Of a stretch of DNA of 64,000 nucleotides, positions 1 through 64,000 are shown piece by piece. Source of the DNA: a virus; the IMG/VR virus record IMGVR_UViG_3300023184_000034, positions 64,001 to 128,000 of that record; one strand, written 5' to 3'. Under the pieces are notes generated by a model. That model ran no database searches. It was not told the origin of the DNA and saw only the letters and a program-made list of their open reading frames with translations. The translations under genes and the position numbers were made by a program. Numbering within the stretch: position 1 is the first letter of the stretch; the number at the start of each line of letters is the position of its first letter.

Positions 1-1
1 G

Positions 2-1840
2 GTACTTATTGGACCACAATTCAGTGCAGGTACACAAACTGGCCCAATTGTTGAAGAAATTATTGATACAAGTAACATTGCCCACAGTGTTATATCCATG
101 TATGCCAATAATTCTAGAATCAGCATAATAAGTAAAGAAAAATTTATACCCAAAGCCACTATACTGGGTTTTGCCACAGTGAATCAAGGCATCACACTCA
201 GCACAGTTGATGCAACCAGCACAGTGAGTCCAATTAGATTTCATGGAACAGCCACCAGTGCTGATAGTTTATTAGTCAACGGTTCTGCGATCAATGCAAG
301 TAATTTTTTAACCACAGACGGTACCACAAACATTACCAATTATCCGTTCAACATTCGTGTTGACACTGGTATCAGCATAGGTTCCAACTTGGGACTTAAC
401 ATTGGCGTAACCAATAACACACCCACAATCACATATGGCGGCAGCGGCTCAAATTTAAATATTAGATTAACCAATTCCAGTGGCGTTCTAACTACAGTTA
501 TTCATGCAGATCCCTCGGGCAAAGTTGGTATTGGAGTTGATAAAATAGATCCAGCCACAGCATTGGATGTGGCTGGTACTATCACAGCATCCACGGGTAT
601 TAACATACTGGGCACAGCTGACGCTAGTTACAGCACCGGTACATTGTTTACCACAGCTGCAGGAAGTATTGTTTCTCAGGGCGGTTTGGCAGTAGCAAAG
701 AAAGCCATTATTGGCAACAATTTGACTGTGTATGGACAAAGTTTCTTCAATTATTATGATAACACATCAACACCAATTGCAGCTCCGGTATTGGTACCTG
801 GCTATAGCACTAACGCAGTTGAAGCAACCAATTTGGCAATCCCATATGTGGTAACGGGTGTGTATGATATTGGATCACTAACGCGACCTTTTAGAAACAT
901 TTATGCAAGCAGCTTTGCTGGAAATTTTTCCGGAGTATTTTCTGGCATATTAGAAGGCAGCGTAAGTGGATCTGCGGCTCTGTTGGCCAGCCCAACTATT
1001 TTCAGCATTGCTGGCGATTTAACCAGCAATTCTGTAAGTTTTAATGGACAAAGTGAAACTGGCACTGCTGTTTTTAATGCAACTATCAGTTCAAATGTTA
1101 TCAGTAGTAAAACAGCTGCTACTGATTCGTTTGTTGATGACCAATTATTGGTTTTTAGAGCAGGTTCTGGCTTGCTAAAAATGGCCAAAAGTGTGTTCAC
1201 TCAACATATTGCAGTTGTGCCTATTTCTACGATTCTGCCATTTGCAGGCACAACGTTGCCCACCGGTTACTTGTTCTGCGATGGATCCGAAGTTTTAATT
1301 TCAGCATACCCGGATTTGTTTAGCGTTATTGGTTTCACTTACAAAAATACAGTGTATTTGCTGGGTGCTGGAACATTTGCACTGCCAGACTTACGAGGCC
1401 GTTTTCCGTTAGGCGCTGATAACATGATCAACGACAACAACACTGTTCCCAGCAGAACCGGCGGCACCCAGATTAATACTGTTACTGATTTGAACGGCAA
1501 TTCCAGCACTTCTGCACACAGAGTCAATGAAGTCACGGCCAGCGTAGTGGGTTCAGGTAATGCAGCTGCAACAGGGTCTGTTGCACTTACTTCTGCCAAT
1601 TTGCCAGATCATACGCATACTTTGAAAAGTGCCGCTGGTGTTTCATATTATGCCGGAAGTTCTCCAGGCAGCGCATCGGATTCTGCCAGCGGTGCCACAG
1701 CAGGTTATGGTTTAAGTGGTTCTAGTACAGGTTCTGGTATCCCTAATACTGGGATAGTCAACGGCGCAACTGGATCGGGTATTAATGTAATGAATCCGTA
1801 CCAAACTATTAACTACATAATATTTACGGGTAAAATTTAA
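2..1840 (+). CDS. Tail fibre/baseplate protein with C-terminal tail collar domain (5'-truncated by window edge)
   Basis: Frame is open from base 2 (VLIGPQF...). Collar motif PISTILPFAG..GYLFCDGS..YPDLFSVIG..FALPDLRGRF; C-terminal NPYQTINYIIFTG. Shares LIGPQ, QGITL and RFHGTAT with 3785..5281. Confidence 0.8.
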   Translation, partial: VLIGPQFSAGTQTGPIVEEIIDTSNIAHSVISMYANNSRISIISKEKFIPKATILGFATVNQGITLSTVDATSTVSPIRFHGTATSADSLLVNGSAINASNFLTTDGTTNITNYPFNIRVDTGISIGSNLGLNIGVTNNTPTITYGGSGSNLNIRLTNSSGVLTTVIHADPSGKVGIGVDKIDPATALDVAGTITASTGINILGTADASYSTGTLFTTAAGSIVSQGGLAVAKKAIIGNNLTVYGQSFFNYYDNTSTPIAAPVLVPGYSTNAVEATNLAIPYVVTGVYDIGSLTRPFRNIYASSFAGNFSGVFSGILEGSVSGSAALLASPTIFSIAGDLTSNSVSFNGQSETGTAVFNATISSNVISSKTAATDSFVDDQLLVFRAGSGLLKMAKSVFTQHIAVVPISTILPFAGTTLPTGYLFCDGSEVLISAYPDLFSVIGFTYKNTVYLLGAGTFALPDLRGRFPLGADNMINDNNTVPSRTGGTQINTVTDLNGNSSTSAHRVNEVTASVVGSGNAAATGSVALTSANLPDHTHTLKSAAGVSYYAGSSPGSASDSASGATAGYGLSGSSTGSGIPNTGIVNGATGSGINVMNPYQTINYIIFTGKI

Positions 1841-3750
1841 TGAGCTATAACATTACACTCACCAATGGCACAACGTTAACCAAAGTTAACGATGGTACTA
1901 TAAATCAAACAGTTACAGACCTCACACTTATAGGTAAAAATTCCACAGGGTACGGTGGATTTTTTAATGATAACTTTGTGAGGTTGTTGGAAAATTTCTC
2001 CAATTCAAGCCAACCCAATTATCCGTTGACTGGTCAATTGTGGTACGATACCAGTGAAAACAGACTTAAAATTTATAACGGATCTGCATTCACTACCACA
2101 AGTGGAACAATTGTTTCATCCACAGTACCAAGCAATATTGGAGTAGGTGATATTTGGATTGACAATGTGTTGGGTCAAATGCATTTTAATGACGGACTCA
2201 ACACTGTGCTTGCTGGCCCAATTTACAATTCTAATCAGGGAATTACAGGGTTCAATGTGGAAGATGTTATTGATACTGCAGGCAGAACTCAAACTGTACT
2301 GGTTTTGTATGTGGCAAGAACTATCCTTGGTATTTTTAGCAAAACTACTTTTACACCGGCCTTGCCTATACCAGGATTCACAAACATATCTCAGTTTACA
2401 GGAAGTCAATTTGGCAATGTGCTGACAGTTACCAGCATTGCTGTTGGTTCTTTAACAGTGGGACAAGTGGTTGCAGCAAATGGCATAGCAACTGGCACAC
2501 TAATTACTGGTCAACTGTCAGGAATAACCGGCGGCACCGGAACTTATTCGTTGAGTTTGTCTGGTGTAGTGTTAACCACAACAATGACAGCGTCTTCCAA
2601 TGTGGTTAGAATAGGATTTAATACTGGAACTTTTCCCGGTGTTGTGTTTGATGCAATTGCCTCCAGAACACAATCTTTGATAGCTGCAGACGGCAGTTTA
2701 AAAACAGCTGATGATTTTATTTCTGCCAGTGAGGATTCAACCAGCAACGGACAATTGAGTATTAGAAATAATATCCCACTGATTCTAGGTGCTGGTTCTA
2801 ATGTACAGCTTAAAATAGACACCAACAGCAACACGTTCCAAATGAATTCCAACACTGCTAATTTGAACTTTGGAATTAATTTACAAACAAACGGAGCATT
2901 GCAACCCAGTTTGTTTATTGCAGGATCGTCTCAATTTGTTGGTTTGGGCACTCAAATACCCACAGCCAAATTGGATGTCAACGGCGACACTGTTATTCGT
3001 GGAAACTTAACAGTTCAAGGCACAACACAGACCATTAGCAGTACCACTGTGACCATTGCTGATAAGAATATAGAGTTGGGCAAGGTCACCAATCCCACCA
3101 ACACCACTGCAGAAAGCGGTGGAATTACATTAAAGGGTACCACTGACAAGACCGTGGTGTGGTCCGTGACTGCCACATCAACTGGGTCCAACACAGGTTA
3201 TTGGAATTTTTCAGATTTTGTCAACATCAGTAGCAGCGGCGCAAATGTGGGGTATTATATTAATGGAAACAGTGTGTTAAGCGCAACCACACTGGGTTCT
3301 GGAATCACAGGAGCACCTGGCTTAACCAGTGTTGGCGCACTGACTTCACTGCAAGCTGCATACATCAATATCAACGGAAGTACTATTTCCTATGTACACT
3401 CTGCCACAAACGGCAATATTACACTTACTCCAAAAGGTTCCGGATATGTGAGTGTCAGTTCTGCATTAATTTCCAACGTGGGAACACCAGTTAGTGGAAC
3501 AGATGCTGCTAACAAGACTTATGTAGATAACCAAATTAAATCATCTCCATTGGGATTATACATTGATTTTACCGCACTGGGCATCTCGCTGGGATCAGCA
3601 AATGCTTCAATAATTAACCTTTTAACTAAAGTCTATCCTCCAGCCATCACCACAAGTACCACAACTTGCCGTGTGTTGTGTAGTGACGGCACAGTTAGGG
3701 AATTCACGTCCAGCGGAACAGCATGGTTATACACCCAAGTAATAACTTAA
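1840..3750 (+). CDS. Tail fibre/baseplate structural protein (paralogue)
   Basis: N-terminal TDLTLIGKN..GYG..NF..LLENF..GQLWYD module shared with the next gene; DAANKTYVD fibre motif; Thr/Gly/Ser-rich. Confidence 0.7.
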   Translation: MSYNITLTNGTTLTKVNDGTINQTVTDLTLIGKNSTGYGGFFNDNFVRLLENFSNSSQPNYPLTGQLWYDTSENRLKIYNGSAFTTTSGTIVSSTVPSNIGVGDIWIDNVLGQMHFNDGLNTVLAGPIYNSNQGITGFNVEDVIDTAGRTQTVLVLYVARTILGIFSKTTFTPALPIPGFTNISQFTGSQFGNVLTVTSIAVGSLTVGQVVAANGIATGTLITGQLSGITGGTGTYSLSLSGVVLTTTMTASSNVVRIGFNTGTFPGVVFDAIASRTQSLIAADGSLKTADDFISASEDSTSNGQLSIRNNIPLILGAGSNVQLKIDTNSNTFQMNSNTANLNFGINLQTNGALQPSLFIAGSSQFVGLGTQIPTAKLDVNGDTVIRGNLTVQGTTQTISSTTVTIADKNIELGKVTNPTNTTAESGGITLKGTTDKTVVWSVTATSTGSNTGYWNFSDFVNISSSGANVGYYINGNSVLSATTLGSGITGAPGLTSVGALTSLQAAYININGSTISYVHSATNGNITLTPKGSGYVSVSSALISNVGTPVSGTDAANKTYVDNQIKSSPLGLYIDFTALGISLGSANASIINLLTKVYPPAITTSTTTCRVLCSDGTVREFTSSGTAWLYTQVIT

Positions 3751-3784
3751 AACAGCATAAATACTAGAATAAGGAACGAGCGAG

Positions 3785-5281
3785 ATGGCATATACAATAA
3801 ACAGATATAATGGTACCGTATTAACTACAGTCGCAGACGGTACTGTTGATACCACAACTGACCTTACCTTTATTGGTAAGAATTATGCCGGATACGGTGA
3901 AAAACAAAACGAAAATTTCTTGTACTTATTAGAAAATTTTGCAAGTACATCAGCGCCGCCCACACCGTTAAAGGGACAGTTGTGGTTTGACAGCGGCACA
4001 AGCAAGTTAAAATTCTACGACGGATCTAAATTCAGAGCAACTGGCGGCGCAGAAACTGGCCCAACACAGCCAAGTGGATTTGCTGCCACTGGAGATTTTT
4101 GGTGGGACACTGTTAATCAACAACTGTATGCATGGTCTGGCACAGCATATCAATTGATTGGACCACAGGCTGTGACTGGTTTGGGCATTACCCAGATGCA
4201 ATCTATCAGCGTTAAGGATTTGGAAAATGGTGCGTCTCATGCTGTTGTTCAAGCTGCAATAAACGGCAAGGTGGCTTTTATTATCAGTTCAGACACTGCC
4301 TTTACATTGGATCCCACACTTAATGCCATCACAGGATTTGACAAAATACAACAAGGTGTCACATTAGCCTTCACAAAAAATGCCGACGCAGGCGTAACAA
4401 ACAGCAGTTCTAATTATAGATTTCACGGCACCGCAACCAATGCTGATAAATTGGGCGGCCAGGTTGCAAGTAACTATTTGTTGGCATCCAATTCCGCGTT
4501 CAGTCAAATTGTAAATTTTGCAGATGTGGGTTACAGCGTTGGCAACCCAACTGCAAAACTAAGAGTGTTTAATGATTCCACAAACAGTTTTTTCCCGACC
4601 ATTCTAAATCAATTCAATGACACAATTATATTTAAAACAACTGTGTCATCTGTTGCAAAAACTCCTTTGAAGTTAACAGGAACTGATGTTCTTCCAGGCA
4701 CAACATTGACCAACAACTTGGGAAGCTCGTCTTTGGTTTGGAACAGCGTGTATGCTTCAAACTTTGTGGGAACAGCAACCAATTCCAACTACTTGAACCT
4801 GGGCGGCTCTTACGTGTCAGCCACCACTGCTAGCACAGCCACTACTATTGTTGCTAGAGACGCCAATCGAGACATATTTGCCAACGTTTTTAACGGCACA
4901 TCAACCAGTGCCAACTATGCTGACTTGGCAGAAAAATATTTGGCAGACAAAGCATATGATCCTGGCACTGTGGTCTGTATTGGCGGAGCAGCAGAAGTAA
5001 CTGCTGCAACATCTGGCTCAATGGCAATTGGAGTTGTGAGTGCTAATCCAGCATACATGATGAACAGTGCGCTGGCGGGCGGCACCTATATTGCTTTAAA
5101 AGGCCGTGTGCCTGTGAAAATTATTGGCCCAGTACGCAAAGGCGATGCACTGGTGCCAGCAGGTGCGGGATCAGCCAAAACCGACGATTCAACAGTGCCA
5201 GGCCAGCATAGACAATTTGGTATTGCGTTGGAAGATAATGTGGAACCCGGTGTCAAACTTGTAGAGTGTGTGATACTTTAA
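3785..5281 (+). CDS. Tail fibre/baseplate structural protein with C-terminal YADLAE..GRVPVK chaperone-like domain
   Basis: Same N-terminal module as 1840..3750; C-terminal YADLAEKY..PGTVV..GVVS..ALKGRVPVK; upstream ATAAATA and AAGGA. Confidence 0.7.
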   Translation: MAYTINRYNGTVLTTVADGTVDTTTDLTFIGKNYAGYGEKQNENFLYLLENFASTSAPPTPLKGQLWFDSGTSKLKFYDGSKFRATGGAETGPTQPSGFAATGDFWWDTVNQQLYAWSGTAYQLIGPQAVTGLGITQMQSISVKDLENGASHAVVQAAINGKVAFIISSDTAFTLDPTLNAITGFDKIQQGVTLAFTKNADAGVTNSSSNYRFHGTATNADKLGGQVASNYLLASNSAFSQIVNFADVGYSVGNPTAKLRVFNDSTNSFFPTILNQFNDTIIFKTTVSSVAKTPLKLTGTDVLPGTTLTNNLGSSSLVWNSVYASNFVGTATNSNYLNLGGSYVSATTASTATTIVARDANRDIFANVFNGTSTSANYADLAEKYLADKAYDPGTVVCIGGAAEVTAATSGSMAIGVVSANPAYMMNSALAGGTYIALKGRVPVKIIGPVRKGDALVPAGAGSAKTDDSTVPGQHRQFGIALEDNVEPGVKLVECVIL

Positions 5282-5308
5282 ATAATAAATGTTAAAAAGG
5301 GTTAAAAA

Positions 5309-8300
5309 ATGACTGCTGTTGGTACAAAAGTTTTTGCTTCAGAATACAATGCTATTCAAGCAGCCATTAGTACAGTGTTGGGAACAGGTGCCGGCGCATC
5401 GGGTTACGGACAAACTGTGCTTAGTTCACAAGTCAGCACCAGCTCCAGCATCACAGTTGCTCAGTGGGCAAATTTGAGAGCTGACTTGTTGAAAGCATAT
5501 TTGCATCAAGGCACACCAGGCGACTTACCACTGCCAAGTGTTCCTCAAAAGTCAACACTGCCATACACCATAGTTACATATTCTGATTACAATCGGTACT
5601 TGGATTTATCCAATGTTATCACAGCCAATGCAGGAGTTGCTCCTCCAGCTGGCCAAGCAACACTGCAAACATTTTCAACTGGATCTTATACATCGACTTG
5701 GAATGGCCAACTCACTCACTCAGTAGTACTGACATTTGCCACGGCTAATCAAGCAAGATTTTATTTCAACTCCGGCGGCAATATTCAATTCAGCGCCAGT
5801 TTGATCAACTATCCAGGATATCCAGGTTACGGCTCTCAAAGCGCCAGCTATGCAAAAAACAGCGATTGGAACATGTTGTTGAACAACATGGGCACAACCA
5901 CTTTTGGTAGAAACAGCACTGTGAACAGCGGCAACGGCACAGGACAAACAATTTTATCTGCTGTGGGATATTTTCAATTGACCACGGGCGAGCAAAATAT
6001 TTACCGCAAGACCACAAGCAGTGCATCCTACACACCTAACCAGTATGATTTGTATGCCAACGTGGATGCAACTGGTGCGGTTATAACATTCAATATCAGA
6101 TTTAAAGACCTATCCACAACAAGTGGCACTGGGTTTGGTGCAACTGACGAAAACGTGGAAGGTTCCTTGACCAGTTTGATACAGGGGTATTATGCGTCAG
6201 GCAGTTATGTTGCTGCAACACCGCCAGCAACCACAGCAGTATTTGCAGGCGGTGCTGTGGTGGCACCTCCTCCTCCTCCTCCTCCTCCTCCAATTTATGA
6301 ACCACCACCACCACCGGTAGTAGTTTACAACGAAGTTTTACTACCAACATCACCAATACGAGTTCAAACTAGTACTTCATTTGTTATATCAGCAAGTGGT
6401 GGTGTTCCTGGTACTTCTTATACTGTAAATGAAACTGGATCTGGTGCATATTCTAGTAATGGTGTATTAAACGGTGCCGGCGGCGCTACTATTAATATTT
6501 CAGCTAGTACTTTAACATCTGCAGGTACATACTCGTTTAATTTTGTTTTTAGTGGCAGCGGCAATTCTCGATCTGTTGCAGTAATCGCAGCAAACGCAAT
6601 ACCAAATCCAAGTTACGGACCATTTACAGTTAATCCAACTGTAGCTACTAACGGACAAACAATAACAGTAAGTGCAACAGTTTATAATTGTACTACAGCG
6701 GACTACTGGAACATACTTGTTCCTGACTCTGTTGGTACATATGCGGTTGCTACAGGCGCTGTAGCTAACTATGTAGCAGGTACACAAACATTTACTAGAA
6801 CATTTACATTCCAACAGGCAAATGCACCATATACAACGTTTTTCTCTATTGCTGGTAGCTGGGGAAGTTTAACTGCACAACAAGGCCCAACGGTAACATT
6901 GTATGTTGCACCACCTCCACCACCTCCACCGAGTTACGGTGCATATGGATGGAGTCCCGCGGGCCCAGTAAATGCAGGAACAAGCATAACATTCAGTGCC
7001 GTGGCCAACAATGCAATTGGAGACGTTTATGGAATTGGAACTACCAGTAACGGAACACCAACAGCAGTTAGTGGAGTGATTTCTACAAATCCGCAGACAA
7101 TTTCACGTACAATCACAGCGGTGTACAATGCAACTTACAGCCACAGTGGAAACTTTATATTGAACTCTCTCTCTCCATCTACAGTCCAATCGACGTTAAC
7201 TGTTAATGCTCCAGCCGCACCACCACCACCCACACCCACATACACAGTGTCGCCAGGTTCGCTGACAGTGAATGAAGGCGGCACAATATCCGTATCGATC
7301 ACCACAACCAATGTGTCCAATGGAACTTATCTGTATTGGCAATTGGCTCCCACAATCTCAGGCCTAACACCCGTTGCAGGATCTGGTGATTTTAGTAGTG
7401 CAATGTCTGGCAGTGTTCAAATAAACAGCAACGCTGGCTCCATTAACCTTGGTGTGCTTGCTGATGCACTAACAGAAGACACAGAATTTATTTCAGTTAG
7501 AGTTTATTCAGATTCAGGACTCACAAATCAAGTGGGATATGTGTCAGTTAGCATCCAGGATACCAGCACAACTCCTCCACCAAATCCAAGTATCAGCTCA
7601 GTCACAGCCAGTCCAAATCCAGCCACTAACGGCCAAACAATAACTTTAAGTGTCACTGTGATTAATATGCGTGCTGAGCTGGGCAACGGCAACAACGGCT
7701 TCGGCGCTTTAAGCATTTCCGCGATATCTCCAGCAGCAGAGCAAGTCGGTGCATCTTATTATCTTCCCGCGCAGAACGGAACTGTGATAACTACCCACAC
7801 ATTCACATTCCTGGCGGCGCAGGCTCCTTACACAACCTCCGCCCATCTGGGTTCATTTTACCCACAATCTGTGACCGCAGGGCCAACCATCACTCTGTAT
7901 GTTCCACCTCCGCCACCATATGTACCACCACCGCCACCTTATGTGCCACCTTATGTGCCACCAGCGTTTCTCTACACTGTGACTTGGCCAGGACCCAGCT
8001 GGAATATTAACGTGCCTGCTGATGGCTCAGCCATCAGCACATCAGTATCAGTTTATTGCAGTTCTGGCAGCGGCACATATGAAGTTCAAGAAACAAGCAG
8101 ACCAGCTGCTGTGTCAGTGGCAGTGGATGGTGTGTCAGGTCCTGCCAGGATCTCACAGTATATATCAGCAGGTCAAACTAGATCACACACAGTAACAGTG
8201 TATGCAAATCCGCCTGGCGCAGGATACAACGGCAGCTTCTGGGCAGGCGGCGTTTCTTACCCTTGGACTGCAACCTTCAGAGGTAGTCCACGTGTTACGG

Positions 8301-8560
8301 CATATGTCTTTATTCCAACCCCAACCTATGTAGGCCAGTACGTGCTGTTTGCTGTTGATGTGGCTGATGCAGATGGCCTGACCTGGGGCGCAAATGTATA
8401 TACCAACAACTTCTACGCCATAGGCAGCGCGAGTGGCACTGTTAGTGGCAATCAGCTTCATGCCATCATAATTGGTGGATTCTATACCACTGCCGGCATG
8501 AATCTGGGAACATTTTATTTGGGCGGCGTTGGGGTTGTTCAGACACAAGTCAATCTTTAA
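5309..8560 (+). CDS. Large modular virion fibre/adhesin: beta-rich domains joined by poly-proline linkers
   Basis: N-terminal virion domain (ARFYFNSGG), then about 7 beta-rich modules separated by Pro runs; one module is Calx-beta-like (VNEGGT..DALTEDTE). Confidence 0.65.
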   Translation: MTAVGTKVFASEYNAIQAAISTVLGTGAGASGYGQTVLSSQVSTSSSITVAQWANLRADLLKAYLHQGTPGDLPLPSVPQKSTLPYTIVTYSDYNRYLDLSNVITANAGVAPPAGQATLQTFSTGSYTSTWNGQLTHSVVLTFATANQARFYFNSGGNIQFSASLINYPGYPGYGSQSASYAKNSDWNMLLNNMGTTTFGRNSTVNSGNGTGQTILSAVGYFQLTTGEQNIYRKTTSSASYTPNQYDLYANVDATGAVITFNIRFKDLSTTSGTGFGATDENVEGSLTSLIQGYYASGSYVAATPPATTAVFAGGAVVAPPPPPPPPPIYEPPPPPVVVYNEVLLPTSPIRVQTSTSFVISASGGVPGTSYTVNETGSGAYSSNGVLNGAGGATINISASTLTSAGTYSFNFVFSGSGNSRSVAVIAANAIPNPSYGPFTVNPTVATNGQTITVSATVYNCTTADYWNILVPDSVGTYAVATGAVANYVAGTQTFTRTFTFQQANAPYTTFFSIAGSWGSLTAQQGPTVTLYVAPPPPPPPSYGAYGWSPAGPVNAGTSITFSAVANNAIGDVYGIGTTSNGTPTAVSGVISTNPQTISRTITAVYNATYSHSGNFILNSLSPSTVQSTLTVNAPAAPPPPTPTYTVSPGSLTVNEGGTISVSITTTNVSNGTYLYWQLAPTISGLTPVAGSGDFSSAMSGSVQINSNAGSINLGVLADALTEDTEFISVRVYSDSGLTNQVGYVSVSIQDTSTTPPPNPSISSVTASPNPATNGQTITLSVTVINMRAELGNGNNGFGALSISAISPAAEQVGASYYLPAQNGTVITTHTFTFLAAQAPYTTSAHLGSFYPQSVTAGPTITLYVPPPPPYVPPPPPYVPPYVPPAFLYTVTWPGPSWNINVPADGSAISTSVSVYCSSGSGTYEVQETSRPAAVSVAVDGVSGPARISQYISAGQTRSHTVTVYANPPGAGYNGSFWAGGVSYPWTATFRGSPRVTAYVFIPTPTYVGQYVLFAVDVADADGLTWGANVYTNNFYAIGSASGTVSGNQLHAIIIGGFYTTAGMNLGTFYLGGVGVVQTQVNL
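6266..6315 (+). repeat. (CCT)n/(CCA)n trinucleotide tract encoding poly-Pro linker
   Basis: cctcctcctcctcctcctcctcctcca...ccaccaccaccaccg is visible directly. Confidence 0.9.
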
Positions 8561-9147
8561 TGACCTTTGATTTATTAAACGAAACACCCAAGGTAGTTTA
8601 TTATCATAATGCACTCACTGAAAAGGAGTGCGATTATGTTATTAAAAATGCTGATAATTTTGAAAAATCTTTGGGTTTTGATTTAGCGTCAAAACAACCA
8701 AAACCCACAGAATGGCGCACCAGCAGCAATCATTTTGACCATGCTGGCAAGTTCAAATACATCACGGAAAAAGCTGCAGAGCTTTCAAATCATCCAGTTG
8801 TTAATATTGAACCTCCGCAAATATTAAAATACCAAATTGATGAGTTTTATAAACCGCATCACGATTTTTTTAATTTTCCGCCTGACATAATTACCACACA
8901 CAATGACAGGGTTGGCACTGTTATTTTTTATTTGAACGATGCTTTTCTTGGCGGCGCAACTCGTTTTCCTTCATTAAACATCACTGTTCGTCCACGAAAG
9001 GGATCTGCATTGTTCTTTGAGTATAATTATTCTAAAGATATCAATTACTTAACAATGCACGGAGGAATGCCTGTGATTCAAGGCACCAAGTACATTGCTA
9101 CTTCTTGGATACGCGGCAATCAGTGGGGACACACCCATGGCTCTTAA
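8560..9147 (+). CDS. Prolyl 4-hydroxylase-like 2OG-Fe(II) dioxygenase
   Basis: RTSS, QILKY...YKPHHD, TVIFYLND, GGATRFP, PRKGSALFF, HGGMPV..GTKYIATSW (HxD..H plus Lys, P4H type). Confidence 0.8.
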   Translation: MTFDLLNETPKVVYYHNALTEKECDYVIKNADNFEKSLGFDLASKQPKPTEWRTSSNHFDHAGKFKYITEKAAELSNHPVVNIEPPQILKYQIDEFYKPHHDFFNFPPDIITTHNDRVGTVIFYLNDAFLGGATRFPSLNITVRPRKGSALFFEYNYSKDINYLTMHGGMPVIQGTKYIATSWIRGNQWGHTHGS

Positions 9148-9751
9148 CCACGTTGACACAGGTTATAAAACAATTTTTAGAATTGATAATGCATTAGATA
9201 CAGAAATTTGTGATCAACTTTGTAATTTTATGATCACACATAAATTAAAATCAAATCCAACTGATAATTTATTACCATGGTTTGATGGCGAGACATGCAT
9301 TCCGTGGGAATTAGATAATATCAATTTGAAAAAACAAATTGTTGCCTATAGAAAATTAGTTACAGAAATAGTGTCTGAAAAATTTAATCAAACGCTATAT
9401 CCAGAATTTACTCATCTTGTACTGTGGCGCACTGGCAGACAAATGCCCCGCCACAAAGATGATGGGTATAATGAGAATGATCCACTTGCAACAAGAAAAG
9501 TCAGTTGTGTAACTTATCTAAATGATGATTTTACAGGTGGCCAAACGTTTGTGTCTAATGAAACTGGCATTGATTATATCAGTAGACCCATTAAGGGATC
9601 TCTTGTTTGTTATCTAAGTGATAGTACAAACCAGCACGGTGTAAATCCAATATTGTCAGGCAATCGTGTTACTATGCCAATTTGGTTTTGTAGTGATATA
9701 ACCAAATCTGAAGATGTTAAGCTGAGTAATATTATTCAGTCACTTTTATAA
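9137..9751 (+). CDS. 2OG-Fe(II) oxygenase
   Basis: HKD, YLNDDFTGG, HGVNPILSGNRVT..W; start taken at MALNHV. Confidence 0.8.
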   Translation: MALNHVDTGYKTIFRIDNALDTEICDQLCNFMITHKLKSNPTDNLLPWFDGETCIPWELDNINLKKQIVAYRKLVTEIVSEKFNQTLYPEFTHLVLWRTGRQMPRHKDDGYNENDPLATRKVSCVTYLNDDFTGGQTFVSNETGIDYISRPIKGSLVCYLSDSTNQHGVNPILSGNRVTMPIWFCSDITKSEDVKLSNIIQSLL

Positions 9752-9769
9752 AATAATCATCCTCGGCTC

Positions 9770-9798
9770 TTGACAAGATAATTAAAGTAGTGTATTAT
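9770..9798 (+). promoter_or_regulatory. Sigma70-type promoter for the glycosyltransferase operon
   Basis: TTGACA-17 bp-TATTAT, followed by GGAG and the ATG at 9818. Confidence 0.75.
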
Positions 9799-9817
9799 AA
9801 GCATTACGGAGTTATCT

Positions 9818-10165
9818 ATGGATGAAAGAATTGAAAAAGCATTTGCTGTGGCCAATTACATGAGCACATTGGCGGGCCAAAAACGTATTATTTTGGAAGA
9901 GTACAATCAGCAGCTGATACATTATACAAATGGTGCAACCTTCAAAGTCTCGCGAGAACTGATTGTGTTTGTACACACACTCACTGAGCTTGGCAGCACA
10001 GATGCTGTTGTTTTAGACGATAACAATTTTCCTGCACTAATTGACAATCTTCAGGAATTCTTAGAAAAAATTTCCAACGTGTATAATGAAGCCACTAAGG
10101 AGTATGCTGACAAGTACAATGATATTAGAGTAAAACGAAAAATTTCTGATATTGTTGAACTATGA
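9818..10165 (+). CDS. Hypothetical protein
   Basis: 115-aa ORF with RBS; ATGA overlap with the next gene. Confidence 0.7.
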   Translation: MDERIEKAFAVANYMSTLAGQKRIILEEYNQQLIHYTNGATFKVSRELIVFVHTLTELGSTDAVVLDDNNFPALIDNLQEFLEKISNVYNEATKEYADKYNDIRVKRKISDIVEL

Positions 10166-11010
10166 GTCGAGGCATTGTGATATTTGCGCAGAATAATCCA
10201 CAAGTTGATTATATAAAACTGGCTGTGTTTGCAGCCAAACAAGCGCAAAAACATTTGGATTTACCTGTGAGTTTGATTACAGACAGCAGATCTTGGCTGG
10301 AACAAAATTACCCAGACCATCCATTTGACCATGTAATAGACGTTGACTTTAACGAAGTTTCTCAGCATAGAGTTTTTTACGATGGTGCCTTGGCCAGTAA
10401 AAAAGTTGACTGGCGAAATCACACAAGAAGTAAAATATACGATCTCACACCATACTATACCACACTGGTAATTGACAGTGATTACATTATCAACAGTGAT
10501 ATTTTAAAACAGGCATTTGGTAGAGATGCTGATTTGCAAATTTATTCCAACAGTATGGATTTAGCTGCCTGGCGAAATACAGAAGAATTTGCACGTATCA
10601 ATCCGTACAGTGTTAAATTTTACTGGGCTACTGCGTTTGTGTTTCAAAAAAATACAGTTACAGAATCATTTTTTTATCTAGTTAATTATATAAAATCTAA
10701 TTGGAAATATTTTAGAATGTTGTACAATATTGACACAACATTGTTTAGGAATGATTATGCTTTTAGTATTGCAATACACTTGATGAATAACAAAACACAA
10801 GGATCTTTCTCTGTAGAATTGCCAGGCACCATGATATATGTCAAAGATCGAGATATACTGGTCGGCACAAATCGTAACAAAATGAAATTCCTGTTAGAAA
10901 AAGAAAATCACCCAGGCGAATACACGCTGGCCAAAACAACAGGACTTGATGTGCATGTTATGAACAAAATAAGTCTTGCTCGTTACATAGATGGGGGTTC
11001 AGGTGTCTAA
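10162..11010 (+). CDS. GT-A fold (GT8-like) nucleotide-sugar transferase
   Basis: GIVIFAQN, VSLITD, TLVIDSD (DxD), RNDYAFSIA; paralogue of the next gene. Confidence 0.65.
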   Translation: MSRGIVIFAQNNPQVDYIKLAVFAAKQAQKHLDLPVSLITDSRSWLEQNYPDHPFDHVIDVDFNEVSQHRVFYDGALASKKVDWRNHTRSKIYDLTPYYTTLVIDSDYIINSDILKQAFGRDADLQIYSNSMDLAAWRNTEEFARINPYSVKFYWATAFVFQKNTVTESFFYLVNYIKSNWKYFRMLYNIDTTLFRNDYAFSIAIHLMNNKTQGSFSVELPGTMIYVKDRDILVGTNRNKMKFLLEKENHPGEYTLAKTTGLDVHVMNKISLARYIDGGSGV

Positions 11011-11845
11011 AGGATTTTTGGTTTTTGCACAGAATACTGCAGATGTTGACTATGTTCAGCAAGCATATGCATTGGCATTGAGTATCAAATTAACACAAAA
11101 AGAAGTCATTGACATTTCGCTAGTGACTGACAGTCCCGTACCTAAGAAATATCTAAGTGCGTTTGATCAAGTACTCTCCATACCGTTTGGCGATCAAAGT
11201 AACAATTCTAAATTTAGAACAGAAAATCGTTGGAAACTTTATCATGCAAGTCCTTACGATGAAACAATAGTGTTGGACTCAGACATGCTGGTATTAGAAG
11301 ATATTGCCACGTGGTGGAAATACTGTGGTAATTACGATATTAGATTTTGTAACAGCATAACAAATTATAAATTACAACAGGTAACAGATAACGTACACAG
11401 AAAAACATTTGCGTCCAACAATCTTACCAACCCATATTTTGCATTACATTACTTTAAAAAATCTCATAGGTCGTTGGAATTTTTTAAAGTGCTGGAGTTT
11501 GTAATCAATAACTGGGAATGGTTCTGGACCAAATTTGCACCTGAAAATTACCAAGATTGGTTAAGCATGGACTTGGCTGTGGCCATTGCCATTGAAGTGA
11601 TGTGTGCTCAAGAAGAATTTTTAGACACCAATTGCCCGTTGATATTTGTGCATATGAAAACACCCTTGCAAGGATGGAACATCAGCAACACTAGTTGGCA
11701 AGATTCTGTTCTTTACAATTTTAACGGTGACTTAACAGTGGGTAATATACAACAACAAAAAATATTTCATTATGTAGAAAATGATTTTTTATCTGACAAA
11801 ATTATCAATCGATTGGAGGAACTGACCAGTGGCCAAGCGAAGTAA
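10991..11845 (+). CDS. GT-A fold (GT8-like) nucleotide-sugar transferase
   Basis: GFLVFAQN, SPYDETIVLDSD (DxD), FVHMK, FHYVE; true start may be the GTG near 11003. Confidence 0.7.
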   Translation: MGVQVSKGFLVFAQNTADVDYVQQAYALALSIKLTQKEVIDISLVTDSPVPKKYLSAFDQVLSIPFGDQSNNSKFRTENRWKLYHASPYDETIVLDSDMLVLEDIATWWKYCGNYDIRFCNSITNYKLQQVTDNVHRKTFASNNLTNPYFALHYFKKSHRSLEFFKVLEFVINNWEWFWTKFAPENYQDWLSMDLAVAIAIEVMCAQEEFLDTNCPLIFVHMKTPLQGWNISNTSWQDSVLYNFNGDLTVGNIQQQKIFHYVENDFLSDKIINRLEELTSGQAK

Positions 11846-12455
11846 AAAAATCAAACCCTTGGTAGACATTGTAGTTGAAAGTAAATATTATGTGTACTAT
11901 GACAACAGTGACAACAAACTAATCAGTGTGAGTAATCAGTTGCAGCCTCAATTTGAACATTCATTAGACATAACATTTAATGAGTATAGTAAACTGGTAA
12001 CAGGAGTGCATAAGTTTGCTGATTATCATGTGGGTGTTGTTATAGACGCTGAAGGAAATCCTATAAAGGGATTGGTGTCTAATCAAGTAATTATCGAAAA
12101 TACCTTTAAAAACAGATTGCTGGCATGGATTGATACTGAAACTGATTCAGCAGATATTGAGATACATTGGGATCAATACAATAGTCAATGGGTGTTCGTG
12201 GCATCTGATGATTTGAGACAGCAATACTACGACAACAAGTTACCCGATACCAGCGTGTCTTTTTTTGTAACACTGGGACAAGATCCAAATTTCTTGTTGA
12301 GAACAATTGATATAGATTTTAAAACCATCACCTTGGACAAAATCTCTGTTAAATTTGAATCAAAATACGAAGAACGTATACAAGATATTGCTGTTACCGC
12401 CAACTTGGCAACCTTGGACTATTCATTAAAATTATGGAGTACTATAATTGAGTAA
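11829..12455 (+). CDS. Hypothetical protein in GT operon
   Basis: 208-aa ORF with GGAGG RBS and GTG start. Confidence 0.65.
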   Translation: MAKRSKKIKPLVDIVVESKYYVYYDNSDNKLISVSNQLQPQFEHSLDITFNEYSKLVTGVHKFADYHVGVVIDAEGNPIKGLVSNQVIIENTFKNRLLAWIDTETDSADIEIHWDQYNSQWVFVASDDLRQQYYDNKLPDTSVSFFVTLGQDPNFLLRTIDIDFKTITLDKISVKFESKYEERIQDIAVTANLATLDYSLKLWSTIIE

Positions 12456-13347
12456 AATAATAAAAGTCATAGAACAAGACATCATATTTTTAAGTTATGA
12501 TGAACCCAACGCTGAAAAAAATTACGCAGACTTGCTGGCCAAAGTACCATGGGCAAAGCGTGTACACGGAGTCAAAGGGTCGGATGCCGCACACAAAGCC
12601 TGTGCTGCCAAATGTGAAACTGAATACTTTGTCACAGTGGATGGTGATAACATTGTTGACCCAGCATTTTTAGAAGTTGAAATTGACCTTGAAGCTATCA
12701 ACGTAACCAAAAATCATGTGTTCAGTTGGTGCGGCCATGTTCACGTGAACGGTCTACGTTATGGCAATGGCGGACTCAAAATGTGGACACCCAAATTTGT
12801 CAACGCTATGAAAACACACGAAAATTCGGATGATGATGACACCAAAGGCCTAGTTGAATTTTGTTTCGATGACCGGTACTATCAGTTCAACGACAACTAC
12901 AGTAACAGCTACACCAATGCCAGTGCTTTCCAAGCCTGGCGTGCTGGGTTTCGAGAAGGTGTAAAGATGAGTTTAGATCAAGGTGCCAAAGTAACAGACC
13001 TTAAAACAATATGGTGGCAAAATTATCACCGATTATTAATTTGGTGCAACATTGGTGCTGATGTAGAAAACGGATTGTGGAGTATGTACGGTGCTAGACA
13101 AGGTGCGTACTTGACTAATTGTACTGATTGGGATTACACTAATGTACGAGATTTTGATTGGCTCACAACAGAGTGGGAAGAAACATACAGCAAGATCACT
13201 GACAAAATGTTGCCCTATGAAATAATGGGTTTAGGTGAAACACTCAAACATGAATGCGGATTAGAAATTACTGATGTTGATGCAACTGGCAGTAAGTTTT
13301 TTAAAACTGTGTTTAACAACAGCCCAAGAATTATTAGGAAAAGATAA
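12448..13347 (+). CDS. Glycosyltransferase-like protein (GT-A)
   Basis: IFLSYDEP, HGVKGSDAAHK, VTVDGDN (DxD), AWRAGFREGVK; paralogue of the next gene. Confidence 0.6.
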   Translation: MSKIIKVIEQDIIFLSYDEPNAEKNYADLLAKVPWAKRVHGVKGSDAAHKACAAKCETEYFVTVDGDNIVDPAFLEVEIDLEAINVTKNHVFSWCGHVHVNGLRYGNGGLKMWTPKFVNAMKTHENSDDDDTKGLVEFCFDDRYYQFNDNYSNSYTNASAFQAWRAGFREGVKMSLDQGAKVTDLKTIWWQNYHRLLIWCNIGADVENGLWSMYGARQGAYLTNCTDWDYTNVRDFDWLTTEWEETYSKITDKMLPYEIMGLGETLKHECGLEITDVDATGSKFFKTVFNNSPRIIRKR

Positions 13348-14063
13348 TGTACGATATTGTGTTTATTACATACAAAGAAGAAATATCTTCAAGTTACTAT
13401 ATTGAAGAATTTGTAAAGAAATTTCCTTATCACAGAACACATTGGGTTCGAGGTGTTAAAGGTATCCATAATGCCCACAAAGAAGCTGCAGGTAGAGTAT
13501 TTTCTAAAATGTTCTATGTGGTTGATGCTGATGCTAAACTGTTACCAAGTTTTAAGTTTGATACAAAACTAGATCCCAGCGAAGAGGATATTGTGCATGT
13601 GTGGAGAGCTATCAATCCTGTGAATGGATTAGAATATGGTTTTGGTGGAGTCAAATTACTGCCAACAGAACTGACTCGTGTCATGTCAATTGACAGCGTT
13701 GACATGACTACCAGCATCAGCCCACGATTTAAAATAATGCCAGAAATCAACAATGTCACAGCATTCAACACTGATCCACTCAGCACATGGCGCAGTGCAT
13801 TCAGAGAATGTGTCAAGTTGGCCAGCAGAATAATTCCAGGACAAGATAATTCACAATCAGAACACCGACTACATACATGGATACACTTCGGCGGTAATGA
13901 ACCGTTTGGCGAATATTCAAAGGGTGGTGCGAGTGCGGGACAATGGTATGGAACCACCTATAAAGATGATCCCGAAGCACTGGCCAAAATCAATGATTAT
14001 GATTGGTTGGAACATCAGTTCAATGCACACATTGAACAGTTTCCGCCGGAGACTTTTAAATAA
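13347..14063 (+). CDS. Glycosyltransferase-like protein (GT-A)
   Basis: YDIVFITY, GVKGIHNAHK, YVVDAD (DxD), TWRSAFRECVKL. Confidence 0.6.
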   Translation: MYDIVFITYKEEISSSYYIEEFVKKFPYHRTHWVRGVKGIHNAHKEAAGRVFSKMFYVVDADAKLLPSFKFDTKLDPSEEDIVHVWRAINPVNGLEYGFGGVKLLPTELTRVMSIDSVDMTTSISPRFKIMPEINNVTAFNTDPLSTWRSAFRECVKLASRIIPGQDNSQSEHRLHTWIHFGGNEPFGEYSKGGASAGQWYGTTYKDDPEALAKINDYDWLEHQFNAHIEQFPPETFK

Positions 14064-14718
14064 GATCTTTGGTTAGGGGAAAGATCTCTGCAATAACTTG
14101 GGCACAGGCTCGTGCTACTTCTTGATGCTCTTTTTGTGTGCCGTTAGCACTGCGCAATTCAATAAAGTGAATCCAGCTGCGCAGTGTACCATTCATGTAA
14201 ATTCTACTTTCTGTAAGGCCTTCTGGCAACACAGCTCGTGCTTGTTCTTTTGCTATGCCATTAGCGATAGCCCACTCGTATTCCCGTTTGGCAGCATAGA
14301 TGACTCGCTGTTGAGCTCTGTACCATTCGTTTTGTAACATTGTATCATCCACTTGGACGCTGTTCTGGCGGTTTTTTGGATCTTGAAGTCTTGCTTCTCT
14401 TGTAACAAAGTTGAGATCTTTAGTTGGGTCAGCATATCGTTGACTGAACTCTTGGAAGCTGAAACTACGATGTCTAAGGATCTGTCTAGCAATATCTCTA
14501 GTGGTTGTGATTTCGATACAGGCTGACACCATTTCGAGTGGGCTCCAGTGTTGGTGCTTGACCAAGTATCGGATGAGCTTGTCTGATGTTTCAGTGTTAA
14601 GTTGGTTGCTGGGATTGGACACACGGGCGCAATACGCAATGAGTTCCTGCGCATCTGTGATTCCAAGATTTGCAAATTCTGCGGTTGGTTGTGAATAGGA
14701 TAAAAGCTGAACATTCAT
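14056..14718 (-). CDS. thyX: Flavin-dependent thymidylate synthase
   Basis: HWSPLE, RQILRHRSFSFQEFSQRY (RHRx7S), AKEQARAVLP, LRSWIHF. Confidence 0.95.
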   Translation of the reverse strand: MNVQLLSYSQPTAEFANLGITDAQELIAYCARVSNPSNQLNTETSDKLIRYLVKHQHWSPLEMVSACIEITTTRDIARQILRHRSFSFQEFSQRYADPTKDLNFVTREARLQDPKNRQNSVQVDDTMLQNEWYRAQQRVIYAAKREYEWAIANGIAKEQARAVLPEGLTESRIYMNGTLRSWIHFIELRSANGTQKEHQEVARACAQVIAEIFPLTKDLI

Positions 14719-14721
14719 TAT

Positions 14722-15042
14722 TTATAATTTCTTCTTTTTTAAAAATTTCTGAGTACTACGTTCTATGTCTTTTTTTACACGTTCAGTATCTAATTTAAAA
14801 TCAATGTTATCTATGGTGTCTTCGTAGGTTTTGCACAATTCACTAAGGTTCTGTTCAAAGACACTCCATCCTTCACGTTTTGCTTTAGCAGTTACTTTGA
14901 TTTCCCAAGTCTTACCATCTTTAAAATTAACCAAAACGGTATGTAGATACCTAACAGGTAACACGTTTAATTCAACGTCTCCGAATACTTCTGGCCAATG
15001 CTCTATGACATCCTTGGGAAGAATTTTCCCAGATTTGGTCAC
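14722..15042 (-). CDS. Hypothetical protein
   Basis: 106-aa ORF collinear with its neighbours. Confidence 0.65.
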   Translation of the reverse strand: MTKSGKILPKDVIEHWPEVFGDVELNVLPVRYLHTVLVNFKDGKTWEIKVTAKAKREGWSVFEQNLSELCKTYEDTIDNIDFKLDTERVKKDIERSTQKFLKKKKL

Positions 15043-15635
15043 TTTACAGGTTTTTTGGTCGGGACCAAGTCCTCGGCAAGACGTCTAAACTGTGCAGCTT
15101 CTTTTGCCAACTTATCTGCTTTGCTACGATATTCTTTGGCTTGTTCTTCAGGAGTAGATGCAACTGATGCCACGGGCATAATTGTTTTAACAGCTTCAAC
15201 AGTGGCTGTGGCTTTTTCAACTTTGGCTTTTTCGTTTGGCCCGTTTGGCTTCAAAGACAACTCGTCCACAGCAATACCACGTTGCTCTGCAATAATTTGA
15301 TTAAGTTCGGACAACTGAATACTGACACCTATAGTTGGAGTCATTTCGATAGCATTGGTTGGTGCCTTGATTAACCGACCACTTCCGTGTAATGCCGGCA
15401 ACATGCGACTACCGTCTGGGAATTGTGTACGATCCAGTGCTTCAGCAAACTCGTAAGACTCTTGTCCTGCACTACTCTCTACCAAATTAATAATAGCATC
15501 GTGGTAAATATCAGGCAAGTTTTCTGTAGGAACAATTAGACAACTATGTGCATCACCGGGCAAGGTGCGATATGCCACAATACATTTTTTGTTTGTGGCA
15601 ACAACACGACCTATGTGTTTTAGTTCTTTGGCCAT
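15039..15635 (-). CDS. Hypothetical protein
   Basis: 198-aa ORF with GGAG RBS. Confidence 0.7.
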   Translation of the reverse strand: MAKELKHIGRVVATNKKCIVAYRTLPGDAHSCLIVPTENLPDIYHDAIINLVESSAGQESYEFAEALDRTQFPDGSRMLPALHGSGRLIKAPTNAIEMTPTIGVSIQLSELNQIIAEQRGIAVDELSLKPNGPNEKAKVEKATATVEAVKTIMPVASVASTPEEQAKEYRSKADKLAKEAAQFRRLAEDLVPTKKPVK

Positions 15636-15639
15636 AATA

Positions 15640-15900
15640 TTATGCTCCTACCACAGCGTTTGCTACGGATTGTGTGTTAGTTTGCGGCGCAGGTTGTTGT
15701 GCTTGCTGTGCTGAAACTGTGTCTAAAAATGTTGTTAGCTTGGTATATGTTTGACCCACGGCTACCATTTCGTTTGGTTTGAATGCACCCCGCGAACTAG
15801 CAATATCGATAATAACCTTCATGGCATTCAAGTCATTGATGGTAAGATCGTTATTTTGTGCAGCATCAGCTGCTGGTTGTTGATTTTGTACATCAGCCAT
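15640..15900 (-). CDS. Small phage hypothetical protein
   Basis: LTINDL..IIDIASSRGAFK..E..VG.TY; start MADVQ follows a GGAG RBS. Confidence 0.7.
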   Translation of the reverse strand: MADVQNQQPAADAAQNNDLTINDLNAMKVIIDIASSRGAFKPNEMVAVGQTYTKLTTFLDTVSAQQAQQPAPQTNTQSVANAVVGA

Positions 15901-15933
15901 TAGAATCTCCTTATTGTGAAAGTACACAATTAA

Positions 15934-16221
15934 TTATCTCGCCTGCAAAAGTGGACAGGCAATTGTGAAAAAACTTAATTCTTTTTCACTTTCAAAGCCA
16001 ATGCGTGTATTATACACAATTGTGTTGGAATTATCTAATGTAATACCTTGCCCTATATAATACCTATTATTTAAATTTTTACGAATCCACAAATCTAATG
16101 ATTTAACCAGCATTGGATTGTATTTGTCTAAAGAAGTGTATTTGAAGTGAGGACAGGCAAACTCAACCCTGCGTAGATTAAAGTAATCTAAAGGATTGGG
16201 CTTGCCATTCTTCAATGCCAT
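15934..16221 (-). CDS. Hypothetical protein
   Basis: 95-aa ORF with TAATG coupling to the upstream gene. Confidence 0.65.
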   Translation of the reverse strand: MALKNGKPNPLDYFNLRRVEFACPHFKYTSLDKYNPMLVKSLDLWIRKNLNNRYYIGQGITLDNSNTIVYNTRIGFESEKELSFFTIACPLLQAR

Positions 16222-17405
16222 TACGCTGATTCCGCTTCAAGCTCGTAATAAGCGTACTCGCCAAATGGAGGAACAATAGTGTTATTACCGTGGATGATGA
16301 ATACTGTATCACAGTAGTTTTCATCACCCCAGCTGCCCCAAGGGTAGCCGTCTGTGAACATGATGAACTTTTTAGGTTGAATATCATTAGCTTTCATGTA
16401 TTCCCAATTGGCATCAAACTCAGTACCACCGCCACCTATTGGTTGGTAGCTATCAAACTCATCAATATTGTAACCGTCAAAGTCTGCTTCATTATATACT
16501 CTGGTGTCAAAACACCAAACTTTAATTTTAAAGTCTTTGTATTCTTCCATGATGCCTTTGATCTCTGACAAGAAATCTTTAGCTTGTTCGTCACCAATGG
16601 AACCCGACATGTCAATACCAACACAAATATCAATTGTTTCTTGAAATTGTGTACCAGGAAGTATAGCACTCATGTGCCAACCCTTGCGATTAGGACGCAT
16701 AAACGAATAGTCATTCTTGATAGTGCTTTGGATTTGCTGACGCAAAATTTCACGCCAGTTCATTTTAGGCTCTGTAAGATCTTTAATCATGCGTTGTACA
16801 TTTGCGGGAGTATTTCCCGCACCCGCTGCCTGAGCAGCTTGTATGGTGGCCTCACGTATCTCGTCACGAATTTGTTTCAATTCTTCTTTGCTGTAGCGAG
16901 GTTGACCATCTTTGCCTGGCTCACCCCAGTCAATATGTTCGTCCAGCAATTGACCAAGTGCATCTAATTCTTTTTCATCCATTTCATCATAAATCTGATC
17001 ATACACTTCTTCTGCACCCATGCCGTAGTACTTTTGATCATGGAAGATTTTAATATCCGGAATATTATGATCACCAATACGATCACGCACCAATTGTCCA
17101 TTTACACAATAGTCAGCTGCAATGTTAAAGATTTTAGCATTGCGACTTTCTCGACGACCCATGTGGTCAAATACATTGTGTAAAATTTCATGAGCAATAA
17201 CAAACTCAACTTGCTTTACAGTTAGTTTTTCAAAAAACCCACGATTAAAATAAATATGGCGACCATCAGTGGCTGCTGTGGTCAACCAATCTTCACCTTC
17301 TTGGATTTTCAATCGGGTAGCCATGTTGCCAAAGAATGGATGTTTGAGCAACAAGCTCACTCGTGCAATAATAATTTTATCAATAATTGGATCTGTATGT
17401 GACAT
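16221..17405 (-). CDS. Metallopeptidase + VWA domain protein (DUF2201-like), MoxR partner
   Basis: TAATDG, AHEILH (HExxH), DMSGS MIDAS motif, GGGTEF, FTDGY; start MSHTDP. Confidence 0.85.
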   Translation of the reverse strand: MSHTDPIIDKIIIARVSLLLKHPFFGNMATRLKIQEGEDWLTTAATDGRHIYFNRGFFEKLTVKQVEFVIAHEILHNVFDHMGRRESRNAKIFNIAADYCVNGQLVRDRIGDHNIPDIKIFHDQKYYGMGAEEVYDQIYDEMDEKELDALGQLLDEHIDWGEPGKDGQPRYSKEELKQIRDEIREATIQAAQAAGAGNTPANVQRMIKDLTEPKMNWREILRQQIQSTIKNDYSFMRPNRKGWHMSAILPGTQFQETIDICVGIDMSGSIGDEQAKDFLSEIKGIMEEYKDFKIKVWCFDTRVYNEADFDGYNIDEFDSYQPIGGGGTEFDANWEYMKANDIQPKKFIMFTDGYPWGSWGDENYCDTVFIIHGNNTIVPPFGEYAYYELEAESA

Positions 17406-17434
17406 GTTTGTTCCTAAGTTCTTACTATGTATAT

Positions 17435-17463
17435 AGTATAACACCACCCGAAGGTGGTGTCAA
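17435..17463 (-). promoter_or_regulatory. Sigma70-type promoter whose spacer is a UUCG hairpin
   Basis: Minus strand TTGACA-ccaccttcgggtggtgt(17)-TATACT; hairpin ACACCACC-TTCG-GGTGGTGT. Confidence 0.75.
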
Positions 17464-17479
17464 ACAGTATTAAACCAAT

Positions 17480-18580
17480 TTATTTAGAATCTTTGTCAGT
17501 TGCGGCGCTAATGTACTTGCCAAACTTAGCGTGGAAGTTGTCAAAACATTTAATCTCATCTGGATCTAACGGCAATTTGTATGTGCTCAATGCCAATTTA
17601 GTACCCATAATAACCAATTCTGTTTCAAAGTTGTTCATCATAAATTCGAAGAAATTATTAACTTGCTCGTTCCAATTCTTAGCTTTCTTATCGCAAGAAT
17701 CTTTCAACTCGTAGCACAGGGACACAGTCAACGAGTACATTGCAGAAATTTCTTTAGATTTCATTTCTTTAACTTTGCCATTCAAAATGTCTGTAGGATT
17801 AGGCATTTTGCTGGCGTGTTTACGGTGCGCCATAAATTTAATAGCAAGGCCTTCACCAACGGAACCTGACACCAAATCAGTTAATGTTTCGTTATCACAG
17901 TCGTCGTCGTGCAACAATTCGCTAACAAAGGACCAGCTGCGTGGTGTAGCAAAGGCACGGCTACTGGATTTTGGATCAAAGTCGTACAAGTCCTTTTTGG
18001 AGAAACTCAAGAAGCCAACCACATCCTTGTGAACTTTGTTTTCAGCAGCCCACTCAAAATAGTCATCCCAATTAACTAACATTTCCAAGTGAACAAAACG
18101 ATTAGCCAACGGCGCTGGCATACGGAATGTAACACCTTTGTCAGTTTCTCGGTTGCCTGCTGCAACAATTACAACATTGTCGGGCAAAGTGTATGCACCA
18201 ACTTTACGATTAAGCACCAATTGATATGCAGCTGCTTGAACGCTGGGTGCTGCACTGTTCATTTCATCCAGGAACAAGATAATGTGTTTGTGCTTTTTAG
18301 CCATTTCTTGGCTGGGCAGTTCGCTGGGCGGAGCCCACACCATTGTGTTGGAGTTTGAATCAAAATACGGAATACCTTTAATATCAGTAGGCTCCCACAG
18401 ACTCAAACGTACATCAATCACGTGAGCTTCAATCTCAACGCCAAGTTGTTTGATAATGTCAGACTTACCAATGCCGGGAGGACCCCATAGAAAGATTGGA
18501 CGCTTGTTTTTAAAAGCCTTACGGAGAGACTTTTTGGCGCCGCTTGGGCCCACTGTACGGCCTGAAATATCTGTTGCCAT
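17480..18580 (-). CDS. MoxR-like AAA+ ATPase
   Basis: GPPGIGKS Walker A, LFLDE Walker B, AAGN, PLANRF; start MATDISG lies downstream of the promoter. Confidence 0.9.
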   Translation of the reverse strand: MATDISGRTVGPSGAKKSLRKAFKNKRPIFLWGPPGIGKSDIIKQLGVEIEAHVIDVRLSLWEPTDIKGIPYFDSNSNTMVWAPPSELPSQEMAKKHKHIILFLDEMNSAAPSVQAAAYQLVLNRKVGAYTLPDNVVIVAAGNRETDKGVTFRMPAPLANRFVHLEMLVNWDDYFEWAAENKVHKDVVGFLSFSKKDLYDFDPKSSSRAFATPRSWSFVSELLHDDDCDNETLTDLVSGSVGEGLAIKFMAHRKHASKMPNPTDILNGKVKEMKSKEISAMYSLTVSLCYELKDSCDKKAKNWNEQVNNFFEFMMNNFETELVIMGTKLALSTYKLPLDPDEIKCFDNFHAKFGKYISAATDKDSK

Positions 18581-18635
18581 TTTATTTCCTATCTTAGTTA
18601 AAAAAATTGTTACGAATAACGTTGTGTATGTATGT

Positions 18636-18664
18636 ATTATAGCGTCGATACACAATCACGTCAA
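18636..18664 (-). promoter_or_regulatory. Sigma70-type promoter
   Basis: TTGACG-17 bp-TATAAT on the minus strand. Confidence 0.7.
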
Positions 18665-18680
18665 CAAGTTTTTTAAGTAT

Positions 18681-19082
18681 TTAGGCATTTTTGGCTAAAT
18701 CTTTTTCGCGCTCGTTCATGGCTTTGATAAGTCCAAATTTTCTAATGTCGTCAGAAAACAACATCAGCTCAAAACTCTTGCGTTCAGAAAATACAGTAAT
18801 TGACATGTTGGTAAGATAATATGGGCAATCCACGTATCTTTCCAAAAATATGATTGTTTGGGGACTTAATTCAATTGGTTCAGTAAATGGAATTTCGTAT
18901 TCTCTCAAATCCAATTCTTTTACCAAAAATTCGTAACCTTCATCACTTAATCGAAATGCACTGTCTTTACCAACCCGTGTGCTTTGCCACCACTTGCGTG
19001 AAAATAACTGTACATTTGCATCATCTATACTTTTGCCCCATTGTTGTAAAAATATCTTAGTCAGAGCAGTTCTGCTGATCAT
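18681..19082 (-). CDS. Hypothetical protein
   Basis: Start MISRTAL; FRLSDEG and [13 protein letters not shown] segments. Confidence 0.65.
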
Positions 19083-19363
19083 TTTAGAATAGCACCCTGT
19101 GTGAGTTTGACCACTTGAAAATCTTCGCAACCAAATGTGAGATTCAATTTTTTAGCCAAATTAATAGCATGTCCAGGATTACTAAAGCTGACTTTCTTGT
19201 ATTTTGGCCCAGGATAGCTGGTGAGACTATTGAAGCTCTTCAAATTAAAAGGCTCGTTTTTGTAGAACACAGCCCAAATTGCTTCAGCTTCTAAAATCTG
19301 TTCTGCTTTATAATTTTTCTTACTGATATATTCCAGTAAGATCTTTGGCTTGGGTCTTGACAT
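19079..19363 (-). CDS. Hypothetical protein (MSRPKPK...)
   Basis: Basic ORF preceded by ATAAATA (19390-19396) and an AGGA RBS. Confidence 0.7.
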
Positions 19364-19400
19364 ATGCGTATCCTGGTAATGTACGCATATATTTATGCTA

Positions 19401-19643
19401 TTAGTTCTTGAAATCCCCGCCGTCCAGCTGTATGGACACAACCTCAGTATCAGCACTTTCTTTGAGTTTGATATAGAGACTTTCGTAATCTTGTATCAGT
19501 TTGTCTTGTATCTCAGACAGTGCCAAACTAAGCAATCGCGCCTGCTGCAGAGGTAATTTTACCTCTTTGCTTTGACTCAATTCAGCGGCTCTTACTGATT
19601 GTATAAACTGTGTTATGGGTGTGAGATTAATCTGATTTTGCAT
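19401..19643 (-). CDS. Hypothetical protein
   Basis: 80-aa ORF ending in DGGDF. Confidence 0.6.
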
Positions 19644-20106
19644 TTGAAAACACCTGTTTCATCTCTAACTCAGTTTTAAACGGACCCTTGTATGGGTTGC
19701 GTTCTAGAGTGATAAGTTTAGGACAAAATGATTTGACCCATCCTTTGTTAAATTGAATTGTGTAGTAACCTGCACAATACAAACTCTTACTCTGTGAGCT
19801 TTTTGTAAACAATGGTAACTTGTTTCTAACATCGTACATGCTGTTGTATGGTTTAACGCTGGTGGGGAAACCATGGCATTCTTGCGGTTCTGCTGGGGTA
19901 ACTTTTACTTTGGTATTGTTTAAAAAGAAAGTCTCACCAAATTGCTTGGTAAGGTCTTGTTTCTTATTAAAAGTAACTTCTCCGTTGGTGCTGCTGAGAA
20001 TAAACTTGTTGTTTTCTTTCTTGTGTAGTGTTGCAACCTTAGTGCCATCTTGCTCTACGATCCAAAACTTACCATCCACAATGGGCTTGGCGTGTATAAC
20101 TGTCAT
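19627..20106 (-). CDS. Hypothetical protein
   Basis: 159-aa ORF with AAGGAG RBS. Confidence 0.7.
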   Translation of the reverse strand: MTVIHAKPIVDGKFWIVEQDGTKVATLHKKENNKFILSSTNGEVTFNKKQDLTKQFGETFFLNNTKVKVTPAEPQECHGFPTSVKPYNSMYDVRNKLPLFTKSSQSKSLYCAGYYTIQFNKGWVKSFCPKLITLERNPYKGPFKTELEMKQVFSNAKSD

Positions 20107-20116
20107 ATTTTTCTCC

Positions 20117-21151
20117 TTATGTACTCAGCCCCGGAGGCGCTGGAGTAATGTATGTATTTATCTCTTGTTTTTGAGGATATCTTGCTTGTAAGGGCTCAGC
20201 ATACGATTGAATATTATCTGCAATTTTTTTCATATCCCATGCATTGCAGAATTTAAGCATGCGAATACCCACTTGATCCACAGATTTAGTAACAGCATTG
20301 GCCTTCACAGTTTCCATAATCTTTTCTTTAATCTCAGCAGGTTGTGCTGTGAGATCGCATAGTTGTATGTTACGTTGGTAATCTTCTAGCACACGATGTT
20401 CTGCACCGTGGTGGTCAACCCATCTCTGCAGCATGAGATTGTTCCACGCAAATCCTTTGCTTTTACGATCTTCGAACGCTTCAGTCAGACCCACTTTGTT
20501 TTTACTACCTTTAGTACGTACTCCGGGATAAGCAGAGAACACATTGTCACTGGTATCACCACGCATACATTTCTCAAACAGCATCCATTCTGGATCTTGC
20601 GCGGCTTTGGGTTCGCCAGTCTTTTTGTCTTTAACAGGTTTGCCTTTGGCGTCAAATGTGCCTTGGTGTGTGATATGTAAATCGCCCACACCATTGTACT
20701 GACTCACATTGCTACTGATAAGTTGTGCAAAGTCTCCGTCTGTACTGATAATCACATGCTTTGCATCTGGATGTGCTTGCACCCAACCTGCAATTAAATC
20801 GTCTGCTTCTAATTCTGCATGACGCATCACTGTGCAATTGGTCTTGTCCACAATAAAATTCTTGAACTCGTCAAATGCTTCCCAGAACAATTTGTCTTCA
20901 TCTTGTTCTCGTTGTGTCATTGCTGCACGAGTTTCTTGTCTGTTGGCTTTGTAAGGCTTGTAAAAGTCTTTGCGCCATGATCTACCCTCGAGGCAGAACA
21001 CCACATGAGTGCCACCAAAGTCATGCCATGCTTTTTTAATACTGTTGAAGGTGATGTGAAAAGCCATGCCAAGTTTAATTTCAGCTGCGCCTTGCACCAC
21101 GTGCCTAGCACGAAAAAACGTGTTAGCAGTATCAACAATAATATATGTCAT
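20117..21151 (-). CDS. rnh: T4-type RNase H / FEN-family 5'-3' exonuclease
   Basis: IVD..N, SWRK..YKANR, EADD, STDGDF.QL, GDTSDNV...PG. Confidence 0.9.
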   Translation of the reverse strand: MTYIIVDTANTFFRARHVVQGAAEIKLGMAFHITFNSIKKAWHDFGGTHVVFCLEGRSWRKDFYKPYKANRQETRAAMTQREQDEDKLFWEAFDEFKNFIVDKTNCTVMRHAELEADDLIAGWVQAHPDAKHVIISTDGDFAQLISSNVSQYNGVGDLHITHQGTFDAKGKPVKDKKTGEPKAAQDPEWMLFEKCMRGDTSDNVFSAYPGVRTKGSKNKVGLTEAFEDRKSKGFAWNNLMLQRWVDHHGAEHRVLEDYQRNIQLCDLTAQPAEIKEKIMETVKANAVTKSVDQVGIRMLKFCNAWDMKKIADNIQSYAEPLQARYPQKQEINTYITPAPPGLST

Positions 21152-21582
21152 TCAACTTCCGATCTGCCACCTGGCAACTTCCTTACATTGATATAACCAG
21201 CACTTGTACGTCCTGGGTCTTGTCCAGCTTCGGCAATCATGTTGCCTGCAAGATCTCTGAACCACCGGTCCACAATTTCTTCATCAGGGTCACCCTCATA
21301 ACCATAACCAGCTTGTTTCAATTGTACTACAAAATAGTCATTCCAGTCAAGCTCAAAAAAGCCATTGCGTATATTTTCTTTGTTCACGTGTGTATCTAAC
21401 ACAGCAACCCACGGTTCGTTTCGAGAAGTAGCTCGTTCCTTTGGAGTCAACTTGGCCAGTGTTTCGGCTGCTTGTGCTTTTTTAGTTTCTTCTTGAGCTT
21501 TTGATAATGCCTCGTTAGCTTGAGCTTTCTCCAATTCTAATTTTTCAATACCAAACAACTTTTTAACAAATTTACCAATCAT
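21148..21582 (-). CDS. Hypothetical protein
   Basis: Start MIGKFV after an AAGGA RBS; GFFELDWN segment. Confidence 0.65.
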   Translation of the reverse strand: MIGKFVKKLFGIEKLELEKAQANEALSKAQEETKKAQAAETLAKLTPKERATSRNEPWVAVLDTHVNKENIRNGFFELDWNDYFVVQLKQAGYGYEGDPDEEIVDRWFRDLAGNMIAEAGQDPGRTSAGYINVRKLPGGRSEVE

Positions 21583-21667
21583 TTCTTTTTCCTTGAAATT
21601 ATATACCGTGCAAATATACACACTATGATAATGCATGCTAGTACTGTACAGGTATAATAAAATATCA

Positions 21668-22513
21668 TCAAGTGCCCCACTCATTTTTAAATAGCGGAAC
21701 TTGCAAACGGTCACTGTAACGCCAGCCACGCTTCATAGCTGCCAGTGCCACATTCTTGGCATTTAATGCATAAACACTTTCTACACCTCCCACTGGCATC
21801 AAGTATACATGGCCTTCAAAGCCCGCACTACGAAATGCGCCTACTGCACATTCAGCATCTGCAATATCTTCTTCCGTTGCTACTACAAATTTCAAATATG
21901 CAGTACCCACTTGTTCGTATTCACAAACTACTTCTGGAAGAATAGCTTCTCCCCATTTTTCGCCACTTGCTGGTAGTTTGGCACTTACTGAGAATGTAAG
22001 TTCTCTGCCCACTACACTATTCCACTTTCTCAAGTATTCTTTAAACTCTGGTGTAAGACGTTGAGTACCATTTGTTTCAAATGTAATCTCTTTTAGACCA
22101 CGCATCTTAGCATTGTTAATCAAATCTGGATAAGCACGTTGCCAACCCAGCAGGGGCTCACCACCTGTAATAACCAAGTGTTCATATTCCCAATGATCTT
22201 GCGGAAGAATTTCCATAATGCGATCTGCAATTGCTTCGCTGGTCAACATTGGACTTAGATCTTTAAAACGTGGATCCCAACTGGCATAACTATCACACCC
22301 TGTACTCACCAATGGTAAGTCTTGGTATTTGAAAAACTTTTTAATATCAGCCGCAATGAAATCACGTTCTTTGCTTTGCTCACCACGCGGCATACCAAAA
22401 CCGTCGCAGGTAAAGTTACAACCAAATGTACGTAGAAACACACTCGGTACACCCATGTAACGTCCTTCACCTTGAATACTGTAAAATAACTCTGCTATTT
22501 TAATTTTACTCAT
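21668..22513 (-). CDS. queE: 7-carboxy-7-deazaguanine synthase (radical SAM)
   Basis: ELFYSIQGEG, VFLRTFGCNFTC..GCDS, VITGGEP, FETNGT, RYSDRLQ. Confidence 0.9.
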   Translation of the reverse strand: MSKIKIAELFYSIQGEGRYMGVPSVFLRTFGCNFTCDGFGMPRGEQSKERDFIAADIKKFFKYQDLPLVSTGCDSYASWDPRFKDLSPMLTSEAIADRIMEILPQDHWEYEHLVITGGEPLLGWQRAYPDLINNAKMRGLKEITFETNGTQRLTPEFKEYLRKWNSVVGRELTFSVSAKLPASGEKWGEAILPEVVCEYEQVGTAYLKFVVATEEDIADAECAVGAFRSAGFEGHVYLMPVGGVESVYALNAKNVALAAMKRGWRYSDRLQVPLFKNEWGT

Positions 22514-22841
22514 TGCTTTTCCTAAATTCTTCTACATCGCTGATTGCTAATTGTAACACATTTGCATAATTAAGAGCTTGTTGTTTGGTTAAATGCACCG
22601 TCGATTCAGTATCAACATAGCCTTTAGTCAACAGCGTCCAAATATGATACCAGCGTGTCTTCGACCAGTAGTTTGTTTTACCTGTAGTATAAATGGTTAC
22701 TTGAATATCGCAGTCATCTGCTTCTACCCACATGTTATGATTGTGATTTTCATCACCGCAATTACAAGCAATTCGGTAGACTTTTGAGTCTCCCCAATCG
22801 TTTGTTTTCATTATGCCTTCTGCTGGAATTTGATACTTCAT
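22506..22841 (-). CDS. Hypothetical protein (CxC..H motif)
   Basis: 111-aa ORF in the operon. Confidence 0.6.
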   Translation of the reverse strand: MKYQIPAEGIMKTNDWGDSKVYRIACNCGDENHNHNMWVEADDCDIQVTIYTTGKTNYWSKTRWYHIWTLLTKGYVDTESTVHLTKQQALNYANVLQLAISDVEEFRKSNE

Positions 22842-23056
22842 TCTATATCTTCCTCAAACCATTCGTCAACCATAGATTCTGCTTCTTGTTGTGTAAGTGC
22901 TGGAACAAAAATTCTAGCAGGCTCTCCTTGAGCGTGTTGAATATTGTATCGCACAACACCTCCAGGGATATGATTAAATTCTCGTTGTACTACAAACTCT
23001 TTTAAGTTCTTAGCACGTTCAATTAATTGATCTGTTAAGTCTTTGGCTGTGGTCAT
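22838..23056 (-). CDS. Hypothetical protein
   Basis: 72-aa ORF with ATGA overlaps at both ends. Confidence 0.6.
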   Translation of the reverse strand: MTTAKDLTDQLIERAKNLKEFVVQREFNHIPGGVVRYNIQHAQGEPARIFVPALTQQEAESMVDEWFEEDIE

Positions 23057-23889
23057 CTTGGAGCAAAGTCCTGTTGTAGTTTGATGTTGTCAAAGAATTC
23101 TTTCTTTGTGCCTGCGTCAGTTGTGAATGCACCTTTGAGTACAGTGGTCTGTGTTAAACTACTGTGCGCCATAATTCCTCTATTTTCGCAACACCCGTGA
23201 ATTGCTTGTATGTATACTCCTACATTCTCACTATCTGTTGCTTTCATTATTTCTCTTGCAATGTCGTTACACAGCTCTTCTTGTAGTGTACCACGACGAG
23301 CACACCACTGTGCTATTCTGGTATACTTGCTGAGACCAATAAGTTTATTAGCGGCAATGATACCGATGTAGGCAACCCCACTGACAGGCTGGTGATGATG
23401 AGAACACATACTTCGTAGCTCACTACGTACCACAAGCATACCTTCGTAACGGTCGGCGCTGTCATTTGGAAAAGCTGTTGCGTCGGGCGCTGGTTCATAT
23501 CTTCCTGCCATTACTTCGTTAAAATACATCTTAGCCAGTCGACGGGCTGTGCCTTTTGAGTTTGGATCATTCTCACGATCAATAAGCAATTGATCAAGTA
23601 CTAGTTCAAATGCTTCTGTTGCATCTGTGATTAATGTTTCTTTGTCCTCTTCGCTAACATATTCGCTAATGTTGTCACCTGCCCAAAAACGTTTGCCTGC
23701 ACGTTTCATTTTCATGCGGATTGCACCTGCCAAGGTTCCTTCTTGATATCCGCCGTCACCTGCCATTGCATCCAGGCCTGTTTCTTTTTTTACATACACT
23801 TCTTTGCCCAAGGGTTTGTATTCGTCTGCAACAAATTTATTATCTGCATCTGAATGAAATACTGGATCTGGTGTAAATTCTTTAGTCAT
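23053..23889 (-). CDS. folE: GTP cyclohydrolase I
   Basis: TARRLAKMY, SMCSHH, IGLSK..RI, LQEEL, HGCCENRG; N-terminal extension. Confidence 0.92.
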   Translation of the reverse strand: MTKEFTPDPVFHSDADNKFVADEYKPLGKEVYVKKETGLDAMAGDGGYQEGTLAGAIRMKMKRAGKRFWAGDNISEYVSEEDKETLITDATEAFELVLDQLLIDRENDPNSKGTARRLAKMYFNEVMAGRYEPAPDATAFPNDSADRYEGMLVVRSELRSMCSHHHQPVSGVAYIGIIAANKLIGLSKYTRIAQWCARRGTLQEELCNDIAREIMKATDSENVGVYIQAIHGCCENRGIMAHSSLTQTTVLKGAFTTDAGTKKEFFDNIKLQQDFAPR

Positions 23890-23907
23890 TGTTACTCCTA
23901 TGTTGGT

Positions 23908-23936
23908 ATTATATAGGTTTATTTAGGTTTTTGCAA
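23908..23936 (-). promoter_or_regulatory. Sigma70-type promoter with an embedded CTAAATA late-like motif, upstream of folE
   Basis: TTGCAA-17 bp-TATAAT on the minus strand. Confidence 0.6.
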
Positions 23937-24134
23937 GTTATTTGATGCTCGAACTTGTCTACAAGCTTCGCGCATTTCGTTAGTAAAATCTGGACTTATT
24001 TCGGAAAGTTCACAATTGATCCAAACTCCGTCTGATTTTTTTGGAAGTGTTAAAAACAACAGTGGCACAACTAATACAAACACAATGACAACCACTGATA
24101 TTTTTATAGTCTCTCGCTTAGAAGTATCTTGCAT
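23919..24134 (-). CDS. Small membrane-anchored protein
   Basis: Single hydrophobic helix followed by a two-Cys domain. Confidence 0.55.
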   Translation of the reverse strand: MQDTSKRETIKISVVVIVFVLVVPLLFLTLPKKSDGVWINCELSEISPDFTNEMREACRQVRASNNLQKPK

Positions 24135-24310
24135 AATTCAGCATCCTTTTTTGATTTGAAACAAAATGTCATAAAATCTTCAGTTGGAGTGTACACGAAT
24201 CGTTGCCCTGGCAAACCAAACACTTCCACCACCATGGCACATGTTTCATTCCACCATAGCGCACCTTGATTATGCCAATCCACAATAATTTCATGATCAC
24301 TAGGAGACAT
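24104..24310 (-). CDS. Hypothetical protein
   Basis: 68-aa ORF (W....CA..VE.FGLPG.RF). Confidence 0.55.
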   Translation of the reverse strand: MSPSDHEIIVDWHNQGALWWNETCAMVVEVFGLPGQRFVYTPTEDFMTFCFKSKKDAELCKILLSERL

Positions 24311-24462
24311 TATAGGTCTTTTTTCAACATTGTTAATTCATCTTTGAGATATTCTTTGTAACTGGATAACACTTCAGTAGCATGTATATTTTGTGAATTT
24401 TTTTCAATATCTTCAGTAACTTGTTTGATTTTTTCTTGTAATTCTTCAACAGTTAAGGTCAT
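24310..24462 (-). CDS. Small coiled-coil protein
   Basis: Start MTLTVEEL after a GAGGAG RBS. Confidence 0.55.
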   Translation of the reverse strand: MTLTVEELQEKIKQVTEDIEKNSQNIHATEVLSSYKEYLKDELTMLKKDL

Positions 24463-24659
24463 TTTGAACTCCTCACGGACCTTAAGCCACTGGCTCCGCC
24501 CAATAAAATGGCAAATGCTGCCCACGTTTCCCAAGTCAATGGAATGTTTAGTACAGGAAATAATGTATTCAAACTCCAAATACCTAATATGGGTCCAATA
24601 GCAATGGCGATTACAATTAGAGCAATGCCAAAAATAAGTTTAATTAATGATGATGTCAT
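24459..24659 (-). CDS. Small two-TM membrane protein
   Basis: IWSLNTLFP..IPLTWETWAA; hydrophobic. Confidence 0.6.
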   Translation of the reverse strand: MTSSLIKLIFGIALIVIAIAIGPILGIWSLNTLFPVLNIPLTWETWAAFAILLGGASGLRSVRSSK

Positions 24660-25147
24660 AGCCAAAATTCCTCCCAGGGATAAACCAACCAACAATCTTC
24701 TTGTGCTTTGTTAACAGTCCATACATGGTAGTCTGGATCTTTAAACTGGCTTGATTGATTGTGCGTCAATACTGCAAATCGAACATTATCTCCCCAGATG
24801 GTAGACCATTTGGCATCGTCGGGGAAACAACCGCTGGGCCAATCCGTCTTAATCCATGCAACAGTTGAGCCTTGATCGTTGATGTCGTCTACAATAAGTA
24901 TATTCTTACCATTAAATGCATCTTCTGCCATGCCAAGATTACTAACACAATCACCACCATCACGTAGACTGATGTCCAAACTACACATTTTAATGCCAGT
25001 ATACTGACTAAGCAAATTAGCAGGAACAAGTCCGCCTCTAGTAATGCCCACAATATAATCTGGACGCCAATTGTGATTATGCATTTGTCTAGCAATATCC
25101 AAACATGCACCTTGAACATTGCGCCAAGTGTAATAAACTTTTTTCAT
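24656..25147 (-). CDS. Type I purine phosphoribosyltransferase-like protein
   Basis: IVGITRGG, ILIVDDINDQG.T (PRPP loop), WLVYPWE. Confidence 0.85.
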   Translation of the reverse strand: MKKVYYTWRNVQGACLDIARQMHNHNWRPDYIVGITRGGLVPANLLSQYTGIKMCSLDISLRDGGDCVSNLGMAEDAFNGKNILIVDDINDQGSTVAWIKTDWPSGCFPDDAKWSTIWGDNVRFAVLTHNQSSQFKDPDYHVWTVNKAQEDCWLVYPWEEFWL

Positions 25148-25371
25148 GCTACTAGTCCAGCTGCCAATTTAGCAAGTTCTTCTTTGGTCATAAAAAAATT
25201 GTATGTTTGACTATCATGAACTACACCGTCTTTAAGACTTTCTTGAATGATGTCAAGACTAAACAAGCCCTTTGGTGCTAGTACTTCGTGCTTAGTTACA
25301 CGTACTCGAAATCCTTCAAATTCTTTAACTGTTATTTCTTTGCGTGTGTGCGCTACTGATTCGTGTAACAT
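25144..25371 (-). CDS. Hypothetical protein
   Basis: 75-aa ORF in the operon. Confidence 0.55.
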   Translation of the reverse strand: MLHESVAHTRKEITVKEFEGFRVRVTKHEVLAPKGLFSLDIIQESLKDGVVHDSQTYNFFMTKEELAKLAAGLVA

Positions 25372-25772
25372 TATTTTGATTCCTTTATTGTGTCAAATGT
25401 TCTATATTTTGCCAATGCCGCAATGTATTCGTCATACAGCTTCTTTAACTTTGGATGCTTACGTTCAAGTATAGCATCTCTTTCAGGAATACTCAAGACT
25501 CGTTCAATTGTGTTTAACCGTTCTTCCAAGTCTCGCCCATTAAGAACTAGCCGACCTTTGACTTCTAATTCTGGCGGACTTTGATTGACTTTGAGTACAG
25601 TGTCATATTCATTTGCCCAACTTGTACCGTTTGATCCAGTTGTTAAGAAAGCACCGGTATTATTAGTGGTATACACTTTTCCAATTGTTAATGGGGAAGG
25701 TGCAGGCGGTATTGCACCGTAGCCTGGACTTGTTGTATTAGATATGCTTATGAGATTCGAGATAGCGGTCAT
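25371..25772 (-). CDS. Hypothetical protein with Thr/Ser-rich N-terminus and coiled-coil C-terminus
   Basis: LEERLNTIERVL..P segment. Confidence 0.55.
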   Translation of the reverse strand: MTAISNLISISNTTSPGYGAIPPAPSPLTIGKVYTTNNTGAFLTTGSNGTSWANEYDTVLKVNQSPPELEVKGRLVLNGRDLEERLNTIERVLSIPERDAILERKHPKLKKLYDEYIAALAKYRTFDTIKESK

Positions 25773-26217
25773 TGTGTATCCATTTGTTGTTTACTAAAAA
25801 TCCCCATTCTTGTTGTTGCGGCCCTGGCACGAACAAGGTCCATGCAGTTACTTCAGGAACCAATTCGATACGATGGTAGCTGTTAGCACTACAAACACGC
25901 CAGTGTCCAGGACCACGCCAATGTTTTGTTTCACTGACCATTTGGCCATGTTCAAAATTGGGAGTATACTCGTAGTAGCCGCCTGCCAGTATCAGTGTAG
26001 CATAGGGCCACGGATGATCATGCACATCACCAGGATCGCCTTTGTGAAACTTGTGTAAGAACACATTGAATGGAAAATGCCTACGTTCTTTTAACAACAA
26101 GTAGTAACGAGTCAGCAAGGGCTCGTTGCACTGACGATCCATGATGATCCGTTTGCGATCCAGCCGTTCCAGACAATCAAGGACGAGGTCTTTTATTTTT
26201 TGGAGTATCATAGTCAT
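25738..26217 (-). CDS. Cupin-fold protein
   Basis: LHKF, HDHPW, GGYYE, YHRIEL metal-binding pattern. Confidence 0.7.
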   Translation of the reverse strand: MTMILQKIKDLVLDCLERLDRKRIIMDRQCNEPLLTRYYLLLKERRHFPFNVFLHKFHKGDPGDVHDHPWPYATLILAGGYYEYTPNFEHGQMVSETKHWRGPGHWRVCSANSYHRIELVPEVTAWTLFVPGPQQQEWGFLVNNKWIHNDRYLESHKHI

Positions 26218-26590
26218 CCCGCACTAATTTATACGTTGTTTTAAACTTGTCAAATGCAATTGCCAATCCTGGATATTCTTTGCACATTTTTTGCACACGA
26301 TCAAAGTCTGGAAATTGATTAACCCACTCTTCGGGCAAATTTATTGTGAACGACGAAGTATCTATACTGTTTATTGCACCAATCTGTACTGTGGAGATTG
26401 ACGGAAATGTAATAGTGCCACTTGTACTATACGTGTATGATGACGGTGATGATACATATGTTATACTATTGCTAGTATCCGTAGCAGTAAGAGAATCCCA
26501 AGCGATAGTGTCTGTACCACTAATGGTTATAGTGTCTATCGTATCACTTGATATTGGCGAGTAAGCCACCGGCTGAGAAATAGTTGTCAC
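26177..26590 (-). CDS. Hypothetical protein, Thr/Ser-rich N-terminus
   Basis: C-terminal MCKEYPGLAIAFDKF..TY.LV segment. Confidence 0.55.
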   Translation of the reverse strand: MTTISQPVAYSPISSDTIDTITISGTDTIAWDSLTATDTSNSITYVSSPSSYTYSTSGTITFPSISTVQIGAINSIDTSSFTINLPEEWVNQFPDFDRVQKMCKEYPGLAIAFDKFKTTYKLVRDDYDTPKNKRPRP

Positions 26591-27635
26591 GTAAAAACTC
26601 CGTTTGTTTATGTAGCATAGGAAGTCTAGTTTCGTAATTTTCCATATGCTGTATTATTGTTTTGCAAATAAAAGGTCTGTATCTACTGTATGCTTCAAAA
26701 CTTTCAGTCCATTCGCTGGGATACTTAAAAGTATCAAAAGCCATTTCACTATAGCTAAGTCTATCCGGCACCATGGGAACAGCACCCACCACAGCACCTT
26801 CGTACCAGCTGATGCCCAGCGTCTCTTGCAAGTTAGCACTGAACACCATTTTAGCACGACCTAACAGCTTGTGATATTCGTGTTTGTCTAATTGTGTATC
26901 TTGGCAAACTACAAATTCATATTGAGGCAAATGCGTGGCCAAGTCTCGGAAGATTTCAACTTGCTTCTCTGGCGCAATGCGATGCGGAAACAATATAAGG
27001 TCACGCTTGGGGGTAGTCCAGTAGTTGTTCAAAGTATCTTGCATATACTCCATGGGCCAACCAGTACGAACTATCTTACCGCTGTTGTATCGTTCTGCCC
27101 AGTCTTCTTCATACCAGGGATTTTCTGTTGGATAATCATGTAACAGATTATCAAAGAACATCTTAACATGGAATTCAGTAGCAAAGTAGTTGTGATCAAA
27201 AGCATGATAAAAACTTCTTTCAGCGTTTCTCACCCAAGGCTTATTGCCAACCAACCTGCCTAAAAAGTCTTGTGGATCATAACTACCAGCATGCCACAAG
27301 CCATGTGTAGTTACTGGAATACCCAACAACTCACTCATGTACTTTAGATTAATGATACCTGGATGCCAAGCATCAGTAAACACAAAATGATCGCCGGGAT
27401 TAACGGATCCACTGCAAAATAACCTACCCATCTGCTCCACTTGACTAGCCTTGTATATATTAGTGCCGCCAAAGTTAAGAAATGCTCCAGGAGTGGTAGC
27501 ACTAGGAATGTCCGTAGGACCTGATATAATGTTGACATGGTGTCCTGCCTTTTGTAAGAGTGCAGGTACATGAGTCTTCCATTGACCCGTGTACCTTGTC
27601 TCAACTGACTCTAAATCAATTAAGAAGATAGTCAT
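26544..27635 (-). CDS. GT-B fold glycosyltransferase
   Basis: FTDAWHPG, HAGSYD, FPHRIAPEK, QETLGISWYEG (ExxxxxxxE), YSEM. Confidence 0.75.
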   Translation of the reverse strand: MTIFLIDLESVETRYTGQWKTHVPALLQKAGHHVNIISGPTDIPSATTPGAFLNFGGTNIYKASQVEQMGRLFCSGSVNPGDHFVFTDAWHPGIINLKYMSELLGIPVTTHGLWHAGSYDPQDFLGRLVGNKPWVRNAERSFYHAFDHNYFATEFHVKMFFDNLLHDYPTENPWYEEDWAERYNSGKIVRTGWPMEYMQDTLNNYWTTPKRDLILFPHRIAPEKQVEIFRDLATHLPQYEFVVCQDTQLDKHEYHKLLGRAKMVFSANLQETLGISWYEGAVVGAVPMVPDRLSYSEMAFDTFKYPSEWTESFEAYSRYRPFICKTIIQHMENYETRLPMLHKQTEFLRDNYFSAGGLLANIK

Positions 27636-27886
27636 TAGTTTTCAAAACGTTCGTGTTTGGGATTTTTACCCAAGTAAGGTTTACGTTCACCTGTGTATGC
27701 TTTCTTAGGCCGACGACTCTTTTCAAAATTACGCCACTGCCAACTTTCTCTATTGTACAAATCTGATTCATCAAACGGCGCCCCCTCGATTTTACACCAA
27801 TCTAAAAATCCCTCAAGGTCGTCAAAGATTTTTACAATGTCCGGCCGGGTTTCGAAATAACTGATATTTTTGTAATTATTAGCCAT
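27635..27886 (-). CDS. Hypothetical protein
   Basis: IFDDLE.FLDWC..G..FDESDLY segment. Confidence 0.6.
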   Translation of the reverse strand: MANNYKNISYFETRPDIVKIFDDLEGFLDWCKIEGAPFDESDLYNRESWQWRNFEKSRRPKKAYTGERKPYLGKNPKHERFEN

Positions 27887-27900
27887 TGTAGCTTTTCCTA

Positions 27901-28290
27901 TTAATACTTAATGAATGAACCATTTTCTCCGTCTTCGGAGACCTCAATCCAAACCTCACGGTTGGGATACTTTTGTGAAATCTGTTGATATAAATCTCCA
28001 GACATCATTTCACAACTCTTGTAGTCTAACGCTAGTATACTATCTTTGTAGAGATTTAGCAACCAGCGTTTAAACTGAATAAACTCAATATCACGGTCGT
28101 CGTGTGTAACACCAATCCAAACTTTAAAGTGGAAGATGTGACGATGCGGATAGCCTAGAAAACTCACATCGTATTCATCACCTGTTGCTAGGTTAGAATC
28201 TGTAAGTGCAGCCGGATACTTGTGCATACCCTCTTTGTTAAAGGTAACCCAAATCATTTTGTTTGGTCTAACGTCTTGCCGAATAATCAT
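27901..28290 (-). CDS. QueD/PTPS-like T-fold protein
   Basis: F..EGMH, HRH, EFIQFKR (cf. DF..LK), KSCEMMS (cf. PTSENLA), IEVSEDG (cf. V.V.ET). Confidence 0.65.
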   Translation of the reverse strand: MIIRQDVRPNKMIWVTFNKEGMHKYPAALTDSNLATGDEYDVSFLGYPHRHIFHFKVWIGVTHDDRDIEFIQFKRWLLNLYKDSILALDYKSCEMMSGDLYQQISQKYPNREVWIEVSEDGENGSFIKY

Positions 28291-28820
28291 TCTGTATCCT
28301 TTGCTGTTTGAACAATTGGTGTGTCATTAACATATTGATCCCAATGTGTGTAAGTTTCCTTGGTCATCAGGCTTGGAAGATGATGAGTCCAAACTCCAGG
28401 GTTTGTTTTGCCCCAAGTTAGGTCATCAATTTTAAGAGTTGCATTGTAGTTAAACAATTTGATATACGGAATCTTAACACTGATCATGGGCACAAACGTG
28501 TCATGTTCACACCAGCCGTCTTCGTGAATTTGATCTGCATACTTGACGTCAAAGTCTAAACTGACCCAATACTTTAAATTAAGTAAAGGGGTAATCATAG
28601 AATTCCATGACTTCCAGTCTTCGTGAGTCGCTGGATTAAAACTTTGACTGGTTCCAAGATAGATATGCTTGCAGTTGTCACTATCTGCAAGTTGCATGAT
28701 TTTTTCTATATCTTGAACGCCTACCACAAACAAAGTTTTCATACCATAACAAACAGTATGCTCAACTTCATCTCCAATAAAAAAATCAATTTGTTTTCGG
28801 GCTTCGGTGTTTAGTCCCAT
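28287..28820 (-). CDS. Hypothetical protein within the deazaguanine/sugar cluster
   Basis: F.G.EVEHT, HIYLG..QSF, KIDD, TNPGVW.H. Confidence 0.65.
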   Translation of the reverse strand: MGLNTEARKQIDFFIGDEVEHTVCYGMKTLFVVGVQDIEKIMQLADSDNCKHIYLGTSQSFNPATHEDWKSWNSMITPLLNLKYWVSLDFDVKYADQIHEDGWCEHDTFVPMISVKIPYIKLFNYNATLKIDDLTWGKTNPGVWTHHLPSLMTKETYTHWDQYVNDTPIVQTAKDTE

Positions 28821-29689
28821 TTGATATAACCTCTACTATAATTACTCGGACGATTTGCGCCGTCCGCAAACGCTTGTTGCCATTCAGTGTTACGATTATA
28901 ACATTTAGTCCAAAAAGAATCAACCTTTAGATAGCCGTTTTCAATCATCCAAACTGCATCTTTCATGCATTGATGAAAATTTGTATTACGTGGACTTGGT
29001 TTAACAGTGGTAACAGCTTTCCAAAGTTGAGCTTGTGCTTCTTCTTTACTTACTGCTTTACCAACTGCATCAACAATTAGGGCATTGTTATTTAGGTTAA
29101 TGTCAATGCCTAAAGCATATTTGCCACTCAAGTCAATCACTACATCATAACTTTCAGTAGTACCAAGTAACAATCGATCTCCCCATAGATCAATATTACT
29201 TGATCCCACAACATCAACATTTTCAAGATGTTTAAATTTGGTCAACGTATGATAAGCCACCCATGCCAAGAATCCACTGCCAATGATCAGTATTTTATCT
29301 CGTCTAGCACAATCCGCCACATCCACTGCATTGATACCACAAGCAACCGGCTCGATAATATAGCGTGGGTGAGCTTCTGGTACTTGTACATATTCATCTT
29401 TGCGTACATTATAAAAGTCTGCATATGCTGGCTCGCCGCGTGTGGCAACAATGTCACCAAAATTCACATCTGTAATGTTAGCACCGATACCAATTACTTG
29501 GCCCAGTCCTTCGTGACCCTGCATTTGCAACGGTAATGGCCCAAAATTACCATTCATCATGTCTATATCACTACGACATACACCGGTCATAACAGCCCGT
29601 ACACAAATTTCATTCTCAGTCAATGTAGGCATGACATATTCCACTTCTTCAAAATAGCCTTGCCCAGTCGTTTGTAAACAGCGTGTCAT
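28811..29689 (-). CDS. Zn-type medium-chain dehydrogenase/reductase
   Basis: GVCRSD, GHEGLG, IEPVAC, IIGSGFL; no structural-Zn Cys loop. Confidence 0.85.
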   Translation of the reverse strand: MTRCLQTTGQGYFEEVEYVMPTLTENEICVRAVMTGVCRSDIDMMNGNFGPLPLQMQGHEGLGQVIGIGANITDVNFGDIVATRGEPAYADFYNVRKDEYVQVPEAHPRYIIEPVACGINAVDVADCARRDKILIIGSGFLAWVAYHTLTKFKHLENVDVVGSSNIDLWGDRLLLGTTESYDVVIDLSGKYALGIDINLNNNALIVDAVGKAVSKEEAQAQLWKAVTTVKPSPRNTNFHQCMKDAVWMIENGYLKVDSFWTKCYNRNTEWQQAFADGANRPSNYSRGYIKWD

Positions 29690-30570
29690 AAATTTTCTAT
29701 TCTCTCATGTATCCAAGTATCGATTGCATATTGTTTTAACCAAAACTCAGGAGTATCCATATTATCCACAGCATCAACAATCATATTATGGTATGCTTCT
29801 TCCGGACACCAACCTAAATCAAATTGTTCTATTGTATTATCTGGCATAACAAATGTAATAGAACTATCTTCTTTGTCTATGCTACGCCAATTGGCCGCAC
29901 ACTGCCACTTGTTACCAAAATTAATCACGCACATGTCGTCAACATTGTATGTGCCATTGGGGTCAACAACTCCATAGTCAGTACTATCGATATCTTTTAA
30001 TTTCCAACATTGCATGGCAGTTTGGCCAGATACGTTTTCACGTTTCCAATTAGGGTTCATAGCCACATACAAACTCAACAAGTGTGGCATTAAATCTCTG
30101 CTGACACCTCCAAATGCCAACTTCTTGGTAGTGAACCAACTACCTGGACTAGGAATACAATTCTTTCTAATCCAGTTTATCTTTACAGTCCTGGACTTGC
30201 TTGCCAGTTCAACTAGTTCAGCTATATTACTACGCCACATATTGTTTTTAACCATTATGAAGCGTGTTTGTTTAAATTCAGTTACTAGTTTGGTCCAAGT
30301 ATCGCTCGTAGCAACTCCAGGTTTCTCAATAAACACAATTTTACTGTGCGGAGAAACTCTAGCTGCAATTTCAAAGTGTGTAAAGTTGGGAGTACAGATG
30401 TGAGCAGTATCAAATAAACCGTGTATCAGTAACGCTTTATCAACGGAATCAAAATCTGCACCTTTACTAATATCTCGATCCACTGTGACAACTTTGTGAC
30501 CAAGTTTTGTCAGTACATCTTTGTACAAGTTACCAATACCCATGCCAATGACTAGACTACGCTTGCTCAT
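29686..30570 (-). CDS. Gfo/Idh/MocA-family oxidoreductase
   Basis: VIGMGIG, ICTPNFTH, FIEKPG, GGVSRDLMPH. Confidence 0.85.
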   Translation of the reverse strand: MSKRSLVIGMGIGNLYKDVLTKLGHKVVTVDRDISKGADFDSVDKALLIHGLFDTAHICTPNFTHFEIAARVSPHSKIVFIEKPGVATSDTWTKLVTEFKQTRFIMVKNNMWRSNIAELVELASKSRTVKINWIRKNCIPSPGSWFTTKKLAFGGVSRDLMPHLLSLYVAMNPNWKRENVSGQTAMQCWKLKDIDSTDYGVVDPNGTYNVDDMCVINFGNKWQCAANWRSIDKEDSSITFVMPDNTIEQFDLGWCPEEAYHNMIVDAVDNMDTPEFWLKQYAIDTWIHERIENL

Positions 30571-30802
30571 TTTTATTTTGCTCGTATTGTTTAAAAAGCC
30601 TAGTCACTGGTTCCATTCTCTCTTGAAATACATCAGGCGCCTGAAGTGCTGTACGTTGCATATCCCAGTCCGTTGGATAGTGACGCAAACAATATCTAGC
30701 ACCATCTTTAATTGCTTTAGGAACTCGAGGAGTATTTAGGATCTCAAGTAAGAACTTTTGAGTCTGTACTACTGCTCGATATCTTTCGTCTGGCAGTGTC
30801 AT
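30557..30802 (-). CDS. Small phage hypothetical protein
   Basis: MTLPDERYRAV..TPRVPK..A..CLRHYP. Confidence 0.65.
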   Translation of the reverse strand: MTLPDERYRAVVQTQKFLLEILNTPRVPKAIKDGARYCLRHYPTDWDMQRTALQAPDVFQERMEPVTRLFKQYEQNKNEQA

Positions 30803-32496
30803 TTTTTTACCTGTAATTCTAGCTGGTTTAATTTTGATTCCTCGTCATCACCCCATTCGGGTTCGTCGTCTGATTGTACAGTATCTTCATTGTCTTCTAC
30901 AAAGAATTCGGAGAACTTGCCGCTGGCGTTAACTGTTTTCTTACCAATAGCACCTCGGGTACCAGGAATAGCTTGCCAAAATTTATCAAAGCCGTCAATA
31001 ATTGCCAGTGCTGTTTCTTGATCTGTCGCACTAAAAATAGCATCAACAACATCTTTGAAGTAAACACGTTCAAACTTTTCGTCCACCAGCATTGCAGGAC
31101 ACAGTCCAGAATCGTATTGCCGATTGGCTTCCTGCACACTGTTCAAATGCAACCACACATTATGTCCCATCATGATTGCATATGTAAAACTATCCCAACT
31201 GGTTTTGCCTTCCTTACCAATCTTATTCAAATCACCCGGACCGTAGATACAAATATCTTTCACTTCGACACCGTCCATTAATGGGCTAGTGGTAAACGAT
31301 TCAAAATGCTTGTCTTGCACCACTACTTCTTGGAAGAGACGAGTATCCTTGGCATATTTTTTGTTGTCAAGAGACGGCAACATGCGGTAAAGCCATTTTT
31401 GTCTGTCTTCAATCTCTGTTTGGACATAGATTTGTCCGTTTGCTGTTGCGAGGAAGGGACTTGCGCAATCAAAAGATATGGTAAAGTTTTCATTATGATA
31501 TTTCCTAATAGCTCGTTGTATGTCAGTTAATAACAATGCCCACTCTAGTTTAGAGGTGCCTAGGAAGTGCATCCAGTCTTGATGACCTTTTTCAAGAAGT
31601 CCATCAAACTTCAATGCCACTAATCTACGTAACACTAAATCAACGTCGCACATGTTTTGTCCACCCATGGCCCATCCGTTGAACGGTTTATCATACTTTG
31701 TTGGATCGCAAAAGTCTTTCATTTGCTGATACCAGTCGTTTGCTTGTTTATGGTTTTCGCCTTGCAATACGTTCAAGAACTTACAAGCACCTGTACGATG
31801 TTTGATAAAATATTCGTTATTGTATTTTGTAGCTGCCACTGCTTGATCGTAGTCACCAACTCCGCTGTTTTTAGCACCTACTGGGCTACGACCAACCCAT
31901 GCTGGAATATCCAGTACCATGCCATAGTCCATGAGTGCATCCATCCATGCCAACACTTGCCCACGTTTCTTTTGTGCTGCATCTAGTTTGGCTTGATAAA
32001 GTTTAACATGATCAATCTTATTGTACTTGGGATTACCGTTTTTATCAGTTTTAGGATGACCGGTGGGATGTAATTGCGGTACTAATTCCACACCCTTGGA
32101 CACAGCTTCGGCCATGCGTTGTGCAACTACTGCACCATTAGGATCATTCCACTCACCTTCCCACACACCTTTACCAATCTGAAATCCGCCCGAGTCACCT
32201 AATACCCAACTGGTACTACGGTCTCTATTACGAAACATGTCTTCACTGGGATCAGGTTTTGTCAAATCCAAGTTGGCATGCCCTGCGGAATACAAACAAT
32301 GGTCGAAATAAAATGCCGCATTGGGATTCAAATAGTTCATGGCTTCAATGCCCATGGGTCCAAAACTGGCAGGTATACGTGCAGGATCCACATAGTTACT
32401 GTAACGTTGTTTGCCTATATACGTGCTGTAAAAGCCTGACGTTGCCGGCAAGAAATATGCATAATCGCTTTGAGCTGCTGTCAGATTTTTATTCAT
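30799..32496 (-). CDS. dpdA: TGT-fold DNA guanine transglycosylase (DpdA-like)
   Basis: GDSGGFQ, MVLDIP, NVLQG, GWAMGG, HFLG, SFDCAS motifs in TGT order; no tRNA-TGT Zn site; near queE and folE. Confidence 0.75.
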   Translation of the reverse strand: MNKNLTAAQSDYAYFLPATSGFYSTYIGKQRYSNYVDPARIPASFGPMGIEAMNYLNPNAAFYFDHCLYSAGHANLDLTKPDPSEDMFRNRDRSTSWVLGDSGGFQIGKGVWEGEWNDPNGAVVAQRMAEAVSKGVELVPQLHPTGHPKTDKNGNPKYNKIDHVKLYQAKLDAAQKKRGQVLAWMDALMDYGMVLDIPAWVGRSPVGAKNSGVGDYDQAVAATKYNNEYFIKHRTGACKFLNVLQGENHKQANDWYQQMKDFCDPTKYDKPFNGWAMGGQNMCDVDLVLRRLVALKFDGLLEKGHQDWMHFLGTSKLEWALLLTDIQRAIRKYHNENFTISFDCASPFLATANGQIYVQTEIEDRQKWLYRMLPSLDNKKYAKDTRLFQEVVVQDKHFESFTTSPLMDGVEVKDICIYGPGDLNKIGKEGKTSWDSFTYAIMMGHNVWLHLNSVQEANRQYDSGLCPAMLVDEKFERVYFKDVVDAIFSATDQETALAIIDGFDKFWQAIPGTRGAIGKKTVNASGKFSEFFVEDNEDTVQSDDEPEWGDDEESKLNQLELQVKK

Positions 32497-33227
32497 TATT
32501 TAGATTGTGCTGGCAAAATGTAGTCATACACAGTAATGCCACTGTCGACAGTGATGTTTAATGCACCTGCATCAGCAATACGCATAGAAATATCGCCGGG
32601 CAAGTTCAAAATACTTTGAATGGCTGTGACAGGCCATGACCATGTTTGTTTTAATTTACCATTTACACCTGCTTGGAACACAAAGTTACCAGCATGTGTA
32701 CTTGCATCTCCAAAACTAAACACTAGGTTACCATCTTTGGTGGACACTTGAAATGTCTTTTCATCACTGTGAGCTGCACTTTGGAATTTAAACTTCTGTA
32801 TACTGGCCATACTGGGTTTAAAGTCAATGTCCCATGTTGCGCCTTTGAACTTGACAGTTTTCAACTTTTCATTGATAATGTCTTGGTTCATAAAACGATA
32901 ATCGTTTTCAAAGTCTCCTGCGCCGTTTTGGAAATGTAATCCTGTTGGAATTGTTTCTCCATTACGTTCTTGCTTAACTACTTTAATAGTAAAGTTTTCT
33001 TTGTATTCTGGACATTTGAGAATAATGTCTAACCTGTTAAGGTTAGGCATACCAAATGTGCCTTCAAAGTCCTCTACTGGTGCTTTGGCTTTTGCTGTTA
33101 AGATAACGCTACGGTCTTCAGCCATTGATTCGATCACCGCTTCTTTTTCTGTTGCACTAATTTTAACCAACGGCAAAAAGCCCAAGTTATGTGTATGTGC
33201 CACTAGGTCTTGTAAAAAGTCTTTCAT
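32496..33227 (-). CDS. Sliding clamp (gp45-like)
   Basis: About 240 aa, two-domain beta pattern, ends YILPA; lies near the DNA polymerase; a clamp loader is also in the window. Confidence 0.65.
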   Translation of the reverse strand: MKDFLQDLVAHTHNLGFLPLVKISATEKEAVIESMAEDRSVILTAKAKAPVEDFEGTFGMPNLNRLDIILKCPEYKENFTIKVVKQERNGETIPTGLHFQNGAGDFENDYRFMNQDIINEKLKTVKFKGATWDIDFKPSMASIQKFKFQSAAHSDEKTFQVSTKDGNLVFSFGDASTHAGNFVFQAGVNGKLKQTWSWPVTAIQSILNLPGDISMRIADAGALNITVDSGITVYDYILPAQSK

Positions 33228-33245
33228 ATTATTCTCCATCTTTGT

Positions 33246-33274
33246 AGTATATAGGTTTTGTGTGACTATGTCAA
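33246..33274 (-). promoter_or_regulatory. Sigma70-type promoter for the clamp-dpdA operon
   Basis: TTGACA-17 bp-TATACT on the minus strand. Confidence 0.75.
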
Positions 33275-34045
33275 TTATTTTCTAACTCTTTTATTATATT
33301 TTATTGCCGATTCTAAAATACTTACTGATGTACTCAGTCGGTCGGAATACCATACAAACGCATTTGTGTCTTTGGAAAAACAAGATCCTCCAAAACCACG
33401 AAGCCCATCTGGACCAGGCACTTGCATGTGACTTGATCCAATCCTGTTGTCAAGTTTAAGTAAACTGATCACAGTATCAAAATCAACGTTATTAGCAATA
33501 CACATATCATGCAATTGATTAAAAAATGCCACTTTGACACTTAGAAAACAATTGGTTGCATATTTGACCATGCTGGCTTCTGCAACAGTACAGTGGAAAG
33601 ATGATTTGAGTTTTGGCAATGACTCAAAAAAGAGATCTCGCCACATAACTGTATCAATATTTTCTCCACCCAGTATCATGTATGTTTGATTTTTAAAGTC
33701 TTCATCTGCAGTAGAGGCTCTTAAAAATTCTGGACTATAGCAAATACCATGTTTGGGATAAGATGCCATTAGCTTATTTAGGTAATCTGGTACAATTGTG
33801 CATTTAATCAACACTGGCATTGTTTCAGGAATAGTATCCATCACACTGTGTACTTGACTAACATCGCAATCACCCAGTATAGTTGCAGGAGTTCCCACGC
33901 AAATAATTACGCCATCTGCATTTTTATAATCGGACACTATACTATTGTTGATCTGTGGATCAACGATGTGTATAAAATTTTTATCTTTAATAGCGTTGGT
34001 AACAGCCTTGCCAACAAATCCATACCCTGCAATTATAATTTTCAT
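33275..34045 (-). CDS. UDP-glucose/GDP-mannose dehydrogenase-family protein (short form)
   Basis: GYGFVG, ICVGTP, YSPEFLR, KY..N, GFGGSCFSKD; lacks the C-terminal domain. Confidence 0.85.
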   Translation of the reverse strand: MKIIIAGYGFVGKAVTNAIKDKNFIHIVDPQINNSIVSDYKNADGVIICVGTPATILGDCDVSQVHSVMDTIPETMPVLIKCTIVPDYLNKLMASYPKHGICYSPEFLRASTADEDFKNQTYMILGGENIDTVMWRDLFFESLPKLKSSFHCTVAEASMVKYATNCFLSVKVAFFNQLHDMCIANNVDFDTVISLLKLDNRIGSSHMQVPGPDGLRGFGGSCFSKDTNAFVWYSDRLSTSVSILESAIKYNKRVRK

Positions 34046-34046
34046 A

Positions 34047-36716
34047 TTAAAACTCGAATAAACTGTTAAATGTATTTTTTTCTTCTGTGCTGTTGATATC
34101 CCAATTCAACACACCGATCAAGTTGTCTAATTTGTTATCAATAATTGTTTGTTCCATTTCCGCATGGTCAAACGGAAGATCTTTAAACCATTGTGGCAAT
34201 CTCAGTTCATCAACTGGATATGCAACTGACGTGAACTCTAACGGATTGGGTTTGAGTTTACACACAATAACCTTGGCACCGTCGGTTATGTTCATTGAGT
34301 ATTTGTCGTTGTACATGCGTTTGAGCGTGTTCCAATTAATACTGGCTCTAACATGACCGGGCATATTGGCCTTGCCAGCTTTCTTTTCCTTTGCTTGATA
34401 GTCTGTGATGTTGTTGGCACGTTTGGGGCTTCCTTTTTCCCAACCAGGTCTAGCTTTGAATCGAATACGAAATTCGCTGATATGATCCAACACTTGTTGT
34501 TCTGGTTTACCCATGAGAACCATTTCAAGAACATCACTTAAAAAGTTTTGAATAAATTCTGGAGTATCACTGCGTTTGAGATCCAATCCCATGGCCTTGA
34601 TCTTGCCAGCTTTGCCATCTGTGTCCGTGCGTTTGCCTTCTTTGTCATAGTACAACACTGCGTAACGCTTCTTGGTAATAAACAAACTTTTACTACCAAC
34701 AATCTCACGACCTGCTTTGATAACTTCGCCGCGAGATTTGGGACAATGGAATGTGTCCAACATAAACTGTGGAAATGTGGTATTGACTTCTTCTGCTATT
34801 TGGTCGTATAAACCAATCACAGTTTCTCTAGTCCAAGGAATAGCACCTTTATCAATGTCCTTTTGCAATGTTTTGTAAGCACTGAAATAACACGAGTCTG
34901 TATCACCGTAAATAATGGCCTTGCCTCTGTGGTCATACTCACCTGTGATAATCTCATTTACCTTTGATGCCATGTGTTTGACAATTTGTCGACCACTCAA
35001 TGTGGTTGATTGCCCGATACGCTTGTCAAAAAACCTACAACCGTTGTTGAGAATAGCACCATACAGACTGTTAAGATTAATCTTCTTGACCAGTTGACGC
35101 TTGTCCCAGTATTCTTCTTCAACTTTGTTACCACTTTTAATACATTCTTTCAGTTTGGCCTGCATCTCTTTACGTTCACTGTACCAACGTTTTAACAAGC
35201 CTGGAATGATACCTTCTTTTTCGTAAGTGAAGATTGTGCCGTTGGCACTGAGCATCCACGGCTGATTACTTTCAAATATTAATCTGTATACTTCTGCAGC
35301 ACTTAACACATCGCTGGACTTGTCTTCCCAGTCGATGGTGATGTCAGTACCTATTTCTTGTGACATAACAGCTTCAAACTCGTCACAACCAAACTTGCCT
35401 TCCCAAGCAGCCGCAAACGATTTGCCTTTGGCCAGCTGTAATTCAATGAATTCTTCTGTGCGTGTTTGACGCAGTTGTCCAATGATGGTTTCCGGACCCA
35501 TATTGAGTGCTCTAATTGCACTGGGATATAGGCTGTTGATGTCCAATGACCCAACCCAGTCCTGTATACCTTCTTTGGGCACAGCAACATACGCACCTGC
35601 GGCCGCAGTATTTTCTTCACGGTCGTCTTTCTTAACGCGATTAGGCACTTGAAACCCACGACGATGTGCTTCGTTAATGATGGCCTGTTCAGTAACAGCC
35701 ACAGCACCCATTGTGGTCTGTAGCAACACTGTGTTTTCATGTGCCAGTGTGTTGGCTAGATCCAAAAACTTCAGTTTCTTGTCTAGTCTGTCCAACAGTG
35801 ATGTATCTTGTCTGTTGTATTCAATAAACGTTTTAAAATCATTGTTGTACAACTGATCCAGTGTGCCTTCGTACTGTGTTTTACGTTCGCCCAGTTCGTA
35901 TTCAGCAATGGCATCCAGTCTGTATGTGTGACGTTCTTCATACGTGTATTTGCGATACAGTTCAAGACTGTCCAAGTGTACACGACCAATAAAGTCATAT
36001 GTAACTGATTGACGTCCAAACTTTTCGTATTCTCTGCGTTTGGGAAACTGATCAAACAAACAAAAGCGACGAGTGTCATCTTTGCTCAACACCTTGGTCA
36101 CACGGTTAACAGTGTATGGAATATCATAACCTTCACTGTTCCAACCAGTCAGTATGTCAGCATCTTGAATTAGATCTAAAAATGCATCCAACATTTCACC
36201 TTCTGTTTTAAACAGCACAGTGTTGGGGAATTCCTTAATTTCTTCTTGTGCTTGTTCCCAAGTCAATGTCTTGGGAGGCACAGCAAAACAAATTAATGTT
36301 TCCAACCATTGTAGGTGAACAGCAATTGAGGTAATGGGCATGAACGCATCATCTGGTGTGCTGTAGCCACGTTCTGGATCAAAGTCCACTTCGATGTCAA
36401 AAAACGCCACATTGAGTTTTGGAGGATCTTGATTTAAATAATGTTCACTAAGTGTAACAAAGATTGGATTAATGTCGCTTTCAAACAGTTCTTTACTGCT
36501 GTTGATAGCTTGTTCTTTGCGTAGTTCTTTGGTGTTCTTACAGACAATGCGTGTTAATGCATCTCCGTAGATTGATTGATGTTTGCCCTTGGGGTCTTTT
36601 ACATAAAAAGTATGTTTGACAGGAATGTCTCGGAACTCACGTTCACCTTTCTTGTTGCGTTCAACCACTCGAATAACATCATTCTCGCGATCAAACCATG
36701 CATCCACATAGCTCAT
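34047..36716 (-). CDS. Family B DNA polymerase
   Basis: Exonuclease DIEV and GWN..YD; polymerase SLDINSLYPS, KINLNSLYG, YGDTDS, KKRY; start MSYVDA after AAGGAG. Confidence 0.97.
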   Translation of the reverse strand: MSYVDAWFDRENDVIRVVERNKKGEREFRDIPVKHTFYVKDPKGKHQSIYGDALTRIVCKNTKELRKEQAINSSKELFESDINPIFVTLSEHYLNQDPPKLNVAFFDIEVDFDPERGYSTPDDAFMPITSIAVHLQWLETLICFAVPPKTLTWEQAQEEIKEFPNTVLFKTEGEMLDAFLDLIQDADILTGWNSEGYDIPYTVNRVTKVLSKDDTRRFCLFDQFPKRREYEKFGRQSVTYDFIGRVHLDSLELYRKYTYEERHTYRLDAIAEYELGERKTQYEGTLDQLYNNDFKTFIEYNRQDTSLLDRLDKKLKFLDLANTLAHENTVLLQTTMGAVAVTEQAIINEAHRRGFQVPNRVKKDDREENTAAAGAYVAVPKEGIQDWVGSLDINSLYPSAIRALNMGPETIIGQLRQTRTEEFIELQLAKGKSFAAAWEGKFGCDEFEAVMSQEIGTDITIDWEDKSSDVLSAAEVYRLIFESNQPWMLSANGTIFTYEKEGIIPGLLKRWYSERKEMQAKLKECIKSGNKVEEEYWDKRQLVKKINLNSLYGAILNNGCRFFDKRIGQSTTLSGRQIVKHMASKVNEIITGEYDHRGKAIIYGDTDSCYFSAYKTLQKDIDKGAIPWTRETVIGLYDQIAEEVNTTFPQFMLDTFHCPKSRGEVIKAGREIVGSKSLFITKKRYAVLYYDKEGKRTDTDGKAGKIKAMGLDLKRSDTPEFIQNFLSDVLEMVLMGKPEQQVLDHISEFRIRFKARPGWEKGSPKRANNITDYQAKEKKAGKANMPGHVRASINWNTLKRMYNDKYSMNITDGAKVIVCKLKPNPLEFTSVAYPVDELRLPQWFKDLPFDHAEMEQTIIDNKLDNLIGVLNWDINSTEEKNTFNSLFEF

Positions 36717-36727
36717 AATTCTCCTTA

Positions 36728-36773
36728 TGTCATTTAGGGCTGACAAACACCTTACATGCGGTTTATGGCCCGC
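36728..36773 (-). promoter_or_regulatory. Tandem 8-nt-loop hairpins abutting the polymerase RBS (putative translational operator)
   Basis: mRNA GCGG-GCCAUAAA-CCGC ... UGUCA-GCCCUAAA-UGACA-UAAGGAG. Confidence 0.6.
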
Positions 36774-36795
36774 TGACCCTTGCTAGCAATACTTA

Positions 36796-37053
36796 TTAGA
36801 TACGCTTGGTGATATCCAAAATTGCTTCAATCTCTTCCCAATCTGCATTATGCGCACTCCAATCACCCTTGTGAGCAATTTTGATAGCTTTGTTAATGAC
36901 ACTGGGTTTTACTTGTAATTCTTCAGCAACTGCTTTGACTGTTTCTTTCAAACCTTCTGATAGATCTTCAATTTCACGCAGCACTGTGCTGCCTTCTGAA
37001 ATCAAACGCTCTAATTTTGCCTTTTCTTCTGGACCATATGAACGACCTGACAT
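36796..37053 (-). CDS. DsbA/GapR-like dsDNA-binding protein
   Basis: KLERLISEG..EIEDL..LKE..AEEL..KP..INKAIKI; about 85 aa, helical. Confidence 0.6.
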   Translation of the reverse strand: MSGRSYGPEEKAKLERLISEGSTVLREIEDLSEGLKETVKAVAEELQVKPSVINKAIKIAHKGDWSAHNADWEEIEAILDITKRI

Positions 37054-37076
37054 GCTGTCTCCTAATGTATATGCCT

Positions 37077-37105
37077 ATTATACTTTACTTATCCAGCTAA
37101 TGCAA
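37077..37105 (-). promoter_or_regulatory. Sigma70-type promoter
   Basis: TTGCAT-17 bp-TATAAT on the minus strand. Confidence 0.6.
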
Positions 37106-37127
37106 GCGGTTAGATATTTTAGAGGTG

Positions 37128-37154
37128 AAAATGGCAGAATAAATCTGCCATTTT
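37128..37154 (-). terminator. Intrinsic terminator ending the internal-protein block
   Basis: AAAATGGCAGA-5 nt-TCTGCCATTTT just after the stop at 37160. Confidence 0.75.
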
Positions 37155-37159
37155 ATTGA

Positions 37160-40117
37160 TTAACCGCGGGCTATTCTCAACCAGCGAGCCAATTCGTTAT
37201 CGCTTTCTGTAACAGGTTCGAATTGTTTTGTTGCTGGATTTTGTTTATACTCTTTACCAGACACATCTCGATTTACACCCTTGCTGTCTTTATATAGATC
37301 TCCGGGTTTAACACTTGCGGACTTGGGCTGCGCGGCAATACCACCTGCCTTCTTCTCGCTTGCCGTTGCAATAGCTGCAGCTTCCGCTTGTTTTCTTTTT
37401 TCAGCTTTATCTAAAACAGCTTGTGCAGCCATTGTTGAGTTGAGCCAATCTTTATCGTCGCCCCAATCGTTACGCATCAGCTCGCGGATTTTTTTGATTA
37501 AGTCTTTTTGTTCTGGAGTTAATTCGCTTGTGGTGGTATTAGTCGGTGATGCCGCAACATCTGAACCCGTTGTTGTTGGCTCGTGTGCTGGATCAGTTGC
37601 TGGCCCGTTTGCTGTATCAGGTTTTCTCTCATCGTCAAAACCTCCCAATGCTGCCACTGTTCCTGCACCAATTGCTGCAGCTCCGGCCAAGCCCAATGCA
37701 GCAGCCAGCTTGGGATTAGCCTTTATCCAACCTGTTAATCTACCGGATCGTTTGGCGGCCCGGGCTTCTGCAGATGCAGCAGCTCTTTCGGCAGCACTGA
37801 GTTCCTTACCAGCAACACCTGCAACATCGTCTGCAGATTTGGATAAGGCCGCACCAGCGCCTCGCACAGCATCGTCTGCAGCATTGGCACCTGCCTTGGC
37901 ACCTGCACCTACAACATCGTCTGCAGATTTGGATAAGGCCGCACCAGCGCCTCGCACAGCATCGTCTGCAGCATTGGCAACATTATCGCTGCCTCTGACC
38001 ACGGCGTTCATTGTGCCACCTAATTCTTTACTTGCGGCCCTGCCCGCATTCACCGCGTCATTTGCAGCGGCCTGCGCTCTAGCAGCCGCAATGCTGCCAC
38101 CACCTAATTCTCCAGGCTTTGTGATTGCATTGCCGGCGAGGTCTTTGGTTACAGCAGGTGCCTTTGGTAATTCAGCTCTTGCTGCATTGGCGTTGTTGGC
38201 GGTGCGTGTATAAACGGTACCAGCAGGAGTACTAGCTGGTGGCTTTGTAGCAACTTGCGCTGCTTTCTTTTCACCTGCGCCAAACAGTTTTCCAGCTGCA
38301 CCTTTAATGGCGTCATATCCTTTGCCTAGATATTTTGCACCGTAATCAAATTCTGCTAAAAATTTTGGATCCCATTGAATATTTTCAAGCAATTCGTCAT
38401 CTGTAATCAACACGCCGTTGTCATCGATAACAGTATTGTCAGGTCTTAACCACACACGATACACTGTATCTTCTTCCAAACTCCATTGACCACTTTCAAT
38501 CATGGCCAATTTTTGTTGCATTGATCTGATATCTTCTGCCACTGTGTGTACACGATTTTCTGCAATGCCTGCTTTGGACATTGTGGCTGGATCTGCTTTG
38601 CCTGTAACAGGTAGTCCTTGAGCTTTCTGATAAGCCATTAGAGCTTTTGCAGTGTTTGGACCCATCTTTCCATCAATTTGAGCACCAACTAAACCAATTG
38701 CTTGTTGCAATGCTCCAATACGTTTGTCTCCGCCTGGCCCAACAAATGTATTAATATCGGATTTTTGAGCAGCAAGGTTGGCACCCACTATTCCTGCTAC
38801 TTTTGCACCACCTTGCGCAAGTTTACCCGTTGCCCCAATAGTTTTTGCTGCACCCATTGCAGCTCGACCAGCAAGCGCACCAGGAACTGGCACAGCCAAT
38901 GAACCTGCCACATTGCCAGCACCATACAACCATGGACTACGTGTTTCTGCTTCTTTGCTTGCTGCGGCCTGTTGCGCCAATTCGTCTTTGTATGTGCCAG
39001 GACCAAATGCACTCTTGACACCAGCAGCAATGTTGTCTCCTGCGCCCAGTGTCACACCATTCCACATACCACGACCAAAATCGCCTGCATCTTTACCAAA
39101 CTGGCTCATGCTGTATTCATCCAATTGGTCATCTTGAAATTCGTAACCAAGACTTTCAGTCAGTGATCGAGCAATACTTGAATTGTATTGGATGCCTTCT
39201 TGTAAAGCATTCACTCCCATTGCGCCAGCGGCGCCGCCTGTGAGTCCAGCAAGGCCTTGACCTACCACACCAGCTCCCGCTCTTCTAGCCAATTTCCACG
39301 CAGCCAATGCACCAGCAGCTCCGCCAGCGCCAATACCAACTTTCTGTGCTGTGGTTTTTTCTGGGCTTTGTAGTGGTTTAACGAAAGGACCAGTATTTGG
39401 ACTTGGCGCAGGAATTGGTTGTGGAGCAACATCTCCACCCAGTGATGCATCCAATCGTGCAACCAATGCATTTAATTGTGCAACATCTTGTCCGGAACCT
39501 GTGTCTTGTCCAGGCAATCGTGGTCGAGTTGTTGTTCCTGGTGGAATTCTTGTTGATGGGTTTACTACTTCTCCAGCATTAGGGTCAACAGTTCCAATAG
39601 GTAGTGGTGAGTTTACCGGACCGGTAACCGGACCGGGTGGTTTAACAGCAGGCTCAGTAGTAACAGCAGATGGAAGTTTACCCTGTTGTAATAATTTTAC
39701 TTGATCTAATGGAACTGAAGCATTTCCAGCACCGTAACTTGTAAATTTATTCCAGCCGCTGCCTGTTGCTGCCGCTGACGGAACAATACTTACGCCTGCA
39801 CTGTCTAATAACTGTTTAATATCTTTGTGTAAATTGGTTATCTGATCCATTCGCACAGGCTCGGGTCTAGGCGTCTCACCACCATATGGAGTTGACCAAA
39901 ATATAATACCATTTTTTGGATCAATGGTGTGCCCTGCACCTCTGGCACTTGGATCTTCTTGACCTTTAATCATTGCTTGAATTTTTTGAGCCAATGCTGA
40001 TTTGGCTTTTACATCTTCTTGTTTTTTTATATACGCAGCAAATCTAGCTTCTTCATCACCACTTGCGTCTGCTTCTGCAATAGTGTCCAGCTTGTTCATT
40101 AGGTCTCTTAAGTTCAT
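37160..40117 (-). CDS. 985-aa Ala/Gly-rich putative internal virion polyprotein with a peptidoglycan-binding domain
   Basis: N-terminal tag MNLRDLMNKLDTIAE; PGBD-like ALQQ..IDGKMGPNT.KAL..YQ..GLPVTG.AD..T; glycine-zipper hydrophobic stretches; C-terminal ELARWLRIARG. Confidence 0.6.
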   Translation of the reverse strand: MNLRDLMNKLDTIAEADASGDEEARFAAYIKKQEDVKAKSALAQKIQAMIKGQEDPSARGAGHTIDPKNGIIFWSTPYGGETPRPEPVRMDQITNLHKDIKQLLDSAGVSIVPSAAATGSGWNKFTSYGAGNASVPLDQVKLLQQGKLPSAVTTEPAVKPPGPVTGPVNSPLPIGTVDPNAGEVVNPSTRIPPGTTTRPRLPGQDTGSGQDVAQLNALVARLDASLGGDVAPQPIPAPSPNTGPFVKPLQSPEKTTAQKVGIGAGGAAGALAAWKLARRAGAGVVGQGLAGLTGGAAGAMGVNALQEGIQYNSSIARSLTESLGYEFQDDQLDEYSMSQFGKDAGDFGRGMWNGVTLGAGDNIAAGVKSAFGPGTYKDELAQQAAASKEAETRSPWLYGAGNVAGSLAVPVPGALAGRAAMGAAKTIGATGKLAQGGAKVAGIVGANLAAQKSDINTFVGPGGDKRIGALQQAIGLVGAQIDGKMGPNTAKALMAYQKAQGLPVTGKADPATMSKAGIAENRVHTVAEDIRSMQQKLAMIESGQWSLEEDTVYRVWLRPDNTVIDDNGVLITDDELLENIQWDPKFLAEFDYGAKYLGKGYDAIKGAAGKLFGAGEKKAAQVATKPPASTPAGTVYTRTANNANAARAELPKAPAVTKDLAGNAITKPGELGGGSIAAARAQAAANDAVNAGRAASKELGGTMNAVVRGSDNVANAADDAVRGAGAALSKSADDVVGAGAKAGANAADDAVRGAGAALSKSADDVAGVAGKELSAAERAAASAEARAAKRSGRLTGWIKANPKLAAALGLAGAAAIGAGTVAALGGFDDERKPDTANGPATDPAHEPTTTGSDVAASPTNTTTSELTPEQKDLIKKIRELMRNDWGDDKDWLNSTMAAQAVLDKAEKRKQAEAAAIATASEKKAGGIAAQPKSASVKPGDLYKDSKGVNRDVSGKEYKQNPATKQFEPVTESDNELARWLRIARG
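37822..37979. repeat. Perfect 68-bp direct repeat (90-bp period) within the 985-aa gene
   Basis: 37822-37889 is identical to 37912-37979; encodes ANAADDAVRGAGAALSKSADDV twice. Confidence 0.9.
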
Positions 40118-40141
40118 TGTGTTCCCCGAATTAATATGTAT

Positions 40142-41902
40142 TTATTTCACAGAGCATTTGGGAACAGACATTCCGTTCTTGGTTTGCATACCTGTTTGTG
40201 TTTGCCCAGTTCGACAAACACTTGTTTTTGTTCTGGGTTTGATTGTTTTGGGCCTGGTTGATTTAACCGGCTGCAACATCTCTTCTTTTGTTAGTCTGGC
40301 CAGTTTGTTGGCTTCTTTGATTGGATTTTTTTCTTGAGATTGTTTCTCTTGTTTTTCTTTCCATTCTTTTTCAAATTCTGCTTTGGCTTGTCTAGCACGT
40401 TCAGCACTGGCTGTTGATTTGGCCTGCTCACGATCCCACGCACGGCTCAGTTTCACCTGTGCAGACATGCCTTCGTTGGGCATGATACCAGGCGCACCTG
40501 CTCCTGGTTTGAATCCCATGCTGTGTCCGGGAATTTCATTCTCTGCTACACTTTTCTTTTTCTTCTTGGCAATAGCAATGGCAGCTTGTTGTGCAGGATT
40601 GGCCGCTTCTTTCATCATCACACGTTCAGCAATCACAGTGGCATATTGATTGATCAAGTTGCGTTTTTGTACATGTTGTTCTGCAATCTCAGATTCCACT
40701 TGGTGAAAGTACTTGCCCAAGATGTTTTCACGTTCAATTGGTTCAAATACATGTGGTGTTTCTTCTTGGGGTGTTTGATAGTGTTGCATGGCCATTTGTA
40801 CTGGCAGTGTGACTTTGTGTGGACTTTTGCCTTCTTTTAAAATACCAACATTATTCTTATTTACAATAGATAAAAACTTATTTAGATTGTTTTCCTGTAC
40901 AGGAACAGTCTGTTGTGCTTTTTGTTTTTGTAATTCTGCTTGTGCTGGAGTCATTCTTAGTTTTTGATCATATTTCCAACCAGGAGTAAATATTCCGTCA
41001 GGTTGTTGCATGAATCTAGCGTTAGCTTGTTTTTCAAATTCTTTATGTTGAGCACGATTAAATTCCGCGTCTGGGGATTTGTCATCGATGTTTGATAGAC
41101 CAATTGATTGATCAATTGCATATTCTTTACCTTCTGGGGTTCCTAACATACGTTGAATTAGTTCCCAGTCATCTTTAACAAATGCAGGTTGTTTAAAATT
41201 AGGATCAGCTTGTCTTGCTTGATAGTAAGAACCACTTAATGCCATCATCAAATCAGCAAAGTCACTACCACCTTTCCATGCACCGATGCGTGTTGGGTCT
41301 GACGTAGAAGGATGTGCCCCATCAATAATGTCTGCAGGATGTTTGTAATTCTTTTTAAAGAAATCAATACTTGGTACTTGATATTTTGCTGGATCAACTT
41401 GTGGCGTAGTAGGTGCTGCTGTAGCAGGCGCTGCAGGTTGATTTATTTCAGCTTCTTTAACAATTTGAAGTAAATTTCTCATCCCAACATCTTCTAAATA
41501 TTTTTTAGCAAGCTCTGCGTGTGGCGTTCCGCCTGCTACTAAATCGGCATGCTCTTTTTGTCTTGCCTGTTCCCACGCTTGTAAGTTAGGTCCTGCTAGT
41601 TTTTCAGCAGCCGCTTTTAGCTTATCAATCTCGGTCCTAGCGTCTGCACTAACACCGACCTCGACTGGAACAAGATTGCCGGAGCCCGTTGCTTCTTTTT
41701 CTAGGAAATCATACTTCCCCATTAGTTCTTGATACCTTTCCCAGTTAGGATTCGAGTAGTTAGGACCAGTTGGATCTGCTTGGGGTGGTTGATTTAACTC
41801 AGCTTCTTGAACCACTTGAAGAAATTTCCTCATACTGTTGGCATCAACTGCTGGGTTAGCAGCCACACTGTCCAACTTCTGAAGTAATTTCGCCATGTCC
41901 AT
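40142..41902 (-). CDS. 586-aa putative internal virion polyprotein
   Basis: Repeated helix-E tags MRKFLQVVQEAELNQP, MRNLLQIVKEAEINQP, LNKFLSIV..ILKEG; many x-x-E sites. Confidence 0.6.
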   Translation of the reverse strand: MDMAKLLQKLDSVAANPAVDANSMRKFLQVVQEAELNQPPQADPTGPNYSNPNWERYQELMGKYDFLEKEATGSGNLVPVEVGVSADARTEIDKLKAAAEKLAGPNLQAWEQARQKEHADLVAGGTPHAELAKKYLEDVGMRNLLQIVKEAEINQPAAPATAAPTTPQVDPAKYQVPSIDFFKKNYKHPADIIDGAHPSTSDPTRIGAWKGGSDFADLMMALSGSYYQARQADPNFKQPAFVKDDWELIQRMLGTPEGKEYAIDQSIGLSNIDDKSPDAEFNRAQHKEFEKQANARFMQQPDGIFTPGWKYDQKLRMTPAQAELQKQKAQQTVPVQENNLNKFLSIVNKNNVGILKEGKSPHKVTLPVQMAMQHYQTPQEETPHVFEPIERENILGKYFHQVESEIAEQHVQKRNLINQYATVIAERVMMKEAANPAQQAAIAIAKKKKKSVAENEIPGHSMGFKPGAGAPGIMPNEGMSAQVKLSRAWDREQAKSTASAERARQAKAEFEKEWKEKQEKQSQEKNPIKEANKLARLTKEEMLQPVKSTRPKTIKPRTKTSVCRTGQTQTGMQTKNGMSVPKCSVK

Positions 41903-41906
41903 GTTG

Positions 41907-43934
41907 TTAGCCTTTTACCGGTGTAAGTGATCCGGATATACTCTGTAGAATTTGAGGGCCGATATTACCAGCACCTGTACTGGTATTTACAACCACTACC
42001 AAGATCATGTCATTGACATTGAAACTTTGATTGGCCGAAAAAACTGTACCGTTTTTTGATGGTATACGTTCGTTGCTGGTCTTTATTCCAGGATGATTCC
42101 AAGTTCTGTAGTGTCTGCCTGTACTGAGTTTTGTGTTGTAGTACAACTGGGGGGCAATCAAAATAAAATCCTTACTGAGCATGCCTTGTTTGCGATAAGC
42201 ATAGACCCAATCCATATTTACATTTACTGCGCCTTCGTCTCCATTTTTACTGAATTGACTAGCATCTACTTGTTTGTATCCTGGTATTGTAGGAGCCCCA
42301 TCAGGCAGTTTTATAGATTTTTGTTGTTCAACAGCACAACCACCGTTACTAATAAATTTACTCTCTATCTTTTGTAACTTTATCAGCATTGGCCTTGTTA
42401 ACTGCTGACGGAGTTGCGCTGGAATTATCCAATTGCCAACTCCATTTCTTACGTGAAACGGTGTGGGAATCCACATACCGTTGGGATCTAGATAGCCAAA
42501 GTCCGGTGCAGGTTTGACACCCGCCGGCCATGTTTTAGGATCTTCAGGGTCAGAATTAGGACCAGCGGTTGATCCAGTTTGACCACCGGCGGCGCCAGCG
42601 GCGCCAGCGGCACCTACAGCACCCACGATTGCTGGCAATTGACCAGACATGGCCTTGTCTTTAAGATCTTCTATACCGTCTATTGTTGCTTTTATATCTA
42701 ATTTTAAATCGGCACTGGTGGTAGTTAGTCCGAAATAACGCACAAGTACGGGCAGTTGTTTTTTGATTGTATCAACATCTTCTTTTGATAAAACTCCAGA
42801 CTGTATGGCTTGAGCAACGCCGCCGCCATCTGCACCTGCACCTGCACCTGCCTCGGCGCCACCGTCGAATCCCGCCACGCCTCCGGTGGGTTTATCTTCT
42901 GGTTTTTCTTCTGTGTTATTCCACCAGTCCCATAATGCTTTACCACCTTCATATGCTCCCCATCCGGTCAATGCTGCACCGCCAATCTTGGGCAAGGCAG
43001 CACGAATTGGATTACGGGCTTTAAACGCAAGTGATCGTCTAGCCAGTGACTGGGCTGTTGTTCTGGCTGCTGTTCTAGCGCCTGCTGTGGCACCCGGACC
43101 CATTCTGAACATTCTACCAAGTCCCTTTATTAACGGAGCAATAAATTCATTCAGTTGTTCTGGCTTGTTTTCAACTAAAATAGTAAAAATTCTAATTTGT
43201 TCAGCAGGTGAAAATTCATGTAGGTTCTCAGATATCATCCTACGTTTGAGATTATTTCTACTTTCTGTTGTTACATTATATTTTTTAAGAATATTTTTTA
43301 ATTGAGTTAATGCCGTGGCTAATTCAGCTGGTGGACCAATATCTTTTTCTGGATCTCCTGTTTTTCCTCGAAGCTTGGCATCTGCAGCACCAATATCTTT
43401 TTCTGGATCTCCTGATTTACCCCAAGGTTTGACACCTGCAGCACCAATATCTTTTTCTGGATCTCCTGATTTACCCCAAGGTTTGACATCTGCAGCACCA
43501 ATATCTTTTTCTGGATCTCCTGATTTACCCCAAGGTTTGTCGCCCATGTTTGATGGCTTGTTAGTACTGGTGGGAAGTTCTTCTGCCATAGGGTGTTGTG
43601 GTGGGATACCAAATCCCACTTCACCGTCTGTGGCACCTGCATCACTGGTTTTAGTTGCGGATAATTTTTGAAAATCTTTAGGACTTACAATTATTTTACC
43701 ACCGCCTTCTAAACCAGCAATAATACTACCAGCTGATGAGATGCTTATTTTTCTAAATCCTTGAGATAGAGCCTTTGTTTCAACATCTGGGGTAAGTTCA
43801 AACCATAGTTTACTTGGTTCAACTGGAGTTAAGCCGTTGCCACTTTTGACCATGGGCTTGCCGCCCTGCATGGTTATGTAGTAAGGAGCCTCTCCTTCAG
43901 CTATGAATTTAGAAACAATATCTTTTACACGCAT
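41907..43934 (-). CDS. 675-aa putative internal virion polyprotein
   Basis: N-terminal tag MRVKDIVSKFIAEG; 18-aa tandem repeats; amphipathic segment after LNE. Confidence 0.6.
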   Translation of the reverse strand: MRVKDIVSKFIAEGEAPYYITMQGGKPMVKSGNGLTPVEPSKLWFELTPDVETKALSQGFRKISISSAGSIIAGLEGGGKIIVSPKDFQKLSATKTSDAGATDGEVGFGIPPQHPMAEELPTSTNKPSNMGDKPWGKSGDPEKDIGAADVKPWGKSGDPEKDIGAAGVKPWGKSGDPEKDIGAADAKLRGKTGDPEKDIGPPAELATALTQLKNILKKYNVTTESRNNLKRRMISENLHEFSPAEQIRIFTILVENKPEQLNEFIAPLIKGLGRMFRMGPGATAGARTAARTTAQSLARRSLAFKARNPIRAALPKIGGAALTGWGAYEGGKALWDWWNNTEEKPEDKPTGGVAGFDGGAEAGAGAGADGGGVAQAIQSGVLSKEDVDTIKKQLPVLVRYFGLTTTSADLKLDIKATIDGIEDLKDKAMSGQLPAIVGAVGAAGAAGAAGGQTGSTAGPNSDPEDPKTWPAGVKPAPDFGYLDPNGMWIPTPFHVRNGVGNWIIPAQLRQQLTRPMLIKLQKIESKFISNGGCAVEQQKSIKLPDGAPTIPGYKQVDASQFSKNGDEGAVNVNMDWVYAYRKQGMLSKDFILIAPQLYYNTKLSTGRHYRTWNHPGIKTSNERIPSKNGTVFSANQSFNVNDMILVVVVNTSTGAGNIGPQILQSISGSLTPVKG
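43335..43539. repeat. 54-bp tandem repeat, about 3.8 copies
   Basis: accaatatctttttctggatctcctg recurs at 43335, 43389, 43443 and 43497; encodes KPWGKSGDPEKDIGAADV. Confidence 0.92.
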
Positions 43935-43938
43935 AATA

Positions 43939-45552
43939 TTATCCTAATAAACGTTTTGTCAATGCACGAATTTGATCAACTTCACGATTCTCAACCAGTG
44001 CTGGCTGTTCAGTACGATTCAAACGACCAGTAAGTTCACGCATGCGAGCCAAATCATTTCCTTCGCTGATAGGATCTTTTTTGCCTGCTGGTGCTGGCAT
44101 CATTGCACCTAATTTTTTAGCTTCTTCTGCATCTTTGGCACCCGATGGATTTGGCACAACAACTAAATTCTCATCAGTTACTTTTTCTTTCTTCTTTCTT
44201 TCTGCCATGTAAGCAGTAGTTTCTTTCATGTTCCGCCAAATGGCTGCTGCTACCATCTTGTCATCTGTTTCCTTAACAGTTTGCTTTTTATGACCCTTGG
44301 CCGCACGACTCATAGTTTGTTTGGCAGCTTCTTTAACACCCACTGCCTTCATAGCTCCATACGTCATTGCGGCATTCTTTAAACCTGGCACCATTGCTGA
44401 TCCCAGAGACTTTGTTTTTTCCCAAGCACTCATTGGTGCTGGAGCACCCGCAGCGGTAGGAGTATCTTCTTTAACTTTCTTGCCGCCTTTTTCATCTTTG
44501 CCAATGCGCCCGGCGATAACATCACCGCGTGTTACTTTGTCATAAGGTTTGGCATTGTTGGCCAAGTTACCGTCGCCTTTCTTTTTGGCTTCGTACATGC
44601 CACATTCTTTTAAACCGTGTACTGGACACTTTTTATCTTTTGGTGTGTGATTGCATTTGCCTTCACCCATTGCTGCACTTGCTCCAGCTTTCTTTAGATC
44701 AGCACCAGTGGCTCTCATGCCTGGCACTGTGGTTGTTGCGGTTGTGGGAATTCCAGATTTTTGTGGTGCACCACTTATTGCGGTTTCTTTAACACCACCG
44801 CGCAACTTCTTAAAATCATCTCCGTCTAATTTGCCGTTATGATTCTTGTCCAGTTTCTTCTTACCACCTTTGAGTGCTTCGTCAACTTTCTTGCCGTCTT
44901 TCACACGAGTCACTGAATCTTTACCAAAACGTTTTTCCCAGTTTTTGCCTTCTTTCTCTTCAGCTTTGTCAGCAGCTTTGTTGCCTTCCTTGTCTGCAGC
45001 TGATTGTGATTTGGCATTTGATTTGGGCTCAGTATGCTCTTCATCACTGAATCTGTTGGGATTCTCTTTGTGTTTAGTTACACCTTTGGTTGAACGGTCA
45101 ATTTCGCCACCTGTGGATGATTTTTCTTCAGAAACTTTTTCAGCTTGAGCTTTCTTGAGTTCTTTCACTTTTGATTTTGCTTCTGATAATAATTCTTTGA
45201 TTCTCATTTTTTGTCCTTCGCTCAGTGTATCACTGTTGTCCAAGTGGTGACCGTATTCGCTGAATTTCATTTCATATTCTAAATAGTGATATACTGATGC
45301 AATATAGTCAGCAGCCTTGGTAATTTTGGCCTGTACCCATGATTCCAATTGGTCATTGTCTTCCAACTGTTGATACAGCTTGTGTGCGTAGTTGGCTATT
45401 TTGAACAAATCAGCTTTGGCCATGGCACCTTCGCGGTCAGTCTCGCCACCGTGTAAGCCTATGGTGCCGCCCACTGGTTCTGAATCCATTTCTGGCTGAT
45501 CCATCTCAGGTTGGTCCATTTCTGAGTCAATGTTATCTAATTCTGCTGGCAT
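43939..45552 (-). CDS. 537-aa charged putative prohead core/internal protein
   Basis: N-terminal EGAMAK..LESWVQAKITKAADY domain; more than 12 [LVIM]-x-E sites; EF-hand-like loop; late-like CTAAATA upstream. Confidence 0.6.
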   Translation of the reverse strand: MPAELDNIDSEMDQPEMDQPEMDSEPVGGTIGLHGGETDREGAMAKADLFKIANYAHKLYQQLEDNDQLESWVQAKITKAADYIASVYHYLEYEMKFSEYGHHLDNSDTLSEGQKMRIKELLSEAKSKVKELKKAQAEKVSEEKSSTGGEIDRSTKGVTKHKENPNRFSDEEHTEPKSNAKSQSAADKEGNKAADKAEEKEGKNWEKRFGKDSVTRVKDGKKVDEALKGGKKKLDKNHNGKLDGDDFKKLRGGVKETAISGAPQKSGIPTTATTTVPGMRATGADLKKAGASAAMGEGKCNHTPKDKKCPVHGLKECGMYEAKKKGDGNLANNAKPYDKVTRGDVIAGRIGKDEKGGKKVKEDTPTAAGAPAPMSAWEKTKSLGSAMVPGLKNAAMTYGAMKAVGVKEAAKQTMSRAAKGHKKQTVKETDDKMVAAAIWRNMKETTAYMAERKKKEKVTDENLVVVPNPSGAKDAEEAKKLGAMMPAPAGKKDPISEGNDLARMRELTGRLNRTEQPALVENREVDQIRALTKRLLG

Positions 45553-45578
45553 GAGTATACTCCGTTGTCTTTATGTAT

Positions 45579-46595
45579 TTAGCGTCGTTTGATAGGCGGC
45601 CCACCAAATAAGCTAGCGCCTTTGATGTCCAAGCCGTTCTTGGCTGTGCCGTCTTTGTTTTTGGGTTGATTAACTTTGGGTTGCGGTGGTGCCTTGCTGC
45701 CTGATTTGCCAGGACTACCAATATAACTCTTTTTACCACGTGCTTTGCCAGGGCTCAAATGCGGTGCATCTACCGTGCCAATGTTAGCAGCACTGGTTGC
45801 ACCCACGGTGGCTGACTCACCCATTGGTTTGCCTTCCGCCACACCTTGCTCTTTACTTTTCTTCAGTATATCAGGATGTGCGAAACCTTTTTTGACTTGT
45901 TCTGCCGGACTCATCTTATCAACTAACTTACCAAGTTTAGGATCAACATCATGCCAAGTCTTTGGATAGGGCTTTTTATCACCTCCCGCCACACCTTTGT
46001 TTCCTTTTGCCATTTTCAATGAGGTTTTTAGTGCTGCCGTTTTTCCTCTAGGAGTTTTAGCATCATTTGCGGTATCTGCTCTGCGTTGAAGTGGATCGTA
46101 CCCAAACTTTGGGCTATTAGGATTGCGCGGTGTTTTGTTGCCTTCGTCATCTACATCATACGCATCTGGATCGCTACGCCATTTAGCAGCCTCCGCCACA
46201 CCTTGCTCACCATGCTTTTTAGCACGACGAATTCTATTTGCTAAATGATGTAATCCAGACTCCATACTACGTGCTTTACGCTCTCCAGCAGATAAATTTT
46301 GCTCACGATCCGCATATTGCCAATCTGATCCACCTAATGCTTCGTATTCTTTTTTCATTTTTGCATATTCAGCTTCGAGGTGCGGAAGATCTGCGTGGTC
46401 CTGTGCTTGGTCATCTTGAGATTTTTGATGTGCTACTGCTCTATCTGTTTCACGTTTTTCAGAATCTTGTCTGCGTAACTCATCGTGCTCTGGATCACCG
46501 TGGATACGTAGATTTTTAAATTTAGGATTATTTTTTTGTAAATCTTTAAGAAACGAAGACATATCGTTTTCTTGTACTAACTCATTTATTTTCAT
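45579..46595 (-). CDS. 338-aa putative internal virion protein made of cassettes joined at GVAE/GVAG motifs
   Basis: N-terminal tag MKINELVQE; three AAGGTGTGGCGG-encoded junctions. Confidence 0.65.
   Translation of the reverse strand: MKINELVQENDMSSFLKDLQKNNPKFKNLRIHGDPEHDELRRQDSEKRETDRAVAHQKSQDDQAQDHADLPHLEAEYAKMKKEYEALGGSDWQYADREQNLSAGERKARSMESGLHHLANRIRRAKKHGEQGVAEAAKWRSDPDAYDVDDEGNKTPRNPNSPKFGYDPLQRRADTANDAKTPRGKTAALKTSLKMAKGNKGVAGGDKKPYPKTWHDVDPKLGKLVDKMSPAEQVKKGFAHPDILKKSKEQGVAEGKPMGESATVGATSAANIGTVDAPHLSPGKARGKKSYIGSPGKSGSKAPPQPKVNQPKNKDGTAKNGLDIKGASLFGGPPIKRR
45836..46204 (-). repeat. Three identical 12-bp motifs AAGGTGTGGCGG with unrelated in-frame spacers
   Basis: CCGCCACACCTT starts at 45836, 45986 and 46193 (periods 150 and 207 bp); copies 1 and 3 share GAGCAAGGTGTGGCGGA. 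Confidence 0.85.
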
Positions 46596-46822
46596 TTTTT
46601 AATTCCTCTAAATCCTGTGCCTACAGCAACTTCACCACCCATGAACTTGGGCAAACTAAACCATAACTTAAACCATTCTTCGGTTCCGGGTTTGATATTC
46701 TGCTCACGCATTATAACTGCTTTTTCAGTACCAGTTACACTGATGTTGCTTCCGTCATAAGGTTGCAGGCCTTTAAATTCCTTAATGCCTGCTAACTTTT
46801 TAAGACGTGCTAATTCATCCAT
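46592..46822 (-). CDS. Small phage protein beginning MDELARLKKLAG
   Basis: NIKPGTEEWFKLWF segment; coupled to dps by TAATG. Confidence 0.65.
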   Translation of the reverse strand: MDELARLKKLAGIKEFKGLQPYDGSNISVTGTEKAVIMREQNIKPGTEEWFKLWFSLPKFMGGEVAVGTGFRGIKK

Positions 46823-47259
46823 TATTTCAAACTGGACCTTAACATCCAGCTGTGCTTTTTATGTGCATCTTGGCGATCTGCTAAAAAGTTACTCAACCCA
46901 TGATCTCCAGCTTGTTCAGCCATGTCAAATGTGATGCGGAATATATTAGCCATACGCTCGCTATCTTCTAACAACTCACTCAGCATGCCACTCCAATCAG
47001 GCACAGCGTTTTCATCTTCAACTTTGGTAAGCATACTGAACTTGGCTAGGCTTGCTGGTGTGTAAATCTGTAATGCACGTAGGTGTTCCGCAAATGGATC
47101 CACAGCACCATATACTTCTTCATATATGGTTTGAAATAAGTTGTGCAGTTGAGCAAACAACGGACCCTCCACATTCCAATGGAAATTATGTGCTTTTAAA
47201 TAAAAACTAAATTCGCTGGCAAACGCTGTTTTCAATGCCAAGTGATATTTCTCGTCCAT
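46822..47259 (-). CDS. dps: Dps ferritin-like DNA protection protein
   Basis: KAHNFHWNVEG..F..LH..F...Y, D..AE, HKKHSWML. Confidence 0.92.
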   Translation of the reverse strand: MDEKYHLALKTAFASEFSFYLKAHNFHWNVEGPLFAQLHNLFQTIYEEVYGAVDPFAEHLRALQIYTPASLAKFSMLTKVEDENAVPDWSGMLSELLEDSERMANIFRITFDMAEQAGDHGLSNFLADRQDAHKKHSWMLRSSLK

Positions 47260-47261
47260 GA

Positions 47262-48332
47262 TTAAATTCCGTATTTGTTCTTTTTAATTTTTGCCACTGC
47301 ACTGGTTTTATTAACATCAGCAGTTTCTAAACTTCGATTGTTACTCCATGTCTGTCGCTTACCGCCACCTACTTGTTTAGCGGCAGCATTGATCATATCG
47401 TTTTCTTCTTCAGTGTAGGGTGCTAGTAATGGATCTCCACCGATCCAATTGTCTGCTTCAATTTTTGTGGGATAATCAGGAGCACCTGCCAATGCAATAC
47501 CCATCCTGTACCCCATATATGCACTACCAGTACTTTGATTCATTGAAGGAAATGTTGTTGCATTTTTAATTGCGGCCTTATGATGTCCGTGCATCTTTTG
47601 TGTGCCACCGTGACCTTCTCTTAATGATCTTGCCAACGCATTGGCTTCCTTCAAAGATACATCTGGTTCGGCTTTTTCTTTTTTTGCTCGCACCTTGGGC
47701 TTGCTGAAATCTTGCATGCGTGTTTGTGCTTTTTGCATCAAATCTCTTACTTCGTCATCATCCAGTTCGGGGTTCATTGCATCACGCCAAACAGCAAACT
47801 TTTCGTCATCACTCTTGCTTGGATCCATTAACACATCTCGCATGGGCGTGGCACGTGGCCCTTCTTGTTCACGACTTGGATCGTTGGTTTCTTGACGAGC
47901 AATCACATTTAAACTGTTAAAACTAAACGGAATTCTGCCAGCTTTGTCTGGAACTCCGTTATACTGCTTGACATAACTTAAACCTTTGACTTGATCTTCT
48001 CCCACTACCACAGTTACATCAGTATAACCGTGATGGTCGAGTTTTGTTAACACACGAGTTAAATCAGGCATATCATCTGTGGCAGTGTGAAAAATATGTC
48101 CGTGAGCTGGAAATACTTTTTTATAAATCTGCATTTTTTCTTCTGGCTTGATTGGATCGTCTTTGCCCACTGTGCGGCTAACAACAAAGTAAGGATCAGC
48201 ACCTTGTTCGTCTGCTTGTGTGATAACACTGCTGGCCAGATACATGTGACCTTTGTGACCCATGCCACGCCCCCAGCCCACCACAGCAGCTTTGCCTTCC
48301 CCAGTGCGATTAAGAAATTCACGTAACAACAT
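47262..48332 (-). CDS. HIGH-superfamily (cytidylyltransferase-like) nucleotidyltransferase with an extra C-terminal domain
   Basis: VVGWGRGMGHKGH, VVVGEDQ, YNG, RATPMR; N-terminal tag MLLREFL. Confidence 0.7.
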   Translation of the reverse strand: MLLREFLNRTGEGKAAVVGWGRGMGHKGHMYLASSVITQADEQGADPYFVVSRTVGKDDPIKPEEKMQIYKKVFPAHGHIFHTATDDMPDLTRVLTKLDHHGYTDVTVVVGEDQVKGLSYVKQYNGVPDKAGRIPFSFNSLNVIARQETNDPSREQEGPRATPMRDVLMDPSKSDDEKFAVWRDAMNPELDDDEVRDLMQKAQTRMQDFSKPKVRAKKEKAEPDVSLKEANALARSLREGHGGTQKMHGHHKAAIKNATTFPSMNQSTGSAYMGYRMGIALAGAPDYPTKIEADNWIGGDPLLAPYTEEENDMINAAAKQVGGGKRQTWSNNRSLETADVNKTSAVAKIKKNKYGI

Positions 48333-50230
48333 TAGTCTTTCCTCGGAGCCCAGTTGGCCTGGTCAATGGTTTTTACAAACTGTCCAGGCAAATCATTTTT
48401 AAATTTACCACCCGGATGTGCTTGTACATATCCTTCTGGTTTTGTTTGACGAATACCGCCGTGTGTGCCTGAACTCAATGTGTTGATAACTTTCATCTTT
48501 TCGTGTGTTAGTAATTCAACAGCACTCAACACAGCATCTAATCCAGGATGACTCAACACTTTTTGTGCTTGTGTATTGCTTAGTTTTGCAGTGGCCCATT
48601 CTCTAAATTTCTGTTTAACACCAGCCACACGTAAATTTTGATTAAAGAAACTGTACAACACATCGCCAGGTTTGCTTAGTCCAGGCTGACCCGCAATAAA
48701 GCTATCTATAGCAGCCTTGTTTTGTTTGATGTATGACTCGGCGTGTTTTAATCCAGTGTTGTCAACTTTGGGTGCATTTTCAACATATGTTGTGCCTTGT
48801 ACAATAACATCACCGTTGGATAATTTTTCAGCATTGGGATAACGTGTTTCATCTGCACCAATGTGTGTGTAGTAACCAGTTGCAGCCACCATAACTTTTG
48901 ATCTAGAAATTTTCTTACCCAGTGCGCTGCCTACTGGAATATGGAAACTTGTTATGTTGGGAGTGAAATCATATTCATTGGTACTGGGATTTAACACAGC
49001 TGGCTTTAAAGGACTAAACAGTATCCCACCTTCGATATATCCTGATTTGGGACTGATGCTTTCAAAGTAAGGCCATAGGTCTGCAAGTCCTTGAGCAAAT
49101 GCTTTGCGTTGATCTTCTTGTCCGGGTTGTGCTGTGCCTGTGCCCAACACAAACATGGCCACATCGTCCGGGTCGTTCATCATGGTGGTAACACCACTCT
49201 TGGTATGAGTGGTGCCGCGCTTCATGTAGTCCCATGCGTTCTTTGGAAACATGTGAAATTTGCCATGCTCGTCTCGACCCCAGTATACCACAGGACTTCC
49301 GTCCCATTTTAATTCTATACCTTTGCCTTTGGCAGTCATGTCACGCAGTCGTTCAACTGCATGTAAACCACCCACACTGCCATCAGTGAAAACCAAATCT
49401 TCAATGTGTTGATACTTGCGGCCCACAGCTGCTTCCAACAATGATGTGGCTGGACCACGTAACGGAGCAGCTGACCAACTGGACCCAGATGTTGCAGCAT
49501 CATGTACTTGTTGTTTTAATGCAGGATCTTTAATTGCTGACATGATACTTTCTGCACTGCCAAGATCATTACCAGTGTGTCCAGGCCCTAATAATAGTGT
49601 GGCTATTTCATCCCAACTATCGGACAACAAGTCTGCTTTCTTTCTAGCAGCATCTCTTGCGTACAGTCCTTCGTCTGGGCTCCACAGCATGTTCTTAGCA
49701 CTGGCCAACGCACTCATCACCACTTGCTTGTGTACACCCTTGTATGGACTACCCTTGGGTATCTGATGTTGATGGAACTTGGATACTTTCTCAGCTTTAC
49801 GAACAACTTTGATATCACACTGATAAAATTGTCCGTTGTATGGAAATTTAATGTGTACAGTTACCCCAGCTTTATAAGTTGCTGGAACACCATTGTCTAA
49901 TAAAAATTGTTCCAGAGCGTTTCTAGCGGCCTTGTCATCGTCAGCCAACTTCTTGCTCTGAGGAATTTTAAAATATTGTTTAACTTGATCCATGTCGCAG
50001 CTAACATCCAAGTCACCTGTTGGATGTTCTGGTGTAGGGTCTGTGTTGGCACCACTGCCTTGTACATACAACGGAAAACCTGCTTTGCGAAGATACTTCT
50101 TAACTTGCGATAACAGTGCTTGTACTATATCCGGAGTAGGATAAAACTCCACAGTTTCAGGCCAGATGTTGCCACCACCTTCTTTGAGAATAGGCTTTCT
50201 AACATTAGAAAATAATTCACGTAGTAACAT
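48332..50230 (-). CDS. Fusion of a Pol-beta-superfamily nucleotidyltransferase and an RNA-ligase-like (KxDG) domain
   Basis: N domain GS..GDLDV..YQCD; C domain HIEDL, LKWDGSP, IEGGILF, PEGYV, FVK; start MLLRELF. Confidence 0.65.
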   Translation of the reverse strand: MLLRELFSNVRKPILKEGGGNIWPETVEFYPTPDIVQALLSQVKKYLRKAGFPLYVQGSGANTDPTPEHPTGDLDVSCDMDQVKQYFKIPQSKKLADDDKAARNALEQFLLDNGVPATYKAGVTVHIKFPYNGQFYQCDIKVVRKAEKVSKFHQHQIPKGSPYKGVHKQVVMSALASAKNMLWSPDEGLYARDAARKKADLLSDSWDEIATLLLGPGHTGNDLGSAESIMSAIKDPALKQQVHDAATSGSSWSAAPLRGPATSLLEAAVGRKYQHIEDLVFTDGSVGGLHAVERLRDMTAKGKGIELKWDGSPVVYWGRDEHGKFHMFPKNAWDYMKRGTTHTKSGVTTMMNDPDDVAMFVLGTGTAQPGQEDQRKAFAQGLADLWPYFESISPKSGYIEGGILFSPLKPAVLNPSTNEYDFTPNITSFHIPVGSALGKKISRSKVMVAATGYYTHIGADETRYPNAEKLSNGDVIVQGTTYVENAPKVDNTGLKHAESYIKQNKAAIDSFIAGQPGLSKPGDVLYSFFNQNLRVAGVKQKFREWATAKLSNTQAQKVLSHPGLDAVLSAVELLTHEKMKVINTLSSGTHGGIRQTKPEGYVQAHPGGKFKNDLPGQFVKTIDQANWAPRKD

Positions 50231-50604
50231 TATATACCCTTGTACTTGCCAGCTTGTATGTGTTCTTGTATATCGTCGTGCATTTTGGAACAAGCTTCTT
50301 TGCACATCTTTTCTTCTAATTCATCGGGCAATTCACGTATGGGGAATTTTTCTTTGTACTGTTTATAGCATTCTTTTATGGCTTCGGCAAACATGGTGGC
50401 TTGTACCGGCTTCTTGGCATTGACCAAATCTAAACATTTAACTAAAACTGGAAAAACGTGACGACGGTATATATGGTCGTCGTTGTGCATGAAATGCAAC
50501 AAGTCTTCTATTAGATCGTAGTCTAACTCACGTTTATCGCCATGTTGTTTAACATATGCTAATTCTTTAAAATTAGCGTTTTCTAATAACTCTTTTATAA
50601 GCAT
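50230..50604 (-). CDS. Hypothetical protein with MLIKELLE tag
   Basis: DL..DL.HFMHNDD..YRR segment; ATAAATA at 50638-50644. Confidence 0.65.
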   Translation of the reverse strand: MLIKELLENANFKELAYVKQHGDKRELDYDLIEDLLHFMHNDDHIYRRHVFPVLVKCLDLVNAKKPVQATMFAEAIKECYKQYKEKFPIRELPDELEEKMCKEACSKMHDDIQEHIQAGKYKGI

Positions 50605-50663
50605 TTTTATTCCCAACAGAATACTCTGGATTTAGAGTATTTATCGCTTTTACGATCATTAGG

Positions 50664-51287
50664 CTATGCTTTGATAATGCGAGAAACCTTGGATATACTA
50701 CCGCCAAGGTGCATTTTTGACATGAGTAAGTTGTTATCACCTGTTACATAGAAGTGTGTACCGCCCCAACTGCGATTCCTTGTCAAGGCTGCTATACAAC
50801 TCTTTGTTAGTTTGAGTTTTTTATTACATGATGCCCATGATATAAATGCACTGTGTTCCTGTGTAGTTTTACCCAGCGTCACTCGGAAATCGTAGTTCAT
50901 CTTGGGCATAATCACAGTATCAGAACTCAGTGACACATTGGCCGGCGGCGCACAAACATACTTGACCCTGTTGCTGTCCAACTTTGCTAAATCATCTATA
51001 TGACTTTTATTATTTGTGTACACAGTAATCCATGGGTTTTCTATCCTGATATTTAAATCAACCGATATAGACAACACTTTATACAGAGACAACGCATAGT
51101 CCTTGTCTTCAAAACTTTTAAAACTTAGAGATCCAGGCCGAGAACTTGGAGAAATGCTACTTTTTTGCAACATGTTCAAACAGTGTTGCCAATCACCGTT
51201 GCGAAAGAAGTGTGCATTGGAACACACCAACACTATCTTGTATTGGTATATCCCCATGAACAACTTGCTAGTGGTTTTAACTAACAT
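50664..51287 (-). CDS. Hypothetical protein
   Basis: 207-aa ORF overlapping the clpA end. Confidence 0.6.
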   Translation of the reverse strand: MLVKTTSKLFMGIYQYKIVLVCSNAHFFRNGDWQHCLNMLQKSSISPSSRPGSLSFKSFEDKDYALSLYKVLSISVDLNIRIENPWITVYTNNKSHIDDLAKLDSNRVKYVCAPPANVSLSSDTVIMPKMNYDFRVTLGKTTQEHSAFISWASCNKKLKLTKSCIAALTRNRSWGGTHFYVTGDNNLLMSKMHLGGSISKVSRIIKA

Positions 51288-53556
51288 TCATCTCAACCAA
51301 CGAAGTAGTGGAATCCACTGTTAGCAACGGCGTTTTTGATTCCTTGGGAGTTGACAACAACACCAACTTGTCGTCTTGAACTGTGATGTTTAGTACTCCG
51401 CCGTTCTTTAAATTACCAAACAACATGAGCTTTGCCATCGGACGTTTGATTTCCTTGTCAATCACACGTTGTAACGGACGTGCGCCCATCTTGGGATCAA
51501 AACCTTTGGTAATAAGCCAGTTAGTACTTTCCTTATCTAACTTGATACGAATGCCTTTTTCTTTAACTTGAGCACGTAACTCATCCATAAATTTAACAAT
51601 AACCTTGGTCATAGACTCTTTGCCCAACTTGTTAAAAGTCATAATACCATCCAATCGATTACGGAACTCTGGTGTAAAGAATTTCTTCAAATCTGCATCA
51701 CTGTAATCTTTTTCCTGTGCGCCAAAACCAATGGCATTCTTTTCCGCAGATTGTGCGCCAGCATTGGTAGTGAGGATAAGAATCAAATTACGGCAATCTG
51801 CTTGTTTGCCATTTGACCCTGTGACAAAACCGTTATCCATCATTTGCAACAACACAGTTGTGACATCTGGATGCGATTTTTCAACTTCATCAAACAACAA
51901 CACTGCATTTGGATTCTCTTGAATCTGTGTGATTAGCAATCCAGCGTTCTCCTCAAACCCCACATAGCCAGGAGGACTACCGATCAGTTTGGAAATGCTG
52001 TGCTTTTCTTGGTATTCTGACATGTCAAATCTCAACAACTTGACACTCAAGTGCTTGGCCAGTGATTTGGCAGTTTCGGTCTTGCCGCAACCCGTGGGCC
52101 CCATGAACACAAATGATCCAATGGGTTTATTTTCTGATTTTAATCCAGCCTGCGCCACCATGATCTTATCCACAACTTCTGTAAGAGCAAGATCTTGCCC
52201 GTAAACTTCACGTTGCAAGTTTTCTTGTAGCATGGAAAGATTGCTGGATTCTGTTTCCATGATCTTTTCTTCAGGCATTTGAATCATCTTGGCCAGTTCA
52301 AACTGAATTTCACGCTCGCCAATGATTCGATCATCTGCAAGTTTGAGATTAAAACGACTACATGCCAAATCGATCAAGTCAATTGCTTTGTCTGGCAACT
52401 TCTTGTCTGTTTGATATTTGACTGACAATTTAATAGCAGCATCCAGTGCATCATCACGTATTTTAACCTTGTGGAAACCTTCGTAGTATTTCTTAATACC
52501 TTTGAGGATTTGTTTGGTAACTTCCACGGTGGGCTCGTCAACTGTGATGCGTTGAAACCTGCGCATCAGCGCACGATCCTTTTCAAAGTGCTTGCGATAT
52601 TCTTCCCATGTGGTTGATGCAATGACTTTGATGTTGCCTTTGCTCAGTGCAGGTTTCATCATGTTGGCAAGGTCGTTTGAACTGTTGCCACCTGCGCCAG
52701 CACCACTAATCATGTGAGCTTCGTCGATAAACAACACAGTTTTGCCTTTCTTCTGCAATGCCTTAATAACATGCTTGAATCTTTCTTCAAAGTCTCCACG
52801 ATACTTGCTGCCAGCCAGCATAGCACTGATATCTAAACTGTAAACTTTGTATTCTTTGAGAAATTCTGGAACAGCACCATTCACAATATTGTGTGCAAGG
52901 CCTTCAGCAATAGCAGTCTTGCCCACGCCAGGATCACCAACTAAAATCACATTATTTTTATTGCGACGACCCAATGCCAGTGCAATATTTTCTAATTCGT
53001 CAATACGACCAATAACTGGATCAATCTTTTGTTTTTCAACCATGTCGTTTAGATTGGTTGTAAACGCACGAAGTGCTCTGTCGCTTTGATTGTCTGTGCC
53101 AGATTCTTCTTCAGATTCTTCAGAATTGCTGTTATTAACAAAGTCATTGAACTTGTCTTTATCGATTTTGGCCTTTTGGATGTAATAATGTGCCCAGCTG
53201 CGTTTTTCACCAATCATGCTCATGAACACATCAGTGGGTTCAATACGTTGCCTACCGTTAAACAACACTTGTGTAAATGCACGATTAAGCACACGCTCTA
53301 CACTTTGAGTTTTCTTTGGTTTAACAACCACATCAGTGATGGTGATTTCTTGACACTTGTTGTGCAAATAATCTGTTAGATCATTTTTAAGTTCGTCAAG
53401 ATTTGCGCCAAATCCTGTGATCACGTTTCCAAATGGTTCCTCCAACAACATGGCATACAATAAATGTTCTATTGTAAGATACTCGTGATGAAGTTTTTTA
53501 GCTGTATCAATTGCTTTTTCAAATACCGCTTGTAGGTTATCACTTGGTTCAACCAT
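51277..53556 (-). CDS. clpA: ClpA-type double AAA+ chaperone/unfoldase
   Basis: HEYLTIEHLL N-domain, GDPGVGKT, GPTGCGKT, IGF ClpP-docking loop, MGARPL. Confidence 0.93.
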   Translation of the reverse strand: MVEPSDNLQAVFEKAIDTAKKLHHEYLTIEHLLYAMLLEEPFGNVITGFGANLDELKNDLTDYLHNKCQEITITDVVVKPKKTQSVERVLNRAFTQVLFNGRQRIEPTDVFMSMIGEKRSWAHYYIQKAKIDKDKFNDFVNNSNSEESEEESGTDNQSDRALRAFTTNLNDMVEKQKIDPVIGRIDELENIALALGRRNKNNVILVGDPGVGKTAIAEGLAHNIVNGAVPEFLKEYKVYSLDISAMLAGSKYRGDFEERFKHVIKALQKKGKTVLFIDEAHMISGAGAGGNSSNDLANMMKPALSKGNIKVIASTTWEEYRKHFEKDRALMRRFQRITVDEPTVEVTKQILKGIKKYYEGFHKVKIRDDALDAAIKLSVKYQTDKKLPDKAIDLIDLACSRFNLKLADDRIIGEREIQFELAKMIQMPEEKIMETESSNLSMLQENLQREVYGQDLALTEVVDKIMVAQAGLKSENKPIGSFVFMGPTGCGKTETAKSLAKHLSVKLLRFDMSEYQEKHSISKLIGSPPGYVGFEENAGLLITQIQENPNAVLLFDEVEKSHPDVTTVLLQMMDNGFVTGSNGKQADCRNLILILTTNAGAQSAEKNAIGFGAQEKDYSDADLKKFFTPEFRNRLDGIMTFNKLGKESMTKVIVKFMDELRAQVKEKGIRIKLDKESTNWLITKGFDPKMGARPLQRVIDKEIKRPMAKLMLFGNLKNGGVLNITVQDDKLVLLSTPKESKTPLLTVDSTTSLVEMNVS

Positions 53557-54049
53557 TACGTTTTCCTTTTCTCTTTAATAATTTCTTTTTAGCTAATGAC
53601 AATTTTAATGGACTAATATTGTCTATAAAACAAACACCATCCAAGTGGTCTAGTTCATGTTGAAAACATCTTGAATCTATTCCAGTTAGTTCTATTATAC
53701 ATTCTTTGTTTTGTCTGTCAATGTATCTGACTGTAATATTGTTATGTCTGGGTACTTTTAAAATTAGTCCAGGAAAGCTCAAGCATCCTTCTTCTCCAGT
53801 GACCATATTGTTATCTCCCCACAATATCGATGGATTGAACATACAAAACGGTACTTGATTTGTCAAGTGTATGGCAAAAACTCGTTTAAGTAAACCAACT
53901 TGATTGGCCGCTAATCCCCTGCCGTGACTCACAACCATAAGTTGAACCATGTCAACTTCTAAATTGGCCGGGTTCTGATCTTTTTCAAAATCCCAACGTT
54001 CTGCAGTTTGTTTTAGAATAAGATCAGACGACTCTATTAATTTCAGCAT
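53549..54049 (-). CDS. def: Peptide deformylase
   Basis: GLAANQVG, EGCLS, QHELDH. Confidence 0.95.
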   Translation of the reverse strand: MLKLIESSDLILKQTAERWDFEKDQNPANLEVDMVQLMVVSHGRGLAANQVGLLKRVFAIHLTNQVPFCMFNPSILWGDNNMVTGEEGCLSFPGLILKVPRHNNITVRYIDRQNKECIIELTGIDSRCFQHELDHLDGVCFIDNISPLKLSLAKKKLLKRKGKRNG

Positions 54050-54884
54050 CCAGCGCCCTTAGTTTTGCTATTAAATTTTGGTCAGTAATTATTGGTGTTT
54101 TAATTTTGACCACACTGACAAATCTTCCCTTTCCTCCATTATTTACATTTGTGAAGCCAGTTCCGTGGCTAGCAAACTCAACTCCAGTTTCTACGCCTGC
54201 ACGTATATCGATCTCCATGCGGTCACCTGATATATTACTAACAGTTTTTTTACAACCCAGCATGGCTTCAATGGGAGATATTTCTATGTTGGTATACAAA
54301 TCATCGCCTCGACGTTCAAACTTGGGATCTGCTTGCACTAAAATTGTCACGTTAAGGTTACCACGTTGCATTTGAGGAATGGAATCGTCTCCTAGCCCGT
54401 TGTATCTAATGGTGTCGCCGTTGGTGATTCCAGGCGGCACATTGATCTTAACTGACTGATTACGGCCACTGGGTAATTGGAAATTAGCTTCAAGTTGTTT
54501 GCCAAGATATGAATCTACCAAGCTAACTTGACACTGGATGTTTAAATCTCGATTTTTCCTTACTCCTCGCATTTGCCCAAATATATCTCCAAACGGATGG
54601 CCAGCCCCGCCAAACATTTGTCCAAAAGGATCCTGACCACCTCCAAACGGATTTCCAGTATGAAAGTGGAATTGTGGTTGATCACCGTACATACGTTTTT
54701 GGTCGTATTCGGTTTTTTTGTTAGCATCGCTCAATGTGTCGTATGCCACACTGATATCTTTGAATTTGGCTTGGTCGCCGCCCTTGTCCGGATGGTGCTT
54801 GTTGGCCAGGCTTCGATATGCTTTTTTAATTTGTTCTGGGTCAGCGTCTGCGCCAACACCTAGTGTTTGGTAATAGTCAGTCAT
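54024..54884 (-). CDS. dnaJ: DnaJ/CbpA-type (class B) co-chaperone
   Basis: J-domain with HPD, G/F region, C-terminal domain; no Zn finger. Confidence 0.92.
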   Translation of the reverse strand: MTDYYQTLGVGADADPEQIKKAYRSLANKHHPDKGGDQAKFKDISVAYDTLSDANKKTEYDQKRMYGDQPQFHFHTGNPFGGGQDPFGQMFGGAGHPFGDIFGQMRGVRKNRDLNIQCQVSLVDSYLGKQLEANFQLPSGRNQSVKINVPPGITNGDTIRYNGLGDDSIPQMQRGNLNVTILVQADPKFERRGDDLYTNIEISPIEAMLGCKKTVSNISGDRMEIDIRAGVETGVEFASHGTGFTNVNNGGKGRFVSVVKIKTPIITDQNLIAKLRALDAEINRVV

Positions 54885-54890
54885 AGTCGT

Positions 54891-54944
54891 AAAAAAGGCT
54901 CCATTAATAGTATTAATTATACTATCTTAAATGGAGCCTGTCAA
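54891..54944 (-). promoter_or_regulatory. Consensus sigma70 promoter embedded in an intrinsic terminator
   Basis: TTGACA-17-TATAAT; stem AGGCTCCATT...AATGGAGCCT followed by TTTTT encloses the -10 element. Confidence 0.8.
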
Positions 54945-54952
54945 TGATTTGA

Positions 54953-55162
54953 TTATTTCTTTTCTGGAACCTTGTCACCTTCTACTTTCTTGTGAACTTT
55001 GATTTTTTTACAATCTTCGGCTTGCTTACCAGTCTTCTTGTTCATCACAGCTTTGCCTTCTTTGTCAACTCGCGGTGTGCAAACTTCTTTAGTTTCCCCG
55101 CCAGCAACTGCTGGGCTAGACAATACCAAACATAAACCTGCTACAAATATAACATTTTTCAT
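54953..55162 (-). CDS. Small exported basic protein (signal peptide, two Cys)
   Basis: MKNVIFVAGLCLVLSSPAVA signal peptide; Lys-rich. Confidence 0.65.
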   Translation of the reverse strand: MKNVIFVAGLCLVLSSPAVAGGETKEVCTPRVDKEGKAVMNKKTGKQAEDCKKIKVHKKVEGDKVPEKK

Positions 55163-55164
55163 TT

Positions 55165-55287
55165 TTATGATCCTCTCTTAGCTATTATAGCTTGAATTTT
55201 TTCTTGGATGATCTTTGCCCAAACCGGTTGTGGCAAATTCCAACCAACAAATGCTCCCACTGCTATCCAAAATAATATATCTAACAT
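55165..55287 (-). CDS. 40-aa membrane micro-protein (not in the ORF track)
   Basis: AAGGA RBS; MLDILFWIAVGAFVGWNLPQPVWAKIIQEKIQAIIAKRGS*; fills the intergenic gap. Confidence 0.65.
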   Translation of the reverse strand: MLDILFWIAVGAFVGWNLPQPVWAKIIQEKIQAIIAKRGS

Positions 55288-55299
55288 ATGCTGTTTCCT

Positions 55300-55914
55300 T
55301 TATAGAACTGGTTGGTCAAAATCTGGAACGATTTTTTTACCACTTGCTGTTGTAGTTATTGCGGTTGCCCCACCAAACCCTGCGTTTGGAGATGAGCCTC
55401 CAAAGCCGCCTCCGCTAAAGCTACTCGGTGTTGGTGAACTAAAACCACCGGAGTTGCCGAAGCCTCCTGATTGCGGTTGGCCAAATGTTGATGACACGCC
55501 CTGAAATCCTGTTGTTGCTGTGCCTGACCCGCCATAGTTGTTTCCTCCAAAACTGCCTTGTTGTCCACTACCAAAACCACCAGCAACATTACCGGCCATG
55601 TTGTTAGTTACTGTTTGACTCGTAGAAGTTGGGTTTGCCGCTGTGCCTGCTAGTTTTTCTTGTGTACGGCCAAACGCCGCAATGCCTAAAACTGCGCCCA
55701 TTGCAATGTGGAACAGGCCAGCACCTTGAAGTGTTAAAGGATTCCATTGTGTAATTGGCATGTGCATAAATGCTTGTAGTAACGACCAGCAAACTGGGAA
55801 TATAGCCATGTCTAACAAACATATTAACATGTACATCCAGCCCATAGCTGGACGCCACAATTTCTGCATCCAATCACTACTGCTACTGCTATCTTTTTCT
55901 TTATCTGCCATCAC
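55300..55914 (-). CDS. Holin-like membrane protein (WRP.MGW type) with Gly/Ser/Phe-rich tail
   Basis: WRPAMGWMY..D..IFP, FHIAMGAVLG..GRTQEK; in the lysis cassette. Confidence 0.65.
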   Translation of the reverse strand: MMADKEKDSSSSSDWMQKLWRPAMGWMYMLICLLDMAIFPVCWSLLQAFMHMPITQWNPLTLQGAGLFHIAMGAVLGIAAFGRTQEKLAGTAANPTSTSQTVTNNMAGNVAGGFGSGQQGSFGGNNYGGSGTATTGFQGVSSTFGQPQSGGFGNSGGFSSPTPSSFSGGGFGGSSPNAGFGGATAITTTASGKKIVPDFDQPVL

Positions 55915-55922
55915 CAGCTCCT

Positions 55923-56201
55923 TTAAAGCATGTTATCATTTAGAGGTGTTAATACTTGTTCGTTCATAACCCCCAACGCTAGCTCAGCCCGCGCCGCATG
56001 CAACTTGTGTGCTGACTCATGTTGTGCCTGTTGTTCTGGTGTTAACGCTTGAAATTCCGCTAAGATGCGGGTTGTTTGTGCTGCATCGTGCTCTGCCCGT
56101 TGCTCTGTGGTCATTGCCACATATGCTTCAACAGCTGCTACGCAAGCAGATTTTGCAGCTTCCATTGCTGCTTCATTGTTTAAAATAATATCGTCCGCCA
56201 T
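55923..56201 (-). CDS. Hypothetical helical protein
   Basis: Internal repeat AMTTEQRAEH / ALTPEQQAQH; RBS and ATAAATA upstream. Confidence 0.6.
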   Translation of the reverse strand: MADDIILNNEAAMEAAKSACVAAVEAYVAMTTEQRAEHDAAQTTRILAEFQALTPEQQAQHESAHKLHAARAELALGVMNEQVLTPLNDNML

Positions 56202-56223
56202 TGCGTACTCCTTTGTAATACAG

Positions 56224-56502
56224 TTATTTATCTATCAAACTTGCTTGGTATTTCGCACGTTCTTCTGCTGATTTTACTTCTATCAGCAATTCAGCAGCAA
56301 CTGTTTGTGCTTTTTGTGCTGCATCCATTGCTGCTTTATGTGCAAGGTCAGTAGCTTCTGCCGCCCGAATCTTTGCATCAATTAGTGACTTTTCAGCACG
56401 TTCCAAATCTTCCACAGCAGAATCTGCATAGTTTTTGGCACTCAAAAACAACTTTTTAAGTTTTTTTGCGGCCGATTCTTCCACCCGTCTAATAAAACTC
56501 AT
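56224..56502 (-). CDS. Coiled-coil hypothetical protein
   Basis: Ala-rich 92-aa ORF. Confidence 0.55.
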   Translation of the reverse strand: MSFIRRVEESAAKKLKKLFLSAKNYADSAVEDLERAEKSLIDAKIRAAEATDLAHKAAMDAAQKAQTVAAELLIEVKSAEERAKYQASLIDK

Positions 56503-56504
56503 GA

Positions 56505-56774
56505 TTATTTTCCATTGTGTATTTTTTGTTGACCGTTATACCACACAATCCAGTCGTCTACTTTGGCTTTACAATCATAGTACAGAGCGTAGTTATCGCT
56601 CACAACATCTATGATGTCACTTAGTTTGTTAACCTTGGGATCCATTTGTTTCAAGTCTGGACACGCTTCCAGCAACTCTTTGGGAACAGTGGGCCATGCT
56701 TGTTTAATAGGCACAGTATCTTTTAAACAACCAGTTAGCAGCAACACAGGAATTAATAAAAACAATCGTTTCAT
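56505..56774 (-). CDS. Outer-membrane spanin (Rz1-like lipoprotein)
   Basis: Lipobox LLTGC, P..LL.ACP.L, NY..Y..C; follows the i-spanin. Confidence 0.8.
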   Translation of the reverse strand: MKRLFLLIPVLLLTGCLKDTVPIKQAWPTVPKELLEACPDLKQMDPKVNKLSDIIDVVSDNYALYYDCKAKVDDWIVWYNGQQKIHNGK

Positions 56775-57229
56775 TTATTTTCTCCTGCTGGGTTTCTTGC
56801 AGCTTTATTAAGCAGTTCAGGAACTTTGGGATCAATTTCGCACTTGCTGTTGATTACTTTTTCTACTTCTTTAATTTCAGTCTTGACTGTGTTGTAGTAT
56901 TCCACACGAACTTTTTGTTTCTTTTTACGTTCTTCGTCCAGCTTCTTGCTGAATTCTTCAGATTCTTTTGCTTTGCGATCTGCTTCTGCTTGAGCTATTT
57001 GTACCTTTTCTTCCCATATTGCCTGTACACCAGCGCCGCCATACATGAATACACAAGCCAATGTAAGTATGCCAGCCACTGGTTTAAGGAATTTAGCATA
57101 TATGCCAACTGCGGGGAAATGTACCAATATGCCACTAAGAAAAAATACTGCAAGAGATGCCCCTGCACCAACTAACCAAAACCAGGATGGAATACTACTT
57201 AATACAAAGTCGATCATCCAGATGAACAT
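56771..57229 (-). CDS. Inner-membrane spanin (Rz-like)
   Basis: N-terminal TM helices, coiled coil, C-terminal Cys; between endolysin and lipoprotein. Confidence 0.75.
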   Translation of the reverse strand: MFIWMIDFVLSSIPSWFWLVGAGASLAVFFLSGILVHFPAVGIYAKFLKPVAGILTLACVFMYGGAGVQAIWEEKVQIAQAEADRKAKESEEFSKKLDEERKKKQKVRVEYYNTVKTEIKEVEKVINSKCEIDPKVPELLNKAARNPAGENK

Positions 57230-57232
57230 GAC

Positions 57233-57859
57233 TTATCCTTCTAGAACGTGAATAGCATGGCCGTAGTGCTTTTGACGGTCAGCTAGTCCCAATGTTCCAC
57301 CGTTAATCTTTTTGGTTAATGTGAGAATGTCGCCTGTGTCTGCCCACTGATTCAAGTTGTTGGCTTCCCAGAACCATGCAGCACTTTGTACACAACCTTC
57401 AAATGTGGTCAAATGCTCGCTGGCTTCGTCTAAGCTAATTTCTAAACTCTGTGCATATCGTTCGTAATTGCTTTTGCCAGTCAATTGAATCAGTCCACGA
57501 CCGCAGAACTTCCAACCATCACCGGATTCTTCTGGGCCGTTGCCCATGCGATTTGCATAAGCTCTGTTGGCAATGCGCTCTGGTTGCTGTGCATATTGGC
57601 GAGCAATATCAATGCTGGGGAAATATCTCGGCCACACTTTGCATAGACTTTCTGCTCGATAGTTTAGGTTTTCTTTAATAGCACGATAGTTACCAGACTC
57701 ATGTGCAGTTTGTGCTATAAAAGCAGCAACACGGGGCACAGTATGAATATCGTAATCGGGTAGTATTTGCACCAGTGCCTCATACCATTGTTCAGTATAC
57801 GGGTTCTTACCGATGATTGCTTCTAACTTACTTTGTGTAAAATCAAATTCAAAACTCAT
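57233..57859 (-). CDS. GH19 (chitinase-like) endolysin
   Basis: AFIAQTAHES, ENLNY, GRGLIQLTGK.NY, SAAWFW, TKKINGG..GL.DR. Confidence 0.92.
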   Translation of the reverse strand: MSFEFDFTQSKLEAIIGKNPYTEQWYEALVQILPDYDIHTVPRVAAFIAQTAHESGNYRAIKENLNYRAESLCKVWPRYFPSIDIARQYAQQPERIANRAYANRMGNGPEESGDGWKFCGRGLIQLTGKSNYERYAQSLEISLDEASEHLTTFEGCVQSAAWFWEANNLNQWADTGDILTLTKKINGGTLGLADRQKHYGHAIHVLEG

Positions 57860-57861
57860 TG

Positions 57862-58593
57862 TTATTTCCTTTTCAGTGCAACAGCCCAGTTTTTGTTTTC
57901 AAATATAAAAGTGTCACTGATTTTTGTTATGTTATAGTTGCCTATAACTTTGGTTAAAAACATGACTTCTGCCATGTCTTTACTTTCCAAAACAATTGGC
58001 CCTTTGATATTGTTGTATATATCTTGTTTGGCGCCGCTTGCAACAATATCAAAAGATACCGGGCCACTGTAAGCACGTTTAAATGTTATGCTTTCATCTA
58101 CTACATTTAAATTCTCAGCATAGCTGTTACTAAAAAAATTACTAAAATTATCTAGACTATTTTTTTCTGTAGCTATGTTGTATGTGTTTTTATCTATGGG
58201 GACAATTGTTTCCAACTCTTCCAATGTGGCAGGGTGACTTTTAAAACTCTTAAAGTATCTAAAACGCATGTTATCCAAACCAGATACTTTTTTAACACCC
58301 TCGATTAGTTCAAAAATTTGTTCAGCTGTGTCACGCCCTCTCTCCAGCTCTACAAAAACTGTGTAATTGCCCTCGTCGGTTTCTCCAGGAGTGCAATCTG
58401 CATCAAGAATAAAGTTATAACCCATCTCAAAGAAATTTTCCAAATCGTGAGCAGGGTCTTCGTGATCAACGGTGAAACTCAACACCACAATATCTTCATC
58501 GTCGCCAATTTTACTTTTATAGCTGTCGATCTCAAAAACTTTTTGTACCAAGTTACGAAGATCTGCATTGCGTAATGCTTCGTTCAAGCTCAT
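57862..58593 (-). CDS. Phage hypothetical protein
   Basis: [29 protein letters not shown]. Confidence 0.7.
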
Positions 58594-59144
58594 ACTGGTG
58601 CTCCTGGTGCTCCTGGTGCTCCTGGTGCTGCTGGTGCAGCTGGTGCAGCTGGTGCTGCTGCACCGCCGGGTGCTGGTGCAGAATCAGTCAATGCACCTTC
58701 TTCGGATTTGTAATCTTTCTTCATCTTGTCCATGTAACCTTTGTATATATCAAATGCTATTTTCTTGGGCATTTGAATTTCAACAATCCATATGGGCTTG
58801 CGATCTAACTGACCTTTCTTAGAACCAGGACGAATGTCTTCGTGTGTGCGAATTTTTCGAGGTTCAATCAAATGACTCTTTTGATATATAACTTTGCAAC
58901 CCAGCTCTGTTAAACGTTTTCCTGCTATGGGATTAGGCATCTTTTTTTCCGGCCACATAAAACCTACTGTGATCCAATGACGATCCACTTTGGGACCATA
59001 GGCCAACTCACCGTTCTCCCAGTTTTCATACACATACATGTCAGTTTCTTCTAAAACACGTTCAAAGTCCTTCAATACAGCAAGGCTGCTGTTGTTTTCA
59101 TATAGTTCTTCTATGTTGCGTATAACGTCTAATATATCGTGCAT
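58590..59144 (-). CDS. Phage hypothetical protein with Pro/Ala/Gly tail
   Basis: DFERVL..YVYENW..GE..GP; 9-bp repeats at 58596-58660; CTAAATA upstream. Confidence 0.7.
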
Positions 59145-59169
59145 GATTAATCCTAGAATTCACTGTACT

Positions 59170-59228
59170 TATTTAGCTGGTTCAAAATCATATAGTATCA
59201 GTTTGTTATTCTGTGTATCTGTTAAATA
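59170..59228. promoter_or_regulatory. Divergent late-promoter-like TAAATA motifs
   Basis: CTAAATA (- strand, 59170-59176) and TTAAATA (+ strand, 59222-59228); the same motif precedes genes at 3757, 19390, 40139, 45576, 50638, 56225 and 63884. Confidence 0.6.
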
Positions 59229-59305
59229 ATAGTGTAGGACCTCTGTAGTTATCGAGGCGGTCACTACAAGTCCTGCTTAACCAGTAAAGTAGGAGCACAA
59301 CTTAG

Positions 59306-60028
59306 ATGAGAAAAAACACAAGAGTGAAAAAGCGTTTTACATCAGAAGTTAACATAATTGATTTCCAGCCATATCTTCCGGCAAAAAAGCAACGTGTGAT
59401 TATAAATGCACGTAATGCTAATCAGAAATCTTATCTCAGCAAATTGTATTCAGAAACCACAAGCATTGTGTTTGCTATTGGTCCTGCGGGCACGGGTAAA
59501 ACCATGCTGGCTGTGCAATATGGGATCAAGCTGTTTCAGGAAGGTGTAGTTGACAAAATTGTTGTGACAAGACCCGCCGTTAGTGTAGACGAAGATTTGG
59601 GATTTTTACCAGGTACATTGAATGAAAAAATGGCACCTTGGACCCGTCCTATATTTGATGTGTTTGCAGAGTATTATCAAGCCAAAGACATTGCAAAAAT
59701 GCTGGAGGATGGAACTATTGAAATAAGCCCACTTGCCTACATGCGAGGTAGAACCTTTAAAAATGCATATATTATTGCAGATGAGTGTCAAAATACCACT
59801 GTTAATCAGATGAAGATGCTGTTGACCCGTTTGGGGGAAGGATCTAAGATGGTAGTTACAGGGGATCTAGCACAGGCAGACCGATTGAGCGATAATGGTC
59901 TGATTGATTTTTGCAACCTACTTGAACAAAAGGAATATTTGGAACATATCGATATCATACGATTTGACCACAAGGACATCGAACGCCATAATGCCGTGAA
60001 GGAGGTGTTAGCGGTTTATGGAGAATAA
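59306..60028 (+). CDS. phoH: PhoH-like ATPase
   Basis: GPAGTGKT, TRP, LGFLPG, MRGRTF, DECQN, TGD..Q.D, R.. Confidence 0.95.
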   Translation: MRKNTRVKKRFTSEVNIIDFQPYLPAKKQRVIINARNANQKSYLSKLYSETTSIVFAIGPAGTGKTMLAVQYGIKLFQEGVVDKIVVTRPAVSVDEDLGFLPGTLNEKMAPWTRPIFDVFAEYYQAKDIAKMLEDGTIEISPLAYMRGRTFKNAYIIADECQNTTVNQMKMLLTRLGEGSKMVVTGDLAQADRLSDNGLIDFCNLLEQKEYLEHIDIIRFDHKDIERHNAVKEVLAVYGE

Positions 60029-60052
60029 CGCATACTGCGTTAGATAGTCAAG

Positions 60053-60076
60053 AAAAGGGCCTACGGGCCCTTTTTT
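60053..60076. terminator. Bidirectional terminator between phoH and the dCMP deaminase gene
   Basis: AAAAGGGCC-TACG-GGCCCTTTTTT. Confidence 0.85.
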
Positions 60077-60519
60077 ACTTGTGTAACAGTTACGCCCGAC
60101 TTTTCAAGAAACGCAACACCACTAGTATCCCTGTAAGCGTCCCGATATAAAACACTGCTAATACCGCTTTGGTATATAAGTTTGGCACAGTCCAAACATG
60201 GAGCATGGGTAATAAACATAGTAGCACCCATACCAGATTCGTTAGATTTAGCCAACTTAGCGATTGCATTAGTTTCGGCATGAAGTACCTCTGGTTTAGT
60301 TTTTAATCTAATTTCAACAACATTTTCATCAACGTCTAGCACATGTCCAATCTCATCTTCGCAGTTGTTGTCCCAACCTGCCGGCATACCATTGTAGCCA
60401 ATTGAAATAATTCTATCATCTTTCACCACAATAGCACCCACATGTAATCTGCGAGCATGACTGAGTTCTGCAAATGTCTCTGCAGTAGTCATGTATGCAT
60501 CGATCAGTCGTTGTTTCAT
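60061..60519 (-). CDS. dCMP deaminase
   Basis: VGAIVV, GYNG, HAETNAI, PCLDC. Confidence 0.93.
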   Translation of the reverse strand: MKQRLIDAYMTTAETFAELSHARRLHVGAIVVKDDRIISIGYNGMPAGWDNNCEDEIGHVLDVDENVVEIRLKTKPEVLHAETNAIAKLAKSNESGMGATMFITHAPCLDCAKLIYQSGISSVLYRDAYRDTSGVAFLEKSGVTVTQVKKGP

Positions 60520-61433
60520 TGCAAATAGCTTAATCTAATAAGTGTTGCAGCCAAGTTGATCTCAGGATCAATCACCAATGCATGATCCACAAGGCCCTGT
60601 TTAATCACAAGAATAGCTTTGTTTTGTTTTTCTTCCTCGCCAAAGATTTCTATGTTGTCATACAACCAGCGATAGATTTCATCCATTTCTTCTGGACGAG
60701 CTTGGCTACACACCAGTTTTCGACCTTCGTTAATTTTACCAGCCTTGAACAGTTCAACCATCTTGAACTTGTAGTCAGCTTCTCCTGTGTCACCACGCTG
60801 AGGAGTTTTCAACACATTTTCGCCACAGTTCATCTGCACAGTATTGATGCACTTGCGCAAATCCGGATATGTGGCTTTGACAAATGTATCCAGTGTGTCA
60901 ATATCAAATTCTACACCTTCGCTGATAAGTATCTCGGCCATGCGAGCTGTGAACTCTGTTTGGTCTGTCTTTTCAATATGAAATCCTTGGCATCGACTGT
61001 GTAGCGCAGGAATAATTTTATGTGGATAATTACAAGTTAAAATAAATCTAGCGGTTGTGTGATATTCCTCCATAACACCCCGAAGTGCGGCTTGTGCGCT
61101 GGGACTCAAGTAGTCTGCTTCGTCCAGCAACACAACTTTGAAGTCACCAAACGGAATCATCTGCACAAAGTTGATAATTTTATCTCTAACATCATCAACT
61201 GAGTTGGTTCGACTTGCATTGATCTCTAACAAATCCAAATCGTTTACTTCTAGTTCGTTGAACAGAATTTTAGCCAAGGTAGTTTTTCCAATACCAGCAC
61301 TGCCGCTGAACAACAGGTGTGGGATTGATTTTTCTTTGATCCAAGTTTTAACTTGTTCTCGTTGATGACTATCTCTAAACACGTATCCTTCGATAGTGCT
61401 TGGCCGATACTTTTCTACCCACAATTCTTTCAT
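60516..61433 (-). CDS. Clamp loader ATPase subunit (gp44/RFC-small-like)
   Basis: WVEKYRP, GSAGIGKT, LDEAD, SRC. Confidence 0.93.
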   Translation of the reverse strand: MKELWVEKYRPSTIEGYVFRDSHQREQVKTWIKEKSIPHLLFSGSAGIGKTTLAKILFNELEVNDLDLLEINASRTNSVDDVRDKIINFVQMIPFGDFKVVLLDEADYLSPSAQAALRGVMEEYHTTARFILTCNYPHKIIPALHSRCQGFHIEKTDQTEFTARMAEILISEGVEFDIDTLDTFVKATYPDLRKCINTVQMNCGENVLKTPQRGDTGEADYKFKMVELFKAGKINEGRKLVCSQARPEEMDEIYRWLYDNIEIFGEEEKQNKAILVIKQGLVDHALVIDPEINLAATLIRLSYLQ

Positions 61434-61460
61434 TGCAGTTCCTTATTGATATATGTGTTT

Positions 61461-61499
61461 ATTATACAGGTGAAAACAGGCCTTGTCTAGAGGCCTGTT
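61461..61499 (-). promoter_or_regulatory. Sigma70-type promoter with its -35 in a terminator loop
   Basis: AACAGGCCT-cTAGACA-AGGCCTGTTTT; TAGACA-17-TATAAT. Confidence 0.7.
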
Positions 61500-61504
61500 G
61501 TTCT

Positions 61505-61906
61505 TTATTGCTCGAAGCTGGGACGAGAAAATGTAGCTGGATCGAATTCTGCGTGATTTACTTTGCTGTGTGAACCAAAGGTGTTGTCACCCGGCTCTTC
61601 GTCCGTTACTGCCAAAATTGCTTTGGTGTCAGCCCGGCGAATTGTGATCTCTTCACCGTTGTTGTCTATCACTTTAACACCGCGAGTCCATCTGCCGTGC
61701 TCCAACAAAATCCACTCCCCAACACAAACATCAATTTGTTTTGGACCAACTTTCCAAACACGGGCCCAACGATGGCGCACACCTTCGCTTTTGCCGTCAT
61801 CGCTGGGTAACACAATACCACCCGCAGATACTCGGGCATCAAAATTCATACCAGTAACAAGAATATTATCGTTGAGCGGCTTGAGTGTGCCAGTGATCAC
61901 AGCCAT
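61505..61906 (-). CDS. groES: GroES-like co-chaperonin with C-terminal extension
   Basis: LKPLND.ILV, GGIVLP, VGP..V.VGE.IL; start MAVITG. Confidence 0.75.
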   Translation of the reverse strand: MAVITGTLKPLNDNILVTGMNFDARVSAGGIVLPSDDGKSEGVRHRWARVWKVGPKQIDVCVGEWILLEHGRWTRGVKVIDNNGEEITIRRADTKAILAVTDEEPGDNTFGSHSKVNHAEFDPATFSRPSFEQ

Positions 61907-61907
61907 G

Positions 61908-62189
61908 TTATTCGTTGCCTTCCGGATCTTGATTACCAATGTCTTTTTTGGATAAAGCTGCTGGCGCTGCTCGAACATTGATTTGATTAGGGATAGTAAC
62001 AGGCTGTGGAGTCATTTCCTCACGACGTTTAATGATTTTACCACCTTCGCCTAATTTATCGCCTCGTGCGTTAACTTTGGCGTTGCCCACAGCAGGTACC
62101 AATTCATTTTGATTAATCAGTTTACCCAAATCAATTTCTATACCCTTTGCAGTGCGGTAAACCATACGTTGTTGTTCTTTCATTGGCAT
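61908..62189 (-). CDS. Hypothetical protein upstream of groES
   Basis: YRTAKG..ID..NE..AVGN..VNARGD; GGAGG RBS. Confidence 0.7.
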   Translation of the reverse strand: MPMKEQQRMVYRTAKGIEIDLGKLINQNELVPAVGNAKVNARGDKLGEGGKIIKRREEMTPQPVTIPNQINVRAAPAALSKKDIGNQDPEGNE

Positions 62190-62216
62190 ATTAGCCTCCT
62201 TGAATTATACTATTAC

Positions 62217-62726
62217 TTATCTCAGGAACTCCTGCCAGTCTAAATTATATTTTATCGAATCAATTTGATGCACACCCAACAAATATAACACAAAACTGGC
62301 CACACTGGATCCTCGACCCACACCCCAAACAATGCCATTCTCGTTGCAAGTATCCACAAAATGTTTGGTCCATTGCAATAACGGAATCATTTTGCGATTG
62401 CGATATGCTTCCATTTCATCGTAAACACGTTCTTTTTGTTGCTTTGTGGTACAACGATTGACACACCATTCTTCTACATCAAATTCTTTGTATTCTTCTG
62501 GCATAAACCAGTCGCTTTGCAGTGCTTGGTCAAAATCTTCTATACTAATAGAATCCAATTGATCATTAAATCTTGAAAATGTAAATCCTGCAACTTGCTC
62601 TAACTTTTCAATATCTTCAGTGTAATCAACTGTGAGATCTTTGAGGTTGGTCAGCTTTCCTTGGTACAGAAACTTGAATATGTCTTGTGTGTTAAAAATA
62701 GGATTTCCAAATTTATCTAGGCGCAT
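62217..62726 (-). CDS. Stand-alone fragment of a DnaE (Pol III alpha)-like protein
   Basis: GIVWGVGRGSSVAS.VLYLLGVH.ID..KY.L....FL matches DnaE GPGRGSAAGS. Confidence 0.75.
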   Translation of the reverse strand: MRLDKFGNPIFNTQDIFKFLYQGKLTNLKDLTVDYTEDIEKLEQVAGFTFSRFNDQLDSISIEDFDQALQSDWFMPEEYKEFDVEEWCVNRCTTKQQKERVYDEMEAYRNRKMIPLLQWTKHFVDTCNENGIVWGVGRGSSVASFVLYLLGVHQIDSIKYNLDWQEFLR

Positions 62727-62736
62727 AGCCTATAGT

Positions 62737-62967
62737 TTAGTTGACTTTGATCAGATTGTCAAGGCTTTTTTCACTATTTTTCGCCAATTGTTCCAACGCA
62801 GCTTGTCTTCGACTGCCTAATTCCATTTTATATGTTTCTAACAACATGCCAATTTGAGTTTTGACATCGGTGTTATGAGTCATAAAGTATTTTCGAGTAA
62901 GGTCGCTAATCTTACTTTCTAGCTCGCTGTCTTTAACGCCAGTAAAATCACCTGCTAATGGATGCAT
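62737..62967 (-). CDS. Small coiled-coil hypothetical protein
   Basis: Start MHPLAG; its 3' end contains the promoter TTGACA-17-TAAACT (62734-62762). Confidence 0.6.
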   Translation of the reverse strand: MHPLAGDFTGVKDSELESKISDLTRKYFMTHNTDVKTQIGMLLETYKMELGSRRQAALEQLAKNSEKSLDNLIKVN

Positions 62968-62968
62968 A

Positions 62969-63853
62969 TTAACCTGCGGTGTATTGTCCGTCAAGTTTGA
63001 AATACACGTTGGTACCGCCATCAATGGTCCATGCTTCGAGAATTTCAAAATGATTTTCTCGATCCAAGGTTATAAATGCTGTTGTTAAAGATGGCCCACC
63101 CACCAGTGCCGATGAAGTGTAAGTTAAACCGCTCGGTGTGCCCGCAGTGGTTGTAATTGCTGCACCGCCTCTGGCTGCGCTAAGTGTAAATGTAGTTGAG
63201 CCATTGGTTGCAATAACGTAGTATGTAACTGGCGCACCGGCTGAACTGGAGTATCCACTGATGCTGCCAGAACCGCTGTTGGTGCCAGTAATACTAATCA
63301 ATTGACCCACTGATAATGCTGCTGCATTACAACTAAATTGTCCACCTGTTCCGGTGATAGCAACAGCAGTCAGGGTGGGCGTGGTTGCTAATTTTAATTT
63401 ACCAGTGCCACTTGTTAAGGTAACTATATATTTTGAACTTTGATCACCTATCAACATCAATCTCATCACACTGTATTTTCCAGTAGTGGGCCATGATATA
63501 AAATTTAATGTTGCATTGGCGGTTAAAATTGCAGACTGCATGGGTCCGTTGCTGATATTAATGTCAGCCCCAGAATTGCCTACACTGCTCAGTGGATATA
63601 CAACGCCATTAAACTGACTGTACAATCCGTTGCTGATAGTGCTTTCGAGTAAATTGTTTACTACTTTTACTGAACTGGTTGCAACATCCCGTACCAGTAC
63701 TGAATTTTGTTGCAACGCAGATATTTCTATTGCTGCCCTGGCTAATCCAGCTTGTATAGCTGTAAAATTATTTCTGAATCCCTGGCTGTTATTATCAACA
63801 CCTGCTACTGGGTAAGATACATTAATTGCAGAAGAGTTTATTGCACTTGTCAT
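62969..63853 (-). CDS. Virion structural protein
   Basis: YPVAG.DNNSQGFR.NF N-terminus; beta-rich; ATAAATA upstream. Confidence 0.6.
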   Translation of the reverse strand: MTSAINSSAINVSYPVAGVDNNSQGFRNNFTAIQAGLARAAIEISALQQNSVLVRDVATSSVKVVNNLLESTISNGLYSQFNGVVYPLSSVGNSGADINISNGPMQSAILTANATLNFISWPTTGKYSVMRLMLIGDQSSKYIVTLTSGTGKLKLATTPTLTAVAITGTGGQFSCNAAALSVGQLISITGTNSGSGSISGYSSSAGAPVTYYVIATNGSTTFTLSAARGGAAITTTAGTPSGLTYTSSALVGGPSLTTAFITLDRENHFEILEAWTIDGGTNVYFKLDGQYTAG

Positions 63854-63999
63854 ACGGTTATCCTATTATTTTTGAATATTAAATATTTATCGTCAGCATA
63901 ACCACCTGCGGAAGATAATGTGTATCTATCTATTGTGTAATCCAACGAATTAAAATCAAAGTTGTTGAATTTGATATTTCTCAATATAGTATCGGCTGT
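63850..63999 (-). CDS. C-terminal end of an upstream gene (truncated by window edge)
   Basis: Open frame ...FDFNSLDYTIDRY..DKYLIF..*; ATGA overlap with the next gene. Confidence 0.6.
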   Translation of the reverse strand, partial: TADTILRNIKFNNFDFNSLDYTIDRYTLSSAGGYADDKYLIFKNNRITV

Positions 64000-64000
64000 T

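Follow-up and report, generated by a model that had tools for sequence, protein, structure and literature searches.

A prolyl 4-hydroxylase homologue encoded directly behind a fibre-like protein with polyproline linkers, and an adjoining separate glycosyltransferase operon, in an uncultured relative of Ralstonia phage RsoM2USA

The window analysed (64,000 nt; positions 64,001–128,000 of IMG/VR record IMGVR_UViG_3300023184_000034) belongs to an uncultured freshwater-type jumbo myovirus that is a relative of Ralstonia phage RsoM2USA. All features described here are located on the + strand. Three fibre genes, among them a tail-collar gene (PF07484, 98–1840) and an IMC-type fibre gene (3785–5281), are followed by the last gene of the run, P0001 (5309–8560), which encodes a modular fibre-like protein of 1083 aa. 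Its translation was shown to consist of a conserved N-domain (aa 1–310) followed by Ig-like-sized modules with polyproline linkers between them, and an internal module repeat was detected (aa 377–531 compared to approximately 691–864). The N-domain is homologous to stand-alone proteins of approximately 300 aa in relatives and to ORF355 of RsoM2USA, and the RsoM2USA homologue of P0001 adjoins a confirmed virion protein. Searches in Pfam, PHROG and PDB gave no match to the whole of P0001 or to a profile of the N-domain; from its position and architecture, P0001 is probably a fibre.

The translation of P0001 contains runs of nine (aa 320–328), five (aa 332–336), seven (aa 535–541), four (aa 638–641) and three (aa 756–758) Pro residues, besides a further segment with two P5 runs, YVPPPPPYVPPPPPYVPPYVPP (aa 864–885), so that the P9, P5, P7, P4 and 2xP5 runs reported in a preliminary description of this DNA were all recovered. 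Four linkers were delimited: P9, IYE and P5 (6266–6316, with P9 encoded as (CCT)8CCA at 6266–6292), P7 followed by SYG (6911–6931), P4 within AAPPPPTPTY (7220–7231) and the 2xP5 segment (7898–7963). Linker-type peptides are APPPPPPPSYG and YVPPPPPYVPPPPP, and the Pn-[ST]-Y-G pattern of the second linker recurs in the relatives L019 and L008. Given 8.6% Pro overall, the expected number of P9 runs is 3e-7, and this was the only ORF in the whole 161-kb contig found to carry a run of at least four Pro. The runs are short spacers separating folded modules and do not form the bulk of the protein. The linkers had been likened to extensin, which was not upheld: no Ser-Pro(3–5)/SPPPP extensin motif was found in P0001, and Ser precedes none of the seven Pro runs. 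An identity as an extensin-type hydroxyproline-rich glycoprotein was rejected for P0001, since there are no Ser-Pro(3–5) arrays filling the protein.

The next gene, P0002 (8560–9147; 195 aa), overlaps the fibre-like gene in a TAATG sequence, where the TAA of P0001 is at 8558–8560 and the ATG of P0002 at 8560–8562. This overlap, which had been pointed out beforehand, suggests co-translation, and the same zero-gap junction was found in relatives (L004, L005, L018 and L020). P0002 matched PF13640 (E 4e-15; 57 bits compared to a cut-off of 27) and, over its full length, characterised P4Hs in the PDB: the P4H of Bacillus anthracis, BaP4H (3itq/5iax; E 4e-33), Chlamydomonas P4H (E 1e-18), human C-P4H alpha-2 (E 4e-14) and PBCV-1 P4H (5c5t; E 3e-12). 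The Fe ligands of the double-stranded beta-helix, in the HxD...H motif (H100, D102 and H167), aligned with those of BaP4H and were invariant across nine phage homologues; K177 was invariant as well and aligned with the Lys in GEKWIATQW of BaP4H. We take this residue to bind the C5 carboxylate of 2-oxoglutarate (2OG), with Lys presumably marking the P4H type and Arg the PHD and PKHD types. Judged by these alignments, P0002 is a P4H homologue of the collagen, plant and viral type with predicted Fe and 2OG ligands intact, and the earlier dioxygenase call is borne out by the strong homology to characterised peptidyl-prolyl 4-hydroxylases. The second 2OG-Fe(II) oxygenase that had been placed downstream of it was likewise recovered as P0003 (9137–9751; PF13640, E 7e-11). 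Its likely start is the ATG at 9137, overlapping the stop of P0002 by 11 nt, and the HxD...H...R motifs are found at residues 106, 166 and 176 when numbered from this ATG. P0003 showed weak likeness to P3H1 (4e-5) and to a PKHD hydroxylase (4e-3), with a score under the cut-off of the NCBIfam model PRK05467, and it was present only in part of the subclade with Pro-run fibres.

Downstream of P0003 a sigma70-type promoter, TTGACAAGATAATTAAAGTAGTGTATTAT (9770–9798; TTGACA-17-TATTAT, followed by GGAG and ATG), precedes an operon of six genes, P0004–P0009. This promoter matches in 11 of 12 positions, is the best of the region and unique within the window, and was kept in 56 of 68 related loci, in agreement with the earlier view that the operon has a promoter of its own. 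P0005 (10162–11010) and P0006 (10991–11845) are paralogues (26% identity, E 1e-15), as are P0008 (12448–13347) and P0009 (13347–14063; 27% identity, E 5e-20), and the two pairs of DxD genes described previously as glycosyltransferases (GTs) were thereby confirmed as GT-like. The AF2 model of P0005 (pLDDT 89) is GT-A-like and of the GT8 type, with similarity to glycogenin (VIA Z 15.5, rmsd 3.3 Å, 199 aa), to UGGT, LARGE1 and GlyE (Z 14–15), and to LgtC and Gat1 (Z 13.9); its DxD motif (D105-x-D107) did not vary among 35 sequences, one of them the paralogue. Because neither PF01501 nor any other Pfam family was matched by P0005 or P0006 at E<=0.1, we regard the modelled proteins as having a predicted GT8-like fold and do not file them as GT8 family members. 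An Atlas feature lead (0.95) leads to clusters of which part carry PF01501, PF11051 or PF03407.

P0008 (AF2 pLDDT 95), like P0009 a candidate GT2-like GT-A enzyme, is modelled with an N-terminal GT-A or NDP-sugar-transferase-like domain and a helical C-domain. Residues 1–160 showed similarity to B4GALNT1 (Z 9.7) and to WrtF, SpsA, STIV A197, PBCV-1 A64R and SunS (Z 8–9), and also to nucleotidyltransferases (Z ~8), at Foldseek E values of ~1e-4; matches to viral GTs include a weak structural match to the GT of phage Che8. The DxD motif follows beta-4, at the end of strand 61–65; among 55 diverse homologues D67 did not vary and D65 hardly did. Homologues of P0008 were found fused to GT-B domains (PF04101 and PF06722) and, in bacteria, beside GT4 and GT2 genes. 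Two further conserved operon genes, beyond those in the preliminary description, are P0004 (9818–10165; 115 aa), the first gene, which is conserved in all relatives, and P0007 (11829–12455; 208 aa), also conserved in relatives; family searches gave no match for either.

The distribution of the P4H gene was compared to that of Pro runs in 58 dereplicated loci from RsoM2USA-like jumbo phages. Pro runs and P4H occurred together in six loci, Pro runs without P4H in one, P4H without runs in none, and neither in 51 (Fisher 1.7e-7). When only long upstream fibres were considered, the corresponding counts were 6/1/0/4 (p 0.015). Within this clade P4H was thus found only behind a long upstream gene with Pro runs (6/7), and it was missing in all 51 loci without runs, four of which have long fibres. 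On a tree of P0005, the P4H state changes at least four times, with L150, from a distant clade, standing as a case of its own; all three informative pairs track the Pro runs, a small number of independent events (sign test p 0.25). L096 has a fibre with P12 and P5 runs, yet P4H is missing from its 42.8 kb, and in L093 a different oxygenase takes the place of P4H. Outside the clade, a run of at least five Pro was found in the ORF directly upstream of P4H in 5 of 39 loci compared to 1 of 570 other ORFs. Cases in which P4H adjoins a Pro-run ORF there include the unrelated L014 (P12), the T4-like L089 (three P5 runs) and L010, and P4H lies beside Pro-run proteins in two phage groups unrelated to the RsoM2USA-like clade. 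The proposed co-occurrence of P4H with polyproline linkers across related phages was thus found, and the link between P4H and the Pro-run protein is supported by homology, by the conserved start/stop overlap, and by co-occurrence in the clade and in these two other groups.

The GT operon showed a different distribution. P0004–P0009 and their promoter were conserved in about 50 dereplicated relatives with neither P4H nor Pro runs, and in 51 of the 58 loci the GT operon occurs without P4H. The operon is not dependent on hydroxyproline (Hyp), and it constitutes a separate, widely conserved module with its own transcription unit. This agrees with the earlier remark that the GTs are less closely linked to the fibre than P4H is, and goes against the wider proposal of a Hyp-glycoprotein system including the four GTs, in which P4H would make Hyp in the linkers and the adjoining operon would then O-glycosylate it, as in an extensin-like or Skp1-like glycoprotein. 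We regard such a system here as very doubtful. In its favour, the genes lie next to each other, the GT8 fold family has protein-directed members (glycogenin, GlyE, UGGT and the Skp1 glycan enzyme Gat1), and P0008 bears a weak likeness to GT-A enzymes that act on polypeptides and to the virion GT of Che8. However, no signature of the Hyp-specific families GT60 (PF11397), GT95, GT77 or GT31, or of any other Pfam GT, was found in P0005–P0009, their families were not found at P4H loci outside the clade, and the SPPPP motifs are lacking. An unrelated phage locus, L010, does bring together a P4H, an adjoining GT60 (PF11397) polypeptide GlcNAc-transferase and proteins rich in Pro and Thr (PMC6939170), and Hyp-glycosylation systems therefore plausibly exist in phages; compared to this GT60 protein, the P0008 family gave an hhalign probability of 0.2%. 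It is a remote prospect, in this full form, that tailed phages use Hyp chemistry in building their host-recognition apparatus, with the widespread "cryptic" viral P4H serving fibre linkers and the GTs of this locus O-glycosylating Hyp.

The plant and algal hydroxyproline-rich glycoprotein pathway, in which P4H is followed by Hyp-O-arabinosyl or galactosyl transferases, shares with this locus the P4H superfamily and polyproline II (PPII) segments with Tyr and Val, but in the phage the linkers only space folded domains a short way apart, and the phage GTs, which lie outside the Hyp-specific families, are present independently of P4H. The Skp1 pathway (PhyA, Gnt1/GT60, ..., Gat1/GT8) also combines a cytoplasmic P4H with soluble GTs, and Gat1 (6mw5) matches P0005; however, no GT60 gene was found in the window, and the match to Gat1 was no better than that to other GT8 enzymes. 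In mycobacteriophages, GT-A genes are likewise located beside structural genes, but according to Freeman et al. (2023), as cited in PMC12619734, the glycans are on the C-termini of capsid and tail-tube proteins and are added without hydroxylation; the operon described here also differs in its sigma70-type promoter. Among cultured phages, the N-domain/GT block was found only in RsoM2USA (MG752970; PMC8504454), where ORF350–355 comprise an N-domain protein and P0004-like, two GT8-like, P0007-like and P0008-like genes. These are all annotated as hypothetical, and the 389-aa ORF355 abuts the P0004-like ORF354 with no P4H between them.

For the operon itself, the acceptor may be a virion protein, DNA or an envelope glycan. 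That its target for glycosylation is phage DNA, or that it makes or alters a host-envelope glycan derived from nucleotide sugars, with the neighbouring nucleotide-metabolism and DNA-modification genes and not the fibre as its functional partner, is possible though rather unlikely. Sigma70-type promoters typically drive early or middle genes, ThyX borders the operon, QueE and GTP cyclohydrolase I (a 7-deazaguanine cluster) are located ~8 kb away, and the GT4 and GT2 genes beside bacterial homologues of P0008 point in the same direction. On the other hand, a dCMP/dUMP hydroxymethylase (PF00303) was not found in the 161 kb, and without exception the operon comes immediately after the gene for the P0001 N-domain, beside tail genes, also in RsoM2USA. 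We know of no GT8-type enzymes that act on DNA. DNA is a target of many phage GTs according to Pyle et al. (2024), as cited in PMC12619734.

As to P4H, we consider it reasonably probable that it is an accessory enzyme which hydroxylates the polyproline linkers of the fibre, with the GT operon as a separate module. The last gene of a late fibre operon would then yield a modular protein in which the N-domain of ~300 aa and beta-rich modules are set on rigid PPII linkers; in the subclade with such linkers, the translationally coupled P4H, joined in some members by the second 2OG oxygenase, would work in the host cytoplasm, with O2, Fe(II) and 2-oxoglutarate, and hydroxylate linker Pro during or shortly after translation. 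Hydroxylation may stabilise the PPII conformation of the linkers, raise their hydrophilicity and make them harder for proteases to cleave. The operon of six genes, with P0004, P0007, two GT8-like and two GT-A-like genes, is a transcription unit of its own and is conserved throughout the phage group.

An unlikely alternative reading is that the genes for P4H and P0003 are morons or auxiliary genes whose products act on a small molecule, on a phage protein other than the fibre or on a host protein, for instance a ribosomal protein or translation factor; their place behind the fibre gene would then reflect no more than an operon end that tolerates insertions. Most phage P4H homologues do have no Pro-run neighbour (none within 8 kb in about 30 of 36 distant phage P4H lineages), the PHROG family bears the annotation of an auxiliary metabolic gene, and the oxygenase exchange in L093 marks the junction between fibre gene and GT operon as a clearly variable spot. 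Related bacterial enzymes hydroxylate EF-Tu, and 4iw3 was a weak match of P0003. Besides, the role of viral P4H has been termed cryptic (PMC9301287), and virion preparations from other viruses have been found to contain 2OG oxygenases (PMC7019647, PMC12801897). A permissive site, however, accords poorly with its being empty in every clade locus without Pro runs, long fibres included, with the recurrence of P4H next to Pro-run ORFs in unrelated phages and with the start/stop overlap.

BaP4H is the closest solved homologue (3itq, 5iax, 5hv0), with the same Fe and 2OG ligands, but is bacterial, and the phage linkers are homopolymeric Pro and not Gly-X-Y repeats. It has been studied with collagen-like (GPP)n peptides, and to our knowledge no physiological substrate of BaP4H is established. 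PBCV-1 P4H (A085R) is a small monomeric-type viral enzyme of the same family in a virus with Pro-rich ORFs; it belongs to a eukaryotic giant virus, and enzyme and substrate are not genetically coupled, whereas the phage gene is tied by translational coupling to one polyproline-linker protein and tracks the linkers across relatives. Hydroxyproline chemistry has so far been known from eukaryotes, from eukaryotic giant-virus enzymes in vitro and from a few bacteria. The Pro-rich repeat proteins of PBCV-1 were proposed as P4H substrates (Eriksson et al., 1999, as cited in PMC9301287 and PMC7019647), and the enzyme is active on Pro-rich peptides, yet Hyp was not detected in virions (PMC7019647). 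No paper tying a phage P4H to a fibre substrate was found in the literature. The restriction of P4H to relatives with polyproline linkers gives a lead to the substrate of a viral enzyme that is common yet has lacked an explanation. In a further P4H-encoding phage of 261 kb (95% complete), P27 and P13 runs occur in a fibre-like protein encoded elsewhere in the genome.

The window covers bases 64001–128000 of a 161-kb IMG/VR virus contig with a completeness estimate of 44%, a value that points to a jumbo-phage genome of some 350 kb, and contigs carrying relatives of the window genes were found to reach 387 kb. A megablast search with the region gave no match to cultured phages; the only cultured relative, detected by tblastn, was the Ralstonia myovirus RsoM2USA (344 kb; PMC8504454). 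The genes for P0001 to P0009 (5309–14063) are located directly 3′ of three plus-strand genes for fibre-type proteins (98–5281): a protein with a tail-collar domain, a virion structural protein and a fibre whose C-terminus resembles an intramolecular chaperone. On their other side (14056–23889, minus strand), ThyX, a DUF2201/VWA metallopeptidase-like protein with a MoxR-type AAA ATPase, a 5′–3′ exonuclease, QueE and GTP cyclohydrolase I are encoded, of which the final pair points to DNA modification by a 7-deazaguanine pathway.

Translation of the 1083-aa fibre-like protein P0001 showed proline (Pro) runs of P9, P5, P7, P4, P3 and twice P5, present where the preliminary description had placed them. 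The P9 run has a chance expectation of 3e-7, and P0001 is the only product with a run of P≥4 in the 161-kb contig. The runs form spacers between folded modules, at least two of which are paralogous (aa 377–531 versus about 691–864); APPPPPPPSYG and YVPPPPPYVPPPPP are linker peptides of this protein. The P9 coding sequence (6266–6292) is (CCT)8CCA, a pure trinucleotide repeat, at which slippage could alter the length of the run and which could also serve as a recombination point for modules. Pfam, PHROGs, NCBIfam and PADLOC searches with P0001 gave nothing meaningful, and a PDB sequence search with P0001 and with a profile of its N-domain gave no match. This S/T/G-rich N-domain of ~300 aa had no fold or family detectable by sequence methods, and it showed no similarity to two of the upstream fibre proteins. 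The N-domain (5309–6238; ORF355 in RsoM2USA) is also a widespread stand-alone protein in the phage group, always encoded immediately upstream of the glycosyltransferase (GT) operon. The T4-type late promoter TATAAATA was not enriched, and none was found upstream of the fibre gene.

The stop codon of P0001 is joined to the start codon of P0002 (8560–9147) in TAATG, an overlap reported earlier and found again here. P0002 was confirmed to be a genuine prolyl 4-hydroxylase (P4H) homologue: it aligned over its full length with the P4Hs of Bacillus anthracis (E 4e-33) and Chlamydomonas (1e-18), it also aligned with human C-P4H alpha-2 and the PBCV-1 P4H, and H100, D102, H167 and K177 were invariant across the phage homologues. 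The second 2OG oxygenase that had been noted behind it, P0003, was present as well, probably starting at ATG 9137 and thereby overlapping the P4H stop. P0003 is more distant than P0002, matching PF13640 (7e-11) and, weakly, P3H1 and PKHD-type hydroxylases, and P0003-like genes were restricted to the subclade with Pro-run fibres.

The co-occurrence of P4H and polyproline linkers in related phages, suggested as a check in the preliminary description, was analyzed in 80 viral loci obtained via the P0005 family, combined with loci fetched via P4H. Sixty-eight dereplicated loci shared the conserved block P0004-P0005-P0006-P0007-P0008-P0009. Of the 58 that could be scored, 47 have immediately upstream a gene encoding a ~300-aa homologue of P0001 residues 1–310 only, and these 47 loci contain neither a Pro run nor an oxygenase, with a gap of 52–111 nt before P0004. 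P4H was confined to loci with a long upstream gene that contains runs of P≥5 (the window, L005, L008, L018, L020 and L150); in L004 the fibre ORF is cut by the contig end, and the visible run is P4 only. None of the four loci in which the upstream gene is long (454–1042 aa) but free of Pro runs contained P4H. Loci with Pro run and P4H, Pro run only, P4H only and neither thus numbered 6, 1, 0 and 51 (Fisher 1.7e-7), and 6, 1, 0 and 4 when only long upstream genes were counted (p 0.015). A tree of P0005 homologues showed at least four changes of P4H state, with L150 in a distant clade where its sister loci lack P4H and encode long Pro-free fibres. The three independent pairs that were informative all agreed with the Pro runs, a number too small for significance (sign test p 0.25, n=3). 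Two exceptions were found. L096 contains P12 and P5 runs and no oxygenase within its 42.8-kb contig, and L093 (569–1877), the closest P4H-less relative, contains instead of P4H a different, P0003-like 2OG oxygenase of 186 aa and a 266-aa ORF of unknown function, both at the fibre gene–P0004 junction, which is a hot spot of oxygenase gene exchange.

Among the 39 dereplicated phage P4H loci having an upstream ORF, the ORF directly upstream of P4H contained a run of P≥5 in five cases, compared to 1 of 570 other ORFs (p 5e-6; p 8e-4 when the three loci of the window's own clade were merged into one event). Independent cases were L014 (P12) and the T4-like L089 (three P5 runs), and in both L089 and the related L010 Pro-rich small proteins are encoded between the gene for the long-tail-fibre distal subunit and P4H. 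A further case in favour is a 261-kb, 95%-complete phage with P4H that encodes, about 60 kb from P4H, a fibre-like protein of 745 aa containing P27 and P13 runs (L253:1961–4198, minus strand; G001:C1:85000–93000), adjoined by a paralogue whose runs are shorter and a glycine-rich repeat protein of 1192 aa. Counting against an association, no Pro-run ORF was found within 8 kb of P4H in about 30 of 36 distant P4H lineages, which are mostly represented by genome fragments.

Because of its P4H family membership, its coupling and this co-distribution, we lean towards the view that P0002 hydroxylates the polyproline linkers of P0001, to which it is coupled. From established knowledge of 4-hydroxyproline, such hydroxylation would be expected to stabilize the polyproline helix and to make the spacers more soluble and more protease-resistant. 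If true, a phage adsorption organelle would be tuned post-translationally in an oxygen-dependent manner by a small soluble P4H active on homopolymeric proline. In aquatic viromes, P4H homologues rank among the auxiliary genes of highest abundance, and their role, including that in phages, has been termed cryptic (PMC9301287). The PBCV-1 enzyme has been biochemically characterized, yet no in-virion substrate was found (PMC7019647), and the idea of a viral P4H acting on viral Pro-rich proteins dates to that virus (Eriksson 1999, as cited in PMC9301287 and PMC7019647). A full-text literature search found no paper connecting phage P4H with fibre linkers. The locus and its relatives provide a concrete candidate pair, genetically coupled, in which a P4H would act on polyproline linkers in a fibre-like protein, and the natural presence/absence variants make the role of P4H directly testable.

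The GT operon was previously described as having its own promoter, and this was strengthened by the comparison. No promoter-like site in the region scores better than TTGACA-17-TATTAT (9770–9798); this site is unique in the window, and it is kept almost base for base including the spacer, followed by GGAG and ATG, in 56 of 68 diverged loci. Across 9770–9817 and 67 related loci the spacer was conserved along with the hexamers (AAGATAAYTAnnGTAGTGTATTAT), which points to the binding site of a regulator, or to an extended promoter, particular to the phage group. This conserved, uncharacterized six-gene operon with its conserved promoter is shared by a large uncultured jumbo-phage group and RsoM2USA; the latter carries the operon and lacks P4H.

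Searches with P0004–P0009 in Pfam, PHROGs, NCBIfam and PADLOC produced no meaningful hit, and PDB sequence searches with P0005 and P0008 found nothing. As the four predicted GTs had no match to any Pfam, PHROG or NCBIfam model, they were assessed by structure. The AF2 model of P0005 (pLDDT 89) has a GT8-type GT-A fold similar to glycogenin (Z 15.5, rmsd 3.3 Å over 199 residues), UGGT, LARGE1 and GlyE (Z 14–15), and LgtC and the Skp1 enzyme Gat1 (Z 13.9); its D105-x-D107 is invariant, and P0006 is its paralogue. The P0008 model (pLDDT 95) comprises an N-terminal GT-A/NDP-sugar-transferase-like domain and a helical C-domain without match. The former resembled B4GALNT1, WrtF, SpsA, STIV A197, PBCV-1 A64R and SunS (Z 8–9.7), with nucleotidyltransferases at similar Z; its viral matches were consistently GTs, including the Che8 enzyme. 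D65-x-D67 is conserved over 55 diverse homologues, and P0009 is a paralogue of P0008. The P0008 family, which has no Pfam model, comprises >1200 clusters at 50% identity. Homologues were found fused behind a GT-B (GT28/EryCIII-like) domain and as tandem duplications, and in Rhodobacterales and Bdellovibrionales chromosomes they adjoin GT4 and GT2 genes and genes for caspase-domain/Sel1 proteins (P0311, P0314, P0325, P0351; L218, L210). Fold matches, DxD conservation, viral GT matches, fusions and gene neighbours therefore support the earlier assignment of two paralogous pairs of DxD GTs, well for P0005/P0006 and reasonably for P0008/P0009.

The conserved promoter and the distribution of the operon show that it is independent of hydroxyproline. 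Hydroxyproline-dependent GTs were rejected, since the operon occurs without P4H in relatives, has its own promoter, and the P0008 family had no GT60 match. The operon is always found 3′ of the N-domain gene and beside tail genes, also in RsoM2USA, a position compatible with virion-protein glycosylation by analogy with mycobacteriophages, and the N-domain itself could be the acceptor. The sigma70-type promoter and the nucleotide/DNA-modification neighbours would also fit DNA or the envelope as targets, and no hydroxymethylase (PF00303) was found in the 161-kb contig, i.e., in 44% of the genome. The extensin-like glycoprotein system originally proposed for the window was not supported and is considered improbable, because Ser-Pro(n) arrays and a hydroxyproline-specific GT family are both absent and the presence of the GTs does not depend on that of P4H. 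The T4-like L010 (IMGVR_UViG_3300033076_001272; 7097–10546) contains the distal subunit gene, two Pro/Thr-rich small ORFs, a GT matching PF11397 (E 1e-35), an unknown 266-aa ORF and P4H, in this order. PF11397 corresponds to GT60 of CAZy, which includes Gnt1, the GlcNAc-transferase acting on Skp1 hydroxyproline (PMC6939170). P4H, a polypeptide-GlcNAc-transferase and Pro-rich proteins are thus found together in another phage, so that the general glycoprotein idea is not far-fetched, and L010 is a better candidate than the window for a phage Hyp/Thr-O-GlcNAc glycoprotein system.

Follow-up and report, generated by a model that had tools for sequence, protein, structure and literature searches.

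Leader-tagged proteins of an uncultured jumbo T4-like phage as a candidate head-cargo cluster

Why do seven proteins of one phage locus begin in the same way when they have no mutual similarity beyond this short tag? The locus (37160-50604, ~13 kb) comprises ten co-oriented genes on the minus strand and is bounded by a ClpA-like gene on one side and a DNA polymerase (DNAP) gene on the other. It lies in a window of 64,000 nucleotides, the whole stretch of DNA analysed, and the source is an uncultured freshwater jumbo T4-like phage. We interpret the locus, with moderate confidence, as a head-cargo cluster of this phage. Since the leader matches the head-loading tag of T4, seven or more tagged proteins are probably head-packaged cargo that is trimmed by the head protease. 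What was shown directly comprises the tags, how conserved and specific they are, the protease, scaffold and MCP context, and the cassette architecture.

The family A gene (50230..50604) encodes a small conserved protein of 124 aa with the tag MLIKELLE^N, where the caret marks the predicted cut. The adjoining 632-aa enzyme (48332..50230, tag MLLRELFSNVRKPILKE^GGGN) combines a Pol-beta-like nucleotidyltransferase (NTase) motif, the N-terminal GS..GDLDV, with a DUF6267 domain (Pfam, 7.6e-14) that contains a ligase-like KWDG; the NTase and ligase motifs were identified by eye. The 356-aa enzyme (47262..48332, tag MLLREFLNRTGE^G) is cytidylyl/adenylyltransferase-like (HxGH), gives a phrog_3041/395 cytidyltransferase match and has a C-terminal extension after SLKE^ANALARSLRE^G. 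A PDB sequence search with these two enzymes returned no informative match. Three genes of the locus are without an N-terminal tag: the Dps/ferritin-like gene (46822..47259, 145 aa; Pfam Ferritin, 6.6e-22; phrog_3636), which is tagged in 0 of 30 relatives, the gene of a 76-aa protein (46592..46822), whose N-terminus MDELARLKKLAGIKE^F is a second recurrent peptide, and that of a 537-aa Lys-rich protein (43939..45552), which has an internal tag copy. The 537-aa protein also possesses a CCHC knuckle resembling the cyanophage 48-aa ORF PHM1_164 and ends with ISE^GNDLARMRELTGRLN; an ESM Atlas search with its N-domain matched only unnamed viral clusters. The remaining tagged products are a 338-aa basic protein (45579..46595, MKINELVQE^N), a 675-aa protein (41907..43934, MRVKDIVSKFIAE^G), a 586-aa protein with the variant tag MDMAKLLQKLDSVAA and two variable cassettes (40142..41902), and a 985-aa protein (37160..40117, MNLRDLMNKLDTIAE^A). 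Gly/Ala-rich hydrophobic stretches are present in the 675- and 985-aa proteins. The former contains four KPWGKSGDPEKDIG repeats and a C-terminal domain (436-672) whose counterpart in the relative L008 is a separate tagged gene, and the latter contains a PG_binding_1 domain (478-514; Pfam, 3e-11) and a C-terminal VTE^SDNELARWLRIARG peptide. Foldseek matches of the 985-aa AF2 model were weak (E of at least 2.1, none at or below 0.001), all being PG-binding domains, and the 586-aa AF2 model gave no Foldseek match. Searches of Pfam and PHROGs with the uncharacterised families, including distant family A members, gave no match. Like the T4 internal proteins, the locus proteins are basic, with pI values of 7.6-9.6 against a median of 5.6.

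The tag takes the form M-x-[ILV]-x-[DE]-h-h at the N-termini of the locus. All seven N-termini quoted in the earlier note are present as cited: MLIKELLE starts at 50604, MLLRELF..ILKE at 50230, MLLREFLNRTGE at 48332, MKINELVQE at 46595, MRVKDIVSKFIAE at 43934, MDMAKLL at 41902 and MNLRDLMNKLDTIAE at 40117. The true start of the 632-aa enzyme at 50230 is an internal ATG that overlaps the upstream stop, and MDMAKLL is a variant with K/R in place of the D/E of the others, invariant within its own family. The pattern M.[ILVM].[DE][ILVFM][ILVMF] occurs eight times in the 139-ORF proteome of 51,428 aa: at six N-termini of the locus, in one gene beside the portal, and internally in the 537-aa protein at residue 116, directly after LSE^G. 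The expected number of N-terminal matches is 0.23; for the strict form, 0.02 are expected and five are seen. Matching the pattern is no proof by itself, since in T4 its relaxed form also picks out non-head proteins, lysozyme e among them.

Comparison of ~170 related loci from uncultured phages reveals that the tag is kept on non-homologous proteins and is the sole feature common to them. Tagged ORFs account for 109 of 448 inside the ClpA-DNAP interval of 35 loci versus 1 of 232 outside it; a relative whose genome is 94% complete has about 10 matches to the tag pattern among 377 ORFs, five of them in the syntenic cluster. The h3-x-[D/E]5-h6 core is invariant in the aligned sequences of the tagged families. 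An h-x-E[GASN] site is situated at residues 8-20 after 102 of 125 non-redundant tags (82%), compared with 9.5% of 874 other ORFs, and 92 of these 102 sites have L or I at P3. Five of the seven tags in the window end in an L/I-x-E-type site within 17 residues, the exceptions being the 356-aa enzyme (T-G-E, not h-x-E) and the 586-aa protein (first site E33). The predicted cuts follow E15 in the 985-aa, E13 in the 675-aa, E17 in the 632-aa and E8 in the 124-aa protein. The sequence right after the predicted cut is hypervariable, as in the 985-aa protein, where it follows a tag that is nearly invariant among relatives. Relatives of the 632-aa enzyme are tagged in 26 of 30 cases, but its cyanophage homologue PHM1_161 lacks the tag, and cyanophage and Vibrio-phage homologues of the 356-aa enzyme begin at the first beta-strand, without the ~12-aa tag; the tag is thus an add-on to both enzymes. 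Family A, with 205 representative homologues, is conserved over its full length including the tag (MRIxELLE^G/N in 29 of 29 relatives), and its distant members likewise begin with MK(I/L)FE(I/L), so the leader there may belong to the protein's fold rather than being an add-on. The tagged gene set is variable and turns over quickly; in relatives it also includes a protein with an HExxH motif and another with a 5'-nucleotidase domain. No match to cultured phages was obtained in a DNA search with the whole locus, or by tblastn with four proteins from the locus or its relatives.

A capsid targeting sequence (CTS) on T4 internal proteins was reportedly described by Mullaney and Black in 1996. The T4 CTS is found on IPI, IPII, IPIII and Alt, which undergo gp21 processing (PMC9026906, PMC3012670, PMC5694885); hydrophobic residues 4 and 7 are the targeting determinants in IPIII, and I8 and E10 direct the cut (PMC9026906). 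Asp in place of E10 stops processing in T4 but leaves targeting intact. In both systems, unrelated proteins have just a short N-terminal leader in common, a core h-x-E-h-h is followed by an L/I-x-E site, a gp21-family protease and scaffold are present, and the gene set is variable; the leader here is one residue nearer to Met. The T4 propeptides compared were those of gp24 (MAKINELLRE^S), IPII/III (MKTYQEFIAE^A), Alt (MELITELFDE), IPI and gp22. That of gp24 is near-identical to MKINELVQE^N here and to MKINELILRE^E in relatives, although gp24 is a shell protein whereas the same type of peptide heads non-capsid proteins here.

The genome encodes a Peptidase_S77 protease (genome positions 18770-19402) that is 33% identical to gp21, with aligned HP and SSRG motifs, and has a T4-like head gene order of portal, acidic core protein, protease, scaffold and MCP. 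YLME^S of the MCP aligns with FLTE^A of T4 gp23, and the scaffold has the highest h-x-E density in the comparison (z=5.5). The sequence-level marks of T4-type CTS-tagged proteins were found, namely the shared short N-terminal peptide, the targeting determinants (two hydrophobic residues spaced three apart on either side of an acidic one), the L/I-x-E end and the protease, scaffold and MCP set. The likeness to the T4 CTS drawn in the earlier note is borne out in position, in chemistry and in the following L/I-x-E site, and the phage has the corresponding gp21-type protease and scaffold and an MCP cleavage site that aligns with that of T4. The locus differs from T4 in extent, with ~3,700 tagged residues against ~390 in the T4 IPs plus 682 in Alt, and in cargo, which includes NTase/ligase-like enzymes and a PG-binding protein. 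Several products here are multi-cassette chains with conserved internal joints, and the genes are clustered beside the DNA polymerase gene and known from sequence alone.

The swappable cassettes of the 586-, 338- and 537-aa families have conserved h-x-E joints on either side. The cassettes of the 586-aa protein are bracketed by KFLQVVQE^AE (33-35), LLQIVKE^AE (150-152), VQE^N (337) and ILKE^G (357). The joints of the 338-aa protein are EQGVAE^A, KGVAGG and EQGVAE^G, and they carry three identical 12-mers, AAGGTGTGGCGG, at 45836, 45986 and 46193; a DNA-level motif behind QGVAE was rejected because the codons vary across relatives, though the three copies in this gene are identical. The 537-aa protein carries the tag copy LSE^GQK-MRIKELLSE^A at residues 110-124 and a total of 18 h-x-E sites, and in the 985-aa protein the joints are located at the domain borders of the AlphaFold model (E321/334, E520/528/541 and E971). 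The description of the products as protease-punctuated polyproteins gains partial support: it suits these four proteins, but neither the DUF6267 enzyme nor the 675-aa protein, where the motif is absent from the module borders. The claim that [ILVM]-x-E sites recur at domain borders holds for the conserved joints and not for raw density, which exceeds that of shuffles only for the 537-aa protein (z=4.0) and the 124-aa protein (z=2.2) and is not above them in five of the seven tagged proteins. A general h-x-E enrichment across the locus was rejected, since most of its proteins are at shuffle level. With 2-7 conserved candidate sites per protein, the earlier statement that the products are cut into many separate effectors was too strong.

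We infer packaging, cutting and delivery as the steps that would connect these features. The leader, an amphipathic peptide of 7-15 residues (M-x-h-x-[D/E]-h-h...h-x-E) designed as in the T4 CTS, would dock the tagged protein onto the scaffolding core during prohead assembly. The gp21-type protease would then cut after Glu to take off the leader, and could also cut the few conserved internal h-x-E joints, leaving mature pieces that would remain in the DNA-filled head and exit with the DNA. The delivered pieces would include the NTase/ligase-like and cytidylyltransferase-like enzymes, the basic Lys-rich proteins and the large peptidoglycan-binding, Gly/Ala-rich protein. Gain and loss of variable cassettes would take place between duplicated joint elements, and cargo could be swapped with the address untouched. 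More tentatively, a large clade of uncultured aquatic T4-like phages may possess a plug-in cargo bay between the ClpA-like and DNAP genes, in which an 8-residue leader would load any protein and cassettes would be exchanged at duplicated leader/joint elements that also serve as protease sites. Envelope-penetrating proteins and an enzyme kit, to which the HExxH-motif and 5'-nucleotidase-domain proteins of relatives would belong, would be delivered at DNA entry.

Several other explanations of the shared leader were weighed. The tagged proteins might be prohead core or scaffold accessories that are degraded and expelled like T4 gp22, gp67 and gp68, acting as assembly aids and not as effectors. 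This is consistent with the scaffold-like h-x-E richness of the 537-aa protein (z=4.0), the resemblance of the tag to the scaffold and protease N-termini, and the many low-complexity, poorly folded segments in the AF2 models (mean pLDDT 50-61). We nevertheless regard it as unlikely, since the two enzymes and the PG-binding protein retain intact folded domains with 1-7 conserved sites and have no obvious assembly role, and the fast turnover of the set is as expected of counter-defence cargo. Alternatively, the leader could be a non-capsid signal, either for a conserved ClpA-like unfoldase/deformylase/DnaJ module next to the cluster or as an oligomerisation helix of a cytoplasmic complex, and ClpA-like, peptide deformylase and DnaJ genes do border the cluster, in distant relatives as well as in this genome. 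The degrons known for ClpA and ClpS are ssrA tags at the C-terminus or F/L/W/Y at the N-terminus, none of them a Met-initiated helix. A signal of this kind is somewhat less likely still, as it leaves unexplained the h-x-E[GASN] site after 82% of tags, the T4 propeptide match and the tagged gene beside the portal.

Radical-SAM/SPASM proteins are encoded in the genome, and in the relative L008 two of them lie no more than 6 kb from a tagged gene, which would fit a leader recognised by a modifying enzyme, for instance a radical-SAM/SPASM maturase. Just 3 of 170 related loci contain homologues of these enzymes, and the enzymes lie ~42-50 kb from the cluster both here and in the near-complete relative; with maturase genes that do not adjoin the tagged genes, this explanation is highly improbable and was rejected. 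Highly expressed phage genes often have A-rich codons following the ATG, and the likeness of the tags could in principle stem from nucleotide-level constraints on translation starts, or from chance and composition. The tag residues are invariant while their synonymous codons vary, with 3-5 codons in use at the Arg and Leu positions, 5-7 matches are observed where composition predicts 0.02-0.23, and other late structural genes are without the pattern. The codon variation and match counts effectively refute such an artefact, which we consider barely credible.

Head-cargo loading, the preferred reading, also has parallels outside T4. Inner-body and ejection proteins processed by a gp21-related protease are known from the jumbo phages phiKZ, 201phi2-1 and SPN3US (PMC5694885, PMC10052503). 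The likeness lies in many head-internal proteins cut after Glu, a cleavage that is predicted here, and in propeptides inferred to target the prohead. Most phiKZ-type propeptides exceed 100 aa, and the motif is S/A-x-E, whereas the tags here span 8-17 aa with L/I at P3. Membership in a phiKZ-type inner body was rejected, the tags being short and P3 being L/I/V in 98 of 102 sites. In P1 Dar and in encapsulin cargo loading, short terminal peptides address the capsid interior, and the cargo is anti-defence; the encapsulin tag sits at the C-terminus and stays on the cargo. Both the P1 Dar system (PMC9024508) and encapsulins differ from this locus in capsid lineage and address logic.

If the leaders work as capsid addresses, the internal-protein trick of T4 would be no T-even curiosity. 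It would be general, and greatly enlarged as a means of delivery, among the abundant uncultured T4-like phages of fresh and marine waters. The enzymes would then be at work ahead of all phage gene expression, with counter-defence or RNA/nucleotide repair as their most plausible role. The rule M-x-h-x-E-h-h...h-x-E could predict virion cargo from metagenomes, and the tags could serve as a compact natural set with which foreign proteins are loaded into large capsids.

A scan for sigma-70 promoters and terminators gave results at chance level. The late-type motif TAAATA, said in the earlier note to precede several genes, is present on the minus strand before three: at 45576..45581, 29 nt upstream of the 537-aa gene (start 45552), at 40139..40144, 27 nt upstream of the 985-aa gene (start 40117), and at 50638..50643, 39 nt upstream of the family A gene (start 50604). 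It is conserved only before the 537-aa gene, where 40 of 48 relatives keep it at a distance of 29/30 nt, as against 5 of 27 for the 985-aa gene and 3 of 29 for the family A gene. Only the second half of the cluster lies behind a conserved late promoter; the enzyme genes may thus be switched on earlier, which counts against the head-cargo reading. Throughout the genome, TAAATA is found within 80 nt upstream of 25 genes versus 3.6 expected, mostly at 24-31 nt.

The DNA analysed spans positions 64001-128000 of an IMG/VR virus record that is 161 kb long (CheckV completeness 44%). Its DNA polymerase has 43-48% identity to the polymerases of three sets of jumbo phages, namely Phosso, Atu_ph07 and the 121Q group. 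A portal of T4 type and a prohead protease of Peptidase_S77 type are encoded in the record; the protease shares 33% identity with T4 gp21, and the His-Pro and Ser-Ser-Arg-Gly motifs align. The head genes follow the T4 order of portal, acidic core protein, protease, scaffold and major capsid protein. The T4 gp23 maturation site FLTE^AEIGG (^, predicted cut) aligns with YLME^SPTTG of the major capsid protein, and no other protein of the genome is as dense in gp21-type [ILVM]-x-E sites as the scaffold, with 7.7 per 100 aa (z = 5.5). Given the portal, protease, gene order, aligned gp23-type site and scaffold site density, it is sound to presume that heads assemble and mature by a pathway like that of T4, which would obey the same cutting rule.

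The locus consists of ten close-packed genes on the minus strand, reading from 50604 down to 37160. Their products, in this order, are family A (124 aa); a DUF6267 protein of 632 aa that carries motifs of Pol-beta and ligase type; an enzyme of 356 aa resembling cytidylyltransferases; a Dps/ferritin; a protein of 76 aa; and five further proteins of 338, 537, 675, 586 and 985 aa, of which the 985-aa one contains a PG_binding_1 domain. The cluster is flanked by a conserved ClpA-like/deformylase/DnaJ block on one side and by a DsbA-like gene and the DNA polymerase gene on the other. The block, located directly upstream (51277-54884, minus strand), encodes a ClpA-like unfoldase (double AAA+, Clp_N domain, AIGFG loop), peptide deformylase and DnaJ, and flanks the cluster in distant relatives too; a putative ClpP-type protease was recognised by eye in some relatives. 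The 85-aa DsbA-like gene (36796-37053, minus strand) matches PF11126 (1.9e-5), the family of the T4 late-transcription regulator DsbA, lies between the cluster and the polymerase gene, and is kept in 33 relatives. The locus proteins are basic (pI 7.6-9.6 versus a genome median of 5.6), and Gly/Ala-rich hydrophobic stretches occur in the 675-aa and 985-aa proteins. Together with the PG-binding domain, such properties would be apt in proteins that exit the head and meet the envelope. We also note that the family A domain forms the C-terminal end of the 675-837-aa metagenomic proteins P0130, P0131 and P0139, and that P0131, the one checked, has PG_binding_1 at its N-terminus; this architecture links family A with envelope-directed proteins.

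All seven shared N-termini quoted by the earlier note were confirmed in the locus. The pattern M.[ILVM].[DE][ILVFM][ILVMF] has eight matches in the 51,428-aa proteome, where composition predicts 0.23 N-terminal matches; five matches to its strict form were observed against 0.02 expected. Six of the eight are N-termini of locus proteins, one lies within the 537-aa protein, straight after an LSE^G site, and one (MKVYEII) starts a gene adjoining the portal region. The MKVYEII...h-x-E protein contains hydrophobic segments and is encoded outside the window at genome positions 26727-27758, and at 99648-100853 of the related genome G001; its gene adjoins the portal and a 1428-aa gene, and its leader is near the T4 capsid-targeting sequence (CTS; MKTYQEFIAE).

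Searches with the locus proteins provided about 90 related IMG/VR loci, and a distant family A member provided 80 more. The tag is present in 29/29 members of family A, 26/30 of DUF6267 and 26/28 of the 985-aa family, and its frequency is 0 in polymerase, ClpA, Dps and every flanking family. Among 35 loci with both anchors, the tag is carried by 109/448 ORFs between ClpA and the polymerase and by 1/232 outside this interval. A 345-kb relative (94% complete) has about ten tagged proteins among 377 ORFs: the syntenic cluster accounts for five, one is encoded beside head genes, and another has an HExxH motif and no Pfam match. Beneath invariant tag residues, the Arg and Leu positions use three to five different codons, and selection therefore acts at the peptide level; these varied codons and the expected counts rule out a start-codon or composition artefact. 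An h-x-E[GASN] site with Glu at residues 8-20 follows 82% of 125 non-redundant tags, versus 9.5% of 874 other ORFs, and its P3 residue is Leu or Ile in 92/102. Past the predicted site conservation collapses, as in MNLRDLMxKLDTIAE^A, which is followed by unrelated sequence. Since DUF6267 and cytidylyltransferase homologues encoded by cyanophage P-HM1 and by a Vibrio jumbo phage have no leader, the leader is an add-on, a probable address. A GTG start overlaps the family A stop in 14/26 distinct DUF6267 genes (relatives of 48332-50230).

The T4 propeptides of IPII/III (MKTYQEFIAE^A), IPI (MKTFKEF...ITE^A), gp24 (MAKINELLRE^S), Alt (MELITELFDE) and gp22 (MLKEQLIAE^A) share with the present tags the core h-x-E-h-h-x-E, which in the latter is placed one residue closer to Met; the gp24 propeptide is nearly matched by MKINELVQE^N of the locus. 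In T4 IPIII, residues 4 and 7 serve targeting and residues 8 and 10 processing (PMC9026906); a 2021 preprint gives the T4 CTS as well. When a relaxed pattern was applied to all 266 T4 ORFs as a control, it recovered IPI, IPII, IPIII, gp24 and Alt, together with about nine proteins from outside the head, lysozyme e among them; the pattern is thus sensitive and is no proof for any single protein. The tag might instead serve as a signal to the adjoining Clp/deformylase/DnaJ module, a possible reading which leaves the cut site after the tag and the T4 match unexplained. A radical-SAM leader substrate was rejected, as the enzymes show no linkage to the cluster of tagged genes; genome positions 156420-160494 (L198) code for two radical-SAM/SPASM proteins, one of them a fusion with DUF6492 and with a methyltransferase domain. 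A role of the tag as capsid address for the locus proteins is well supported in silico. The 537-aa protein, which is rich in h-x-E sites, is possibly a degraded core component.

The further proposal of protease-punctuated polyproteins is partly supported. The 586-aa family has variable cassettes (40-330 aa) situated between conserved KFLRVVxE^AE(I/L)NQ and VQE^NSLxKFLSIVxKNxVxILNE^G, and short forms contain one fused element. There are 23 copies of the joint [QE]GVAE in 519,016 aa, where about 1 would be expected, exclusively in cluster proteins and with varied codons; in the two relatives L005 and L007, an entire module between two GVAE joints is present or absent. Three identical 12-mers, AAGGTGTGGCGG, encode QGVAE/KGVAG joints in the 338-aa gene (45836-45847, 45986-45997 and 46193-46204, minus strand). 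The joint DNA, of varied codons in relatives, is identical among these three copies, which suggests recent duplication or recombination at joints. Candidate cut sites lie at the edges of folded islands in AlphaFold models, which are mostly of low confidence (mean pLDDT 50 and 61), and Glu is the commonest X of conserved h-x-X triples in cargo families, not in polymerase or ClpA. Against the proposal, the 537-aa and 124-aa proteins are the only locus proteins whose raw [ILVM]-x-E density lies above shuffles. Also against the proposal, the 675-aa protein has no h-x-E site at its modular borders, and the leader site is the sole conserved h-x-E site of DUF6267.

A second recurrent peptide, h-x-E^S-x-(D/E)-L-x-R-(L/M)-(R/K)-x-L-(A/T)-G, also seen as (D/E)-L-A-R-(L/M/W)-(K/R)-x-(L/I)-(A/T)-G and usually after h-x-E^S/G/N, occurs in unrelated cluster proteins of many relatives, whether at the N-terminus, in the interior or at the extreme C-terminus. 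In the window it lies at 46778-46822, 37160-37204 and about 44000-44070 (minus strand), and one copy makes up the final 14 residues of the 985-aa protein. This peptide could act as a further address, placed at the C-terminus, or serve to bind the core.

Capsid-targeted cargo is already known as a concept from T4, and reviews propose that T4-like phages can load a variety of proteins by means of the CTS (PMC9026906). The scale, enzyme cargo, cassette joints and breadth across uncultured phages have no earlier account in the literature searched.

TAAATA precedes the starts of 25 genes, mostly by 24-31 nt and many of them structural, versus 3.6 expected. Three locus genes carry this late-like motif, which bears out its reported presence before several of them; conservation in relatives is restricted to the 537-aa gene (40/48). 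The first half of the cluster may be timed otherwise, as are the T4 IP genes, for which transcription is both early and late. Sigma-70-like sites in the region are no more numerous than expected by chance; one 11/12 match, TTGACA-18-TATTAT (43933-43962, minus strand), ends at the 675-aa start codon. The 675-aa protein contains four tandem KPWGKSGDPEKDIGAA copies (about 43326-43538, minus strand), and a related motif occurs singly in relatives. The 537-aa protein carries a CCHC knuckle, CNHTPKDKKCPVHGLKEC (about 44605-44658, minus strand), similar to PHM1_164 (L003:8094-8240), a free-standing 48-aa ORF that adjoins the DUF6267 and cytidylyltransferase genes in cyanophage P-HM1.

Follow-up and report, generated by a model that had tools for sequence, protein, structure and literature searches.

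The cassette gene and its four modules

The window analyzed here is a stretch of 64,000 nucleotides (positions 64,001 to 128,000 of IMG/VR virus record IMGVR_UViG_3300023184_000034) from an uncultured giant T4-like phage. On its minus strand lies an open reading frame (ORF) of 338 amino acids, P0001 (45579..46595), whose translation reads as a putative modular cargo protein. Three copies of a 12-nucleotide DNA sequence divide this ORF into modules A, B, C, and D. P0001 belongs to no Pfam or PHROG family, and the ESM Atlas offers no more than unnamed viral clusters and a model of low confidence for it. Neither the locus (megablast) nor the protein (tblastn) matches any of 50,697 cultured-phage records. 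A protein search yields 530 relatives, which mostly match sub-segments of P0001, and the borders of these segments are the three GVAE junctions. The gene is a small, clean example of a four-module arrangement, with near-identical orthologues that differ from it by one or two cassettes.

The protein begins with the leader MKINELVQE (46569..46595, minus strand, as are all features of this gene), which resembles a T4 capsid targeting sequence and has a hydrophobic-x-Glu end. A single-sequence AlphaFold prediction has a mean pLDDT of 64, with modules A and C helical and modules B and D disordered. Module A (residues 1-135; 46191..46595) is predicted to be mostly helical (helices 35-86 and 103-141) and ends in GEQGVAE. 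It also occurs alone with other partners, for example in P0019, P0020, and P0042. Junction 1, between A and B, was located by its match to the motif GAGCAAGGTGTGGCGGA (EQGVAE; 46192..46208). Module B (residues 136-204; 207 nt; 45984..46190) is a mobile cassette for which disorder is predicted through most of the sequence, much of it with pLDDT values <50. At junction 2, between B and C, the motif match is AAGGTGTGGCGG followed by GA (KGVAG; 45986..45997). The Glu is lost here through a GAA to GGA change, which leaves this copy one base off the canonical junction (GVAEG) found at the same place in the orthologues P0002 and P0004. Module C (residues 205-254; 150 nt; 45834..45983) is a small cassette with predicted helices spanning residues 214-250, and junction 3, between C and D, again reads GAGCAAGGTGTGGCGGA (EQGVAE; 45835..45851). 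Module D (residues 255-338; 45582..45833) is a basic, probably disordered C-terminal module (pLDDT 40-50). It lies at the C terminus of many search hits with 76-95% identity and is common to many otherwise different proteins.

Five large polyproteins encoded by relatives produced nothing from PHROG or Pfam. Modules that had been called GNAT-like by eye were dropped, as PHROG and Pfam gave no support for the assignment.

A linker conserved as DNA

The 12-mer AAGGTGTGGCGG occurs without mismatches at 45836-45847, 45986-45997, and 46193-46204, in each case on the minus strand, and nowhere else in the 161,029-base virus record. The outer two copies extend to GAGCAAGGTGTGGCGGA, the spacings are 150 and 207 nt, and all three copies are in frame in P0001, where they encode EQGVAE, NKGVAG, and EQGVAE. 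No other protein of the 161-kb record contains GVAE. A preliminary description of the window had reported the three perfect copies, the outer extensions, the periods, and the lost Glu, and it is right in every detail; the count that it proposed gives, over the 161-kb record, the same three copies, all in P0001. Its remark that GCG is uncommon is also correct: across the long ORFs of the genome, this codon encodes 7% of alanines. The description further listed a near-match at 42872. This sequence exists (GAGGCGTGGCGG, encoding GGVAG in a 675-aa ORF), but it was left out as a member of the array because matches to the 12-mer with two or fewer mismatches are not clearly above chance (7 versus 3.5 ± 1.6 expected, with 4 of 100 shuffles reaching 7).

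Codon use at the junctions was assessed in 32 unique examples that had been found via protein similarity rather than via the DNA motif, and the background for each codon is its share among codons for the same amino acid in the same ORFs. The glycine codon is GGT at all 32 junctions (background 44%), valine is encoded by GTG at 27 of 32 (19%), alanine by GCG at 31 of 32 (7%), and glutamate by GAA at 30 of 32 (80%). All four canonical codons appear together at 24 of the 32 junctions, compared with a background of 0.5%. At P5, which may be Q, K, or E, the codon is NAA in 98-100% of cases. The two glycines of the linker are encoded differently (GGT and GGC), and both codons are kept. Thus, the proposal that the silent sites of GVAE codons are conserved is borne out, and third positions of the linker are approximately as conserved as first and second positions. 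Binomial P values overstate the independence of these observations because the junction sites are related by descent, yet the direction of the codon result is unambiguous despite this shared ancestry.

The same 16-18 nt of linker DNA (CAA GGT GTG GCG GAA GGC) is present in many phages. Exact matches to the 16-mer and to the 18-mer CAAGGTGTGGCGGAAGGC each occur in at least 120 IMG/VR contigs. There are often two to four copies per gene, with spacings divisible by three, and 171 of 175 motif matches read GVAE in frame. In contrast, a reversed control sequence is found in 46 contigs, always as a single match. A synonymous control composed of preferred codons is found in 108 contigs, nearly always as single matches and mostly in ORFs that have one GVAE site. 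Nearly complete genomes of relatives (300-374 kb) carry one to four motif copies each, all on one strand. No description of this linker was found in the literature searched. The linker represents a rare clean case in which silent coding sites are subject to selection or homogenization.

Gain, loss, and exchange of modules among relatives

Two near-identical orthologues of P0001 have fewer modules: P0006 consists of A+D, and P0002 of A+B+D. At the DNA level, contigs L342 and L343 (98.6% identity) are without exactly 357 nt (B+C) between two 17-mers, and contig L344 (96.4% identity) is without exactly 150 nt (C) between two 12-mers. On the left, the 357-nt indel ends at junction 1 and the 150-nt indel at junction 2; on the right, both end at junction 3. 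The ends fall inside the repeats, such that each shortened orthologue retains one junction that is a chimera of the left and right flanks. Contigs that share a 99%-identical cassette of 220 nt could be chimeric across it. This concern is countered by the A+D form, which was assembled independently in three samples.

Individual cassettes recur in unrelated genes. Cassette B has 99.1-99.6% DNA identity to contigs L010 and L013 and 97.7% to L014, and this identity extends from junction to junction only, within unrelated ORFs of 706, 668, and 775 amino acids; the left end of the 99%-identical cassette in L010 and L013 is junction 1. Contig L010 is syntenic with the window but diverged, with protein identities of 47% for a Dps-like protein and 63-68% for DNA polymerase. 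Because cassette B is 99% identical despite these diverged neighbors, it must be far younger than the genomes that carry it. A codon alignment of the B module comprises only six unique sequences, all 84-99% identical, and is therefore uninformative on how silent divergence in the module compares with that in the linker. Cassette C has 91% DNA identity to contig L049, again from junction to junction, and occurs in P0023 and P0065 in a different module order. Module D and the downstream gene have 90% DNA identity to contigs L011 and L012 beginning directly after junction 3, and the L011/L012 orthologue has a different module in its N-terminal part. These modules recur in further phages, differently ordered and combined with unrelated partners, and a single ORF can contain up to seven junctions.

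These examples agree with a count of breakpoints in segments of at least 90% identity that are common to 200 junction-bearing ORFs. Of 262 internal segment ends, 57% lie within 15 nt of the motif, compared with 4% for random positions. Collectively, the genome comparisons show that modules are exchanged at the linker. The indels, the variable module orders, and the recurrence in unrelated genes uphold the earlier proposal that the motif is an in-frame cassette border, and spacers indeed vary in number and order between orthologues and recur in unrelated genes. The preliminary description had also reasoned that random synonymous codons at the junctions and fixed spacer content in orthologues would speak against it; neither pattern is seen, because the silent sites at junctions are conserved and cassette content varies.

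A candidate protease site and T4-type head genes

Position-by-position analysis separates protein-level from DNA-level constraint on the linker. Among 559 linker-like sites, the second base of the P3 codon is T in 99.1% of cases (V, M, L, or I), and the GA of the Glu codon is kept in 98-99.8% and is always followed by a purine. These are the most constrained positions of the linker, with more variation at P2 and P4. Cleavage by the T4 prohead protease gp21 is known to follow the rule L/I-X-E (PMC9026906). The genome examined here encodes a gp21-family protease (gene at G000:C1:18770-19402; Peptidase_S77, PF03420, at G000:C1:18899-19366; 89.5 bits) and a gp23-family capsid protein (PF07068 at 16516-17490; 270 bits), the pair that marks a T4-type head. 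The N terminus encoded by the capsid gene (G000:C1:16474-17646, minus strand) carries LLE|G and LME|S.

The hydrophobic-x-Glu pattern of the linker matches the gp21 rule, which suggests that cleavage would occur after the Glu. An earlier suggestion that V-A-E is a protease site is thus in agreement with the gp21 rule, with the presence of a gp21-type gene, and with the constrained positions; the cleavage itself we infer. If the linker is processed in this manner, the single base change that removed Glu from the middle junction means that B and C would stay joined.

Leaders similar to MKINELVQE are present, as judged by eye, in neighboring genes and in most complete junction-bearing ORFs elsewhere, and a strict leader pattern matches 41 of 106 complete ORFs. 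By analogy with the capsid targeting sequence (CTS) concept (PMC9026906), the leader of P0001 may target the protein to the capsid.

The start of module D bears a likeness to the capsid protein. Its first 21 residues (residues 255-275; 45771-45833, minus strand) follow the junction as KPMGE|SATVGATSAANIGTVD, and the N terminus of the capsid protein past the propeptide site is KYLME|SPTTGATSAGNVATLN. In this single comparison, the two have 52% identity (E = 8e-4). It is possible that module D contains an additional cut site (MGE|S) and mimics the N-terminal arm of the capsid protein.

Proposed mechanism and alternative explanations

We consider it fairly probable that P0001 is a cargo polyprotein whose cleavage linker doubles as a homology patch for in-frame recombination. 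According to this model, P0001 would be a capsid-cargo polyprotein of a giant T4-related phage, loaded into the prohead by its T4-CTS-like leader. The gp21-type head protease would then cut after the Glu in each (Q/K)GVAE|G linker and thereby release A, B-C (fused due to the lost middle Glu), and D as separate internal proteins that may eventually be injected. At the DNA level, the linker would act as a portable identity patch by which whole modules are deleted, inserted, or swapped in frame. The exchange would presumably be carried out by the general replication and recombination machinery of the phage, both within one genome and between co-infecting, otherwise diverged phages. Cassettes with intact flanking linkers would keep moving, which would keep the linker DNA uniform.

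When the genome is compared with diverged syntenic relatives over 7-13 kb, including the DNA polymerase gene, the linkers rank among the longest exactly matching tracts (17-24 nt) and are therefore the best available patches for short-homology recombination. Small homology patches of under 50 bp suffice for recombination in T4, according to Singer (1982) as cited in PMC2839356. A linker of 16-18 nt is at the short end of this range, which counts against the homology-patch reading. Moreover, because complete relatives carry so few motif copies, exchange within a genome must be rare. The argument that recombination is what conserves the linker is weak, since it invokes second-order selection, and it leaves some probability for a sequence-specific factor or an RNA-level role. 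No member of the RecA/UvsX family was found in the 161-kb record, which is 44% complete, and this result is uninformative either way.

Several other explanations are conceivable. The trivial one is a chance repeat, a recent local duplication, or an assembly artifact of no wider meaning. It draws on the fact that this genome has three copies only, and we assign it a negligible probability: the three spacers are mutually unrelated, the contig scans set at least 120 motif-bearing contigs against 46 single matches for the reversed control, and three independent samples yielded the same indel form. These scans, the three-sample recovery, and the repeat-bounded indels refute this reading. A different type of explanation places the constraint on RNA. 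Silent sites could serve the mRNA or its translation, for example as a Shine-Dalgarno-like AAGGUG pause or an RNase site, and module borders would coincide with the motif as linkers separate domains. The motif does hold AGGUG, which as read from the sequence is complementary to the 3′ end of 16S rRNA, and it always reads in frame on the sense strand. However, there is no start codon at a fixed distance after the motif, and an RNA-level role leaves unexplained why indels end inside repeats, why DNA of 99% identity ends at the motif, and why 57% of breakpoints are located there. We therefore regard this explanation as very unlikely.

The remaining alternatives invoke a dedicated enzyme. The preliminary description likened the array to an integron within a coding sequence, in which a site-specific recombinase would recognize the motif, excise circles, and insert them at other copies. 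The precise cassette borders and the constant motif fit this idea, and promoter-early stem-loop (PeSL) cassettes, which form mini-circles, were compared with integrons by the authors who studied them (PMC2839356). However, ordinary recombination produces the PeSL circles, and no integrase is involved (PMC2839356). The earlier observation that no recombinase is visible in the window extends to the whole 161-kb record (44% complete), which contains neither Phage_integrase (PF00589) nor Resolvase (PF00239). Nor does the motif form a hairpin or palindrome as attC does: in 72-nt windows at the three motifs, folding z scores relative to shuffles are −1.6, +1.25, and −0.05, with the motif unpaired or inconsistently paired. 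Together with the one to four copies per genome, these findings make the integron mechanism highly improbable, and the term "integron" applies only as an analogy, because no integrase and no attC-like hairpin were found. Recombination at short identities explains the data without a dedicated enzyme.

Alternatively, a sequence-specific nuclease, either nicking or resembling a homing endonuclease, might cleave the 16-nt motif, with the neighboring cassette then copied in when the break is repaired from a co-infecting phage. T4-type phages are rich in homing nucleases, and the near-invariance of 16 nt, including silent sites, resembles that of a recognition site. We nevertheless judge this scenario quite unlikely, given that the junction genes have no linked nuclease gene in any of the loci examined and that many decayed motif variants persist in frame. 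More generally, it seems unlikely that the 16-nt linker is the recognition site of any dedicated phage factor, be it nuclease or recombinase, and hence part of a true site-specific, frame-preserving system. If such a factor did exist, an "intragenic integron" would allow giant T4-like phages to assemble and trade injected anti-defense cargo.

Comparison with known systems

Shuffling at conserved motifs is already known in T4-type phages from PeSLs and gp38 motifs. We prefer to view the linker as a likely in-frame, intragenic counterpart of these elements. Like the linker, PeSLs are short conserved DNA sequences that flank variable units (PMC2839356; PMC4122927). Close relatives differ by a whole unit, one chimeric element remains, and ordinary recombination acts at the repeat. 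PeSLs lie between genes, span ∼100 bp, and combine a sigma-70-like promoter with a terminator hairpin, and the units they move are whole ORFs. The linker, in contrast, is 16-18 nt long, forms no stem-loop, and moves protein modules in frame; with 171 of 175 matches in frame within ORFs, it is no PeSL in the strict sense.

T4-type phages also swap adhesin segments at the glycine-rich motifs of gp38 (PMC3157838). These motifs and the His-boxes of gp37, for which PMC3157838 cites Tetart et al. (1996, 1998), resemble the linker in permitting in-frame swaps at conserved sequences. Adhesin motifs belong to a fixed structural core with a fixed order in which deletions are not tolerated (PMC3157838), whereas modules bounded by the linker vary freely in number and order, and the linker itself is a probable cleavage site.

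The T-even internal proteins (IPI, IPII, IPIII, and Alt) carry a CTS and are processed by gp21 (PMC9026906; PMC5694885; PMC12373910). The likeness to P0001 includes an apparent short leader ending in hydrophobic-x-Glu, small cargo that is basic or of unknown function, and a repertoire that is hypervariable between relatives. This genome also encodes gp21- and gp23-type proteins. T-even internal proteins are encoded by separate small genes, each with its own leader, whereas the modules described here are parts of one ORF joined by a linker of constant DNA.

Similar to integron cassettes, which depend on IntI and attC, the modules are variable units bounded by a recurring site, in arrays that vary in length and order. 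Unlike integron cassettes, they are parts of one reading frame rather than promoterless genes; an integrase is absent from the 161-kb record (44% complete), and the motif windows fold no better than shuffles.

Outside of viruses, de Chateau and Bjorck (PNAS, 1996) are said to have proposed that interdomain "recer" DNA promotes intron-less, in-frame shuffling of modules in PAB and protein G, which are surface proteins of Gram-positive bacteria, with exchange reportedly occurring between genes and species. Short conserved DNA at module borders is the common feature, and the linker resembles the "recer" class in that the same DNA is found at the borders of unrelated modules and identity breaks there. 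The "recer" sequences are bacterial rather than viral, are not known to have a protease-site role, and are reported from far fewer contexts.

If the proposed mechanism holds, a group of giant phages could rapidly remodel the proteins that they inject. A single short sequence would have two roles, as a protease cut site in the protein and as a frame-preserving crossover point in the DNA, and any module placed between two linkers would be expressed, packaged, and released without further adaptation. Such a natural "plug-and-play" design could be useful for understanding how phage counter-defenses evolve and for engineering the capsid cargo of T4-type phages.

Neighboring genes of the putative cargo locus

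A conserved ORF of 76 amino acids (46592-46825, minus strand; starting ...MDELARLKKLAG) is located directly upstream of the cassette gene and is adjoined by a ferritin/Dps-like gene encoding 145 amino acids (46822-47259, minus strand). The position of both is kept in orthologous contigs and in the diverged contig L345. An HxGH nucleotidyltransferase-like gene (47262-48332, minus strand) stands on its own in this genome, two genes upstream of P0001. In other phages, its distant relatives (25-30% identity; E = 3e-4 and 2e-5) make up the N-terminal module of polyproteins (P0023 and L014:4828-7152), with a GVAE or GVTE linker leading into cassette C or B.

Within a 586-aa ORF (40142..41902), a short module, AANPAQQAAIAIAKKKK (∼40530-40600, minus strand; residues ∼431-455), is flanked by MKE| and SVAE|. 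Polyproteins in L010, L015, and L018 end with the same module, preceded by a GVAE or SVAE linker, and the module includes an exact DNA match of 23 nt to L010. Thus, a second putative cargo gene has cassettes in common with the linker system, but its borders are other x-x-E sequences.

The adjacent 675-aa gene (41907..43934) shares only its first ∼110 residues with the close relative L011/L012, and positions 41917-43609 are mostly dissimilar, whereas its flanks in these contigs have 80-95% protein identity. Judged from these alignments, it is another hypervariable, putative cargo gene of the same locus. Outside the window, the same record also contains two giant ORFs, of 5139 amino acids (G000:C1:43290-58709, plus strand) and 4710 amino acids (135071-149203, minus strand).

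Follow-up and report, generated by a model that had tools for sequence, protein, structure and literature searches.

Gene pair with T4-like leaders encoding family-X-polymerase-like, ligase-like and HIGH-type nucleotidyltransferase domains in an uncultured giant phage: possible head cargo for mending incoming DNA

Phage T4 is known to carry cargo proteins in its head (IPI, IPII, IPIII and Alt), which are loaded by means of an N-terminal capsid-targeting leader and trimmed by the prohead protease gp21 (PMC3012670, PMC7697877), and ASFV packages Pol X, a ligase and an AP endonuclease in its particle (PMC6505686). In cyanophages, two members of a family termed NMNAT homologue in the literature (PMC10665884), S-SZBM1_140 and S-CREM2 gp154, were detected by LC-MS in CsCl-purified virions (PMC9146016, PMC10665884), from 2-3 peptides and with carry-over not excluded by the authors (PMC10665884). 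Here we compare with these systems two genes, A and B, of an uncultured giant T4-type phage from freshwater, whose record comprises 161 kb and is 44% complete. The reading that we favor, giving it a little less than an even chance, is that A and B are late-expressed and injected head cargo, in which a PolX-like domain and a DUF6267 domain would fill and seal gaps in incoming DNA.

The window (the whole stretch of DNA analysed, 64,000 nucleotides) contains the two genes in the following setting.

46822..47259, minus strand: Dps/ferritin-like gene directly downstream of B, leaderless (PF00210, E 6.6e-22; phrog_3636, E 1.8e-30)
47262-48332, minus strand: gene B, 356 aa
48332-50230, minus strand: gene A, 632 aa counted from the MLLRELF start
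50230..50604, minus strand: 124-aa protein starting with the tag-like leader MLIKELLE/N (a slash marks a possible cut), its stop overlapping the start of A (TAATG)
50638..50645, minus strand: late-promoter-like GATAAATA in a gap of 60 nt; the 124-aa gene follows 40 nt downstream

All features listed in an earlier sequence-only reading of this DNA were found again at their positions on the minus strand. A and B both start with MLLRE and are TAATG-coupled, as that reading had noted: the junction between the stop of A and the start of B reads GAC TAATG TTG, that between the 124-aa gene and A reads ATA TAATG TTA, and the coupled run has the order 124-aa gene, A, B. A longer GTG-started ORF for A, up to 50305, runs into the upstream gene. 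No family match was found for the 124-aa protein in Pfam or PHROG. The exact T4 late consensus TATAAATA was not found in the region of GATAAATA; judged from its sequence, GATAAATA is probably a promoter, and A and B would hence be late genes. In the window, A and B lie between ClpA/peptide deformylase and DNA polymerase genes. This neighborhood speaks for a different explanation, namely that A and B are unpackaged cytoplasmic enzymes of nucleotide, cofactor or DNA-modification chemistry and that their leader is a structural helix, a translation feature or a mark for the ClpA-type unfoldase encoded next to them. We consider this explanation unlikely, and the late-promoter-like motif upstream is one of the observations against it. 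The same phage also encodes, outside the window, a UV-damage endonuclease UvdE (E 2e-32); repair of the nicks that UvdE makes cannot be completed without a polymerase and a ligase.

The comparison with T4 cargo rests on the leaders and on [LI]xE sites, which are located as follows.

50180..50230, minus strand: leader of A, residues 1-17, MLLRE/LFSNVRKPILKE/G, disordered in the model, with [LI]xE sites ending at residues 5 and 17
49433..49441, minus strand: inter-domain site L264-L265-E266/A267 of A (SLLE/AAVG), a predicted prohead-protease cut
48318..48332, minus strand: leader of B, MLLRE/F (residues 1-11 with pLDDT <50)
47616..47654, minus strand: linker of B, disordered, in which LKE (227-229) and LRE (237-239) are candidate sites for the protease ahead of the C-terminal part

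The leaders of T4 Alt (MELITELF) and of IPII/IPIII (MKTYQEFIAE/A; NC_000866) are similar in form to MLLRELF, MLIKELLE/N and MRVKDIVSKFIAE/G in the window, although not identical. MLLRELF is near-invariant in about 100 A homologues, and the leader sites of A are kept at residue 5 in 101/105 and at residue 17 in 83/105 homologues; residues 1-20 have a pLDDT of about 52. The linker site that had been placed at about 49433 is indeed there, since SLLE/AAVG ends at residue 266, which corresponds to nucleotide 49433. This linker has a lower pLDDT (73), E266 is kept in 63/75 relatives, and in stand-alone DUF6267 relatives the leader ends at the equivalent place (...xE/A(A)xPxxGRxYQH), many of them starting with M[RK]xx[ED][FL][LI]xE/A. 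The LKE and LRE reported before the extra domain of B are likewise confirmed; the pLDDT of this linker is <50 at residues 215-228 and 235-245, and 41-64 of 119 homologues share its sites. There are exactly three [LI]xE sites in A (5, 17 and 266) and three in B (5, 229 and 239). All six are conserved and are located in leaders or linkers of low pLDDT, and the folded parts of A and B contain none against about 4 expected (P about 0.02), the total in A being not depleted (3 observed, 3.2 expected). Both the disordered state of the leader in the two models and the position of all sites outside folded parts argue against unpackaged enzymes. The L-x-E-GGN at residue 17 of A is part of a conserved EGGN(I/V)(F/W), with which many stand-alone relatives start (MILNEGGN..). 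From this conservation the residue-17 site may have a structural role and not be cut, and a second "site" followed by a conserved part of the domain agrees with the unpackaged alternative.

The leader is also common to unrelated genes. It is shared by A, B, the 124-aa, 338-aa, 675-aa and 985-aa neighbors and an 80-aa gene of the head block. Among all ORFs of at least 60 aa, the 161-kb record has 5 occurrences of the strict motif M[LIVKM][LIV][RKNQ]E[LFIV] (<1 expected by chance from a rough composition-based estimate), always at plausible gene starts and four times in adjacent genes (45579-50604). Leader-bearing ORFs make up 6 of 10 consecutive ORFs at 37160-50604; elsewhere in the record the figure is 6 of the 96 ORFs that have at least 100 aa. 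The motif is conserved as protein only, as the codons and the upstream DNA differ between genes. The 80-aa gene, starting with MILRELF, is located between the portal gene and the genes for a gp67-like core protein, gp21, gp22 and gp23, and a Peptidase_S77 (gp21-type prohead protease) gene is present in the genome (E 1.5e-26). Moreover, where B follows A in fusion proteins, MxLRELF of B is dropped and a leader is found only at the N-terminus of the fusion, so that the leader is not part of the B fold. The loss on fusion, the sharing by unrelated neighbors and by a gene within the head-core block, and the resemblance to the Alt and internal-protein leaders are all difficult to reconcile with a leader serving unpackaged enzymes. 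They bear out the earlier description of A and B as tagged proteins: the leader behaves as a separable N-terminal tag comparable to those of T4, with sites at leader ends and domain junctions. That leaders and sites represent a T4-type head-targeting tag is well supported, though by indirect evidence. The likeness to T4 cargo includes [LI]xE where leaders end, the encoding of a gp21-family protease by the genome and the clustering of unrelated cargo genes. In contrast to T4, the putative cargo here consists of large enzymes, two per chain with a cut site between them (three in relatives), and its leader sequence is a variant.

Structure prediction and fold search gave three distinct folds for A and B, in line with the three nucleotidyl-transfer enzymes proposed before. 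The N-terminal half of A, which had been called a Pol-beta-type nucleotidyltransferase, can be described more closely.

49433..50179, minus strand: family-X-polymerase-like domain (palm and thumb), residues 18-266, with catalytic carboxylates D73, D75 and D139 (VIA, Foldseek, conservation)

The Pol-beta motif (G58-S59 ... D73-x-D75 ... D139) is kept in 52-57 of 56-60 aligned relatives. With the predicted model of A (pLDDT 93) as query, the best eight VIA matches are all family-X polymerases (Z 10.8-11.8, 162-195 residues aligned), among them Pol beta 4rpx (Z 11.8, 175 aa, rmsd 3.5) and ASFV Pol X 5hr9 (Z 11.0, 162/176 residues, rmsd 3.2), whereas other Pol-beta-fold enzymes align over at most 119 residues. 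Foldseek agrees with family X (Pol lambda, E 4e-5), and giant-virus Pol X proteins in BFVD match A. Pfam has no family for this half of A, and a search of the domain profile against PDB did not reach family X by sequence, its sole match being the TUTase Tailor, a weak one (E 0.03). The motif and fold of the original assignment therefore stand, and the class is refined by the model to a palm-plus-thumb family-X-polymerase-like domain, more specific than a generic Pol-beta nucleotidyltransferase. A CCA-adding- or TUTase-like identity was considered and rejected, as these enzymes align over the palm only (VIA). The 8-kDa dRP-lyase and helix-hairpin-helix finger subdomains are absent from the domain, which has about 250 residues and an aligned range of Pol beta 142-335 only. 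ASFV Pol X likewise does not have the 8-kDa lyase and finger subdomains. With palm and thumb predicted as in ASFV Pol X, the filling of gaps on a template is a better fit than the repair of tRNA ends.

The C-terminal half of A is assigned to DUF6267, a family that we did not find mentioned in the literature searched.

48335..49432, minus strand: DUF6267 domain, residues 267-632 (Pfam PF19782, E 6.8e-14), similar to ligase/capping-type nucleotidyltransferases and with a large helical insert
49298..49309, minus strand: motif I, K308-W-D-G311, with a candidate nucleotidylated lysine (K 85/92, D 86/92, G 86/91)
48425..48436, minus strand: motif IV, E599-G600-Y-V602 (E 84/84, G 84/84)

A motif V-like K620 follows motif IV and is kept in 83/84 relatives, as a single lysine instead of KxK. 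At the acidic position of motif III most relatives have Asp; this clade has Gly402 there, with Glu400 two residues upstream. Similar to the nick-sealing RNA ligases (NgrRnl/Rnl5, TbREL1 and the T4 Rnl2 type), the domain has KxDG, EG and a motif V-like lysine, and its model matches their fold over residues 269-632. In VIA, with the whole 632-residue model as query, this part matches NgrRnl 5cot (Z 7.0, 181 aa, rmsd 4.7, model residues 269-632) and TbREL1 1xdn (Z 6.7, 174 aa). With Z about 7 these scores are of middling strength, and RNA ligases, rather than DNA ligases, head the matches. DUF6267 differs from RNA ligases in having no detectable profile link, the single motif-V lysine, an additional invariant K578, and about 170 inserted residues, helical and beta, that separate motif IIIa from motif IV. 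The DUF6267 profile had no match in PDB, Pfam returned DUF6267 alone for 37 members, and hhalign against T4 DNA ligase gave a probability of 0.3%. Of the ligase-like KWDG..EGYV domain proposed previously, the near-invariant KWDG and EG hold up and a ligase-like fold is suggested by the model, but a sequence-profile link to ligases was not found. We regard the DUF6267 half, on its model, as ligase-like and as a candidate enzyme of the ligase superfamily.

In another explanation, the main idea of the sequence-only reading, the proteins are packaged as proposed above but act on RNA, healing or sealing host or phage RNAs (e.g., tRNAs cut by anticodon nucleases) or remodeling RNA ends early. Besides the nick-sealing RNA ligases as the closest folds of DUF6267, it can draw on a weak Atlas lead to PF09414 RNA_ligase (score 0.78) and on a HAD phosphatase carried by the relative P0260; HAD is the fold of the 3'-phosphatase of T4 Pnkp, and the family-X polymerases Pol mu and TdT accept ribonucleotides. 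However, the N-terminal domain of A is PolX-like over palm and thumb and not CCA-adding- or TUTase-like, a polynucleotide kinase (AAA_33) was not detected in the 161 kb of a record that is 44% complete, and the repair-related genes nearby or in the same phage, Dps and UvdE, are DNA-related. Furthermore, the enzymes with which T4 repairs tRNA are not known to be part of the virion. An action on RNA is thus in our judgment improbable.

Gene B encodes the third fold.

47691..48299, minus strand: HIGH nucleotidyltransferase domain of B, residues 12-214 (phrog_3041, E 3e-22; VIA; invariant columns)
47265..47615, minus strand: C-terminal part of B, residues 240-356, with a low-confidence model

The HIGH variant GRGMGHKGH reported for B is confirmed within GWGRGMGHKGH (19-29), which is invariant across 59 sequences except for K27 (at least 90%) and in which G25-H26-K27-G28-H29 represents the (T/H)xGH motif. 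In a second motif, GPRATPMR (158-165), R160-A-T-P-M-R165 is invariant and corresponds, matched by eye only, to ISGTKMR of P-HM1 (ISxTxxR-type motif). Pfam CTP_transf_like does not match B at E 0.01 or better. By its model, B is a HIGH-superfamily nucleotidyltransferase whose best full-domain matches are NMN/NaMN adenylyltransferases (Z 9-10), including NadM (2qjo, Z 10.0; 2qjt, Z 9.8) and the archaeal NMNAT 1f9a (Z 9.7); NaMNATs, PPAT and FAD synthetase are also among the VIA matches. Such matches, together with the name NMNAT homologue given to the cyanophage family and the known NAD+ reconstitution pathways of phages (Osterman et al. 2024, as cited in PMC12801897), would fit a small-molecule kit, in which B is an NMN/NaMN adenylyltransferase restoring NAD+ (or making another dinucleotide) against NAD-depleting defenses and A makes or destroys nucleotide signals. 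This we hold to be very improbable. ArgRS (Z 10.3) and PPAT (Z 7.9) score comparably against B in VIA, so the fold leaves its substrate unfixed; a Nampt/NAPRTase gene was not detected in the 161 kb (44% complete); and the CD-NTases in the fold list of A match its palm only. The fusions described below also count against it. In the C-terminal part of B, homologues differ in the length of the middle and share the extreme C-terminus (..KKNKYGI).

A and B are fused as single proteins of 984-1003 aa in relatives (P0057-P0067), and in further relatives the three domains are fused in different orders: P0283 combines PolX-like, DUF6267 and CTP_transf_like domains, and P0260 combines a HIGH nucleotidyltransferase, a HAD phosphatase (FDLDDTL), a PolX-like domain and DUF6267. 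In T4-like cyanophages, DUF6267 and cytidyltransferase genes adjoin, and a 591-aa protein of S-PM2 named cytidyltransferase-like matches DUF6267. The sequences of these relatives support the view that A and B form one functional unit, and the repeated joining of the nucleotidyltransferase with a polymerase-like and a ligase-like domain suggests a polymer substrate common to them.

We return to the favored reading of A and B as head cargo acting on DNA. The leader (MLLRELF..) would take A and B into the core of the assembling prohead, where cleavage after [LI]xE by the gp21-type protease would remove the leaders and split A into two enzymes. The virion would then carry three enzymes as separate proteins, a minimal family-X-type polymerase, a DUF6267 enzyme of the ligase superfamily and a HIGH-type nucleotidyltransferase, all of which would enter with the DNA before any phage gene expression. 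The polymerase-like and ligase-like pair would fill and seal strand breaks or gaps, most likely in incoming phage DNA that is possibly damaged or host-nicked, and B may serve this pathway by making or activating a nucleotide-linked cofactor or substrate. The analysis itself gives the folds, the motifs, the fusions, and the form and position of leaders and sites; in this scheme, packaging, cleavage, injection and every substrate are inferred. The scheme leaves the place of B in the pathway unexplained. If it is true, a ready-made break-mending kit is delivered with the phage DNA. The interpretation offered by the sequence-only reading, three injected enzymes that heal or seal cleaved tRNAs or restore or divert nucleotide cofactors or signals, is as a whole partly supported.

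The likeness to ASFV consists in a minimal palm-plus-thumb Pol X paired with a ligase and in the role proposed straight after entry. In contrast to ASFV, the host is bacterial, a single chain holds both the polymerase-like and the ligase-like domain, a DUF6267 domain whose fold resembles RNA ligases stands in place of a DNA ligase, and the operon is without a visible AP endonuclease and has an extra HIGH nucleotidyltransferase. The likeness to LigD is functional only, in that a repair polymerase and a ligase are joined in one polypeptide, to which P0260 adds a phosphatase domain. LigD itself pairs a polymerase of the archaeo-eukaryotic primase type with a classical ATP-dependent DNA ligase.

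In T4-like cyanophages, a gene for a homologous HIGH nucleotidyltransferase (S-SZBM1_140, S-CREM2 gp154; BLASTP E 3e-9) adjoins one for DUF6267 (E 2e-14; T4-GC 71/190 in P-HM1). The HIGH motif is the unusual GWGRGMGHKGH in B and FGRFxPPHxGH in the cyanophage versions. None of the cyanophage DUF6267 proteins examined showed a PolX-like domain, by inspection for P-HM1 and S-SZBM1 and by tblastn covering only residues ~240 onward for the others. Two of them, PHM1_161 of P-HM1 and S-SZBM1_141, are leaderless, and S-SZBM1_141 is absent from the list of detected virion proteins. The P-HM1 versions are leaderless and located among replication and nucleotide-metabolism genes; this observation, and the possibility of carry-over in virion proteomes (PMC10665884), are on the side of unpackaged enzymes. 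On the other hand, both virion-detected nucleotidyltransferases carry T4-like leaders, as B does: S-SZBM1_140, which matches B with E 3e-9, starts with MRFRQFIIEA, and S-CREM2 gp154 starts with MKNFSSFLTEA.

The window takes up bases 64001-128000 of a 161-kb IMG/VR record; as CheckV puts the completeness of this record at 44%, the phage should be a giant one, and its kinship with T4 is evident from a gp43-type DNA polymerase, a clamp loader, a ClpA-like protein, and tail-fibre-like and virion-structural genes, together with a gp21-type prohead protease gene followed by gp22- and gp23-like genes. The locus of genes A and B, which is adjoined by a Dps gene, showed no DNA-level match in a blastn search against 50,697 phage records; relatives of A and B are carried by metagenomic contigs, the largest of ~346 kb. 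The relevant genes are as follows.

Genes of the A/B locus and further genes of the record (window coordinates, or G000:C1 for positions of the 161-kb record outside the window; a slash marks a candidate protease cut)
37160-40117, minus strand: 985-aa protein with the tag-like start MNLRDLMNKLDTIAE/A and a peptidoglycan-binding domain (PF01471, E 3e-11)
40142-46595, minus strand: four large proteins (586, 675, 537 and 338 aa), none assigned to a known family
47262-48332, minus strand: gene B, 356 aa, starts MLLRE, TAATG overlap with A
48332-50230, minus strand: gene A, 632 aa, starts MLLRE, TAATG overlaps on both sides (124-aa gene and B)
50230-50604, minus strand: 124-aa gene, joined to A by a TAATG overlap
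51277-54049, minus strand: ClpA-type AAA+ unfoldase (phrog_4871, E 3e-247), directly upstream of the tagged block
G000:C1 20393-20635 (L003 2995-3237), minus strand: 80-aa ORF starting MILRELF, no Pfam family
G000:C1 26728-27759, minus strand: 343-aa ORF with the tag-like start MKVYEIITPQP, away from the main block
G000:C1 ~150736-151767, minus strand: UvdE UV-damage endonuclease, 343 aa (PF03851, E 2e-32)

The ORF next upstream of the ClpA-type gene has, by eye, the look of a peptide deformylase (EGCLSFPG and HELDH motifs).

The ligase-type motifs that the sequence-only reading named in A (K308-WDG and E599-GYV) are present and conserved, as are G58-S59, D73-x-D75, D139 and K620, and the linker site SLLE/A does end at nucleotide 49433. 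An AlphaFold2 model of A, built from an alignment of 111 relatives, has a pLDDT of 93 and is weaker solely at residues 1-20 and in the linker at 260-270. In this predicted model residues ~22-230 superpose on family-X DNA polymerases over both palm and thumb by VIA structure comparison (Pol beta, Z 11.8 over 175 residues; ASFV Pol X, Z 11.0 over 162 of its 176 residues), with Thermus Pol X, Pol lambda, TdT and Pol mu as further matches, whereas TUTases, CD-NTases and CCA-adding enzymes rank below the family-X entries and align in the palm only. Foldseek concurs (Pol lambda, E 4e-5), and the BFVD matches include giant-virus Pol X proteins. The fold of the proposed "Pol-beta-type NTase" is therefore borne out by structure comparison, and the assignment may be sharpened to a minimal Pol X-like domain. 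Searched against the PDB, the profile of this domain found the TUTase Tailor alone (E 0.03), and single-sequence PDB searches gave one chance match for A and none for B.

Sequence matches of A are limited to Pfam DUF6267 (residues 274-327) and phrog_455. DUF6267 has hundreds of metagenomic relatives, and KWDG, EG(Y)V and K620 are nearly invariant in this half of the protein, which is compatible with a lysine nucleotidyltransferase. Residues 269-632 of the predicted model match nick-sealing RNA ligases (NgrRnl, Z 7.0; TbREL1, Z 6.7), and Protein Atlas returned a weak RNA_ligase lead (score 0.78). Because no ligase was detected by a profile search against the PDB, by Pfam on 37 members or by hhalign against T4 DNA ligase, the assignment rests on the motifs and a middling fold match, and we place DUF6267 in no named ligase family; it is probably a divergent member of the ligase superfamily outside all of these. 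A literature search returned no paper naming DUF6267 or 'cytitidyltransferase'.

In B, the HIGH variant GWGRGMGHKGH and the LKE and LRE sites preceding the C-terminal part were found as first described and are conserved. Its sequence matches are limited to PHROG "cytidyltransferase" families. The N-terminal 200 residues of the predicted model form a HIGH-type nucleotidyltransferase whose best full-domain matches are NMN/NaMN adenylyltransferases (Z ~10), with PPAT and class I synthetase cores scoring close to them; this fold match was supplied by VIA, as Foldseek gave none below E 0.001, and the C-terminal 120 residues were modelled poorly. The 161 kb yielded no Nampt/NAPRTase and no AAA_33 kinase, which is a weak negative in a record 44% complete.

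The arrangement of these domains in other phages suggests that the three belong together as one functional set. In T4-like cyanophages the DUF6267 gene adjoins a "cytitidyltransferase" gene downstream of gp43, uvsX, gp41 and mazG, and S-PM2 and uncultured phages encode DUF6267-matching proteins of ~590-600 aa named cytidyltransferase-like. A and B are fused in one chain in the metagenomic relatives P0057-P0067 (984-1003 aa), and all three domains occur in one protein in P0283. A further relative, P0260, is a single chain of 1144 aa (L010 2184-5618) that joins a HIGH nucleotidyltransferase, a HAD phosphatase (FDLDDTL; PF11019, E 1.8e-5), the PolX-like domain and DUF6267; the joined phosphatase module fits end-healing, and the gene neighbourhood on this 6.7-kb contig is uninformative.

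That a Pol X-like domain is paired with a ligase-like one suggests that strand interruptions are filled and sealed, a picture that the HAD phosphatase of the one relative also fits. RNA repair is a serious rival to DNA repair, since the nearest folds to the ligase-like domain are RNA ligases; we favour DNA as the substrate because the polymerase-like domain has the fold of templated repair enzymes, because Dps is encoded next door and because the phage encodes UvdE, which nicks DNA and makes nicks that need such follow-up. A precedent arguing for DNA is also provided by ASFV, whose virion carries Pol X together with a ligase and an AP endonuclease (PMC6505686). The UvdE ORF lacks a tag-like leader; an AP_endonuc_2 match fell below the cut-off and was discarded, UvdE being the true identity. 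Two ORFs next to it, of 188 and 168 aa, look by eye like an Fe/Mn superoxide dismutase and a QueD-type enzyme, respectively. UvdE, these neighbours and Dps suggest that the phage puts resources into withstanding DNA damage.

The N-terminus MLLRELF is near-invariant in ~100 A homologues, and B homologues start with MLLREFL, MRLRQLIE or MNLRELF. Because codons and upstream DNA vary among the carrier genes, the leader is a motif at the protein level, and it is disordered in the models of both A and B. It resembles the leaders in T4 (NC_000866), which are MELITELFDE in Alt, MKTYQEFIAEA in IPII and IPIII, MKTFKEF..ITEA in IPI and MLLIPE in gp68. Many stand-alone relatives of both domains begin with M[RK]xx[ED][FL][LI]xE/A straight before the first conserved block (GRxYQHxEDL), which is the position of the linker site SLLE/A in A. 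The A+B fusions have a single leader, at their own N-terminus, as an N-terminal address used once per chain would predict; at the junction (..APRKD-NIQENINRTG..) the MxLRELF of B is gone and an IxE site is left. There are exactly three [LI]xE candidate sites for the gp21-type protease in A and three in B, all six conserved and located in disordered leaders or linkers, and none was observed in the folded parts against ~4 expected (P ~0.02). An overall depletion of [LI]xE was rejected, as totals equal expectation; the placement alone is non-random.

The known cargo of the T4 capsid-targeting system consists of a few small anti-restriction proteins and Alt. The internal proteins of T4 differ widely and have in common solely the targeting sequence, which carries foreign proteins into the head and is cut off by the head protease (PMC3012670, PMC7697877). 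In cyanophage S-SZBM1, a 362-aa "cytidylyltransferase" (S-SZBM1_140) was detected by LC-MS in CsCl-purified virions, and its leaderless DUF6267 neighbour S-SZBM1_141 is missing from the list of detected proteins (PMC9146016). S-SZBM1_140 is homologous to B (E 3e-9) and starts MRFRQFIIEA; S-CREM2 gp154, also detected in virions, starts MKNFSSFLTEA. The S-CREM2 authors state that cytidyltransferases are often found in cyanophage virion proteomes and that carry-over is possible (PMC10665884). A literature search for "capsid targeting sequence" together with "cyanophage" returned, in the library searched, a T4 head-assembly review as the sole paper.

The exact T4 late-promoter octamer TATAAATA occurs once in the window and is absent upstream of the 124-aa and 985-aa genes, both of which are preceded by the 7-mer ATAAATA, at a distance of 40 nt from the former, in a 60-nt gap (GATAAATA), and of 28 nt from the latter. 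Only 9 copies of ATAAATA are present in the window on both strands (including 3757+, 14725-, 20161-, 40145-, 50644- and 63890-), and several lie 28-55 nt upstream of same-strand ORF starts, such as 3785, 20106, 40117, 50604 and 63853. ATAAATA may be the late-promoter core of this phage, and on these motifs, without the exact octamer, late expression of the run from the 124-aa gene through A and B is plausible. In the course of events that the evidence supports best, the leader would then bring the proteins into the prohead core, where the gp21-type protease would trim the leaders and separate the domains, and the enzymes would enter the cell with the DNA.

We consider it possible, if on balance doubtful, that the capsid carries a gap-filling polymerase, a new kind of ligase (DUF6267 as a new ligase family) and a nucleotidyltransferase helper, brought in by a T4-type tag as a polyprotein that a protease then cuts, and that these enzymes mend nicks, gaps or defence-inflicted damage of the incoming genome before gene expression, as a bacterial-virus counterpart of the ASFV set. 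The loading system is already known; what would be new is the cargo, its arrangement as a polyprotein and the fact that the leader is used throughout the family. If whole repair enzymes are so loaded in environmental T4-type phages, the early minutes of infection are shaped by injected enzymology and not by DNA alone, a testable role is gained both by the cyanophage "cytidyltransferase", which is widespread, and by the DUF6267 family, a phage virion is for the first time seen to hold a family-X polymerase, virion cargo becomes predictable from sequence alone by the leader plus [LI]xE rule, and DUF6267 is a potential new ligase for biotechnology.

Of the 10 ORFs that follow one another at 37160-50604, around A and B, 6 have a tag-like start; among the remaining ORFs of 100 aa or longer the figure is 6 of 96. 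The 80-aa MILRELF gene is flanked by the end of the portal gene and by an acidic gp67-like core gene (289 aa), after which come gp21, gp22 and gp23. T4 has its genes 67 and 68, for small prohead-core proteins, at this place, and the product of the 80-aa gene is a candidate small prohead-core protein with an A/B-type leader. The 985-aa protein, which has weak endolysin PHROG matches, is possibly an injected cargo acting on the wall. Among the four large proteins, those of 675 and 338 aa have the tag-like starts MRVKDIVSKFIAE/G and MKINELVQE/N, and charged residues (Lys, Arg, Asp, Glu) are abundant in those of 537 and 338 aa. The K-rich 537-aa neighbour shows no similarity to the virion protein S-SZBM1_139; its CNHTPKDKKCPVHGLKEC resembles, by eye, CNKSKGGVDCPIHGTKECP of PHM1_164 in cyanophage P-HM1, where that gene comes after cytidyltransferase genes.
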